Source: Paecilomyces variotii
Taxonomy: Eukaryota
Assembly (NCBI GenBank): GCA_004022145.1
Contig: RCNU01000003.1
Strand: one strand, 5' to 3'
Length of the DNA: 64,000 nt
In this document: one piece after another, positions 1-64,000 of the stretch
Layout of the letters: every line of letters begins with the position of its first letter
How positions within the stretch are numbered: the first letter of the stretch is position 1
Notes under the pieces: generated by a model
Seen by the model: only the letters and a program-made list of their open reading frames with translations
Databases searched by the model: none
Told to the model about the DNA's origin: nothing
Program-made: the position numbers and the translations under genes

Positions 1-3000
1 TGAGAGGATTAAACAGGCCAGTGTATTTTTTTTCTGCTGCGTGCAATACCAGTGACGGAATATCCACATCTTCATCGGGCTCCTCTTTCAGCACAAGCTC
101 CACAATACTGCGATGGCCTGAATCGACTGCTCGACGTAGGATTTCCTGCACAGGTTCGGTCAAACTATCAATGCGTTGCCCGCATCTAAGAAAGATTTTG
201 GCTAGCTCAGCGTTGCCGCCCCGGATGGCAAACAGAAGCGGCGCTGTGCTTTCTTTTCTGCGATTTACCCCGTGAAAAGGAGATTTCGGGGGTAGAACCC
301 TGTGAAGGAAGTCCAGAACCTGATCATCGCTGTAGCTTTTGATCCGTGAATCCCATATCTGGCGAGCTGCCTCACATAAACGTAAACGAGACTCAGAGTA
401 TTCCTTGCGTAGAGAGGAAATTCTGGGAGAAAGCAGAACTTTCCATGCCTCAGGATGTTGAACATCACTCTCCAAGTCATAGGAAGGGTTGGGATCAGCC
501 CCGTTCTGAATGAAAAGTCTGACTACTTGGCTATAATCTAGAGCTCCCGATTCAAGTGGACGAATGTAGGGACCACTTGCAGCATGTACCAATGGCGTCT
601 CCATAAGAAGGTTTCTTGCGTCAAGCTCAGCATGATTTTGTATCAGAATCTCACAGATTTCCAATTTTCCATTTCTGGCTGCATAAAAGAGCGCTGTTTC
701 GCCAAGTACATTACGGTGGTGGACGTCAGCGCCATTTTCCAATAATATCTTCATTGTATCTGTCTTGCCACTTCGAGCAGAGTGAAAAATTGCAGTATTT
801 CCTCTATCATCTTGGTCGTTGACATCCAGGCCCACGTCAATCAAGCACCCGACAATCGACGTATGCCCGTAATCTGCGGCCAAAAATAGAGCAGTCTGCT
901 GGTGATTATTTCGGATTAGCGGGTCTGCCCCTTTGCTAAGGAGGCATCTCAAGATTGCCTCGTCACCTGCTGTGGCCGAGGTAAAAAGTGGTGTTTCCTC
1001 TTGCGAGTTCCGCACGTTTGGACTCGCGCCATGCTCTAATAAGGTTTCAACCATATCTGCATTGCTTGCCCTCACAGCGTAGAACAGAGCTGTTTCGAGT
1101 CTTTGATTCTGCAGGTTCAGATTTGCTCCATGTTCAAGTAACTGGGCTGCAATATCCCCGTGGCCATGCTCGATTGCAGTCATCAGACAAGTTTCCCGGT
1201 AAAATTGAAGATCGACATCACACCCAGCATTGAGAAAGCTCTTGACTATGGTGCCATGTCCGCGTCTCACAGCGTAATGAAGTGGAGTATATCCTGACCT
1301 ATCGACGAAATCAACAAAAAACCCTCTTTTCAGAAAATAATCTACCAGCTCTTGATCACCATCCCGTATCGCTTGTGTTAGAAGTGTGTCTCCTGTCCCA
1401 GTTGGAAAATCAAGATCGGCACCTTTGTCTAGCAGAAGCCACATAGCCTGTCTGTTGTTGGAGCGCCGAGACAGCATGAGAGGGGTATTGCGCTCGATCA
1501 GGGGCCCGCACATTTGGGCTTCGCAAATGTAGTCAATTGGAACACCCTTATCAAGCAAGATTTTCATGATATCAACTCTGCCAGTCCGAGCAGCTTCACT
1601 TAGAGGGTCATAGCCACGTTTGTCTTTGGTGTCCGGACATGCGCCATATCGTAGCAGAACTTCAATGACCTCTTTGTGACCACCACAAGCTGCTAATATC
1701 AACGGTGTTTGGCCACAATTGTTCCGGACATCAGGGTGCACACGATTTGACCGAAGTAGAAGTTTTATCGCTTGAAGATGGCCGTTCTGTGCCGCGTATG
1801 CCAATGGCGTCATATCATTGGAATCCCGAGCATCCACATCTTCGTCTGAGCTGATGTATTTTGAAATCATGATGGAAAGCCCACCGTAGGCCGCCAGGTG
1901 CACCTTTGTCAGCCGGTGTGGAAAACGATCAAGCATCACCTGCCCAGCCGCTTGCATATTTGACTTTTTGTCTAGAAATTCAAGAATAAAGTCGGTCAGT
2001 TTTTCTGCTTGCTCTAGAGAGCTAGCCAGAGCCTGAGATGCATGTAAAGCCCAATTCTGGGCAGAATAGTGATGAAGGGGATACTCTTTTTGTCGAAAAG
2101 TGTAGTCATATGTGCTTGATGATCGCCCACTTGAGAAACAACTAAACGATAAATAAGTAATACATGTCTGTGTGATTTCTGTCTCAGAATTTTGGAGATC
2201 CGGATGATCTATGAGGTACTCCTTTGTCGTGTAGTGAGCTAAGCGAATGATGCCACTTCTTTGATCAAAGACGACTAAACCTGCGCAGAGTGAGTCGATA
2301 ATATCGAGTTCAGGCAGGAATCTTCGATCCAGGTCCTTATCCCCAGGTCTAGTGGCAAGGGCATGCTGAAGCTCCTGTGCAAAGAGAACTCTTCTGCAAT
2401 ACGTTAACCATGACAGAATCTGCAAGGCCTTCTGATAGCGGCTGTAATGCTGAGACTTGATCCTCTTGATGGTCTCGTGGTAGGTTAGCTCCAGCTTGGT
2501 CTCACCATGTGGTAAATTAATCAGAGCTTCTTCAAGCTCCCCGACAGTGATATGACCCATTAAGTTATCCATGTGAAGTTTGGCGAGGAGGAACCTAAGG
2601 CAAAGTTATTAGGGACTAGTGATCATCTTGAATCATCCACACATACATTCCGTCTGCACTCTTCAACACCTCTCGGCGCACGTCATCTTGACAACTGGGG
2701 AAAAGTGAAATTTTCTTCTCAAGCAGACTAGGTATTCTGCCGTTTAAGTATATCTGGATATCGTCTTCTTGTGCCCGTATCTCTTTTTGGGGGCACCTTT
2801 CAAATCTTGACATGATTCCGGAATTGAACCGAGAAGTCGCGAGAATATTGATAGGGGCGTCCTTTTGAAGATTGAATAGCGTCGAGAGAAATTTGTGTAG
2901 CTCCTCTGAGTTCGAAGAACAATACTCATCGAGAGCATCAATCACAATGAAAATCATTTCATAACAGTTCGCTGTTCTGACGAGTTCGGATTGAACTTCG

Positions 3001-4543
3001 GTGAAAGTAGGGCGCGTTTTGCGTTGAATATGACGGGTATGCATGTCTTCTATGTTTTGTAAGAGAGCGGAGCCCTTGACTGCGAGTTGTCTTAGAAAGC
3101 TAAGGAGAAGATCAAGGATTCTTTGCTGGTGATTCGGCTGAAAGCTACAGAATATGCAGCAAGTCTGAATCTCGGGGTTTTCCTGTGATTTGCCTTTCAG
3201 GTGCTCAACCACGATAGAGGACATGATTGTTTTCCCGGCTCCTGGGATACCAGGGCAAAACAAAGTTTGCTTTGGTTGACTCATCCACTGCGTGAATTCC
3301 TCTGAGTTTAGAAGCCAAAGGCCTGTTCCCTCTTGCCTGCGGCCAAGTAGGTCGTTCTGGATATCGTCGAAATTCAAAGGCGTGAGCCATTCAAGGATTT
3401 GCCGCGTCTGCTCTGTTGATACAAATTTGCTGGCCTTTACGACTTCGTCACGAACTAGAATTCCAATGTATATTTAGAACTTTTGTAGAATACCTATCTA
3501 AGGTATGCTATCATGAGTGTTTTCACGAATCTGAACTAACCTTGGTTCAAAAGGTCCTTCGCTGCAGGCTCCCCATCAATAATCTTCGACTGCACACAAC
3601 TCAGGAACTCTTTAGCGCATGCTGCGGCGGCTGCGGCGGCATACTTTTGCCAGCCATCGTTCTTATGGGAATCCGCATAGTCTGAGATCCCACGTATCAC
3701 AATACAGGGAAAGATATTCATCAAGCCTGCTGCTTCCATCTCTAGGCAAATTGCTCCATGTTTTTCTCTGATCTTATCGCGTTTGACTGGATCTTTAACC
3801 ACCATGCTTCCAGACGCTATAGTGCCGTAATGAATTCTTGGTGCATCATCCTGGCGTTCGTCTCGGTCAACCTGCCCGGACTCTTCACATTTCTTGCAGG
3901 TCCTGCCACCAATGTGCGGATAGTTGGGTTGAAATAGTCGATCAAGCGACCGGCCAGGATAAGTGTACCCGTTGTTCCGCATATTAGGGTATTTATCCAG
4001 CATTTGTTCGATATAGTGTACTACCTTGTTGCCATTCATGTCATGCTCAGCTTGGAGTTTTGTAAGACCAGAGGCTAGAGATCTCGGCGGGCGATTCAAC
4101 ACGGAAAGACTCTCGAAAGACCCGTCAGAGAGCTGTTTCCCAAAATCATAAACAACAACCCCTCCACTTTTAGGGCTGCTGCTAATAACGATGTCGCCAA
4201 GATGAATTTCTGGATCATCATCGTCGTCATCCGGGATGCCCGCACCGATACCAACAAGCAGCCCGACACGGATCTTAGGGAAGGTGAAGAGCATTTCTTT
4301 CGCGGCAGATGCCGCAGATGCAGGGCCAATCTGGTGCAGGGGTAGACAAGCTATCACAACCTTGAACTTGCCTATCGACCCCAAGAAGTATGGATTGTCA
4401 TCGGCACTGGCTTGTAGAGTCTGTGGTTCTCCGTGCTCCTCGTCCAACATTCCCTTGGCCGCTGCAAACTCGGGCGGCAAAGCGCAGATCCATCCCACGG
4501 TATATTCATCGTTTGCGTAGGGAGACTGCTGGGTATTTGTCAT
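1..4543 (-). CDS. Fungal NLR-like protein: PNP_UDP (purine nucleoside phosphorylase-like) effector + NACHT NTPase + winged helix + ankyrin repeats; 3' end beyond the window
   Basis: Exons 4543-3541, 3454-2647, 2594-<1; introns GTTAGT..CTAG and GTATGT..TTAG. PNP motifs TVGWICAL, GLLVGIGAG, IHYGTIASG, EMEAAG, IRGISDYADSHKN. P-loop GIPGAGKT, Walker B IVIDALDE, then M|FLLAKLHMD. Exon 3 reads in one frame at every spot checked, with many ANK motifs (MTPLAYAAQNGH, QTPLILAACGGH, YTPLHYAVRRGH, QTALFLAADYGH, APLLFAIRGGN). Its absence from the ORF track fits no stop before the edge. Confidence 0.92.
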
Positions 4544-5369
4544 GGCAGGCACGTTGGCGAGGCAAATTGCAAGGCCGAGCGCCTCAAGTTGCTCATGATC
4601 TGGGTCGATCTCCTCGATTTTGATGTCGTTTATGAATAGGCGCAGTTGAAGAAAAGAATTGATCTCGCTTACTGTTTTATATCCTCGAATCGCGTAGTTG
4701 CCTATCTTGCCACAAGCCGCGTAAGTACCTTATTGGGGGCCAGGGCAAGGCAGGGCAAGGCAGAGTAAGGCTTTGGCCTGCGTCTACGTAGACCGCCAAT
4801 AATGTATCATCGTAGGTAGATCTTGAGCGTAGCTGGGCAATGTGTTACATCCTCAATGGCTAGGGAAAAACAGATCTACTCATTCGGCGCTAGTGTTCAG
4901 ATTGCCTCCCTGTCATTTTAATTTCACCCCGGGTGAAACCTGCTGGGCTGTGCTTGTTGATCGGACAAATCACATTGTGTATAATTACTAGATAAGTGGA
5001 ATTTTGAGATTGTTAGGCAACTAGCTACCAACAGGCATCTGTTTCAACTACGCAATATGACAAACGCAAGATGGCGGTAAAATTATTGTCAGCGTCAATT
5101 CAGCCTTGCGGTTGTTGCTGTTTCGCAGTTCTGAAATGGGCTATTAAGTTTTCAGGGGCCACGCCGGCGCTAATAGTATGATTTTCCATAAAAGGGTAAA
5201 ACTAACCGTAACAGGCAATTCACAGGTCCTAGGTACCTAATTTTAAGACAGAGCACCATGTACCTTCGAACCCAGTTATGTTAGAGTAATTGCCAGTGGT
5301 CCTACAAGCAAAAAGGTAAAAGAAACAATTCCATACAAAGCCATAATGTCTTTATGTGTTAATTCAGTA

Positions 5370-5640
5370 GCCAAGGGTCTATCAAACAGCTGGATTTTCC
5401 GATTGACTTCCCATTGCTCCGATTTCAAGAGTTCATAGAGAGTGCTCAGGATAGGTATTGGGATGTTATATTCCTTGGCCCTTTACAGGGGATTACCAAG
5501 TACGACTTCGAGTTCCATCGGCCTTCCGTGCTCCAAGTCCAACAGCATGCCTGGCCTATATGGACAGTTGTCCGGTAGGCGATACGCATAATAGTCGATT
5601 ATATGTTCCGGAGGCGGGTGTTCTACAGCTTTTGCAGTGG
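5370..5640 (-). pseudogene. C-terminal fragment of a ketopantoate reductase (PanE/ApbA C-terminal domain) with an in-frame stop
   Basis: Reads YRPGMLLDLEHGRPMELEVVLGNPL*RAKEYNIPIPILSTLYELLK, matching the fungal PanE C-terminal pattern. TAA at 5483-5485 interrupts it. No N-terminal GxGxxG Rossmann region upstream. Boundaries approximate. Confidence 0.75.
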
Positions 5641-5799
5641 TTGGTCCCAGATTAGAAGACAGACAGCTTTTAAAGGACGCAGAGCTGCTTGACAAGGTCC
5701 TGGACGGTTAGAACGTTTTTATTCTGTTTGAGGTCAGTAGTACTTTTTCCGTCCAAGGTAGCAAAATCCCATGATCCTTCAACTAAACTAAGTTCAGTG

Positions 5800-5940
5800 A
5801 ATTCGTTCCGGAAAGCAGCGGAAAGTAGATGGCCAGGCACGGAATGTTTAGAACCAGTTGAGAAAATTGCGGGGAAGTTGTCTCTATTGCTGGTTCGGAA
5901 AGTTTCCGCTCAGGAACAAGCGGCCGTTTCACCCGAGAAT
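5800..5940. promoter_or_regulatory. CGG-rich cluster upstream of maiA; candidate Zn2Cys6 (HmgR-type) binding sites
   Basis: CCGGAAAG 5808, GCGGAAAG 5818, ACGGAATG 5839, GCGGGGAAG 5869, palindrome CGGAAA-G-TTTCCG 5896-5908. Confidence 0.4.
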
Positions 5941-6208
5941 GTATATACAAACCGAAGGGTGTGGTGTGTAGAGAAATAGGATCATCCATCTCCTAAATAA
6001 CTAGTAAATATACGAGCATATGACTAAGTGTTTTAGTTGGAAGTACTGTTAGAATATACCATTCTTCTACAGCACAGAATTGCCCTCCATTCTTTATACC
6101 CGCTATTACTCCATACCCATCGACAGCACTTCCACGAGCACTTTATGTCCACACTAAAAACCAAAAAGAAGAATTCTCCCTACTTAACCAACAGACCAGT
6201 GAACAGCT

Positions 6209-6883
6209 ATGTCTGAAGAAACCACTTACGACCTACACACATACTTCCGCTCCTCCTGCTCCGCCCGGCTCCGCATCGCCTTAAACCTCAAGTCCATACC
6301 ATACAACTCCATTCCCGTGAACCTGCTCAAAGGCCAACAATCCTCTGAATCCCACCGGGCCCTGAACCCACTTGGTCTCGTTCCCGTCCTAGTCGTTCAT
6401 AAGGACAAGACATCTTCCTTCGCCATTCCCCAGTCCATCTCCGCACTAGAATACCTCGAAGAGACGCACCCGACGCCCTCTCTCCTCCCTCCAGCTTCAG
6501 ATCCGCAGGCGCGAGCTACAGTTCGCACTCTCGTGAACATCATCGCATGCGACGTGCAACCCGTGACGAACTTACGTATCCAGCAACGCGTTCGAGCGCT
6601 TGGTGGCGACGGAGCTGTGTGGTCAAAGGAGCTGGTCGAGGCAGGATTCAGCGCTTATGAAGCCATTGCGGCCAAGAGCGCAGGAAAGTTCAGTGTAGGT
6701 GACCGGATCACTATGGCGGATGTATGTCTCGTCCCTGCGTGCTGGGCTGCGGAGAGGGTGAATGTGGATGTTGCGAGTTATGCGACGATTAAGAGGGTGT
6801 TGGATGCAATGGAGAAAGAGGAGGCGGTGCAGAAGGCACATTGGAGAAAGCAGGGAGATACGCCGGAGGAGTTTAGGGTGTAG
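6209..6883 (+). CDS. maiA: Maleylacetoacetate isomerase (GST zeta class)
   Basis: Single exon, 224 aa. Zeta-GST signature YFRSSCSARLRIALNLK, plus LNPLGLVP, QSISALEYLEE, DVQPVTNL, MADVCLVP. Sits in the tyrosine-catabolism cluster. Confidence 0.95.
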   Translation: MSEETTYDLHTYFRSSCSARLRIALNLKSIPYNSIPVNLLKGQQSSESHRALNPLGLVPVLVVHKDKTSSFAIPQSISALEYLEETHPTPSLLPPASDPQARATVRTLVNIIACDVQPVTNLRIQQRVRALGGDGAVWSKELVEAGFSAYEAIAAKSAGKFSVGDRITMADVCLVPACWAAERVNVDVASYATIKRVLDAMEKEEAVQKAHWRKQGDTPEEFRV

Positions 6884-7399
6884 GAGGTATATGATGCGAT
6901 ACTGATTCTGAGGCTTTTATTAGTTGTATCTTGTCGAATCCTTTAGCACAGAAGCAGAATCTGAATTGCTTGCTTGAATCTAGATCTAGGGGGAATTTGA
7001 TCCCATGTTTATCTCTAGCAGACAAAGAATCTAGATCCTAGTAACCTAGTAATCTAGTAGTAATCCAGTATAATCAGGATTCAAAGAATCTGTCGCAAAC
7101 GGAGGATTGACAGATCACCTGGCGTTCGCTTTATATGCCGACATATCTTGAACGTGGTCTAAATTATATCGAGGAATCTGTTTCATCTTTACTGGCAACT
7201 GATAAAACTATATGTAGGATTTTATTTTAATTATTAAATTTGATTTTCTACGGTCTCATTACTTATGAATTTCGAATCCTTAGATAGTAAGAGGACAAAT
7301 CACAGCCTATTCATGGTGTCTACAATACACATAAACTATGACGAAGAATCATGAATCATGAATCATGTTATATCAATCGCCCTATTCTATCACCCACCC

Positions 7400-8698
7400 C
7401 TAGGCGATATTGATTGCTGGCAAAACCGTTCCAACACAGTCCCCGAACCCAACATAGCTACCCTCCTCTCCACAGATACCACGCAGAGTTACCTCATCAC
7501 CGTCTTGTAAGAAAATACGTTCTGAGCCATCGGCCAGCTTGATAGGCTGCTTGCCCCCATTGGTCTGTTCCAACAGACTGCCTTGAGTTCGAGGCTCTGT
7601 ACCAGAGATTGTGCCGCTTCCAAGCAGATCTCCCGGGTTCATGTTACAGCCCGTGATGGTGTGGTGGGCGAGCATCTGAGGAAACGAGTACAACAGGTTG
7701 GTGGCATTGGTTTTAGAAATGAGCGTGGGCTTTCCGCCGGCATTCTTTAATTCGAATTCCAGACGGATATCGTAAGCATTAGCGGCACGCTTCTCCCGCA
7801 GATACGGTAGGAGGGATTCCCTGTTTCCGGGCTCAAGGCCAGGAGCACGGAATGGCTCGAGGGCATCAAGGAGGACGACCCAGGGTGTGATAGTGGTGGC
7901 GAAATTCTTCGCATTGAAGGGTCCCAATGGAACGTACTCCCAGGCCTGGATGTCACGGGCGGACCAGTCGTTCATCAGAACTAATCCAAAGATATGGTCC
8001 TCTGCCTGATCGATTGGGACGGGCTCGCCCAGATTGTTGGGCTTGGAGACGAATGCTGCTAGCTCCAGCTCAATGTCGAGACGCTTGCATGGGGAGAAGG
8101 TAGGAACCTTGGGGTCTGCTGCTGGGTTGGCGAGAATCTGACCATTTGGTCGGCGAATAGGTGTTCCAGATGGAACGATGGAGGATGCTCGACCGTGGTA
8201 TCCGACTGGGAGATGCTTATAGTTTGGCTGCAGGGCATTGTCCGGGCCACGGAACAGAACACCCACGTTGTAAGCATGGTTCAGACCAGCGTAGAAGTCT
8301 GTGTAGTCTCCAATCTGCATGGGAACATGGTTGGTAACTTCTGATCGGAGCACCAGCGACTCCTTCTGCACAGCTGCATTCTCCTTCAGGACCTGAGGAT
8401 AGGGGGTATCCGCCTGGAAGACAGCCTGGATATATTCTCGTACAGCACGATGAATGGGACGGCCCAAGGCGGCAAAAGCGTTCAATGTAGGCTTGTTGAA
8501 GACGTCCAGATGTTGTTGGATTGACGGCAGCTGTGAGAAACCGCCTGACGCAGCGAAAGCGGACAGGTTCAGCGCATGGTCACCAATGGCCACAGCAGGC
8601 ACTGGAGAAGTTGTCGTCTTAGTCGATATGATACCAAATGGGATATTAGCCAGAGAGAAGGGAGAGTCCCTGGGAAAATTGAGCCACGAGGCTGCCAT
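7400..8698 (-). CDS. fahA: Fumarylacetoacetate hydrolase
   Basis: Uninterrupted ORF with SPFSLANIPFGI, IGDYTDFYAGLNHA, HLPVGYHGRASSI, LDIELE, MNDWSARDIQAWEYVPLGPF, GDLLGSGTISG. Start placed at ATG 8698 (MAASWL); ATG 8704 is an alternative. Confidence 0.96.
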   Translation of the reverse strand: MAASWLNFPRDSPFSLANIPFGIISTKTTTSPVPAVAIGDHALNLSAFAASGGFSQLPSIQQHLDVFNKPTLNAFAALGRPIHRAVREYIQAVFQADTPYPQVLKENAAVQKESLVLRSEVTNHVPMQIGDYTDFYAGLNHAYNVGVLFRGPDNALQPNYKHLPVGYHGRASSIVPSGTPIRRPNGQILANPAADPKVPTFSPCKRLDIELELAAFVSKPNNLGEPVPIDQAEDHIFGLVLMNDWSARDIQAWEYVPLGPFNAKNFATTITPWVVLLDALEPFRAPGLEPGNRESLLPYLREKRAANAYDIRLEFELKNAGGKPTLISKTNATNLLYSFPQMLAHHTITGCNMNPGDLLGSGTISGTEPRTQGSLLEQTNGGKQPIKLADGSERIFLQDGDEVTLRGICGEEGSYVGFGDCVGTVLPAINIA

Positions 8699-8859
8699 CC
8701 TCATCAATCTATTCACTGTGGAGGATATGTTGGGTAGATTCGATGAAGATCTCGCTGGCTATCCAAGTCCATCCAGGTTGATGATATTAAGAAAAACACC
8801 AAATATGGAGTCTCTCTTTCTAAATCGTACCGTAAGCTCCCCCTTATCCTCAAACACGC

Positions 8860-9050
8860 CATTATCCAGATCCCCGCGAGTTCTCGTTCATTTCCGCTGT
8901 CTCTCCGCGTCCCAAACGGGAAAGGCGGGGGTCCATCGCGGAAACAAACCGCCCGCGCTTATCGCCGGCTATTTCCATCCGGAGACAACCACCATCGTCA
9001 TCTTCTATCAGAGTCTCACTGTATCGCATGGAAAGAAGCGGATATTTGAA
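8860..9050. promoter_or_regulatory. Divergent fahA/hmgX promoter with a CGG/CCG cluster
   Basis: TCCCCGC 8871, TTTCCGC ~8891, ACGGGAAAGGCGGGG ~8916, GCGGAAAC ~8938, GCGGATAT ~9038, between head-to-head genes. Confidence 0.4.
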
Positions 9051-9269
9051 ACAGGTTATCCACGGATGAGACTTGGCAGCTAGGGATGGATGATACAATG
9101 ATCCGTCTTCACGGGACTTTGTTATCTTCCTGACTAGCTCTAGAACAGCTCTCTCACATTCTCAGAATACCTAAACTAACACAATCCTCATAGTTCCATT
9201 TATATACACTTAAGAATAAGATCAACTGCATCATCCAGGAAATCTCGAACAAAAGCTCCAAAGACCGCC

Positions 9270-9998
9270 ATGTCCTCCGCAACAGACGTCCATCCCACAC
9301 AACCCTGTCTATCCTCCAACGACTCTGCGGTCCTCCAAGCTCTCTTCGATGCTGAATCCGCACCATCTTCCGCAGTGAAAATCGACTCGACGCTCTCCTC
9401 CCTTCCAGGAATCTCATCACAGGAGCTCGAATCGCTAAGAAACCACGAGCGCGAACTAATCCGCCGTCTACAATCTCCCAATCCCTCCCGCGACACAGTC
9501 CAGTCTATCATTACGGAACTCGATACCCTCATTACAAAACACCCTTCATATCCATCCGCATACATGAATCGGGCCCAAGCTCTGCGTATGCTTTTTGACC
9601 TTGGCGACGAAGATGCCCTGTTTTTGCCTGAAAATGCGGATATCTCATCTCGCATCTTCTCGGATTTAGGCCAGGCTATCTCGCTCGCGACGCCGCGATC
9701 ACCTGCGGATCCGGTCTCTCCTCTACAAGCTCGGATTCTGGCTGATGCGCACACGCATCGTGGTTATATGTTATTGAAGGCAGCGAGAGTGAGACAGGGG
9801 GGGTCTGATGGTGGTCCAGACCGCCTACGTGGATTGGAGAAGGATCAACTAGAGGAGATGGCTAGTCGGGATTTCTTTCTGGGAGGTCGGTATGGGAACA
9901 GAATTGCGCAGCAGTTGGCTGTGCAGACGAATCCGTATGCAAAGATGTGTGGTGCAATTGTGAAGGAGGCCATGAGGAAGGAGATTCAAGGAGTCTGA
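9270..9998 (+). CDS. hmgX: HmgX, accessory factor of HppD (TTC36-like TPR protein)
   Basis: 242 aa single exon. SSNDSAVLQALFDAES, YPSAYMNRAQALR, AHTHRGY, ASRDFFLGGRYGN, TNPYAKMCGAIV. Located inside the tyrosine-catabolism cluster. Confidence 0.88.
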   Translation: MSSATDVHPTQPCLSSNDSAVLQALFDAESAPSSAVKIDSTLSSLPGISSQELESLRNHERELIRRLQSPNPSRDTVQSIITELDTLITKHPSYPSAYMNRAQALRMLFDLGDEDALFLPENADISSRIFSDLGQAISLATPRSPADPVSPLQARILADAHTHRGYMLLKAARVRQGGSDGGPDRLRGLEKDQLEEMASRDFFLGGRYGNRIAQQLAVQTNPYAKMCGAIVKEAMRKEIQGV

Positions 9999-10216
9999 GA
10001 AGTACGAGTCTAATAGCCTAGGGTTTCGGTTGGCATGGAGCCATGGCGTTCTTTACGTGAGTGATATTACAGGAAAGCCATTTGCGTATACAGTTAACGA
10101 TGATTCAAGATACTTGGTAGATTGATTCATCGATGAAATACATACACATAATTTCATACTTCACATCCTGGCTATATCGCTCCTGCAAGGGAACTTACAG
10201 AAAACTGGTTAGATAC

Positions 10217-11780
10217 TTAAGTGCTCTTCTTCGGATTCTTGAAATGTCTCTTGAGTGGCTGCCAGCTCTCCTCGTTATACTTCTTCTGGACCTTCTTGCA
10301 TGTCTTGAGACCCCATTCGGAAACACCAACCATCAGACAGCTATGTCCCACATCAGCCAACCATTCCACTCCAGTATGGTAACGCAGACACGGATATCAA
10401 CTCACCTCTCAAACATAAATGCCAAGCTTCCCTCTCCAATCTTCTGCGGTTTCAGCTCTGCATTACTCGCCTTCTCAAACGCATCCATATCCGGACCATG
10501 TGCGCTCATGATATTATGCAGACTGGCTCCGGCCGGCTTGAAACCACCACCAGTCTTGGCATCATAATCACCTGAAATCAAGCCCATGAACTCAGACATG
10601 ATATTACGATGGTACCACGGGGGACGAAACGTGTTCTCGGCCACGAGCCAGCGGGGCGGGAAGATGACAAAGTCAGCAATGGCGGTTCCGACATGGTCAG
10701 ATGGTCCAGTGAGGACGGTAAATATGGATGGATCAGGGTGGTCGAAGGAGATGGATCCGACGGGGTTGAAGCGGCCGAGGTCGTACTTGTAAGGGTAGTA
10801 GTTACCGTGCCAGGCGACGACGTCGAAGGGAGTGTGGTCCTGTCGGGCAGAAAAGAGGGAGTTGTTGAATTTGCTCAGGATGCGGTATTCCTTGGGTGCA
10901 TTCGGGTTCTCTTCGTCATCATCAAAGGCTGCAACAGGAGCTTGGAAGTCACGCGTGTTGGCGAGACAATTGGACCCAACAGGGCCCAGCTCAGGCAATT
11001 GGTAATGGCCTTGGTAGAGTTCACAAATGTAGCCTCTAACAGGGCCATTGGGAAGCTTGACGCGGTATCTTAGGTCTAATCAGCGTCCATCACAACCACC
11101 CCCGCGAAACAGGAAAAGGAGGTCCATCTCTTACCTCACTCCTCTTGGAATAACACAAATCTCATTCGGACGAACCAGAATCTTTCCAAGCTCAGTCTGG
11201 ATATCTAAAACACCATGCTGTGGCACAATCAGGAAATCACCATCTGCAGAGTAAAATGCCTCGTCGCCCATATCCTTTCCTGCCGCATAGCAGAGAATTC
11301 CCAGTCCGCTCTTCATCGTGGGGTCACCAGCGCCAGCAACGAGGTGAAGTCCATGCACCCAGTCAACCGTCTCGTCGATATCAAATGGATCCCATCGCAG
11401 TTGGTTTGGAATCTGATGAAGCTTGCCAGTTTCCGTAGTCATATGGGTGTGGTACGTATCCGCGTCTACGGCCTGAAAGTTCTCATGCGCCGCAGCGGGC
11501 AAGATCCGATAGACCCATGTCTGCTTGTTTTCATGGCGGGGAGCCGTGAAAGCAGTTCCGGAGAGCTTTTCTGTGTACAGCCCATATGGGGCCTTCTGGG
11601 GTGAATTCTGGCCTACTGGCAGAGCACCTTCCACAGCCTCGGATCTAATTGATCGTCAGCAATTGAAATGGACATGTAGTTAGGATGTAAGCTGTACAGA
11701 GTTCAGACATACTCATGATATGACCCGAAACCGTTATTATACTTATATGGATCGGGTGTTGAGAAATTGGTGGCCGGCAT
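10217..11780 (-). CDS. hmgA: Homogentisate 1,2-dioxygenase
   Basis: Exons 11780-11713, 11644-11135, 11068-10406, 10340-10217, all GT-AG. Motifs [82 protein letters not shown]. Confidence 0.96.
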
Positions 11781-11999
11781 GTTGTCTGTTTCCTGTTTTA
11801 GACTGTTTGGGATTGTATAGTTCAGCGCTTGTTGACAGCTGCTCGCTTCTCAAAACATATATCCTTATAACGAAGGGCGTTGACCAAAGCTCTCCCTTCT
11901 GGTATACCAACTACCCTAGCAAAGAAGTCGAAGAAGACCCTTATCTCTAAATCAAGCCGTCTCCATCACTCCCTCTACCACTCCCAACGACCTCACCCC

Positions 12000-12250
12000 A
12001 GACGATCCGGGGAAGAAGTGCGGGGAACGCGGAATAAGGCGGAAATCTGACCGCGGACAACAGCGGAATCCGGGGCTGGCCTTCCGCTATGCAAAATATC
12101 CGTCGACAACCGAAGAATCCCAGAAAATGAGCAAAAAGGGTCAATCTAGAAGCCATGGATTTTCTTTGTTCGTTAAGAAGATCAGCAGGCTAGGAAATAT
12201 CCGCGAAAAGCCGCCTCCGACGCTTGCCGCTATCTAGATGGGCGGATAAT
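12000..12250. promoter_or_regulatory. Divergent hmgA/hppD promoter with dense CGG repeats
   Basis: CCGGGGAAG 12007, GCGGGGAAC 12020, GCGGAAT 12029, GCGGAAAT 12039, GCGGAC 12053, GCGGAAT 12063, TTCCGC ~12082, GCGGATAA ~12242. Confidence 0.45.
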
Positions 12251-12485
12251 TTCCCTATACGCTGTGCTGAGAGGCTTACCACTATGATGAAATGAGAATT
12301 CCCTGTTCCAACCGCAGAGTGCGTAATGTAATCATTTTCGATATTGAAATGGAGGATGTTTAAAAACCTGAGTTATCGTCTCTTGTTGAGAAGTGGCCTT
12401 GCAGACATCGGTGATCAACTGTTCGACGGTTTAGTCTCAATTGAATATTCTATACAAACTAAACATATACTTTTGACACTCAATT

Positions 12486-13874
<1,389 letters not shown>

Positions 13875-14389
13875 GGTCAAAAACTGCTCGCTGATTCTGG
13901 ATTCAAGTTGCCTCGTTACCGCATTTCGGTTGCTCTGTGTGTCGCCGTTCAGCGTTGTATTTCCTAATATCCTGGCCACGATGAACGAGTACTGTTGATG
14001 GCATTAATATCATGACTTATCACGGCTTCTTCAGGAAGCATAGAAATAACTTCCTATTTGTATAGATACAGATGGCCTCAGTTGTGAAAGCACACCAAAT
14101 TGCTTTCATATTCTCTAGCAAGACATGATATCCCACGGTCTATCTTTTATTCTAAAGATGATGGATCGAGGAAGAAAATCATGTTGATTTGAAATTGCCA
14201 TCTAGTTTGATAGTAAATCTACTCGAGATTGTCGAGATCCGATAGTTGTGGTTTGACATATCTATATATGTATTGGCATGTCATCCTCCCATTTCATAAT
14301 GCTTTTCTATCTATCATACACTATGCCAGTACGTAAACCTTGTTGATGCACACTTCTGCTTTTTTTTCGTTTATATGCACACGGTACCA

Positions 14390-17300
14390 TCACTTTTTCT
14401 TTGTTGAATTTGCAGTTCCCCCACGGCGCTTGTATTTCCTTGGATCTAGATAAGACGTTAGCTATCATTCATGTTGTTTCGTATGGTGTCTGCGTTGTAT
14501 GATTAATGAAAAGGTATAATACGAACCTTTACGACTCATCCGAACCCTGTCTCTAGTACCCTTACCGCCTTCCCAGAATCCGCTACCTGCCTTACCTACG
14601 AGGACGGAATGGCATATCCCGCAGTCCTCTGGACGATATATCTGTTCCCGAGAACAAAACCCACTGTACAAAAGAACGTCGGGTTAGCGGGTTCAAAGAA
14701 GCAAATGTATATCGGGCATGACCGTATGGAACTTACCATATCATGCGATTGGCATGTTCATTTGGATGGTCCTCGGCTGCATCATGACATCTGGACGACC
14801 GTCAATATTATTTTCACTCAAGGTGGCTTTGGAACGTGGGGCGCGCATAAAGTATCATGAGGACGGTATATCTACAACTTACTTATCACACGGAAAGACT
14901 TTGGCACAACAGCTGAATCTGTTGTCCATAAAGTTAGCCGGGGAGCCATCATCATCGCGGTGCAAATGTGCACGGCAATCGACCCTTCTTCATAGCCGTA
15001 AAGCCACCCCGAATAATTGTCGATCGACAGAACTCCACCAAATGAGGTAACATACCTGAACCAACGGTAGCTCTTTGCGTAGTGGTCGCAGCGACCACGG
15101 CGAGGGAGTTCTTGACCGGCGGTTATCCCTAAAACTTCCTTGCGCTAGAAGAAGACAACGGCATTAGCACTAGTCTCGGCAGGTACGGACGAAAGCACAT
15201 AGGGAGATCGCAGTAATACGGACCTTCTTCCGCGGCAGTGCATGCCGGGTTGTCACTGGACAGAGTCAGCGATATTCCCTGTCATCAATTGAGAGCAGTA
15301 ACCCGCATAGGGAAACTTAGCGGATTCTGGGGTAATAAAGACCGGACCCTGGAGAAAGATTTCGACCTCGCCGAATCATCTTCGTCACGCGATGGGTAGG
15401 CCTTAAGGAGGGGGATGTGTGTTGAGTGCAAGGGGTCGAGGAGACTGGCTCTTACCTGCAGCAGTGCCCACCACAAGGAATTTGACCTCGGGGATTTTGA
15501 AGACTGTGGATAACGATTAAGTGTTAGCGAGATATCTCTACATTGTTTCTCCAAAATGTTTTTCCATCGAGGCGTTCATATTATTGTAATTTAGCAATTC
15601 TTTGATCCTTGTTTTGGCCCCCATTCTCGGCTGATGATGAGAGACAACAAGCCGACTCACAGTTTCATTCACATATTCATCATCATCATGTGCAGCAAAG
15701 GTATAGTCACTCACCCATTTTCCTATGGCATTCACGACATGTGGCCATCGCACTCTCTCCACGAACGGCCACAGGGCCCGGTCCCGGGAAGGTGGTAGAG
15801 CATTCGGAGCAGGTTGGCAGAAAGTTACTGGTCAGCATGGTCAGCACAGGTCTTCTGTATCATTAATGACAAGATCAATCACGGAAGTTACCTGGGAAGA
15901 AGGTCCACAACAGTACATCCTTCTAGGTCTAGATATCCGGCTCGATTTGAACTACCATGCATCAATTCTCGACGGAAGCCTGGAAAAAATAGGATTTTAG
16001 TATCAGTACATAAGGTCCTTTCCGTCTTCACGACAAACTGAGCATGTCTTTTGAGTTTCTCACCGACTGTCATATAATTAGAGCACTTTTTGCAGGATTC
16101 GGCTCGCGCTGAAGAAGCACCGCTAGGATCATTGGCCGCGCGCACATTTTTCACGTCCATAGTATCCTTGCAACGTTCGCACTTCACGGTAATATTCAAG
16201 TTCTTGAGTTCCAATATTTCAATTCCGTATAACTCAAGGAAGGGCAAAGATAAAGCCACGCCACGACTCGTAGACGTCGCAGGAGCCTCCGGAACAGAAG
16301 CTCCTCCTTCCTCCTCATCATCTGTCGCCGAGGCATCCTCGGAATCATAGTCGGTCGAAGTCTCACTACCGGAGGATGAGCCTGCGTCTGGCAGTGACCA
16401 TTCAGGAGGCCGCGGGATGATCTTGACGTGAGAACGGCCTTCGAGTTCTTTTACAGGGGCCTGTTCCGTAGGCGAAGGCTCCGGTAAGGACGGAGGAATC
16501 GGATTAGAAGCCATAGGGACAGATTCAGAGGTAGATTTCGACGTCTCTTCCGCGGCTTTGTTGAATAGAACATGCATATTATGCACAAGATAGTTGACTT
16601 GCGACATTAGGTTGAGATGAGGATTTTCTTGGGCCCATTTTTGAAATCCAGTTTCCAGTGACCGGGCGTCTGTTCCTTCAGTCCCCTGTACTTCGATGCG
16701 GCTTTGATCCAGAGGATATAACTGAGGAACAATGAGTTGAATAGTTTTGATGGATCGCAGTGGTAAAGGGAGCAGGTTAGGTTTGCTAGGCTGCGCGGGA
16801 ATAGTGAACGATAGCCCGTCAGAGGACTTGCGAAAAAGTGGGAGCCTGCGAAGACGAGCCTCAAGCTGCCGCGTCTCATCATTTCGCTTCTTCTCTGCTT
16901 CGGCCTTCTCTTCGGCTGTATACGTTCTGCTCATTTTGATAGCAGATTGCCAAGCAGTTGGCCGTTCTTCCACGCGGGAGGTCCTCTCCACCGGTCTAGG
17001 TGACCTCTGTGGGATGTTGCCAGTGACTTCAGCAGATTTTGGCTTTTCTCTATTGCCGACATTCGGTATGATCTTAATGGTTTGTGCTCGTTCAGTAGTA
17101 AGCAGGCGTTCCAATTGTCTATCAAGAGCGTTCATCCAACCCAGGAGAGTTCCTTGGTGGTCCTTTGTGAGAGATGTCTCGACTAGGTCGTCAAACCCCT
17201 TCTCAACATTGATTTGAAACCCCCTGTCCATCTCGGGATTTGTAACTTTCAGAGTAGGCCTTCCGCTGGAAGGGTATGACAGCGGCACGCGCAGAATACA

Positions 17301-18101
17301 CTGCAGCTCTGCCATGTCAAAGGGAAAATCAGGATCTGAAGGAGCCATTCCGAAGACTAGAGAGGTGCCAGAACTATCATTTTGTTCCTTTGGACGAAAC
17401 CTGCGTCTCAGTTGGTTGATCTGGAACTCCCTAGGGTTTTCTCTTTCTGCTTTTGACACTGGCTTCTGGACAGCCTTGGAACGGGGTATGCCAGAACGCT
17501 CTGGCAACGTAACTGCTGATGAATCTGCCTTGGTACGATTTTCAATTGCAGTTCCCTTCTCGGAAGATGCAGCAAGCTGTGATGCTTGATTCACCTCCTC
17601 TTGTCCACCGGGGGCCGTAGAGCCCTCGAGAGGCCGATCTTTCCGGGCAGAACCGGAGCCTTCATGAAGATAGGGACATGCATCACCGGCCCGGCAGCCT
17701 TGACAGATGTCAGCTCAACGTCACAAAATCTGAATAGTCACATGAAAAGGGCGTATAGCTGCGATGATAGAATAATAGAATCGGATAGTTACGCCATCCT
17801 CGGTATGAAATTTAGACAGTCCCGTCCGTCAGACCGTTACGGCCATGTGGTATTGAGCAAGACGGCGTAACAGGATTACAGTCATGCAGAAGCAACAATG
17901 ACATACGGGTAACATTGGAGACAGAGACAATGAGGCTGATGTGAGGCCAAAGTGATACCTACCTCTCTTGGTACCGAAGAACCGGCATCTCGCTTGTTTA
18001 CGAGCCGGCCGTCCATAGGTTGCCCGTTGCTGTTGTGCAGCAGCGGTATCCTGAGGCTGAGCGCTTGCCAACTCAGCAGCTGCTGAAGGTGGTTGGACTA
18101 T
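14390..18101 (-). CDS. Conserved fungal protein with N-terminal CCCH finger, central PSDPDFPF domain and C-terminal CHY zinc finger; start codon uncertain
   Basis: Exons ~18101-17963, 17698-16064, 15979-15892, 15827-15715, 15503-15456, 15255-15224, 15144-15056, 14918-14883, 14790-14737, 14663-14527, 14445-14390. Splicing gives CRFFGTKRGCRAGDACPYLH (C-x8-C-x5-C-x3-H) and GRCDHYAKSYRWFRFSCCAKVFPCDKCHDAAEDHPNEHANRMICGFCSREQ...FWEGGKGTRD..MSRKDPRKYKRR. Confidence 0.85.
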
Positions 18102-21100
18102 GTCAAAATAAAGATATGGTGAGCGTGTGACCAAAAAGGTTGCGGGCCGCGAATGTCAGAAGTCAGGGACTAGTCATCTCAGCATCGGGGCAAGGCAGTG
18201 AGCAACAGGGCCTCGTCTGACGATCAGTGCCGGAACCGATGTTGCGATGTTGTGGCAGCAGTAGCTAGGGAAGAAATGGTAACAATGACTGGGGCACAAG
18301 GATAAAGATGGAGGGTATGGGCGCATGGCTAATCAGTCTGGACACGGGGCTGGAACGCGGGTGTACAGGAGGACATCGTTTGACCGTCAGGGGAAGATAG
18401 ATAGAGAACGCAGCAAGATGACAAAGACAACAACATCCAAAAGGATGAAAAAGGATCTCACCGTCAGATTGGGGTCGCGCCGCCCCGTCAAGTGACCTGG
18501 ATTCCATCTATGAAGCCTCGAGCTGCAGCGCCACCCGGGCGAAGTACATGTACAACACTACGAACCCCGTCAGTGATAGGTTCAGCTCCAGCCAGAACTG
18601 GTAACGATGAATGCGTAAAGATAGCAACTGCAACGTCGATCAAGACCCCAGGAAAAAACGGAGGGCGAAAGCTGTCCTCAGCTCGATGTCTTGCAGTGGG
18701 CACGAGTGGACATCGTCACTCCAAATCTAGCGCCCGCAGATAGTGGAGGAGTAGATCGGGCGGGCGATGTCCAGAGATCTGACGTACCAACGCAAATAAA
18801 CAGGGGAAAGCCCAAAAATGTTATTCCAGTGACCCGGGAAAGCCGCCCAAATGCCAACAAAGCAGTTCCAACCGGGGATCAGGATCTGGTGACCTTCAAA
18901 TGCAACGGGAATCACAGAAACAGATCTCGAGCGGGCGAATAAGTGATGGATAACGGAAGAAACACCTCTCGTGGGATGTGATGCGGACAGTCGCGTGGAA
19001 AGGATCTGTTGAATACAATAGGCGCGATGGATTCTCGTCTATTACTTTCGATCCTTCTGACGGGCGTCTGCTGAGAGTTGGACTGCGGGCGGTCAAGATG
19101 GTGGCGCCACGTGAGGTGACAAACCGTTGAGGGCGCAACAAAATGAGGCCGAAGCAAGCTCTTGATATGTCGACAAGCAGCGCTTCCTCACCACCAACTC
19201 CAGCCATGCAGCAGTGGCTTTTCCAATGGACCAGCAAGGCAAACATGCGGGCGTACGCATCATACAGTATGGCCGCTTTGTCATTCAACCCTGTAACTAG
19301 TTATTCTGACTCGAATTGACAAAAAGGTACGAGCTTTGACTCATCATTGCTCATCCACACAAAAAAGATCTAGATCGCTGTGGTTTCAGTGGTTGAGCCG
19401 TAAGTACAGCGTTGGGTGTCATAGCTCGAGATCATACTGGCGCCGTTGGACACCGTACTTCCTGGATAGCGACCCGGTGCGGCATACTCGCATACAACCA
19501 TCTGCTGTGCTCTTCTCAAAAGATGACTTGTATGTATGTACGTTCTATAAAAACAGCCATTTCCACACTATAGTTAGAGTACAGATTTCTGATGACCTCA
19601 TCGACTGGTATGGCGCTTGGTTACGGGTCTAGTCTATAGTATGATAGTTTATTTTTAACGCTCTTTAAAAAACAGCCAAAGAGCACCGGAGGATGCAAGA
19701 TGCCAAAAGGGGGCACCTTGACAACCGTGATTGCCGCCGTAGAACTCAGATAGACTACTTACAAGCCGGGTTAGAATTTGACACGTCGAATGTGACAATG
19801 GCATGAGCCATGATCATTGTGCAGACATCGTGGCTCATGGGGAGAAGTGAAATATTGGTCTTTAGGCATATTGCAGCCGTCGAGTCATATTATCTATAGT
19901 AACACTCCTGTCAGCTCGAGGGCAAAGTGCGCTATCAATAACAGTGACTGTTCTTCCATGGCGGTGGTGTTGCGTGATAATCAATGGATGGAAAGGGCCG
20001 CCGCGGGCACTTCCTCCGCCTATTGTTGTATGTCTCTAAGCAAGGCGTAACTTACAGCAAGAACAGCCACATCTCTATCGTAATGGCATTGTTATTATGG
20101 CAAGACATGCCATATCATGGTTGCGTGCACTGCTGTCATGCCTTATCAACCACAAATGCGCATACCAGAAGTAAAAAGAGCTTCAAACATGACGTATCAG
20201 AGCATCTACATTGCATTCTCACCGCTCCCGGAGCTCCGTCCGCTCAGACGAAAGCAAAACAACCATCCCTCGCGAAGAGCCGCTATCTATGGCCGGTGAT
20301 ACGGGAGTACACGGGCCGACGAAGTATCGCTGTATGTATGGCGTCGTTCCTTGTCATGGGCCATACATACATACCCGTCTGCTGGAGAGAAAGGTACTCT
20401 ATAAGTATAGTTACAGATAGATGCTTACCATACCTGTCGACATACAGATGCCTCAGAAATGGTCTCGCTGATCTTCCGAGCCTAGCAAGTAACATGTCAA
20501 GGTCGCGTTACTCTTACGACTGCCGGCATTGGTACATCTGCAAGATTCACTATAGCTTCGTCTGTGAACCCATCGCGAGTTTGTCTTTTGTCCCTCTGCC
20601 GACGAGAACCATCGGGGCCCACTAGAGCTCGAGCAAATCGCCCGCATAGGGCTCCCCCTCGTGGCGCGCCATCGTGCGCCATTGGGATGCAACCCCGGTC
20701 CACACAAAGCAGCAAAACTCTCACACCACCGCAAAGGCTTCAAGGAGGAGGATTGTCCATCGGGGAGTTGACCGAGAACACGTCGATGGGATTGCGGAAA
20801 CACAGCAACGACACCGCCATTGTTATTTCAACCGTCCCATTTCCTACTCTGGGATATCTTGCGACTTAAGCGCCTGCAGGTTCCACGCACCGAGACGATC
20901 TCGTCACGTCACGGTCACTTGCGGTCGGGGAAGATGAAACGAAGCTATTTCGATGTCAAATGCGCCGGCAAAATGAAAAAGAACTTTGAAGCAGCCACTG
21001 GTGGGAGAGATCGCACGACAATTCCATCGTTTATTTCCCTCCAGACCAGATATGGCGCGTGTAATAGGTCGGCTCATAGATTCGTTGTGGCTGTTTTTTA

Positions 21101-24100
21101 GGGAAATAAATTCTGCGAGTCACGCGGCTCTTGAGTCTCAAGACAAATAACCTACCATAATCTATCTAAGCCACGGAAACATCTCTCCCGGCGATGCGCG
21201 ATGCAATGATTGGAAGTGGCTTCGCATTTTGTTCGCTACTTCTTGCTTCTGTTTGAGAATATTACAGAACCAACTCTACGTTTGCGGGCAACGCCATTCA
21301 TCCTTACCAGATCCGGTGTCAACAGGGCGCTTAAACCCGAATAGAAAGACAACACAACCCCTCCATCACCCAGGATTGAGCATTCATGCGTGTCTTTTCG
21401 ACTTGAAGTTGCCAGCTGCCTAAAGTCTTCAAAGCAAACGGTCAAGTACCGAGTAGAGAACCATAAAAAGACCCCGCTCCCATAATAATATACTCCGGAG
21501 GACTGTCCTCCACATCCTTTGGGGAAGCGGTGAGAGAACCGTTTTGTTACGATACGGTCCACGTGTAACGGCCAGCAGCTTGACTAGGCGTGACAAAAGT
21601 TACAATACACATAGACTTTCCCGAGTCGGGACATCTTCCAAGAAAGCTAAGCAGAAAACCCATGCTTTTTTTTGTACTCGTACCATACTCGTAGACACTC
21701 CCAACCAGAATTCGTTTGTCGTCTCTGCTCTATAGAGAGCCACGGTTGGGCTGTTTGCGCAAGGCAGACAGGCGGGCATTGCAATCGAGACCGGTACGCA
21801 TCCAGGGTAAGACGCGGCCTTTGAACATACTTTACACATTTATCCAAGGGTATGTGGGCATTGAACCGCGGTTTTTGCTCAACAAGGAGCTTCCCATGAG
21901 GAGACTATTATTATCATCGTCTTACTTTGCCATGAGCCTGTGTTGGGTGTATTATTCCCACCCATCTCATTCATCACGTGATATGAGACGCGACCGCGGC
22001 GCATCTAGAACGCAGGCCCTGTCTTCGAGAACACCACCACAGGCCGCAGCTCGCAGGGATCGTACCGCCCTCACATGCAGCAAGCATCCTCGTCGCCCGA
22101 AGATCCATCGCGACAAACCAATCCTGTTTGCTATATCTGCAATGATTTCCGGAATGGCAAATGAGGAATTCCATTTCAATGCTGTTACTAAAGATCCACA
22201 TAAAAGCATCCGGCACGATCCCTGCGGTTCTCGAAATCGAGACGATCTCGAGAAGGGCCTGGGAGTGGTCACAGCTTGCCAGCTTCCCATTGGCGTGCCT
22301 GGGAACGATGCCATGACGTCAGGCAGCCAACCCACCTAACTAACCCGTATCATTCTGCCTTACGCTCAGATTTTCACAGTCGAAACGACAGTCCGAATAA
22401 TAATATGGAGCAATGAATGGCGTGTCCAGTGCTTCGGTTCAACTGTCAAGGGGGGTTGGTTTGATTAGCTCCGCATCTCCGACTGAGGAGAAACGGGCGG
22501 GCTGAGGGGCGGATCCTTATACAGACTCCAGAGCACCCCATCTCCAAAACGGCCCAGCGATTATTGGACACCACACTGCACGTGTCGCAAGATCTTCGCC
22601 GCCGGTAAAAGGTAGTGGCTTACTACTCTTGCTCTTTTTAATTATTAGCCACTGAAGGGCTCACATTTTATGCCGTTGCGGCCCAATCAACCCGTCCGAT
22701 TTGATCCCCCTCAGCCCAGCTTCTCGAAATTAAAGGAGTTACGGTGATCTGGTTTTTCCGGCCGTGTCGACAGCCGTTCGGAAGCAGTTTTTCCTCAAGG
22801 CACACAGCGCTTTTCTTTCTTGCCTCCCGGAAAATTAGCGAGGGAATTTATCCCAATCTGGATCCACGAATGAGCTTATTGGCTGAGAGGACAATGTCCC
22901 TGGCCGCGGACAGCTATTGTTGGAACCCACGGACCTCGAGATGAGGACAGGGAAGTGGTCTGGGTTCTAAATGTCTTCTAGAACTAAAGCGGAAAGGTCC
23001 CCCGTCCTGCGCATCTCTGCAGGCCAAAGCGAATCACCGGGCAGCAATTTAATTTCGGCTCTCCACTCCCGACTCCGACACGGCCTGTTCGGTTCGGCAT
23101 CCCACACACAACATCTGGACCAACCCGATCACCGACCAGTCATCGGGCAGCCGTGTATATGGAATATCGCTAACGGGAAACGCAAGGAGACTGATCTAGT
23201 CGCTCAGAAGCGAAATACCGGTTTTTATGGCTCCTCACCATGTGGCTGGGAATCCCCAGCGTGTTCGATTCGCTGTGAACTGTATTACTGTGACCTTGTG
23301 AAGTCTCTGCCTATGGTGGCCACAGTTCGAAATTATTACCGGGGTTAGCTAGAGTACATCCATAACCGCGTTAGACTACCCGATTCAGCAACGATCGCTA
23401 CAGTCGCACCTCACATTCGAGAACTTTTGCGGATTTCTCTATCAAGAACATTGAAGATACTCTGGCCATCTCAGTTACCCTGAATCTACAGCTCATAACA
23501 GTATCAAAATCGAAGGGATTGGACGCAGAACTCCTCACATAACCACTCCGGCACTTGGTGTTTTTGGCTATGCCGCCAGGCTTACCAAGCATCCCTTGCA
23601 CTCCGCATTTTTTTCACCGGCACAGCCACTCATATGTAGCGACCGAGACATGGTCCATCGATTTTCGATCGCTCGGTCTTACAGCCCAACCACGGGCCTT
23701 GTGTAGGATCTTGAGCTCGTTTCGCTCTGGATTCGATGGAGTGACCCTCTTCCTCGTCACAAAAATTCACAATACTAATACTTACCGGTGAGAAGAGCTC
23801 TCCTTGCTCTTGTACTGTGCGTATTACCATTTCCTCGCGATCTCCGCTCTTTCTCTACTTCCCATCCACCAGGGACCGGCCCGTGACAAGTCGCGATTCC
23901 ACATATCATTCCCTTTTCTGGAAAACCCCTGCACAACCCCCTTCATACACCAGCCACATCCCCACGTTGCATCGGGCGTCAACGGGAGCCAAATAGTGGC
24001 CTGCGCGCTCTGAGAGGTTCGAATGAAGCGAACGGATCGGAAGAATCAGGAGCTGACTGCCCCGGACCCACCAACAAGGTGAGAGAAAGAAGGAAAGAAC

Positions 24101-27100
24101 AAGAGAGCCTCAACCTACCCAAAACAACTAATTAAGCGAGAAGCATTAATTGGGTTATGTCATCCCCGCACAAAGCCCATTATGCTTATACAGCGAAATC
24201 AAAAAGGCCACCATTATTATTATGGAGCTCTACTCGTATCCTTTTTCTATGTCGCCATTTGTAACAGTGTCCTCTACGATGGGTCCCGGTCCACTCTACT
24301 TAGGCATCTCTTGATCGCAGTTCCACCTGCCCCATCGCCTTGTCATCGTTTGTATGATACCAAGCCCATACACATGTCAATTGTATCTGTAACCCGCGGG
24401 AAACTATCTTCCTTGTCTTGTCTTGCCATTCCATACATACACTGTGCCCTAATCCTCTGAATACGAGTCGTAATTATTACCTGGCTTCAAGATACACGCA
24501 TAAATGCTTCTTCCTTTTGAGTTTTTCTAACGGTCAGGCTGTTGCAACGGTGCCCTAATTACACACTGCACTGCACCGTCATAGCAAGATGAATAATTGA
24601 ACCTGACAGCGGTAACTAGTACTGGTTAGTTAGTTATCCGAAGCGTTTTCCTCATATAGAGAGTTCGCGGGATACAGTACTGGGAGGAGAGTAAGCGACG
24701 GAATACGATTCAGAATACTACTATGAACTGAACTGTATGGATAACTCCGTTTATCGAAGAAGTCTCATAGAGGGGCGAAGGGAGGGGAACGCGGTCCTTT
24801 TCGCTCGTAAGGCAGCAATCTCTGGCTATACAACAGAGTCTACGACGAAAGCAAAAATAGGTTACCTCTACCGAGGCATCCATCTGAAGAGAGAAAGAGC
24901 CTCTCTCTTCTACTGCTGTCGCAATCAAAGCGAAGAGACAAACAACGTAAGGAAAATAAAGATCATCAAGAGAAAAGAAAAAACCCCCTCACATGCCTAG
25001 GTCTATGCCCACGCCATAAACTCCAGCCTTTTTCCTCCGTCTCAGCCACAAATCTGAAATCTTCCCTTACTTGAATAACAGAAGAAACAAAAAAAGCAAA
25101 AAAAATTCCTATTCGTCCATGTTTTAGCATGTTATAGGCGCTACGTTCGCGGAAGTCGGGAAATGCAACGCCTGCAGAATACAGATTATGTCTGAGCGTC
25201 CAACCAGGTTCGAAGTTCATCGTTGGAGGGGGTGTGACCAGCCTGAAGAAGTCAATAGTCTTGCTTTTCCGTCTTTGACTTTTGACTTCGCTATTCAAGT
25301 AAGCAGATACACAAGAAGTGATAGTTAGACGGGTTTAAGTTCCTGTCCCTCATGACGGATGAGATGTATGAAGCCAGATAATAATAAGGATTATGACAAC
25401 ACGGGCGCTGTTGACTTACCTAGGTAGTAGAGCAGTTGCTAATCTGCTCCAAACTCATGACATACTTGTTCAACGGAGTATTATAGCACAGTACTATAGT
25501 ACGTACCCGCGGATAAGAAGAAAGAGTCATTTTGTGGCGCGCCCTTGCTTAATTCTTTTGCCGCTTCAGTATAGGTAGAAGAATAAGGTCATTCTCATCG
25601 AGCATACACCACTACTTACCCCGCCAACGCGCGGGTCTTACGTCCGGTGCTGTAAGTAAGCACTAGATTCTTAGGTACGGAGTGCACCCCGCAATAATGC
25701 CCCTCACTCTCGATTTCAATCACTGTTGGAACTTGGAAATAATCACTACTGTATATCCTTTTTTCGTCTTCGCAACATTGCCCACGTGGATCTCGTAGAT
25801 TTTTTTTTTAATCCTGCGCCTCTTTCCCCCATCAGAGATAGAAAAAAAGAAAAATCAGAAGTAGATGTACAATACATACATCAATCTTATCCCGAATTGA
25901 TTTTAGTCTACTCTAGTAATCACCGCCACGGGTGCCCGGTGGTTGGATCTCCGCTGGACAACAAAGCAGTCACCTGAACGGGAATGAGGAGACCCCGGTA
26001 CTTAGATGGGAGGAGCGAATATGACCACTACCACCATCATCATCACCACCCCTCATCAAGAAATAAAAACAAAAATTAAATGTGAATTGATCTCTTGACA
26101 GGATGCATGAAAGGCCGCGTAGTCTAAACTTAACATGAGGCGTCTGTTAATATTAACTGTGTTTATTATTAACGCGATGATGATTTCTAGATAGGTAGCT
26201 ATTGACTGGACGGAGTCCCGCTGCGAGTAATTGATCGGCTGTAGGTGCTGCGTCATGCAGAAATTATTTTATTATTATCCCAGGAAGAGCATGAGGGTTA
26301 GGACATTACCTGCCTTACATGGTGGCTATAGTGGCTGACGATGCATGTATGCGGGTATAGGAGAGAGGCAGCTGCCTGGAAGCGAGGCATGTGGACATAG
26401 TTAGTCGATTCTCCTTTTCTTTTTAAACCTTCATGTGGAAGTATACTCATAATTATGAACGAGGAAAAAGAAAAAGAACAACTCATTCATCACGAGGACT
26501 GGTCTGTTGCAACGATAATGGGAGGTGTTCTGCTTTGTATTTGCGATCATGACAGATTAGATATGTGTATACAGATGTGTTCCTAGAGGAAACTCTTTAT
26601 CAGAATACAAAGCTATTCGTGAAACCGAGTATTGAGACGTATTTGAATTTGGGTGGTGGTCATTGAAGTATACAGGATTTACAAGGTGAAGTTCTAAGTA
26701 TACCTTCCTGGCTGAGCCACGGGGATATTCTTCCCAATAAGATATCCAGTTAATCACTCTGAACTTGGAGGTTAAAGCAGAATCTACAAGTATGAGTGTT
26801 CGTATACTTCAGAGCTCCCACACAATCATCAGGTTAGCCGTTTGCAACCAAAATGTATTGAAAGCATATATATATCGTATTTCTCGCAAAATACAGAGTA
26901 AAGCCAGGTAATACTCTATCGGAGTTAATTCTTTTCCAAGCAGAGACAGCGATGTAGTGTACAGGTATACTTTACACCGGTCCGTAATGAATCGTTCAGA
27001 TCTCACTCGATACAAACCCCAATACAGGGAGAATCGTAACTCATAATTGTGTCAACATTAGAAATCCATTGAAGACCCTTCCCCAGAGCTCTTTCGATGC

Positions 27101-30100
27101 ATAGCTCCAACAGTGAATGGGTGACGGGTTGTTGGAAACAAGGAAATTCAAGACTACCTTCTTGTGTTCTCCACATTCTATTGGTCACTTTGACCGCTTC
27201 GAAGCTCTTTCAATGTCGATTTATTTTAAACGTCATTCTCCACACTTGCAATTATGGACTGGATCACCCGGGGAAATGATGAATTAGAGAAGAGGAGACA
27301 AAAGCATTGGGGTGTTTGCTGTGTCTGCTGTTATGGTTCATTGCGCGGCATTCCCCCCATATGGGCAAGTCTACGATGACGTATTATCCCCATCCACCAT
27401 CGTTCGATCTCCGATCTTCCGCGATTGTATCTTTTCTCCAACTGAGACAGGACCATCCCAATTGCTAGAAACAAGATAATGCGACAAAGTGGCAATGTAT
27501 ATTTTTCACGTTGTTGGAAATGGGAAAAGTCGAACGTATCATGATCGATAGATCTGGTACTTTCCATCATGATCTACCGAGTATACCAAGCAGAACGGGG
27601 ATAACTTCATGTTTCAGTCAGGTACTCCCCAGCCAGGCAGGATTCAGGTGAGTCTCATGACAACTTGACGTAAACAACCGAACTTCCGACGGGGCGTCTG
27701 TAACGATCGAAGTAAGCAAGCAAGCTCTCGTTCAAGACAAACCGATCTGTAAGCGCCAGGAACACCCACCGAGTGCTCCGGCTGACTGCAGCTTTCCATA
27801 TGGTATTTTGGGGGCCTTTTTTTTGAGAAAATTAACATCTCACGTTACCCCGGTAAAGGGCGCCCGGATTCCCGCATATTGACCATTGGGTGTCATGCGG
27901 AGAGTGATCTCTGGATATGGTAAGACAAATAGCTTCAGAGCGGAAGCTGTCTGTCTCTACGGGTACTGTACAATTGATTGATTGATTGATTGATCTTACC
28001 ACGCGAGCGTTATTACCGTTGGCGCCCCTCGCAAGTCTAAGTCCCATCAACATGGCATCATCCATGCGAGAAATGACTTGGGAGTCAGGTCTTATCATCC
28101 ACCTGCTGCCGTGTCAAGGGCCATGTGCTCGATAGAAATGCCATAGCTGGAGGATCTCGGGTGGATACCACCCACTGCTTCCTGCGTTGCAGTTACAATA
28201 CCATAGATAGACATCTCCCGTGCTATCTAAGTCGATATGCTTTTGGGGGGGGCGGTCGCCAGTGTGGACATTAACAAGATAACAACAGTATCAATCAAAT
28301 CGCAGCTAATCACATAATCATAAGCATCAACGGTACCTAGGTATCCCGAAGGATATTCCCGAAAGAGGAAGGTCATCTTTTCTCTCTCTCTCCCCCTCCC
28401 GCCTGCAACCTTGAGCACGAAACATAGTCTACAGTAGCAATTTAATCCCGGATGAACCCATCCAAGACCAGCCCTACCACTGACTAGCCAGCACATCCGC
28501 ATCCCATTCATTTCAGCGATCGGTATGTCGCTCACTTGCTTCCAGGCAGACAGTACTCGACCCCTAACGAAGCCTAGACACGATACCCTTTCCCAAGGAT
28601 GAAAGAAAGGCAAAAAACAGTGAAAACCAAGCCCGAAAAGCTTAGACCGGGGAGGGGGAAAGCATGTGCATGCGCCGCACCTCGCCAGGACAGCGCATCA
28701 GTTACATAGACCACCCATAGACCTAATATACCTACAAAGTAACTTAACTACCTAACTGGTTTTAAAAAACCACTTGCACGTGAATATGCACTCCGGCGAT
28801 AAGTAGGTAGTAGTAGTCACGATACCGAGGAACAAAACAACCAACCCTAGGTACTTACTTACTTAGACCCGACCTGAAGTCCGAAATCAAATAACAATAA
28901 TAACCTAGGAAACAGACAAGTAGCAACAAGATCTTACTGGGCTTAGTCCCAATCCCTGCTCATCGCTACCTACCTAAGTTACCACTCACACACCCCTTCA
29001 TCGCAACCACGACCAGCACCAGCACCAGTAAAACCACCAGGGGTAGATGATTATCGCATGCATGGAAACTGGTGTGTTAGTCGACGGCAACAAGGACCGT
29101 ATCGAGGTTAGTAAAGAGCTGAGTAGTAATATTAAGTAATGGCAATGCGATGATGACTCGACCTCTTGAAGACAAAGAGCTTGGGAGGCCTTCGATAGCA
29201 CAGAGTCCGAGGAGAGGATCACAGGGCCGTAATCTTCGTTTCAGCTAACTTCAGCTTTGATCAACAAGGGGGAATGCGGGATTCTTCAGCCCGGATACCT
29301 TGGAATAATTGATAATCACGAGGGGAAGAATAGATTTATTTTGTGCGCCTCGATGAGACTACGGTCTGTGGGTGCGAGGCCCGCGTTCGTTCTGGTGTCG
29401 CGGGCTGCAGACTAGAATGCTTGTCTCCACTGAAGTACACTTATTACCTACAATAGAACAGCGATTATGTGGAATAGATGGTTTTGAAGACATTGTTTCT
29501 TCTCTCTGAATTCGATAACATACATCAGAAGGCCATGTGGCGCGGTAGCAGCCGAGGCAGAAAAACACAAGTGGTATCCGGTATAAAACAAAGAGACATA
29601 ATAATACGTCACGCACCACTAAGAGGGTGCAATCAGTAGAAAATATGATGACGATGAGGTCCTGAGTCCCATGCAGTATCATAAAGCCAACCCACGTAAA
29701 CAAGGAAGAGAAAACGGTAATCAGAAGAAACCGCCGCCCACCCAGATCCGTGATATGTCACCATAACCTCCATGAAAGAACCCTTGCGATGACATGCAGG
29801 AAAGACCTAAGAGTTCGTACAAGAATGAAGTAGGGGGAATCGGAGGGTGCGCTACTCGAGCACCCTCTAACACAACAGCAAACCCAGACTGCCGCGCAAT
29901 GCGAGTGAAAAACACACAAACATGAGATGGATAAATATGGAGGAAACAGATTCGCCAATACGCAATGCAGTGTCGTGTATAGTGACCCAAAGTAGCAAGA
30001 CTTTTTTTGTTTTGTTGTGCGCCATGTGACCACATCCGAAATCATGACAGCGACCATTCGAAGAAAAGGATGAAGCTGAGATAGATACGTCTTCATCTCA

Positions 30101-30190
30101 CGCTCATTATGAAAATGGGCCACGGAGAAAAGTATATGTGCAGTTAGGAGCAGTGACTTAGATGTCCACGCATATTGAGAACAGTTTGTT

Positions 30191-32017
30191 CTACCATCCT
30201 TTGGCGTGGTACTCCCATGGTCCGTAGTCATTGTAATTGGTCCATGAACTGGTATCCTTGTCCTTTGCTTGGGAGGGATCCTGTCCAGGTTTCTGGTTTC
30301 TTTGGGACCCCTTTGGGCCTGGATACTCCCGCAGGTTGGCCATGTCCTGAGCTGTGTGTCGACGCTTGAAAACAGCATTGGCGGTAGCACTCTTCTGCTG
30401 ACGCTCCCAAAGGAGGTGTCGACGAAGAGATTCGGTAAGCTCAGTGGCAAGCATATTTCGCCTGGTAGTGCGAGGGGAATGAGCCACTGGCTGCTGTGCA
30501 GTAGGCCTCACAATGATGGGTTTCGATCGAGGAACGTCAGGACCACGCATGGTGAGGCTCTCCTCATCCTCTTCCGGGGGAGACGTGGGGATGGACGGAC
30601 CATTGGGCGAGGAGAGACGGGAGCGTGCAAGAGCTGGTGTCGATCGGGATCCCATCTTTTCGGGTTGGTGCATCATCATCGTCAAGAGGGAACGGCGGGA
30701 CACAAGGTTTGGTCGCGAGTCGACGCGCTGGAAAAGTTCCTTGTCGTCAACGCTCGATCGTCCGCTTTCTGTCACCGAGTCTTCCCAATCAGATGAATCC
30801 TCGTCGTCTTCGATAGCGCTCTCTGAGATTTCGTCTTCCGTCTCAATGGCATCCTCATCCTCAGGACCAATCTCCTTGATGGGTTTGATGCGCCTTGTCT
30901 CGACCGTGTCCTTGAACGATGCCACTTTCTTGTTCGGGCTTGGAGTAGTAGAAGCAGGCTTCTGCAGCTCCTCCGCGAGGGAGCTGCGGTGAGGAGCCGG
31001 CGACGCCATACGCTCTTCAAAGGAGCTCTCATCGTCACCAGATGATCCGCCCAGTGTGAACATCCCTCCCTTCCTCTTCATCAGTGGCGACGGCTTGAGA
31101 GTAGGTTCTGGTGACGTCTTCGCGGGACTGGGTTCCGCTGCAAGCCTCGCCTGCGATCGATACGATGCAGAGATCTGGGAAGGGGAGAATCCGCGTACGA
31201 TGCTAGGAGACTTGGCGAGACCCGGCCTCGCCGTAGGAATAGCATCGGACGATATGCTGGTATCGGAACCGGCAGTCACCGCAGCATCGCTGTCGTTAGC
31301 CTCGGGTGCTGTGGTCGAGCACGATTCCGTGGACTGAAGGGGGTGTCTGACGGGAGTGGGACGAGCGGGCGCATGTGCGGTCTGCATCGAGGGAGCAACG
31401 GTAGCGGGCGAGGGAGTTGGCGACGGGGTGGGCGAAGAAGGTCTGGGAGTGACATCGACCACAGATGTAGTATCCACCGGCGTCATGATAGGTGAGAGTG
31501 GCTCGAGATTCTTCTTCTCCTTGATGTTCAGGACCATCCTCTCAAGACCCATAGATGTGATGTGCTTCTCCTTTCCCGTGCGAATGCTGTAATCATCGCT
31601 CACAACCGTGGGCTTGTGCTCGAGGGTCCTGGGTCGCTTGATGTGAGACTCGATTCTCTCCGCCTGGTCGGATGCTGCAGACTCGACACTTGCGGAGAGT
31701 TCAGGGACATCAGGAGCCTCCTGGCGCAGGAGTGGCAGAACGGAGGTATCGCACTCGCTTTCCGGCTCGACACAGAAAGTCTCCCGGGTCCAGAGCCGCC
31801 AGCTCAGGTTCTCCAGTCGTCTGCCCTCCTCCATGTAGTCTGCACATTTCGAGAAAACTGAATATCACATGTCAGCAGACCCTTACTACCAGAGCACCAG
31901 GGGGATGGACAACTCACCCATCCACATCCCGTGGAGGCTCTGTACACTGGCCGTGTCGACCTTGCGGATTTTACCGGCGTCCACCGTGAGGACGGGTGTA
32001 GATAGTCGTGAAGGCAT
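30191..32017 (-). CDS. DUF1752 (RLENLSWR) + DUF3295 regulatory protein, Mks1-like
   Basis: Exons 32017-31918 and 31857-30191 (intron GTGAGT..TTCAG). Motifs PVLTVD..LHGMWMVFSKCADYMEEGRRLENLSWRLW, IVRGFSP, MFTLGGSSG, SDWEDS, LFQRVDSRPNLVSRRSLLT, SPRTTRRNMLATELTESLRRHLLWER; C-terminus YHAKGW. Confidence 0.9.
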
Positions 32018-32519
32018 GATATCGAAGCCACAATTCCGTCTGTGGGAAGTAGTGTCTAGAACCGACGTTGTCGTCGGAAGGTGTAAAGTCGTGATCGTGT
32101 TGGGGCCGCCGTCTTCCCCGAGCGTAACCGTACGGCGCGTCAAGTGTGGGTGATAACTCTCTTTCCTATGGAAGAACTTCCCGTCTGGAACTTCCTTGGG
32201 CTCACAACAGTCGATCTGTTGCGCGAAAGTCGTCTATAGAGACGACAGGCAGATGTTTGTCTGTGGTAGTAGTTCGGTGTGGATCCCAAGATGAAAAGCT
32301 CTCTCGCCGCTAAGCAGAGGCGCTAGAACTGTGAATTGGCGTGTATTGCTCGCACCAGATGAAAATCCCCCGTTGATGAGGGAGTAAGGAGGAGGAAATC
32401 GCCGTGGCGAACAAACAAGTTCTCCCTGTGATTCTTGTTGGCGTTAAAACACGCTGCAGACACCACACACAAAAGTATACTGCCGATTAACGGTGGTCCG
32501 GGTGTGAAAGATCGGCAGG

Positions 32520-32700
32520 GAATGTGAGGTGAGCAGGTGTCGATTGTCGAGGGAGAGTGATTGAGACGGGAAAGGAAGGTATGTGGGTTAGAGGAGGAAT
32601 GGAGAGATAGAGTTGGAGAGTAAGAGAGAGGAAGAGAAGAGTACGGAGTAATGGGGATGTAGGGGAATATGGGGGAATATGACGACGAAGAGGGATGGGG
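32520..32700 (-). promoter_or_regulatory. Pyrimidine-rich (CT-box) tract, likely core promoter/TSS region of the DUF1752/DUF3295 gene
   Basis: + strand is strongly GA-rich (GGAGAGATAGAGTTGGAGAGTAAGAGAGAGGAAGAGAAGAG), so CT-rich on the coding strand 0.5-0.7 kb upstream of the ATG. Confidence 0.45.
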
Positions 32701-34999
32701 AGGACGAGTGGTTTTGATACCGTGGCGTACGATACGAGGGTGGTTAAGTTACCTGGGGGCGAAGGTGCAGAAAATGGCCACCCGCGCTAAGCAAGCCGAC
32801 GACGATACCGAGGGACAGGTTCTTGTGCCTCAGCGTGAAGGAGGTGGGGAGGGCGGTAAGGCACTAGTGCTAAGCCCATGGGTCTGGTCGGGTCCGGCGA
32901 GTTCTGGCTGCTCCCTTGGGGAGAAACTCCCGATGTACCCCGTCGGTCCGTCAGTACCGTTATTTATTTCCGTCATAACATACCGTATTTTTACCGGTCT
33001 GTTTCCGTCGTGCTCCGTTACCGTCTCCATTACATTACATACAGTACATACTTACAGGCTATGGTAAACCAGGTAAACCATAGTCTGGTCGTAGCGAGGG
33101 AAACTAGAGTACTACTAGTTACTGGTATCTAGTCTACCATACGGCCTACGCAGGAGTGGGGAGCAGCAGATGCCTTCTTCTCTCCTACGGCATATTCCCG
33201 GAGGATCAGCTTCACCACTACGGAGTACTTTGCTCCTTGCCTGGTTCCCGCTCCTTCTGAGCAGTGAGCACACCGTTCAACGAAGATAGATACTCCAGAG
33301 ATGGTCGTGTAGCTGAAACGCAGTCTCCTGCTCTCTTGTATAGTCGCACATGAGACCAGTGGCTGTCAGCGCCCCGTCGTCCAGAATTGTCACATTGCTG
33401 TTTCCGCCGTTGGCTACGACTCGTTCATCCTGCGCGGAATAGGATAACTAGATAGCCACTGCACTGCGCCTGTCTGCTACCAGCGTAACTGAACTTTACT
33501 GAAGCGATTATTTGCTGGGCATCATCCGATGGCTTGTTTCGGCTGCCGAACTCATGAGCCACAACGATCCAACGGTTCCCCCGGATTTTTGATGGCTGAA
33601 CTCTTGTCTCCAGTGGCCAACTCCACGATGATCCTCACCTATCACGGATGCCTTTGTCGCCTCGTTCTCTCCTCGTCCGGCTGAATGGAGGAGGTTGAGC
33701 TGGAGTTCAAGTTACAGAGTATGTACTATTGTGCAGTAATTCTCATTCTACCGCGTCCAGGACAGAACATGATCTACTTTTAGCCTGGACTTCTCACGGA
33801 CGAGTCAGGGGTGCCTTGCTGCGGGGATCGCAGGAGAGGCTTTCCGATCTAAAGATCGTCCGCTCCTGGAACACTTCATCTTCACCCAGATGCCGATCCA
33901 TCTCTTGAGGCTGTCATTGTTCTTGTCATGAGACCGTTTGCGATCCTTCGTTGATGAGTTGTCCAGGCCCATTAGGTCATGTTGCAATATCCCCGTGCGA
34001 TGCCTCGCAGATCCCTACCTACCAGCTGGATAAAAAAAGAGATAACCATGTAAACACGAGATCTGCAATATCTGTCCGTTTCTAAAGTTGGACTGATACA
34101 CGACTCGATAATGGGATGCGTGGCTGGCGAGTGTTGTTACTACTGCAGCAGCACTGCTACTAAACGGCCGACATGTTCTGAAGAATAACGTTGAAGCTTG
34201 TGATCACGTTGTCACGGGGCTGCGCGTGACCCTCCAGCTTTTCTCTTTAAATCCCCGCAAACAGTCAAAGCAGCTATCGATGGCCTGGACGCAACGAGAT
34301 AGAATTTGCACTCTAAAAACACTCGAGGGCGAATTACTGTATAAAGAGAAGAAAAATTCGAAGACGATTCTAGCCGTGAGGCTATGCGCCATTTATCTCA
34401 ACAAGCTCAGACGCTCGCCAAAGGTTTAATGCTTTAACTATACTATTTAGGAACTAGTGCAAACTAGCTTAATATACTAAGCCAATAATATTTAAGCGGC
34501 TATATTAAACCCAATATAATAGTCACAAGAAAATTCTTTAGTAAGCGTCTGAGAATAAATAGTTATAATTTGTTAATAAAACTTACCAATTTCACCCTCT
34601 TTAAATAGTATTATTAAACTTCAACAATAAATAACTCTACTAATTATTAACTAATTTAATTAGAGTTAAATATTATAGATTTAGCTAGTAATTATCTATT
34701 GATTCATATATATATTAAGATATTAAGATAATTTGCTGATATCGAGTTATCGCGTTAAAGTATTTAGGTTAGATTTTATAAAAGCTCACCATTAACCTCT
34801 AGGCTATTCTAAAGACTTAATATCGCTTAAACATATTATCTAACCTTATATCTGAACTTCCGCAAATTCTTAAATTAATAAATAAGATTATTTTAAACCT
34901 CTATAAACTCCTAGGCCATATAGTAAAAAAGGAAAAAATAAAGGAGAAAGATAAATAAAGTTGATAATATAAATTTTATAAAAATATATAACTTTAAAT

Positions 35000-37400
35000 A
35001 GCAATAAGAGATTCCTTTACTTTAATATTAGCTAAAATACCTAAGATAAAGCTTAATAACTTACTATTAGTAATAAAGGCTTTTATTAAAGAAGATAATA
35101 TCCCTCAGCAGTATTATATAATTGAAGCTTATCTAAAATATATACTTAAAGAGATAAATCTAGTATCTAGGCATTCCCTATATCTAGAATAGATTTGAAT
35201 ATTTTGTTGACTAATATATAGCTATAATAATACTCTTCTTATTATATAGATAAGATTTAGAAAGAGTCTTATTCTTTATTCTTTCTCAATTTTAATAGGG
35301 AAGATAACTCTTTAAATAATCCCTCTAAATAAGCTTGCTAAGGAGCAAATATAAGATATTAAAAGGCTCTATAAGATAAACCTATATATTATTAATAATA
35401 AGACTAAATAATAGAATTAAGATCTTATTCAAAATATTAAAGCTAGCATATATATATATATACTTCTGAGCCCTAAATAAGCCATATTGAAAGTCTTCCT
35501 AAATATATTATTAAGGCCAAAAATATAAGCTAGAATTAGTCTTATAACAATTAATAAATGCTATCTTATTATATAATAGGAGATATTCTAACCTAAATTT
35601 ACTATATTAGGCAAATTATAATTGCTTTTAAAATAGAATATTATTTAATTTAGCTATTCTATAATATTTATTAAAGATAAAAAGAAAGCAATTATTTAAA
35701 GAGCTGGCTTTAAAGCTATTAGAGATTAACCCTATTAAATAAAAATTATTTGGACCTCTATTAATTAGAAGAATATATTTATTTATATCCTACCTATTCT
35801 ATATAGGAAGTTATCTTCTTTTAAGGCATTATACTTCTTTTTAAATAATGCTGTTAAAGATAATAAAGCAATACCTAAATAAATATTAAAAACAATTATC
35901 TTTATAAATAATATTTAGAAGATTAAAATAGCAATAGAATATTTTTATTAAATACTTTTAATAAAGACTACACTATTATCATCTAACCATCAGTATTTAA
36001 AGATAAAAGACAGCCTTTATTCAGTTAATTTAGTGATCTAGACCTTTATTTTATATATTTCATCTTATAACTAAGGGATTTATTTTAATAAATTTAAATC
36101 TGCTTTATCAAAAATACGCATTATAATAACAATAACCGCCCTTAGAATAAGAATTAATATACCTAATATTAAGCATATTATTAATTAGAAGTTCCCAATT
36201 AGTTTAGATATCTATAATATCTAGTAATAAATAAGATATAATAGCCATAAAAAGGGTTAAATAAGTAAAGATTATATTATACTTCTATATTAGATATTTA
36301 ACTTAAAGAATATAGATAGACTTAAGAAGCAGATATTATTTCCTATAATTATTTAAACTCTAAAGCTATAGTCTTAATATACCTAATTAACTAAGTCAAT
36401 TATATTAAAAGATATTAATAATACTAAAAGCATCTTATTATTAATCTTTATAAGAAGTTAAGATCTTATACTTAAAAAGAGATATTAGAATTAAAAAGAG
36501 ATAGAAACTTAATCTAAACTTCCTAATTATTAGAAGCAGATTATTAATAGGCCTTATTATTAGAAAGTATTTCTATCTTATCTAGGTAAGAATAAGATAT
36601 CCCTATATATTAAAATATTACTCTTATTAGCATAGGATTATTATAATAAATATAATCTATTATAGATCCTAATATTTATTATACCTTTAGAGGAAGAAAA
36701 ACCTATAAAGAAATTATATAACAGAAGTCGCGCAGGTATTATACTAGAATTATTTAATTAATAGGCCACTTTATAAGTAGAGTTAATATATCCTTACCTA
36801 AATTAATATTTCCTTATAATATCTACTATTTTTATAAGCCAGGACTACTAATAGCAACTATCAGCCTTATATAGCTTAAAAAAGATAACCTTTAATGCAG
36901 AGTTTAATAAGCTTATTATATAAGCTCTATTAGTTAAAAAATAGTGATTTAAAGAATAGTATAATAATAATTTAATCTAATAATTATAATATATAGTTCA
37001 GAAAATTAATAATCTATATATAATAAGGAGGTTAGCTTAGATTTAAAACCAGAACTAGCAATATAAAGATATTTATTAGTCAGATATCTCCCTTAATATA
37101 AGAGAAAGATATGCCAAGTTTATTTAACAGAAAGATAATTCTCTTACTATATAATTAATAAGATAAACTACAGCTAAAAAATTATAAGCAGAATATTTAA
37201 TCCCCTGCTTATTAGTTTAGATACTAATAATATTATTACAAGAAATATCTCTAGAGCTATATAAATTAAATAGACTAGGTAATTTATCAAATAGATTAAC
37301 TAAAGGGACAGCTAATATATAAATTAAATCATTATCTCTTTTAAGGACCCCTTCTTAGAAGAGATAGATTAATTAAATATTAGAAACTCTAGTTAAGCAA
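35000..37400 (+). pseudogene. RIP-destroyed RecQ-like SF2 helicase of the element (copy 1)
   Basis: Reversing C>T/G>A with both copies gives motif I LLIAQTGFGKSL (~35235-35270), Ia IIPLNKLAEEQ, II IDECHLVxQWExFRPEF (~35550-35600), III FGCSATL, IV KTIIFVD, V VATTALGMGIDxPD (~36125-36170), VI IWQRIGRGGR (~36220-36250), then Cys pairs resembling the RecQ Zn module. Ends approximate. Confidence 0.85.
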
Positions 37401-37575
37401 TAACCTTTATAAGAATAGAGTCCTAATAAAAAGCTTATATAAATGCTTATAATAAAAAATAAAAGGATTAAGACTTTAATAATAATTAAGAGAGAGAACT
37501 TTTTAATATTAAAAGAGTAATAATATAGATATTAGGATAAAGAGTCTTATTAGGATATATCTAAACTTATGCCAG

Positions 37576-37655
37576 CTTTTAGATTATCTTAAAGACTTTT
37601 AGATTATCTTAAAAACTGCTAGATTATTCTAAGAATTACTGGGTTATCCTTAGCC
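37576..37655 (+). repeat. Four degenerate 20-bp tandem repeats inside the element
   Basis: Unit ~CTTTTAGATTATCTTAAAGA. The same array is in copy 2 at ~52757-52842, with a 6-bp insertion. Confidence 0.7.
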
Positions 37656-38099
37656 AATAAAAATATATGTTTATATAATATAATATAATAGATTCACTAA
37701 ATATCAGCTTTATTTAAGTAGAAATAAATATGCCTATATAATTCTAACCCCTTCTCTTTTTCTTTAAAATAATAAACTTTAAGATAGCCTGCTCTCCTAT
37801 AATTTAAGTATTTAGCTATCCTATTATAGTCTCTTTTAATAAGAGAGATATACTAGCTGCTATTATAATAATTCTAAGAGAAGCTCTCTAATTTAAAGTA
37901 GAGCCTTGCCTTTTCCTATATAAATATATTAGCTCCAGATATTATTAAATAAGACTAATATATCTAATATCTAGCCCTCCTCTCCTACCTTATCTTTATT
38001 AGTTAGTTAAAATAATAGCAGATTAGCAGAGTTAGAATAGAATAATTAAATATATAATTTAGCCCTCCCCTATCTCTAAGTCTACTGTTACCTACCCTC

Positions 38100-38830
38100 T
38101 TGCTATTATTAAAAAACCTACTACAGATTTTTAATCTACTTTTTATAGCTAAAATAAACTATAATAATAATAATAATAATAATTTTGCTGGGCCTATTTT
38201 AGATAATAATCTAGAGATAGTTCTATAAGTAATAATACTATTAAAAAAGGATAGATACTAATATATTTATAATAAAACTCTATCCTTAATACCTATAATT
38301 TTTATTATTATAACCCTATCTTCTCTAAATATTATTATACCTGCTCTTAGTCTTATATAAAAATAATATAATTAGTCTTAAACAGCCGATTAGCCATATT
38401 TACCTTAAATATAGACCCCCAGAGATAAAATAATAAAGGCATATACCCCTATAGCTATTAGGAAGTGGTAATCCTTTAGATAAAAAGACTTAGAATATTT
38501 TAACCCTAACAAATAGTATGATATTGGTTATATCAGCTATATTATAGAGACCAAGTTAGGTAAATAACTCTTTAAGAAAGATAGATATATAGCCTGCCAG
38601 CTTTATAATAAAAAATATTAAGTCTATTCTATAAAGGATGCCTAATAGATATATAGGCCTAAGGATACCTATATTTACTATTGTTTAGCTGCTTGCGCTA
38701 AAGGCTATAGCTTAAATAAGCAATATAAATAGGCCCTCTTATTACTACTGCCCCTTCCTTAAACTTTATTATTAAAAAGGGGTCCTCTTTTTAATACTAA
38801 TAGCAATATTATTATAGTTTAATAAGTACT
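38100..38830 (+). pseudogene. RIP-destroyed third ORF: acidic tract + Zn2Cys6-like six-cysteine motif (copy 1)
   Basis: One frame has (AAT)n at 38163-38183 (RIPped poly-Asp). From 38586 it reads TAT-x2-TGC-x6-TAT-x17-TAT-x2-TAT-x8-TAT, which de-RIPs to C-x2-C-x6-C-x17-C-x2-C-x8-C, in context METKLGE..CxACQ...ECWVYSxKGAQQ..RPGDTCxxCRLAARAKGCS. Five of the six Cys are inferred from TAT<TGT. Confidence 0.55.
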
Positions 38831-38865
38831 AATATATGATTTAAGTTAGGTATACTCTATCTACC

Positions 38866-39101
38866 AATTGCTCTACTTTATAAGTAAGCTTTAACCAGGT
38901 CCTTAATAATCAGTAGGCTATATAGCCAAATACTTTAAGATATTCTAGAAGGGCCTAATTATAAGTATTAATTAGTAATATAATAATTTTTATATTAATT
39001 GCTCTATTTTATAGATAAGCTTTAATTAGATCCTTAATAATTAATAGGCTATATAGCCAAATGCTTTAAGATATCTTAAAAAGGCCTAATTATAAGTATT
39101 A
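38866..39101 (+). repeat. ~105-bp direct repeat (period 131 bp) between ORF3 and the transposase 3' end
   Basis: AATTGCTCTA...GGCCTAATTATAAGTATTA at 38866-38970 and 38997-39101; also present in copy 2 (~54053-54288). Confidence 0.8.
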
Positions 39102-39449
39102 GCTATTATACTATATCTATTAGGCTGAGTTAATATTAATAAATAAAAGGGGGGAGGATATTAAAATCAGACTCTATACTTTTATATAATAATACCTAGG
39201 CAATATAGTCTAGAGCTAATCTAGAGCATAACTAAATAAAGATATAATTAGTTTATTAGAATAGCTAATATAGACCCTCTTATATTATATTTTACCTTAT
39301 TTTATATATAGAGCTCTTTAATTAAATAATATATATTAAGCCTCTTATTATTAAATCAGGAGTTTAAGAAAATAAATAATTATATGCTTTTTATATATTA
39401 ATCTCTTAATACTAGCTTAGGAGTTTTAGGGACTTAAGGGTTATATATT

Positions 39450-42400
39450 TTATTATATATTAACCCTCTTATTAGCCTAGATCTTATAAGGAATAAATAG
39501 ATTATTAATAGGTTATATACTCCTCTAATATTAAATACTTAAAGCTATATTATTAATAAGGATACTATTATAGCATTTATTAATAATAATAATATATTCA
39601 TAGATATTCTACTTAATACTATTATTATTAGTAGACTATATATTAGCAATTATCTCTATATAATAGATATAGTTATTATTAAACTAATTAACCTTCTTAG
39701 CTAATTATTCTATTCTAATCTATATTATATCTTCTGAGTTAAATAGAGCTAAAGAATCAGGGAGATATTTAAGATCTCTTAATATAGTAAGATTCCTAAT
39801 TAATAGATTTTAAGCTAATAAAAATATCTTATCTAATATAAATACTATAATATGCAAATTAGGCATATATTAACTAAATATAGACTTAAGCCTTTCTTAT
39901 AGACTCTATATCTAGATATTTATTAAGCAAATATAGTTAAAGCTAATATCTATATTATATATAGAATTCTAATATATCTTTATTTTAATTTTATAGTTCA
40001 TATTAAGATATTTAAGACCAAGATCAATAGCTTTAAAATAAGCTGGCTTGCCTTACTAATTAATAAGACTTAACACTAGAATAGCATATTATAGCTCTAG
40101 ATTATTAATTAATAATAGATTCTATTAGTAATATAGTATTTTATTACTATAATTATATTGGGATGCGCTAAAGAAATAGATAATTAATAGGTTAACTAAG
40201 TAATAAAGAAGCCTAATATTACTATATTTAATAGCATGCCGGACAGTAAGAAATAACTTAATTTCCTGTAATAGCCAATACATTAAATAAAATCTAATAT
40301 CCTAGATAGGTTGTTTTATATAAGGATTAACCCCCTCCTATACTTTAAGTATAAATACTATAAGTTAAATATCTTTAACAAACTGTAGGTAATCTATAGT
40401 TGCTAAGATACTAATTACTTAATTATATTTTTGCTATTTTTTAAGATAGTTATCTATAATAGTTATAAGATACCTCCTATGCTGCATTAAATAATAGAAT
40501 AGCACTAATATTTAGGTTAAAAAGTTCTATAAAATAATTAATTCTAATTAATAATATTTTAGGCTCTTTAGATTCATTTAGCTACATCCCCATATAATAA
40601 TATCAGACTTAATACAGTAATATACTTCTTAACCAGATATTATAGGTATAAAATATATCTGTATTATTATATTTAATAGATTTAATTAGATATAGAACTA
40701 TATAGGAACTTTAAGAAGCTATTATCTTTAATTATAAGGCAACTTAATATATAATTACTTAATTTATATAGTTTAGATATACTCTACAATAAGTTAATTA
40801 TTATAGATAAGCTAGAGGCGTATATTAAAGTTATTAGGCTTTCTAGGCTCTTAAAAAGTATATAGGTATAACTATTAAAAAAAGATATTATTATGAATAC
40901 TATAAGTCCCAGTAATAGTTCTTTTATCTTTAAATATTACCCTAAATTGCCAGAATTACGTCCAGCTTAAAATAAAGTAATTTAATTCTAGTATAGAAAA
41001 TATCATAGATTTAAATAATTAAAATATTTTTTTAATAGAAGATAAATATATCTTTATAATTATATTTAATATAAGAAAGGTAGATATACACTTCTCTATA
41101 CTATTATTATCACCATATATTGCTAGGGATTTGATAATATTATAGAAATTAAGAAGAATAGCTAGATTATACATATTTTAAGATAGGCCTAATACTAAAA
41201 TATTAGGGTATATTATAATTGCAGCTATTATAACTATATATATTATAGCTTTATACCTAAGGATTTTATTATATATTATTTCTTTAAAATTTATATTATT
41301 ATAGATTATAATACTCTATAAATTCTTTCTTAAAATCGGCAGATATAATTATAATTAATATTAGTTACTGCCCTTAAATTATCTAAGAGTTTAAAAGTCT
41401 TAATAAAAGAACCTAAGAGTAAAAAAAAGTTTATAAAAATATAAAATTAATAGGATATAGAATATTATAATAGAAATTAAGCTATCTTTTTATAGTCTAT
41501 TATCTATTTTATTAAGTAATTCTCCTATATATAATTATAGTATAATTTAAGCCCCAATAAAGTATCTATAACTTAATACTTTATTCTTAAGCCTATTAAA
41601 TAGGCATTAAGTATTAAAAATAAATAGTTTAACTATTTTATATAGTAAGAATAATAAATTATATTAATAATAATAAACAGCTGCTGCTAAAGACCTTCTC
41701 TATTATACTAATTAATATAACTTATCTAATAGGCACAGTGATTTCTTATTATATTATAAAGAAAGGTATATAGCCTAGGTATAATATTTTAAATAATATT
41801 AAAGATAGTATTAAAGTTAATATCTTTTAGCAGAGTAATATAATTAAATTTGCTAAAATATAATTATTTAACTAGCTTATTAAGCTTTGCCTTAGCTATT
41901 AAAGCCAGGTTATAGTGATTAATAATCCTTAATATTCCTTTTAATATCTCTTGCCAGGCATAATATTATTATTTATAAGTATAATAGCAATAATGCTAGA
42001 TCTCTGAAAAATATATAATTTATATATATATAAGCTGTTTAAAGCTCTAATAAGATTTATATAGATATTTAATAAAGTTCTTAAGTCTCTATTAAGTCTA
42101 GAATATTAACTATCTATTTAAATTATCTATATTAAATATATTAAGATTATTATCCTTTAGCTTATTATAGCCCTCTCTAGACTTATTTATATTAATTTTA
42201 AAATTATTTAGCAAAATAATTTCTATAAAAGATAAGAATAAGCAATTTAAAAATATATTAAATAATAATAATTTAAGATATTACTCTTAAGATATTTCTA
42301 TATAAGATTAGGGCTTTATATTAGATATTAGTAAAGCAGGAGATTAAAATAAATTAATTAAGCCTATTTTTAACCTAAATAGATATAATTCAAGATATAA

Positions 42401-42450
42401 AATATTGTATTAAAGATTAATAATTAATTTATATAAGGTTAGTTAATTAT
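39450..42450 (-). pseudogene. RIP-destroyed Academ-type (DUF6589) transposase (copy 1)
   Basis: De-RIP translation gives YDNINF (~41285-41305), HGDQLTVERIR (~40775-40808), WLLGVPAWFHIQxN (~40683-40722), AVKHGDIGLL (GDIG at 40212-40223), FFGASQHNYGNEML, AILASGLVNWQGK..FKAIDLGLEHLN (~40002-40090). These are the DUF6589 blocks in the expected order. Ends approximate. Confidence 0.85.
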
Positions 42451-44306
42451 CCCTTATAAATTGCAATTAATTATTTTCAGACCCTTTATAAGATTTTTTA
42501 CTATATAGTCTGCTATTAGTCCAGGAGCTAGTAGGTATATTTTATATTATATTATTAGCTTAGTTGTTTAATTATTGTGCTAATACAGGCTATTGCAGCA
42601 AAAAGCCCACCCACAGGGGGGGCACCTCACTAGAGGGTCTGAGCTTGCTGAGATAATGCGCCATGTGCCTTTTCGAAACGCGTCGTCTAGAAAGATGTCA
42701 TCAAAAAAGCTCCATCTACGGTCTAGAGCGTCGCGGCCGCATGCCTAGGAGGATAACAGATATGTTATAGACAAGAAAATAATAATAATACTATCGGAGA
42801 ATCTATCGTTTTGACATGGTGAGGCGTCATTGTTTCCTCTTTACGAAGCAGGGATTCCTTTACGTGCCGTGCTCTTACATGCTCTGCTGTCGACTCCCCT
42901 ACCGCTTCCGTACCCCCGAAGCCGAGGGGATAGTTGACAGTAGAACCGAATCGCTCACCGCCAGACAGTATCGCCAACGATGCACTGGGAACAATAATAA
43001 TGGCCACATGGTCTTGTGCGCATAACCATGCTCATCATCGACCAGGGAGTCTTACGTGCGTCGAGATCTGGTTTCCTGCGACCAGCAGCAAAACTATCTA
43101 CTCCGTAATCATGTCAAGTACCGCTGCCACTACCGCGTGTAGTATGGAATAAACAGGCGACCGTTCAACCGTGAGCATACTTTAAGCTAATAACATAGAC
43201 AGTCGGATTAACCCAACGGTTCACTCCTTATATTTCAGAATACGAGATATATTGCGTCAATCGATGCGCTCATTTTTCTACGCCGATCCTTTCTCATGGT
43301 CTCCCACTTTTGACGGACATGGGTCCCTGATAAAACATCCTAGCATTACCATAGTTATCTTATACTTTCCTTACGTTCACGAACTCCAACAAGGACCCGA
43401 TCGAGATGCTCCGTGCTGAACAGTTCGAGCAGCTGAACATGGGCCCTGGACGCTGCGACACACGTCCACTTTAGATCCCATAATTACCCCGTCTCGCGCT
43501 TGCAAGTCATGCCCTCCGTAATAACATCGGATTATTCCTCATTATGGACAAGGTGCGGAACATCAACTGTCAACTGAGTTACGAGTTGGTGTGCGGAAAT
43601 CGCCCAGTTGGAACATGAGACAGTCGTTCCTCCAACGGCGTAGATATTCTGTGGGTCCTGGGTTTCGAGACGTCTCCTTCCCTTTGTGGTAACTATTGCT
43701 TGACTTTGGCAGTTTACGCTTTTTGGCTTTCTTCCCGACCGAAAGGAGACTGAGGAAAACAGGGCTGAGACTACTACGGGGGAGTTCATACTAATAGAGA
43801 ATGCTCGCGCGTTTCTCAACAGTTCGCGGCTACTAGTATCTTTTCCTCTTCACCAACAGGTCGCCGTTGTCTCGTCCGCCTCAAATCCAGTCTAGCAGTC
43901 TAACGGCCTTTAACCTTGTAAGTAAGCTCGATGAACCGGTGAGGCTCTTTCAAGTGTATATACGTTCACGTTATGTATGTATCCCTTACGCCTCCGAAAA
44001 GCGAGCATAAGACTCATAAACTCCAAGATGGAGCTTGATTGACAAGAACGGTGGATCCTACGTTCAACCAGGCCGTTTATGCTAGCCCGTAGACAGACAC
44101 CATGTGCATACCGGTTGGTTAGTTAGTTCAGTTGCGGCAACCATCATAGCCGCAACTTGCAAGAGATCCCTTGACGAGCGCTCAGTGTCTGTGCGTCATT
44201 AAGTTTTAGTTACTTTTTCTTACATCAACTGAGTCTCGTCACCTGCGATCACGTAGCATTTCGCCCAACCTCTCGAGTATTCTTTCTTTATCTCAAGAGG
44301 CTGGCA

Positions 44307-44414
44307 ATGAAGCTGACAATTGCCGATGTGGCTTTCAACCAGGTTCTTCAAGGATCTGACTTCTCTTCGGTTTTCCAGGTGACTGCGGAAGGAAAGTTAC
44401 ATGTTTTGAAGGTG
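44307..44414 (+). pseudogene. Orphan first exon resembling a Eurotiales kinase-like protein family
   Basis: ATG-initiated MKLTIADVAFNQVLQGSDFSSVFQVTAEGKLHVLKV followed directly by a GTATGT donor. Resembles a kinase-fold N-lobe ending in VxKV. No continuing exon recognised. Confidence 0.4.
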
Positions 44415-47400
44415 GTATGTTGTTAATTGATAGATCCAGTTTTCTGCTTCAAGATTGCATGGAAAAGGTTCTCTGGAGTGATTTTGATCCTGCACGGACG
44501 TTCCCGGAGAATTGTGCGATTTCTGAACGGAATTTGGAGTAAATAAGGAATGAAAAAGAGATAGTCGATGAGTTTCTTGATGCCTTAGTAAAGTTCCCAT
44601 CACATTGCCATTCACACCTATATATTGCTTTGCTATTCTAGCTGACGTTGGCCTGGACACAATATTGTAATAACGGCAAACTATTCCACGCCTGCCGCTA
44701 TTATTATGAAGGGGCCGGCTCTTCTGAGGATTAGGCTTTAACCACATACAAACGCAGTCACCTGTTCCGGGTACTTTCGTTACAAGTCTATCTATATGGA
44801 GTAGATAGAAAGAGTAATAATAGCCCACGGGGACCCAGAACTGAGACAACCGGTACTATCTATAAGTAACCGAGTAAGTCTCACGGCATTATTATTGTAT
44901 AGAAATGATATTCTTCCAGAAATAATAATAGTATACGAGATGGCAACCCATGTTTTCTAGCGTGAACATTGTGCTTCTGGCGGGGGCGTTTCAAGACCTT
45001 TTCAATAATAACAATAATAATATCTCGTAGATTCTTCATTAATAATTCCTTCTTGTAACTACATAACTTGAACTCACCTTACAAATTGGAACGTTCGAGA
45101 TCTTGTCTACTAAGCGCGGTGTGCGCATTGACATACTCTCGAAATCGAAACCTCGGATCACCGTACGAGGGTGTGCCGGACATGCCGTAGCGATGTACTG
45201 CGTAAACTCCTCCGACCACATGGATGCCAGCCCTGTTAGCTAGGTAGTGACTTCATTTAATTCGGTTTATTGCATTCGTAGTAGTGAAAGCAACATGAGA
45301 CTTTCTGTCAAGATTGGGGGATAGGGGTGGTTCTTGCAATACAATAATAAGACCGTTTGGAAACCGCCCTTCGAGGTCGGGAATAGGCTTCCCCATACGG
45401 AACAATTGATGGGCCTCTCAGCATCAACTGGCAGGGATTCGATTGAAACGGGCGCGGACATAGATAGTAGTGGTAGTATCTCGATAGTTACATACAGGTT
45501 TCGGGGGAACACGGAGTAATCACGGCCTAATGAATAGGGATCGTCCATCACGGAATGGATCCGGCTACAGGAAGAACGACAACCAAGATCAACAGAAAGC
45601 AATGTAATTGTGCATCCATGATTGGATCACTGTGCTACATTGCTGGGGCTTGATCAGAATAGAAGATATCTACCTGAGTTTTCTGTTGAACTGGATCTTT
45701 CATCGGCAAACGGTTTCTCCAAGCCCCGTGTTCGGTGGCGAGTCGCAGGTCACGGGAACACGCGCTGTGGAGTCTTTGTCAGGTGCTAGTGCACGCCACA
45801 TTGTGGCGATGGCAGACCACATGACTGCTTCCCCTTTATCCTCAAGATGGGAGAAACAGGCGAATACCTACCTAGGTAGTACGTATTACCAACCTGCAAG
45901 CGGGGGTTTGTTTCAGCGGTTATAACCGTTATACGCTGGAATCATGAGGCCCTCGATCTGCGCGATTTATTATGTACGGTCCTGAGTAAAAAGACCTCTT
46001 GTGCCATCGTTGCTCAGTCACACTGTCACAGGCACCAGGGGAACGGAAAATCTCCGCAACGTTCCCCGGGTCCTGCTGAAGTCCCGGAAGCATCCTATTC
46101 AGAATGCGGGGAAGCTCAGGAGAGCTCGTCATGATCAGAGTCTCACTCCTCTTCCCCTCATGACATCGACATCATGAAAGCCTGCCCTAGGTTAGGTAAT
46201 TGCTTTGGGCCGTCGGTTCAGTGCATGATGGGAAACGACGGATCTGGTCCAGAGAGCAAGATGGTGATTGACAAATCCTCTCTATGCCGAGGATCATTGG
46301 TATGGAATTCAATTTATGGTACAGGTTCCGCCACCTACCCTTTCAGGCTTATACATTCTCTAACCCCTCCATTCAGCCAGACTTCGGATATGAGTAGGTG
46401 ACCGACGAGACCTGGGGTGACTTTCGAACGAGAAGCTTCAGTATCGTGTATCGAAAGCGTCCATAATACCAATACGCGGTTTTATTCATTACAACGAAGT
46501 GAATTAAATGGCCGAAAATAGCCCGCATGCCATTCATTGATCCGTCGAATCTCGAAAGGTACGGAGTAGACCTATCGGTTTTACTAGGCAAGCCACAGTT
46601 CGTCTTGCTAACCAACTCGCGCTAGGAGACAACTATGCGGCGATAGGGTACCATTCTGACGGACACATCTGCACCAGATCTCCAGATCATCAATTCATAG
46701 CTAGGGGATTTTCCAAAGAGATCCATGAACCAGCCTGATCTTTCTCTCGTATCACGCAGATGGCCTTTTTAGGAAACAGTGGCGTCCCAATTTGTCAATG
46801 TACCTCGGCAAGTCAGTGTCAATGACCGTTGTGGAAATGAAAGAGCAGCAAACACTGATAGACAGGTACCGGATCATCTGCTCATTATTGATCTCGTTTT
46901 GTTATGCATCAGGTACCAGGGGCCTCTGGAGATCGTCGTTAAGGGGGTTTCATTCCTGATAAGAAAGACATGTCAACGAGAAATCCTGAGCCAGTCATGA
47001 ACCTCACAGGCTCAGATTCTTAAATACATCAGACACACAACCTTCCAGTCAGGATCCCGGGACTGGTCGCCGAAATTTCAAGGTTCGACCTCTAATTTTG
47101 AGTCGGGGAATATGATCGGGCATTATGTTGTGGTATGATCTGTCACATCCTCATTCCCGTGCCGGCCGCCACCCCTTTCGCGATTGCTCACCCATCCCGC
47201 AACCCAGGATTCCGGGTCCTTGATTTCGCTGCAGAAGCCATCTATCAACCCACGGGCTCTAATAGAAACCTGGCAGCGATCGATCTTCCTGCGCCTCCAG
47301 GCAAGGGGACGATACTGCTGGGCCGCGGAGATCGGGTGATTGACCCGCCGGATGGCGCTCCCGCCCTAGGCTGGTGATAGTCTCAACATCAGACTGATAT

Positions 47401-49679
47401 TCCGGTTATTTAGATTCTTTACCCCCTTGAGTCTTTTGTCACGCTTATCTTGAACCTGAAGTCGGTGGCTATCGCAACATTATTGAGGAGACAGTAGGTG
47501 GCTAGTTGGACAACCGCGAGTCCGGAGTATGCCACTCCAACGCAACACAGCGTCCGACCTCAACACAAAACACGCGTCTCGAACTCCGAATATGTCCCCG
47601 CAAAGACAGCAAAACTTGTAATGGTTATTCCTGATCTAATTCCCGTAGACTCATCGAGACCATCAATTATCAAAGATAGAAGTCCTTCCCAGTTGACCGG
47701 TAAGCTTATCCACATGGGGATCGGGAACAACCGCAGGGCACGGACCGTCAGATACTCCTGACAGGCTCCGCCGCAATATCAATGAGTTATTCCAAATAAT
47801 GTTAGCAGTAGGCGTAGTACCCTAACCAGGGTCCAGGACCACATTCTTTCTCTCAAGTTCCTGACTAGGTAGTGTTGGACATGTGAACTGGCACCACGTT
47901 GTTATAGAACATGTCCATGTCCCACTCTGCTGGGGTATGTCCGACCCAGCCACTTTGAGGCAGATTAATGAGTTGCTAACTACTCCGTACTTCCCAAGCT
48001 ACTACGTCTTGGGAGCTGTATACTACAAACAGGAAGGGGTTTGAATTAGAATTGATTACGAATCGAAACGTTCGTCACGGTCACAGATCTCTCCAGACAG
48101 AATCTATACGCGTCATCTATGTTTTCTTCGTCACCATTTAACTCGTACTATCTGTGGCGCGGGTTCGGTGTACAAATGTACGTATGTACATACATGTACC
48201 ATCCGCTGCAAGCACGTTGCGGTCAGCTGGATCGGCTCGTCTCGCACAATGGCGCCAGCCACATGGCAGTCGCCCGATCCTGCCAGTGTCAACATGATCC
48301 TTTGCATTTTTCGCTTCTACTACAGTAGGATCCGTGTGGTTTCACGGACTAGTCGCATCTGATGTACAGTAGAATGAGCTCCATGATACCTCGGTCCTGT
48401 AAAATATCACTATTGCACGGTCGGAGAATAGCATAAATGTCAAGGATTTAACTACTTGTCACTGTTTTCCGGTCCGGGTAAGTACCTATGTATAGACAAT
48501 ACGCACGTACAGAACAACGTAGTAGTTAGACCCAAGTGTCATTGTTACCTAACTACAAGACCGAACTATTCCGCAGCCCTTCTTTTAGATTAGTTAAGTA
48601 TCATCATTAATTTATTATCATTTGAGCAGGTTAAAGCAATTAAAAATACCCATGCTCAGATAACCGCCCCCATTTTTCTCAAGTCACGCTCTCTCCCTCC
48701 TGCGCCGCAAAGTTCCTAGGCCCCATCTAGCAGTCAGTGGTCAAGACGACCTTCCTGTTTCAGTCACTACATAACCACACTCAATTTCGAGATCCTAGGC
48801 GCTCAGATATTTCTCGTTTTGAGCTCTCGGCACAACCGACAGGGGTAGATACTTAACTGCTGTTCGGTTACTCTCCCGAGAACACTGTCACCCGCCAGGT
48901 TTGTGCGTCCAATGGCTTTAAAAATGTGCGCGGGAAGAGATGTAACGCATCGATAGTGTCCGTGTCCGTGTCTGTGTATATGTGCTGTCCTATCTACGAT
49001 ACGATGTATCATTGTATTGCTGTTATTGTAGGGATTGCCTTGCTCTAGGTATTCTTGTAATAACTAGATAGTTATCTCAGCAAGCTCAGATGCTTGCTAA
49101 AGGTTTAGTGCTTTAACTATATTATTTAGGAATTAGTGCAAACTAGCTTAGTATACTGAGCCAATAATATTTAAGCAGCTATGCTAAACCTAATATAGTA
49201 ATTGTAAAAAAATTCTTTAGCAAGTATCTAAGAATAAATAGTTGTAATTTATTAATAAAACTTATTAATTTTACCCCCTTTAAATAGTATTATTAAACTT
49301 TAATAATAAATAATTCTACTAATTATTAACTAATTTAATTAGAGTTAAATATTATAGATTTAGCTAGTAATTATCTATTGATTTATATATATATTAAGAT
49401 ATTAAGATAATTTGCTAATATTAAGTTATTATATTAAAATATCTAGATTAAATTTTATAAAAGTTTATTATTAACCTCTAGGCTATTTTAGAGACTTAAT
49501 ATTACTTAAATATATTATTTAACCTTATATCTAAACTTTCGCAAACTCCTAAACTAATAGATAAGATTATTTTAAATCTTTATAAACTCTTAGGCTATAT
49601 AATAAGAAAAAAAAAATAAAGAAAAAAGATAAATAAAGTTAATAGCATAAATTTTATAAAAATATATAATCTTAAATAG

Positions 49680-52580
49680 CAGTAAGGGATTCCTTTATTT
49701 TAGTATTAGCTAAGATACCTAAGATAGAGCTTAATAACTTATTATTAGTAATAAAGGTTTTTATTAAAGAGGATAATATCCCTTAATAGTATTATATAAT
49801 TAAAGCTTGCCTAAAGCATATATTTAAAGAGATAAATCTAATATTTAGGCATTCTCTATATCTAAAATAGATTTAAACGCTTTATTAACTAATATATAGC
49901 TATAATAATTAGAGTGGTTATATAGGCGGTTCGGTTCGGTTCAGGGGGGAGGTTAAACCGCCCGTAGCGGTTTTCGGTTCGGGGCAGATAAACCGTACCT
50001 GAACTGAACCGTATACTGGTGGTTCGGTTTAAAACCAAAAAAACCGGATCGGCATAATTAGTTACTAACCTAAGTTAGATCTAGTTATATAACTATGTTC
50101 TAGCTATATTAGGATAAATAAGCGAAAATTACAATACCGTAATTTACCAATTTCTAATATATTTTTATTATATATACTAAATACTATAGTAATTTTATAC
50201 CTCCGATATAAGTATTGATAAATTATATAGTATAATTTAAATACGAGGTTAAAATTACGGTTCAAATAGTTTAAACTAAAAACCACTGGTTCAGTTTGGT
50301 TTTGGTAGACTCGCACTGCAGTTTACTAGAAAGCGAACCAAACCGAACTATAGGCGGTTCGGTTCAGTTCGGTTCGGTTTTTTCGGTTTACTGTAACCAC
50401 TCTAATAATAATATTCTTCTTATTGCGCAAATAGGATTTAGAAAGAATTTTATTTTTTATTTTTTCTTAATCTTAATAAGGAAGATAACTCTTTAAATAA
50501 CCCCCCTAAATAAGCTTATTAAGGAGTAAATATAAGATATTAAAAGGCTTTATAGGATAAACCTATATATTATTAATAATAAGACTAAATAATAGGATTA
50601 AGATCTTATTTAAAACATTAAAGCTAGTATATATATATATATACTTCTAAGCCTTGAATAAGCTGTGTTAAAGGTCTTTCTAAATATATTATTAAGGCTA
50701 GAGATATAAGCTAGGATTAGTTTTATAGTAATTAATAAATGCTATCTTATTATATAATAAGAGATATTCTAATTTAAATTTACTATATTAGGTAAATTAC
50801 AGTTATTTTTAAGATAGGATATTATTTAGTTTAGCTGTTTTGCAATACTTATTAAAGATAGAAAGAAAGTAATTATTTAAAGAGCTAGCTTTAGAGCTAT
50901 TAGAGATTAATCCTATTAAATAAAAGTTATTTAGACCTTTATTAATTAGAAAGATATATTTATTTATATCCTACTTATTCTATATAAGAAGTTATCTTTT
51001 TTTAAGATATTATACTTTCTTTTAAATAATACTGTTAAAGATAATAAAGTAATACCTAAATAAATACTAAAAACAATTATTTTTATAGATAATATTTAGA
51101 AGATTAAAATAGTAATAAAATATCTTTATTAAATACTTTTAATAAAAACTGCGCTATTATTATCTAACTATTAGTATTTAAGGATAAAAGATAGCCCTTA
51201 TTTAGTTAATTTGGTGATCTAGACCTTTACTTTATATATTTTATCTTATAACCAGGGGATTTATTTTAATGAATTTAAATCTGTTTTATTAAAAATATAT
51301 ATTATAATAGCGATAACCGCCCTTAGAATAAGAATTAATATACCTAATATTAAGTATATTATCAATTAAAAATTCCTAATTAGTTTAGATATTTATAATA
51401 TCTAATAATAAATAGGATATAATAGCTATAGAGAGGATTAAATAAATAAAAATTATATTATACTTCTATATTAAGTATTTAACTTAAAGAATATAAATAG
51501 ATTTAAAAAGCAGATATTATCTCTTATAACTGCTTAAACTTTAAAGCTATAGTCTTAATATATTTAATTAACTAAGTTAATTATATTAGAAGATATTAGT
51601 AATATTAAAAGTATCTTATTATTAGTTTTTATAAAAAGCCAGGATTCTATATCTAAAAAGAGATATTAAAACTAAAAAGAGATAAAAGCTTAATTTAAAC
51701 TTCCTAATTATTAGAAATAAATTATTAATAGGCCTTATTATTAGAAAATATTTCTATTTTATCTAGGCGAAAATAGGATATTCCTATATATTAAAATATC
51801 GCCCTTATTAGCATAGGATTATTATAGTAAATATAATTTATTATAGATTTTAATATCTACTATACTTTTAGAGAAGGAGAAATTTATAAAAAAACTATAT
51901 AATAGAAGTTATATAGGCATTATACTAGAGTTATTTAATTAATAGGCCATTTTATAGGCAGAGTTAATATATACTTACCTAAATTAATATTTCCCTATAA
52001 TATCTATTATTTTTATAAGCTAGGACTGTTAATAATAATTATTAGTCTTATATAGCTTAAAAAAGATAATCTTTAATACAGAGTTTAATAAGCTTATTAT
52101 ATAAGCTTTATTAGTTAAAAAATAGCAATTTAAGGAATAGTATAATAATAATTTAATCTAGTAGTTATAATATATAGTTTGGGAAGTTAATAATCTATAT
52201 ATAATAAGGAGATTAACTTAGACTTAGAACTAGAACTAGCAATATAAAGATATTTATTAGTCAGATATCTCTCTTAATATAAGAGAAGGATATGCTGAAT
52301 TTATTTAATAAAAAGATAATTTTTTTATTATATAATTAATAAGATAAACTATAGCTAGAAAATTATAAGTAAAATATTTAATCCCCTGCTTACTAATTTA
52401 AATATTAATAATACTATTATAAGAGATATCTCTAGAGCTATATAGACTAGATAGATTAGATAACTTATTAAATAGGTTAACTAAAGGAATAGCTAATATA
52501 TAGATTAAACTATTATCTTTTTTAAGGATTCTTTTTTAGAAGAGGCAGATTAATCAGATATTAGAAATTCTAATTAAGTA
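49680..52580 (+). pseudogene. RIP-destroyed RecQ-like helicase (copy 2), split by the MITE just before motif I
   Basis: ATT CTT CTT ATT GCG CAA ATA GGA TTT AGA AAG at 50413-50445 (LLIAQTGFGK). DECH relic at 50734-50745. Colinear with copy 1; ends approximate. Confidence 0.8.
49910..50404. mobile_element. 495-bp non-autonomous hAT-type element (MITE) nested in copy 2
   Basis: Absent at the homologous site in copy 1 (35224-35231). TIR TAGAGTGGTTA...TAACCACTCTA; 8-bp TSD ATAATAAT at 49902-49909 and 50405-50412; subterminal (CGGTT)n/(AACCG)n arrays at both ends; no coding capacity. Confidence 0.85.
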
Positions 52581-53289
52581 ATAATCTTTATAGGAGCAGA
52601 GTCTTAATAAAAGGCTTATATAGATACTTATAATAAAAAATAAAAAGATTAAGATTCTAATAATAATTAGGAGAGAGAACTTTTTAATATTAGAAGAATA
52701 ATAATATAGATATTAGGATAGAGAGTCTTATTAGGATATATCTAAACTTATACTAGCTTTTAGATTATTTTAAAGACTTTTAAATTTAGATTATCTTAAA
52801 AATTGCTAGATTATCTTAAGAACTGCTAAATTATCTTTAGCTAATAAAAATATATATTTATATAATATAATATAATAGATTTATTAAATATTAGCTTTAT
52901 TTAAATAGAAATAAATATGCCTATATAATTTTAATCCCTTTTCTTTTTCTCTAAAATAATAAACTTTAAGATAGTTTATTTTCTTATAATCTGGGTGCTT
53001 AGCTATCTTATTATAGTCTCTTTTAATAAAAAAGATATACTAGCTGCTATTATAGTAATTCTAAAAAGAGCTCTCTAATTTAAAATAAAGCCTCATTCTC
53101 TCCTATATAAATATACTAGCTCTAGATATTATTAAATAAGATTGATATATTTAATATTTAGCCCTTCTTCCCCGCCTTATTTTTATTAGTTAGTTAAAAT
53201 AATAGCAGATTAGCAGAGTTAGAATAAGATAACTAAATATATAATTTAGTCCTTTTCTATCTCTAAGTCTATTATTGCTTATTCTCTTA

Positions 53290-54020
53290 TTATTATTAGA
53301 AAGCCTATTATAGATTTTTAATCTATTTTTTATAGCTAAAACAGATTATAATAATAATAATAATAATAATTTTATTAGGCCTATTTTAGATAATAGTCTA
53401 GAAATAATTTTATAAATAATAATATTATTAAAAGAGAATAGATACTAATATATTTATAATAAAACTCTATCTTTAATATTTATAACTCTTATTATTATAA
53501 TTCTATCTTCTCTAGATATTATTATACCTGCTTTTAGTCTTATATAAGAGTAATATAATTAGTCTTAAACAGCCAATTAGCTATATTTATCCTAGGTATA
53601 AATCCCTAAAGATAAGATAATAAAGGTATATACTCTTATAATTATTAGGAAGTAATAGTTTTTTAAGCAGAAAGATTTAGAATATCTTAATCTTAATAAA
53701 TAATATAATATTAGTTATATTAACTATATTATAGAGACTAAGTTAGGTAAATAATTCTTTAGGGAGAATAAGTATATAGCCTATTAGCTTTATAATAAGA
53801 AATATTAAATCTATTTTATAAAAAGTACCCAGCAGATATATAGGCCTAGAAATACTTATACTTATTATTATTTAACTGCTCGCGCTAAGGGCTATAGCTT
53901 AAATAAATAATATAAATAAGCCCCCTTATTATTATTATCCCCTCCTTAGACTTTATTATTAAAAAGGGGTCCTTTTTTTAATATTAATAATAGTGCTATT
54001 GTAGTTTAATAGACACTAAT
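53290..54020 (+). pseudogene. RIP-destroyed Zn2Cys6-like ORF3 (copy 2)
   Basis: Homologous to 38100-38830 (offset 15187). Motif starts at TAT 53773; retains ACC CAG CAG and GCT CGC GCT AAG GGC. Confidence 0.5.
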
Positions 54021-54639
54021 ATATAATTTAAGTTAAGTATACTCTATTTACTAATTATTCTGCTTTATAAATAAGCTTTAATTAGATTTTTAATAATTAG
54101 TAGGCTATATAGCTAAATATTTTAAAATATTTTAAAAGGGCTTAACTACAAGTATTAATTAGTAATATAATAATCTTTATATTAATTACTCTATTTTATA
54201 GGTAAGCTTTAATTAGGTTTTTAATAATTAATAGGCTATATAGTTAAATACTTTAAGATATCTTAAAAGGGCCTAACTATAAGTATTAGCTGTTATATTA
54301 TATTTATTAGGCTGAGTTAATATTAATAAGTAAGAGGGGGGAGAATATTAAAATTAGATTTTGTATCTCTATATAATAGTACCTGGGTAATATAGTTTAA
54401 AGCTAATCTAAAGCGTAGTTAAATAGAGATATAATTAGTTTATTAAAATAGCTAATATAGACCCTCTTATATTATATTTTATCTTATTTTATATATAGAG
54501 CTCCTTAGCTAAATAATATATATTAAGCCTCTTACTATTAAATCAGGAGTTTAGGAGAGTAAATAATTATATGTTTTTTATATATTAATCTCTTAATATT
54601 AGCTTAGGAGTTTTAAGGACTTAAGGATTATATATTTTA

Positions 54640-57600
54640 TTATATATTAACCCTTTTATTAGCCTAGATCTTATAGGGAGTAAATAGATTATTAGTAGGT
54701 TATATACTCCTCTAATATTAAATACTTAAAGCTATATTATTAATAAGGATATTATTATAGTATTTATTAATAATAATAATATATTTATAGATATTTTGCT
54801 TAATATTATTATTATTAGTAAACTATATATTAGCAATTATCTTTATATAATAGATATAGCTATTATTAAACTAATTAACCTTTTTAGCTAGTTATTTTAT
54901 TCTAATCTATATTATATCTTTTAAGTTAAATAGAGCTGAAAAATTAGAGAGATATTTAAAGTCTTTTAGTACAGCAAGGTTTCTAATTAATAGATTTTAA
55001 GCTAATAAGAATATCTTATCTAATATAGATACTATAATATGCAAATTAGGCATATATTAACTAAATATAGACTTAAGCCTTTTTTATAGACTCTATATTT
55101 AGGTATTTATTAAATAAATATAGTTAAAGCTAATATCTATATTATATATAGAATTCTGATATATTTTTATTTTAATTTTATAGTTTATATTAAGATATTT
55201 AAGATTAAGATTAATAGCTTTAAAATAAGCTGGCTTGTCTTGCTAATTAATAAGACTTAATATTAGAATAGTATATTATAGCTCTGGATTATTAACTAAT
55301 AATAGATTTTATTAATAATATAGCATTTTATTACTATAATTATATTAAGATATATTAAAGAAATAAATAATTAATAGGTTAACTAAGTAATAAAAAAGCC
55401 TAATATTACTGTATTTAATAATATACTAAATAGTAAAAAATAATTCAATTTCCTGTAGTAGCTAATATATTAAATAAAATCTAATATCCTAGATAGGTTA
55501 TTTTATATAAGGATTAACCCCCTCTTATACTTTAAATATAAATATTATAAGTTAAATATCTTTAATAAGCTGTAAGTAATCTATAGTTACTAAAATACTA
55601 ATTACTTAATTATATTCTTACTATTTTTTAAGATAATTATCTATAATAGTTATAAAATATTTTTTGCGCTATATTAAGCAATAGAATAGTGCTAATACTC
55701 AGGTTAAAAAGCTTTATAAAATAATTAGTTTTAATTAATAATATTTTAGGCTTTTTAGATTTATTTAGCTATATCCTTATATAGCAATATTAGACTTAAT
55801 ATAGTAATATACTTTTTAACTAGGTATTATAAATATAAAATATATCTATATTATTATATTTAATAGATTTAATTAGATATAGAACTATATAAGAACTCTA
55901 AGAAGCTATTATCTTTAATTATAAGGTAACTCAGCATATAATTATTTAGTTTATATAGTTTAGATATATTCTATAATAAGTTAATTATTATAAATAAGCT
56001 AAAGGCATATATTAAAATTATTGGGCTTTCTAGGCTTTTAAGAAGTATATAGATATAATTATTAAAAAAAGATATTATTATAAATATTATAGGTCCCAGT
56101 AATAATTCTTTTATCTTTAAATATTACCCTAAACTGCTAGAATTATATTTAGCTTAAGATAAGATAATCTAATTTTAGTATAAAAGGTATTATAGATTTA
56201 AATAATTAAAATATCTTTTTAATAAAAGATAAATATATCTTTATAATTATATTTAATATAAGAAAGATAGATATATACTTCCTTATATTATTATTATTAC
56301 TATATATTATTAGGGATTTAATAATATTATAGAAATTAAGAGGAATAGCTAGATTATATATATTTTAAGATAAGCCTAATGCTAGAATATTAAGATATAT
56401 TATAATTATAGCTATTATAACTATATATATTATAACTTTATGCCTAAGGATTTTATTATATATTATTTCTTTAAAATTTATATTATTATAGACTATAATA
56501 TTTTATAGGTTTTTTTTTAAAATTAGTAGATATAACTATAATTAATATTAGCTATTACTCTTAAATTATCTAAGAGTTTAGAAATTTTAATAAGAGAATC
56601 TAAAAATAAAGGGAAGTTTATAAAAATATAAAATTAGCAAGATATAGAATATTATAATAAAAATTAAGCTATTTTTTTATAATCTGCTATCTGTTTTATT
56701 AAGTAATTCCCCTATATATAATTATAGTATAATCTAAGCCCCAATAAAGTATCTATAATTTAATGCTTTATTCTTAAGCTTATTAAGTAGGTATTAAGTA
56801 TTAAAAATAGGTAGTTTAATTATTTTATATAATAAGAATAATAAATTATATTAATAATAATAAATAGCTGTTATTAAAGACTTTCTCTATTATACTAGCT
56901 AGTATAACTTATCTAATAGGTATAGTAATTTCTTATTATATTATAAAGAAAGGTATATAGCCTAGATATAATATTTTAAATAATATTAAAAGCAGTATTA
57001 AAGTTAATATCTTCTAATAGAGTAATATAATTAAATTTGCTAAAATATAGTTGTTTAATTAGCTTATTAAGCTCTATCTTAGCTATTAAAGCTAGGTTAT
57101 AATAATTAATAATCCTTAATATTTTTTCTAATATCTTTTGCTAAATATAATATTATTATTTATAAATATAGTAGCAATAATACTAGATCTCTAAAGAATA
57201 TATAATCTATATATATATAAGCTGTTTAAAGCTCTAATAAGATTTATATAGATATTTAATAAAGTTCTTAAGTCTCTGCTAAATCTAGAATATTAATTAT
57301 CTATTTAAATTATCTATATTAAATATATTAAGATTATTATTCTTTAGCTTATTATAGCCCTTTTTAGACTTATTTATATTAATTCTAAAATTATTTAGCA
57401 AGATAATCTCTATAGGAGGTAAGAATAAGTAGTTTAAGAATATATTAAATAATAGCAGTTTAAGATACTGCTTTTAAAATATTTTTATATAAGATTAAGG
57501 CTCTATATTAAATATTGGCGAAGTAGGAGATTAAGATAAATTAATTAAGCCTATTTTTAACCCAAATAGATATAATTTAAGATATAAAGTATTGCGTTAA

Positions 57601-57640
57601 AGATTAATAATTAATTTATATAAGGTTAGTTAATTATCTC
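54640..57640 (-). pseudogene. RIP-destroyed DUF6589/Academ transposase (copy 2)
   Basis: Homologous to 39450-42450; GDIG relic at 55399-55410. Ends approximate. Confidence 0.8.
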
Positions 57641-60600
57641 TTATAAATTGCAACTAATTATTCTTAGACCTTTTATAAGATTTTTTATTATATAGCCTAT
57701 TATTAGTTTAAGAGCTAGTAGATATATTTTATATTATATTATTGGCTCAGTTATTTAATTATTATATTAATACAGGCCGTCGCAGTGAAAAGCCCATCTG
57801 TAGGGGGGGCACCTTGCTAGAGGGTCTGAGCTTGCTGAGATAACTAGATAGAGGGAGTTGATTTGTAAATAAATCAAGTCGAGCCCACGTATTCTGGAAT
57901 AGGTGTCATGAGGGACAGAAGAAAAAAAAGAAAAGAAAATAAGTTAAAAAAAAAATAAAGTAATTCTAGAAGGCTGTCATCGGCGCTTATCGATTGGAAG
58001 GAAGGTTTGAAATTAATTCTCGCAACACTACCGATTTGTTGTACCGCGTGGTCATGGGGACAATATACATATTCTTCAATGTTACCTTTTGCTTAACTTC
58101 CCGCGAGAGATAAGGTTGTGTTAGGTGGGTGCTTACACGATGGAAATTGCGCAATTATTCCCGTGCTTTCTCTATCATTGAGCTTTGCGGGCGAAGTCCG
58201 AAGTGATCTTGCGCGTATGGCGGATATCTCCGACAGTGGTCATTTTTTATCTGGGGAAGTGGGAGCATTGGATGCCTTGTGCGGTGGTAGATGGAATTTA
58301 CGAGGTATTTTTATTAATTAGTTGTAGTTACATCAAGTGTATTCCGGATCAGATATATATCTGTATTGTATTGGGTAATTTACTTAGATAGTATACGTGG
58401 TGATGGTTATACCCCACGTCCCGATATAGAAATATATATCAACATCAATATATAAAAATTACGGTACATCGACAACTGCATTTTCCCAGAAAGTACAATT
58501 ATGGAAGAGGAACCGAGACCAATCAACAATACAACAGCAATGTGAACTGAGATATCTCTCATCGTTCTATTTCAAACTGGCCCGTCAACGCATGTGATAT
58601 CCAGGCGTCATGTGAAGAGGAATCGGAGTTGCCGTCAGTCTTTTCTCCGTCTCGTGATGGAGCCCCTTTTACTCTTCCTACAACGAGGGCCTTAGCAATC
58701 TCTTTCACTAACTGTGTATTATTCGGTGTTTCCGAAGTGCTTCTATCTCTTACTGCAGTTGACGCCTGTGTAGTCACAGAGAGAACTGGTACCTGAGTTT
58801 GTCTCTTGTCAGTTGATACAGGCCCACATCGAGTTCAGACATGCCACGTTCTATGCAGGGGTATATCACCTCGCCTATCTACCCCCAGACGGTCACTGCT
58901 GCCACATGAAACGCCGTCTGAAATCGGGCCGCGGGGGCCTCAGGAACAGAGCAACGTGTTTGCGCTGCCATCTGCTGACTATCCTAGGCTGCGGCCCCTG
59001 ATGCTTGACGCACAAGCATTATCCTTGATTCCTGACCCTGCAAAGATGTACATATGTGCCAACCCTCTATATGAGTATTACCCATATTTGAGTGCGCCTC
59101 CATCAGCGGAAAAGATATACCTGGATCACTCACTTTCCAGGATACTTGTACCCGGCGACCAATTTTGCGCCAATTCCCGCAGACGTCGGTGATCGTCTCC
59201 CCGAGCCCTGTCTTATTTCACCCCTACCCTGGTCCGTGGAATTGGGGAAATGGTACAACCGAACCGATATCACAAAAATTTCTTGAACATCTTTGACAAA
59301 TAGACAAAGAACCAAGATAGTTGTCTACGAACGCTGAGGCCACAGAGTGCGCATACCGGGGTCTGGACCGCGGGGGAGATGTCCGGGGTTCAGGAATGTG
59401 GCGCTTGGATCTGCCATGACGGACTGCTGATTTGACTGTCCCATTGGCGAGGCTGAGATCGTCCTGGTCGCTGGAAGCCAGCCCTATTCTGCTCGTCCAA
59501 CCAAGGATGGAGATGAGATCCAACTGCTAAGAATGGATACTACAACCTGATTCTGAGTCCGGGGGCGGAAGATTTGATGCAGTTCCCCGGATACAGACAT
59601 ACATCTTGGGTACGTAACAAGTTATGGAGGCTGAACACATTCCATTATTGCCCGTTATTGCCACAAGAAGGAGCAGATGACCAGGTAAAAAGGACAACTA
59701 TTGATGCTTCAGACGAGCCCATATGCATCTAACCCGTCAGACCGTAAGCCATTCCCAATAGCTCCCTTGCCCAGCTGGCGGAAACTACGAGAATACTGTT
59801 GATCACCTGTCTCAACCAAACCAGACATGGATCGGGACAGTATATTGTATGTAAAACCCAATATACGTCACATAGTCAAGTAACTATTGTGATCAGCCCA
59901 ATTACCATACAGACGAGGAAAAGGTATCTCCTCGTTCCTGGGTAATCGCCTGGCATACCATCTGAGTCTTGACTGGGTACAAGACGCGATATGCGAAACA
60001 AACGGACAAGTCCAGAATTGTATGCTTGAGAAAAGGAGTATGGTTCATGCGGAGATCCGCGTAGGAAAGACTCCGCAAAGACGGGGAAGCACCAACCCCG
60101 CAAACGGATGGGTCTTACCGTCTTAGGCGAACCATGGAGACATTCAATACTCGTTCGTACAAAAGGTGGACTATCAGATCTGGTACCGTTTTCAATGATC
60201 AAGTTGGACCGGCAATATCAAGTAATACCTAGGTAGGTAACGACAGGAGTGACGTGGAACAGAAGTCATAAGCAGCTGACAATGGCAGATTTAGCAATCC
60301 TGAGATTACAGCTTGCCTAACCTTACTCAGCTATATGTATGGTGGAGATTGCAATATGGGGTGAGACTGGTTGGAGCCGATTAGGAACAAAGTATGTATG
60401 TATGTACATACAGAGGTATTCTACTCCATACATAGGTCCTACTGGTTGCTGGGGAGAAAGATAAAGGTAGAAATATTTATTGCGTGACTTGATCAGTCAA
60501 ATGATATATCATGGAACCCAGAGTATCCTATATTCCTTTATCTTTTTGTCTGTGTTTAGATGCTTGCTTTGCCGCTTGGGTGTTTTATCGTGCTACTTCT

Positions 60601-63600
60601 TGGTTACAGACTGTACCTCGGGGCTGGTTATCTCTATCTTCCCCAGAGAGTCGCATTACAACCTCGAGAGAATTATATCATACAACAAAGCGCGTATCTT
60701 CGTGATAACTTAACAGCAAATTCGAGAATGGCATTGAGATTATAGTAGGTGCCTATAACTTGATACCTGGTTCGTTGACAGCTAGAATGACAGCGCTTTC
60801 TTCGCCTGGTATTAGGCAGCTGCTGGCAAATATCGCAAATACCTAAACACCGCATCTTTCGAACGTGATCGCATAGGAAGCTTATCTGGCTATCTTGACC
60901 AGCGCAGACCTGTAAGTCTATATCAAACCCGTGATAGCGTTGTCAGCGCTAGCGCTTTCATATACCTACTTGCGTTTAGATCATTTAGACCGCGGGACAG
61001 GGATTTACTTCCACCCGCTGGTGAGAATTCGGTTCATGGGACGCACTATTTAATGGTAGTAACTAGATTAATTCATAGTGGCTCCTTTTCAAGATGGTTA
61101 GTTACTCGTCGTCACGCCCGTGCAGAAGATACACCGGCCACAGAATATATGCACAGGAAGATAATTCCGCGACTCTACGCATGTAGCTGGCAAAACTGCG
61201 AAGCGCCATGTTTAGGAGTATCTCATGGCTCTAGTCCGAATAACCATATTTTCTAGCACTGTTGACGGACATTGTCCGTCTGTGGTTTCTCATATGATGA
61301 GATTGACAAAGGCTCTCCTGCTACGAAGTTTAGTAGTTGCAGTAAGTATTTGAGTAAGCCTTCATGCCCTGTCTCTACCAGTCCAAGAATTTGAGATATG
61401 ATTCAGTTCATGACTGGTACAGCACTATTGAATCCACTCTTATCATACTATATTCTCCTGCGTCAATGCTACCAAGTCCTCGGGACTCCCCCACCCCCTG
61501 GAGCGGTCCCCAGAGTGCGGTCCACGGCGCGCAGCCCCGGATATAGGACTTCTTACTGCAACGTTAGAGGATACCAAATAAAACAATGCTGCATTCTGAG
61601 TTAGTAAACCTGCGACGTCCTCGACCCACTGGAATCTGCGGCGCGCATCAACGGTAATGTTAAACGGTCATATGATCCTAGAGGAATCAATTCTTTTCAG
61701 GGGCTTCTCGTTCTACTTAGTACCTAGTCTAATTTCAGCGCCAACAATCAGCTAATTCGAGAATCAGTCTAGGAAGCTCCTGTTCTTGAACGGCGGAGAT
61801 ATCAAGATGGTTCCGCATAAATTCTATTACTATCTTTACAACCAACGGAAGCCTGAGTAAATGCTTGAATGAGGCCGTTGCGTAATTTACAGCTATTCCC
61901 TGGACTCCGGTAACACCCTGCGGAGTTTCTCCATGATTCTATCTCAAGTTGGGGAAAGTTGTGATTACGAAACCATATGCTGAATCTTAGGCACATCAAT
62001 ATGCTGCTCACCATGGATGAGCTATTCAATCAAGTTGTTATCTGTCTCAAGAAGCCCGCATTTGACGGCACGGAACTTGGAGATGCCTTCCTAATCACGG
62101 CATGCCGTGCCTAGATATGGATTTGCATACTCTTCTACCAGTTCTCTATCAATAATAGCGCCTGTGCCGTCGGAACGGTCACCTTATGACCCATTAACCA
62201 GCTTGCTGGGACACAAAGTACCACTAACGCAGCCTCCGTTGATTCTAATAATGAGGCAAATAACTAGTGCGTTATCTCCGCTAAGTTGGGTCGTACTCCC
62301 TACAATTTAAGGACCATAACTGATACACGTATTACGAACTCAGGAGCTTGTTACGATCGAATACCTATCCTTTACTCTATCTATATAGAGTATCGCTCGG
62401 CTGTCCATTCCAACATATGTCCAAGCTTCTGTGGGTATTTGACAGAAAGACGCCGGGACTCCGTGGTCAGACTACGAACAACTCCAAATCAACTCAATTT
62501 TGAGAAGCCAGCTCGGCTCGGCTCTCTCCCTTCCAATCAACGGAGCAGCTTTTATTATGACGCGACGTGATCCGCATGATTGCTTATGCGTAAACGATGC
62601 AAGCATCTATTACGAAGTCTCTTCCCAACGGAGCAGGACCTACGGATGCACGAACGGCCTTTGCTGCGCTTTAAATTCTATTATAGGCATAGACGGTCCA
62701 CAGTATACGCTATTTGATGCTACCGAACGATAGCTGGCAGTCGCCGTTTCGAAGCCGTCTGTCCCAGGGGAAAGGGAGTTGGGCCCCTAACGCATCTGTT
62801 TACTCTAGAGAGTGGGGGAAGAGCATCCCATGAACTTGAACTCCGGAAAAGTACCGATGGTAAAAATACACGGTTGTCTGTGCTCTGTTCAGTACGGTCG
62901 AGCGTCCTATACGGTTCTCACCGATTTACAGGTTATTGTATTAAACGGTGAGAGAAGCTTGCATGGGTCACACCCGTGTGATATACTCACCGTAGTTACC
63001 TCCTTTCTATTTCGGGATAGAAGATGATAGCTATTATTGCTCGCATTTTCTTGACCGCTAGTTTCTGGTGTTGGAGTATGTCCTGCACACACCGCGAGAA
63101 CATTCCTCGGGACATTTGTGGTAGTCTCTCCAGTTTTGAGCTAGCGAATGATATAATACTGTAGACACAGTAATATCTGTGGATAGAGGAGATTGAAGTG
63201 ATTTACTGTCATATGTTAGTAGCGTTTCAATGAGAGGAAAACAATACTGATGTCCAGACCGAGCCCGTCACTTATTATAGCTGACATAACTACCACTTTT
63301 ATATTCCGATAGAGAAATAGCCCACAGTCATCTGCTATTTCTTTTTAATAAAAGATATTCTCGTAGATCTATAATAATTCCTTGTAAGTGTGCTATCATT
63401 AATAGCTCAGACCTATGTAGACAATTTTATTCTTCTTGTTTCTCAGCATTAAGATCCTATGGAGGGAACTCTGCAGATCTAGAGACCGTGAAGGATGTCA
63501 TTAACTTGCTCATAGGACATAGAGATCTCCCTGCGCACATATGTTTGATGAAAGAGTCTTAAGTGGCCTGACTGCGACTCCTTCAGGCTTCCTTAGCTGT

Positions 63601-64000
63601 ATCAAAAGAGCTTTAGGAATTATTTTATTCTAATTCATCGATGAACCCTATGATGAAGCATACTGGAAGCGACCAGGAAGGTCCCATGACACTCAACCAC
63701 AGTCATTAACACGTCTGTTCAATTTCTCAAGTATCTGGATTTGCACTACAAGACAGACCTACTTTCCCACTTTGATAACTTCCTTGTTTCAGGAGGATGA
63801 AAGATAGCAGGGCCGCTAAAGTGCTGACTTGCATCTAGTAAAAGCCTGTGTCAAGTTTATTTTTCGATTCTTATTTCTATTTGACAAGGTATCCTTCTGG
63901 CATTACATCGAGAAAGGAGACTTCTTGCCCTCTCCACAAATCGGCCGAGATAGAGATTTGCGAAGAGAATCTTTATAAGAGTTTCGCATCATATGTCGAG

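Follow-up and report, generated by a model that had tools for sequence, protein, structure and literature searches.

What produced the two AT-rich islands in the window, the 64,000-nucleotide stretch of Paecilomyces variotii contig RCNU01000003.1 analyzed here, and what did they once encode? [quoted passage not shown] Both points are borne out, as the copies of 8264 and 8772 bp carry TIRs and TSDs and none of the window's 15 ORFs of at least 180 aa lies in either of them. GC content inside 35001-42000 and 49001-58000 is 0.16-0.26, compared with about 0.44-0.58 in the flanks. The proposed Eurotiales host agrees with a flanking protein that is 94% identical to a P. variotii protein. The copies and the smaller repeats inside them are arranged as follows.

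34393..42656, + strand: copy 1 of the element, RIP-degraded, in helicase-to-transposase orientation (8264 bp)
49072..57843, + strand: copy 2, with a nested insert counted in its 8772 bp
49910..50404: nested non-autonomous element of 495 bp inside the copy 2 helicase, with TIR TAGAGTGGTTA...
38852..39113: two tandem units of about 131 bp each, between ORF3 and the 3′ end of the transposase

The nested element has its own 8-bp TSD (ATAATAAT, at 49902-49909 and 50405-50412), and the tandem units recur in copy 2 (54039-54295). The two direct copies lie 6.4 kb apart. In the MAFFT alignment, 7286 of the 8263 paired columns are identical (88.2%), and the substitutions comprise 976 transitions and a single transversion, accompanied by one indel each of 503, 6, and 1 bp. 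TpA/ApT reaches 1.27 and 1.29 in the copies versus 0.78-0.85 in the flanks, while (CA+TG)/(AC+GT) drops to 0.65 and 0.43 versus 1.05-1.12. Among the remaining differences between the copies, 251 stand before T and 156 before A. With differences that are transitions in all but one case, an excess of TpA, and a depletion of CpA/TpG, the copies are RIP-mutated repeats. For P. variotii, RIP has been shown experimentally and islands of about 20% GC are documented in the available text of PMC6300479.

Both copies end in inverted repeats of about 20 bp (TTATCTCAGCAAGCTCAGAC), with 19-20 of the first 20 nt complementary. The left terminus reads TTATCTCA[A/G]CAAGCTCAGA... and the right terminus ...TCTGAGCTTGCTGAGATAA in both copies; the element ends of relatives have the matching terminus TTATCTCA...TCAGAC.

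34393..34416, + strand: left TIR of copy 1
42633..42656, − strand: right TIR of copy 1
34385..34392 (left) and 42657..42664 (right): TSD of copy 1, TGCGCCAT; 9 bp with the A at 34384
49064..49071 (left) and 57844-57851 (right): TSD of copy 2, CTAGATAG

Each copy is flanked by a duplication of its own, which reads (A)TGCGCCAT around copy 1 and (A)CTAGATAG around copy 2. The unambiguous TSD measures 8 bp in all six complete elements, exactly so in the two window copies and in the metagenome loci L021 and L028, and with transitions in L017 and L027. A length of 9 bp results only if the shared A is counted as TSD and not as TIR, and this ninth letter may just as well belong to a symmetrical TIR as its final base; neither window copy allows a reading of 10 bp. 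The A is present at the left flank in five of the six complete elements and in one of nine relatives with the left end alone.

The empty counterpart of the copy 1 site occurs in two of four sequencing runs, in which contigs (33.6 kb in X9, 13.5 kb in X12) join position 34383 directly to 42656. They skip 34384-42655 (8272 nt), and nine letters match both sides of the joint. Copy 1 is an insertion that is polymorphic among isolates, with both the filled and the empty site present. Three of the runs (X1, X9, and X12) contain 208 to 602 further contig pieces that are 90-99% alike over the stretch including the element. Read depth over the element in these three runs is several-fold that of the flanks, a value that sums all similar contigs and gives no copy number. 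In run X6, guessed to be RNA, contigs cover both flanking DNA and about 120 nt at the start of copy 1, with none over the rest of the element, which is no evidence of silence.

The coding content was mapped with HMMs built from intact metagenome relatives and run on both copies. All three genes that had been proposed were recovered with the claimed strands and order, each in a single frame on both copies, and tblastn agrees with this map. All of them are full of stop codons.

35028..37022, + strand: copy 1 helicase pseudogene, RecQ-like SF2
38364..38720, + strand: copy 1 third ORF (ORF3) pseudogene, six-cysteine domain family (E 1.4e-9; tblastn E 1e-9)
39558..41333, − strand: copy 1 transposase pseudogene, DUF6589/DDE core, one frame (383 bits, relatives' HMM)
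41486..41905, − strand: copy 1 transposase N-terminal part (E 3e-18), an upstream ORF or exon in relatives
50410..51513, + strand: copy 2 helicase pseudogene, main part (196 bits, relatives' HMM)
53695..53910, + strand: copy 2 third ORF remnant, weak (E 0.018), colinear with copy 1
54745..56517, − strand: copy 2 transposase pseudogene, DUF6589 core (312 bits, relatives' HMM)
56667-57086, − strand: copy 2 transposase N-terminal part (E 2e-18)

The proposed decoding, which takes the C/G allele where the copies differ and reverses TpA, holds at the codon level: reversal of T>C/A>G reaches 67-83% of the residues of a relative, whereas the T>G/A>C control reaches 29-45%. A de-RIP consensus, suggested as a check, succeeded in part. 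The two-copy C/G-allele consensus gives the relatives' HMMs higher scores than the copies themselves do, but it is still at 27% GC and has no ORF above 75 aa. With the majority of RIP sites changed in the two copies alike, the consensus served for score comparison only.

The family comprises 113 protein relatives, of which all six that carry an organism name come from Ascomycota, and 52 metagenome loci on unrelated contigs, five of them with both ends and four of these with TSDs. As judged from these sequences, it is widespread in Ascomycota. Since the window rows group with low-GC rows of deviant composition in the quick-method transposase tree, no nearest relative is drawn from it.

The transposase is recognizable even without decoding. 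The raw − strand of copy 1, read with X at stops, matches Pfam DUF6589 (PF20231) at 39990-40367 with 41.1 bits (E 1.2e-10), above the gathering cut-off of 27 bits, whereas copy 2 stays under it (22.5 bits, E 5.5e-5). An intact, un-RIPped homolog (P0001) matches the transposase at E 2e-55 and DUF6589 at 245.6 bits, and Pfam finds no hAT, P, or other transposase family on it. The DUF6589 identification thus stands. The motifs announced for it (YDN, GDQLT, WFH, GDIG, NY..EM, and EHLN) are found at the aligned places in RIP-altered form, as YNN, NNXLI, IXFY, SNIR, NYSNK[I/M], and LKYLN. The catalytic residues are all mutated in both copies (D>N, D>N, and E>K); with these changes and tens of stops per gene, the window copies cannot act. 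Literature that names DUF6589 offered no transposon context, and the large clusters of this domain lie in Basidiomycota and Mucoromycota.

The link to a named superfamily comes from the catalytic region. The RNase_H_Academ HMM consensus, as given in Supplementary File 1 of PMC5751038, contains the motifs fDNwD, vvltGDQply, gfFHie, and hlDealEql. Their counterparts in the family are YDNxN, LVHGDQLT, AWFHIQ, and IDLGLEHL, which keep the order and a similar spacing (D3-D191-H223-D450/E454 in the published HMM, D17-D187-H222-D444/E448 in the relative L001), the first interval being the one that differs (188 versus 170 residues). The four motifs and the distances between them were compared with that published profile by eye, a qualitative comparison without a bit score. 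At this qualitative level, the DDE transposase appears homologous to Academ transposases. An alignment of 81 relatives (A4) has 14 invariant columns, among them the G-D of GDQ, the H of WFH, and the D/E of DLxLE. The AlphaFold2 (AF2) model of the transposase (pLDDT 88.4) has its best match in Hermes (Z 9.2, rmsd 6.3, 275 residues aligned), followed by the P element (Z 8.4), Transib (5.9), and RAG1 (4.9), with unrelated rows at about 2.3. Foldseek returned no match to the model at E≤0.001, and its best match is likewise Hermes (E 0.13).

Elements of the hAT and P superfamilies make 8-bp TSDs. The DUF6589 elements could accordingly be seen as a separate helicase-carrying superfamily that is related to hAT and P and resembles Academ at a few motifs, a reading favored by the best structural matches, by the lack of a statistical score for the Academ match, and by a TSD of 8 bp rather than the 9 or 10 bp reported for AcademH in the available text of PMC10045372. 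In the model, the catalytic domain is built like those of Hermes (Z 9.2) and the P element (Z 8.4), with a large helical insertion that interrupts an RNase H fold, but these two have no helicase gene, no sequence family match, and Foldseek E-values of just 0.13-0.3. No hAT or P Pfam family is present on the intact homolog, the four motifs follow the Academ order with near-identical spacing, and the 14 invariant columns of A4 coincide with conserved positions of the published Academ profile. The DUF6589 clusters in Basidiomycota and Mucoromycota also mirror the distribution given for Academ/AcademH in the literature consulted. A superfamily of its own is hence quite unlikely.

The second gene distinguishes the element within Academ. 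The note had claimed a RecQ helicase with motifs I-VI, and RecQ-like it is, with motifs I, II, III, V, and VI aligning (as GFRKS, NKCY, S[IA]I, etc.). The Pfam check proposed alongside it matched DUF6589 as described but found no DEAD or Helicase_C on the raw + strand: X-read translations of both copies gave no family in any of the six frames. The helicase call rests on profiles from relatives for this reason. In copy 1, the HMM parts cover 35028-36332 (252 bits) and 36480-37022 (E 9e-5), tblastn matches the gene at E 2e-48, extrapolation puts its whole extent at about 34870-37660, and 32 in-frame stops interrupt it. In copy 2, a weak N-terminal piece (49700-49897, E 0.63) precedes the nested insert. 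The best solved matches of the relatives' helicases are WRN and RecQ (both E 2e-20), RECQ1, RECQ5, RECQ4, and BLM (~1e-8), and the alignment to WRN and RecQ is confined to the DEAD/Helicase_C core. RecQ helicases carry zinc-binding/RQC and HRDC accessory domains. None of these was found among nine helicase ORFs or pieces from relatives, in which Pfam at E≤0.001 reports DEAD, Helicase_C, ResIII, and Cas3-like_C_2 alone, and NCBIfam TIGR00614 (recQ_fam) scores 100-124 bits in all four relatives' helicases, below its cut-off of 219.8. The part of the claim that made it a RecQ proper is thereby not supported. ORFs with both DEAD and Helicase_C converge with the transposase in six loci (L003, L012, L014, L016, L023, and L025), while L015 and L043 have cut or shorter helicase ORFs with Helicase_C only. 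In each of the 22 loci where both genes were detected, an ORF of its own on the opposite strand encodes the helicase. By sequence, the gene is best described as a putative RecQ-like DEAD/Helicase_C helicase, encoded separately on the + strand.

Kolobok elements create a 4-bp TTAA TSD. Their helicase-encoding branch, KolobokH, is the other fungal DDE lineage known with a RecQ helicase and is described as fungal-only in the available text of PMC9587614, so the RecQ-like helicase of the window is what it would have as well. In KolobokH, however, the transposase domain is followed downstream by the helicase (PMC9587614, available text), whereas the family of the window has the helicase as a gene of its own, convergent on the other strand, in 22/22 loci. 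The TSD of 8-9 bp and varied sequence is equally at odds with KolobokH, as are the catalytic motifs, four of which match the published Academ consensus. In the AWFH site, an A stands three places before the H, so that this site is not the Kolobok C/DxxH as given in PMC9587614. Assignment to KolobokH is very unlikely indeed.

Two direct copies 6.4 kb apart would also fit a host gene cluster that was duplicated segmentally and degraded by RIP, as RIP acts on any duplication. This reading is refuted by the precise empty site that other isolates carry and by the TIRs and TSD of each copy, and it is further opposed by the matching gene set and termini on 52 unrelated metagenome contigs and by the 208 to 602 similar contig pieces in X1, X9, and X12.

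What stands is an AcademH-type element, since the DUF6589 motifs and fold coincide with a separate helicase gene, which both window copies and the relatives carry. The two islands are very probably independent insertions of one family of AcademH-type cut-and-paste transposons, both of them later inactivated by RIP. As far as AcademH (Kojima 2020) is portrayed in papers that cite it, the element shares with it the DDE transposase, the separate helicase gene, the TIRs, a TSD that is long compared to the 3-4 bp of AcademX, and a fungal distribution that includes Ascomycota, and its motifs fit the published Academ profile. It differs in the TSD, which is unambiguously 8 bp (9 at most) versus 9-10 bp. 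Compared with these same accounts, the window element also shows a conserved third gene and copies killed by RIP. The AcademH assignment made in the earlier note is consistent with the motif comparison and the separate helicase gene, but its suggestion of an undescribed subfamily is doubtful, given 113 relatives, 52 loci, and a report of AcademH in Ascomycota in a paper citing Kojima 2020. The element adds a further member to a kind that was known before, the Academ type. Among the papers listed on Academ and Aspergillus, titles and the first lines of abstracts describe no Eurotiales family.

Of the 22 loci with both transposase and helicase, 12 have the third gene between the two. The copy 1 ORF3 has 12 in-frame stops, and the wider family forms 322 clusters at 50% identity. 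Because the presence of ORF3 requires three changes on the quick-method transposase tree, the elements with three genes do not make up a single clade. Its six invariant cysteines are spaced CX2CX6C-X17-CX2CX6-8C. The Zn2Cys6 spacing is CX2CX6CX5-12CX2CX6-8C, which both halves of ORF3 fit, whereas the X17 linker exceeds its range. The Zn2Cys6-like character claimed for this ORF is suggested solely by how the cysteines are spaced. Pfam Zn_clus (PF00172, cut-off 21) stays below threshold in all six ORF3 proteins from relatives (best 13.4 bits, E 0.085); among 45 wider family members, one reaches 24.9 bits over part of the model, whereas 42 lack any Pfam family. The ORF3 model has a pLDDT of 90. 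Foldseek gives it no match at E≤0.001, with Pho7, Hap1, and Gal4 in the first 20 rows at E 3-7, and a wide VIA-align search has a best Z of 2.1, with one of 48,161 chains at Z≥2, although a missing match does not equal a new fold.

Another direction is suggested by DUF3716 (PF12511, cut-off 22), which scores 13.3-14.4 bits in three of the six ORF3 proteins. In the ESM Atlas clusters nearest to ORF3 by language-model features, 28% and 90% of the proteins have DUF3716, which serves as a lead only. REP9 of Zymoseptoria tritici is a comparable multi-gene ascomycete DNA transposon of about 8 kb and, according to the available text of PMC8232023, has small cysteine-rich accessory genes with DUF3716, to which the ORF3 link is weak (13-14 bits versus 22). 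This IS3EU-like element differs in its rve/IS3EU transposase, its 6-bp TSD, and the absence of a helicase (PMC8232023, available text). Tentatively, the third gene may not be incidental cargo and could represent an unnamed, structurally novel six-cysteine accessory family of ascomycete AcademH-type elements, which would probably bind zinc and might be distant kin of DUF3716.

The intact element would have measured about 8.2 kb, with TIRs of ~20 bp and three genes. The transposase would be a DDE enzyme of ~950 aa whose DUF6589 core adopts, in the manner of hAT and P element transposases, an RNase H fold split by a helical insertion. It is proposed to bind the TIRs and to cut and paste the element. 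The helicase, an SF2 protein of ~930-1070 aa with a RecQ-like core on the strand opposite the transposase, may aid the unwinding or processing of DNA at excision or integration. The small six-cysteine ORF3 protein, whose gene follows that of the helicase in the same orientation, may act as a zinc-binding accessory factor for nucleic acid or protein binding. RIP would later have inactivated both copies. Knowledge of the mechanism of such transposons is unchanged by these findings.

For the mold itself, the element would supply a DNA-transposon progenitor for part of the islands of ~20% GC in a Paecilomyces-like species. The islands described in P. variotii agree with those of the window in host kind and in their RIP-derived GC content of about 20%, but the available text of PMC6300479 names no source for them other than a retrotransposon, the Tf2-type Tn123, and the word helicase is absent from its main text. 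The polymorphism of the filled and empty site can serve as a strain marker, and heavily RIP-mutated DNA proves annotatable by means of profiles from intact environmental relatives. ORF3, a conserved gene with a confidently predicted yet unmatched fold, is worth a biochemical look; if its kinship with DUF3716 is true, different superfamilies of fungal DNA transposons would have an accessory module in common. Motif and fold evidence ties Pfam DUF6589 to the Academ transposase. If this is true, what Pfam lists as DUF6589 would be the transposase domain of Academ, and a family of "unknown function" would gain a name.

Two stretches of the window have a GC content of about 20% against a background of about 48% and are colinear direct repeats of each other (copies 1 and 2). 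In an end-to-end alignment, 7286 of 8263 paired columns are the same (88.2%), and the copies differ by 976 transitions, a single transversion, and indels of 503, 6, and 1 bp. TpA/ApT is 1.27–1.29 in the copies versus 0.78–0.85 in the flanks, and (CA+TG)/(AC+GT) is 0.43–0.65 versus 1.05–1.12. [quoted passage not shown] The remaining C/T differences lie before T (251) more often than before A (156); the preferred CpA sites may already have been mutated in both copies. Neither copy contains an ORF of at least 180 aa.

Raw translations in which stops were read as X were scanned with Pfam. DUF6589 was detected on the minus strand of copy 1 (41.1 bits, E 1.2e-10, 39990–40367) and of copy 2 (22.5 bits), and the plus-strand translations of both copies gave no Pfam families. 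When the stretch of copy 1 was used in a word-indexed search, one protein was returned: P0001 (E 2e-55), an un-mutated DUF6589 protein (245.6 bits). All of its 113 relatives carry DUF6589, and the six with organism names are all from Ascomycota. An alignment of 27 of these relatives fetched 52 metagenome loci. In the intact loci, an upstream ORF of ~300–390 aa and a DUF6589 ORF of ~600 aa converge with an ORF of 930–1070 aa that bears DEAD and Helicase_C domains. HMMs built from the intact-locus ORFs place each gene of each copy in a single frame, and tblastn agrees.

Features of the two copies (window coordinates; gene positions from HMM matches)
34393–42656, copy 1, 8264 bp
35028–36332 (252 bits) and 36480–37022, plus strand, helicase, copy 1
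38364–38720, plus strand, third ORF (ORF3), copy 1 (E 1.4e-9)
38852–39113, two tandem ~131-bp units, copy 1
39558–41333, minus strand, transposase core, copy 1 (383 bits)
41486–41905, minus strand, N-terminal part of the transposase, copy 1
49072–57843, copy 2, 8772 bp
49910–50404, nested non-autonomous element, 495 bp, inside the copy 2 helicase
50410–51513, plus strand, helicase, copy 2 (196 bits)
53695–53910, plus strand, third ORF, copy 2 (E 0.018)
54039–54295, two tandem ~131-bp units, copy 2
54745–56517, minus strand, transposase core, copy 2 (312 bits)
56667–57086, minus strand, N-terminal part of the transposase, copy 2

The profiles of helicase, ORF3, transposase core, and N-terminal part reach 288, 43, 436, and 77 bits on a consensus that takes the C/G allele of the two copies, and all four score higher there than on the individual copies. 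The earlier note had decoded the genes by this allele choice and by reversing TpA. In a codon test, the raw translations are 26–36% identical to an intact relative, and reversal of T>C/A>G recovers that relative's residue in 67–83% of the aligned positions. With the equally free T>G/A>C rule as a control the figure is 29–45%, and with C>T/G>A it is 28–38%. The transposase motifs pointed out in the earlier note, which are YDN, GDQLT, AWFH, GDIG, NYGREM, and LEHLN in the family, stand at aligned places in the window as YNN, NNXLI, IXFY, SNIR, NYSNK[I/M], and LKYLN. Likewise, the helicase motifs of the family (GfGKS, DeCH, SAT, LGmG..pD, WQrlGRaarG) are altered to GFRKS, NKCY, S[IA]I etc. The transposase core contains 39–48 in-frame stops and the helicase part 30–32; in copy 1, ORF3 has 12. 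The codon test, the mapped genes, and the stops and altered motifs thus show that the decoding was right and that both copies are dead.

In both copies, the tandem units (81–84% alike) are situated between ORF3 and the transposase 3′ end, so that their duplication is older than the two insertions. The nested element in copy 2, which may be hAT-like, has the TIRs TAGAGTGGTTA.../...TAACCACTCTA, subterminal repeats of the GGTTCGGTT type, and an 8-bp duplication, ATAATAAT (the site spans 49902–50412). With 35% GC it is less RIP-affected than the surrounding copy 2.

The left end of both copies reads TTATCTCA[A/G]CAAGCTCAGA, and the right end is its reverse complement. Each copy has a direct duplication of its own in its flanks, TGCGCCAT in copy 1 and CTAGATAG in copy 2; an A that precedes this duplication in both could equally be the element's final base. 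In many relatives, TTATCTCA...TCAGAC appears again as the terminus upstream of the transposase, and both ends are present in five loci (L017, L021, L027, L028, L043). Eight bp are duplicated in all six elements with both flanks (the two copies and four relatives), exactly in the two copies, L021, and L028, and with transitions in L017 and L027. The ninth letter before the left duplication is A in five of these six and G in L017; among nine relatives known by their left end only, one has A. Because this letter varies in relatives and a symmetrical TIR would claim it, the target-site duplication is given as 8, possibly 9 bp. AcademH duplications of 9–10 bp and AcademX duplications of 3–4 bp are described in the available text of PMC10045372, which puts the present one at or just under the range of AcademH. 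Two distant relatives, L043 and L047 (transposase identity 25–30%), are short two-gene elements without ORF3; that of L043 measures 5.1 kb (L043:1104–6184). L043 still terminates in TTACCTCAGCAAGCTCAGG despite its distant transposase, and the terminal sequence is therefore conserved far beyond protein similarity.

Contigs of four public sequencing runs (X1, X6, X9, X12) were aligned to window positions 33400–43700. Single contigs of X9 (33.6 kb), which bears the same species label as the best-matching record, and of X12 (13.5 kb) run straight from 34383 to 42656. They leave out 8272 nt, and 9 letters can be assigned to either side. The omitted length is that of the element together with one duplication copy, so the joint is an empty site. 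Between 208 and 602 contig pieces of X1, X9, and X12 that are 90–99% alike cover the stretch including the element. Their differences are almost all transitions, so many RIP-mutated copies exist; the depth over this stretch does not count them. In run X6, guessed to be RNA, contigs at 33690–34512 have the flanking-gene intron 33719–33966 spliced (GT..AG), and one of them extends from the flank into the first ~120 nt of copy 1, stopping at 34512.

The transposase core of locus L001 was modeled with a pLDDT of 88.4 and a pTM of 0.90 (90 aligned sequences). The best Foldseek rows are the Hermes and P-element transposases at only E 0.13–0.3. VIA-align, run on Foldseek's list, gives Z 9.2 for Hermes (rmsd 6.3, 275 aligned), 8.4 for the P element, 5.9 for Transib, and 4.9 for RAG1, with unrelated rows at ~2.3. 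By DSSP, the first long strand contains D17, strand 182–186 is followed by D187, and D444/E448 are near the beginning of helix 443–461, which is preceded by a long helical insertion. The predicted layout is that of a DDE transposase with an insertion domain. Four parts of the RNase_H_Academ HMM, as available in Supplementary File 1 of Muszewska et al. 2017 (PMC5751038), were compared by eye.

Academ motifs (HMM, PMC5751038) and the family described here
HMM positions 2–6: Academ fDNwD, here YDNxN
HMM positions 186–195: Academ vvltgdqply, here LVHGDQLT
HMM positions 220–225: Academ gffHie, here AWFHIQ
HMM positions 447–457: Academ vhlDealEqli, here IDLGLEHLN

D3, D191, H223, D450, and E454 of the HMM correspond in spacing to D17, D187, H222, D444, and E448 of L001. 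Four ordered motifs with matching spacing are unlikely to be a coincidence, although this is a by-eye comparison and not a score. These motifs and a separate helicase gene make the AcademH-type reading of the earlier note well supported. [quoted passage not shown]

Against solved structures, the first matches of the relatives' helicases are WRN, RecQ, RECQ1, RECQ5, RECQ4, and BLM (E 2e-20 for WRN and RecQ to ~1e-8 for BLM). They score 100–124 bits with NCBIfam recQ_fam, below its cut-off of 219.8, and a domain scan found no RecQ accessory domains. The helicase is thus a RecQ-like SF2 core that falls outside the RecQ family by curated thresholds.

ORF3 lies between transposase and helicase, on the helicase strand, in 12 of the 22 loci with both hits; the other 10 have the helicase immediately after the transposase. 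A quick transposase tree, which RIP-affected rows distort, requires three changes to account for the presence of ORF3. The three-gene form is therefore common and not one clade. ORF3 is on the helicase strand in 23 of 24 loci with a match, the exception being L007:3612–4151, where it shares the transposase strand. In the intact relative L003, transposase and ORF3 are separated by ~4 kb of additional DNA that holds several ORFs (L003:3619–7698) and may be captured cargo. The core reads KWW..HIGRIMETELG..C-x2-C-x6-C-x17-C-x2-C-x6-8-C, with six invariant cysteines. Among 1.84 billion, its profile matches 322 cluster representatives with a limit of E<=1e-3 and 176 with the stricter E<=1e-10. Pfam found no family in 42 of 45 members, a partial Zn_clus match (24.9 bits) in one, and a helicase domain in none, and ORF3 is thus a gene of its own. 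The domain model is confident (pLDDT 90.0, pTM 0.81, 89 sequences) and has no significant match in Foldseek (best E 3.2; Pho7, Hap1, and Gal4 stand insignificantly within the first 20 rows) or in a wide VIA-align search (best Z 2.1). For DUF3716 or Zn_clus, the top scores of the six ORF3 proteins of the loci are 13–14 bits. The earlier label “Zn2Cys6-like” thus describes the cysteine spacing and does not assign a family. The language-model neighbors of ORF3 are ascomycete clusters carrying DUF3716 (score 0.91). Two DUF3716 genes are also described, in the part of PMC8232023 at hand, in the IS3EU-like transposon REP9 of Zymoseptoria tritici, a likeness through these neighbors that is a lead only.

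The genes in the flanks are of ordinary fungal types: ankyrin NLR-like, PNP_UDP, fumarylacetoacetase, GST, HPPD-like, and DUF3295. The best match of the DUF3295 ORF is a protein of Paecilomyces variotii (94% identity), and the next is from Thermoascus (74%). At 2–4552, a long ORF with ankyrin repeats and a GPI-inositol-deacylase winged-helix match adjoins, on one strand with it, an ORF of the PNP_UDP phosphorylase superfamily; the pair resembles an intron-split fungal NLR-type gene. A tyrosine-catabolism-type cluster occupies 6209–13145:
6209–6883, GST (maleylacetoacetate-isomerase-like)
7400–8716, fumarylacetoacetase
12486–13145, HPPD-like glyoxalase-fold ORF

RIP has been shown experimentally in P. 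variotii, where regions of ~20% GC make up 8.5–13.8% of assemblies; the only source named for them in the available portion of that paper is a Tf2-type retrotransposon (PMC6300479). Low-copy AcademH elements are reported from Basidiomycota, Ascomycota, and Mucoromycota (PMC10799480, available part), and Academ in fungi is listed as “low copy, in most taxa” (PMC5751038, Table 1). In the ESM Atlas, the nearest large clusters with DUF6589 occur most often in Basidiomycota and Mucoromycota. The element is of a kind already known and to be expected in this host group. What it adds is modest: a link of DUF6589 to Academ, a duplication of 8 bp, and a conserved third gene, possibly new, without a structural match.
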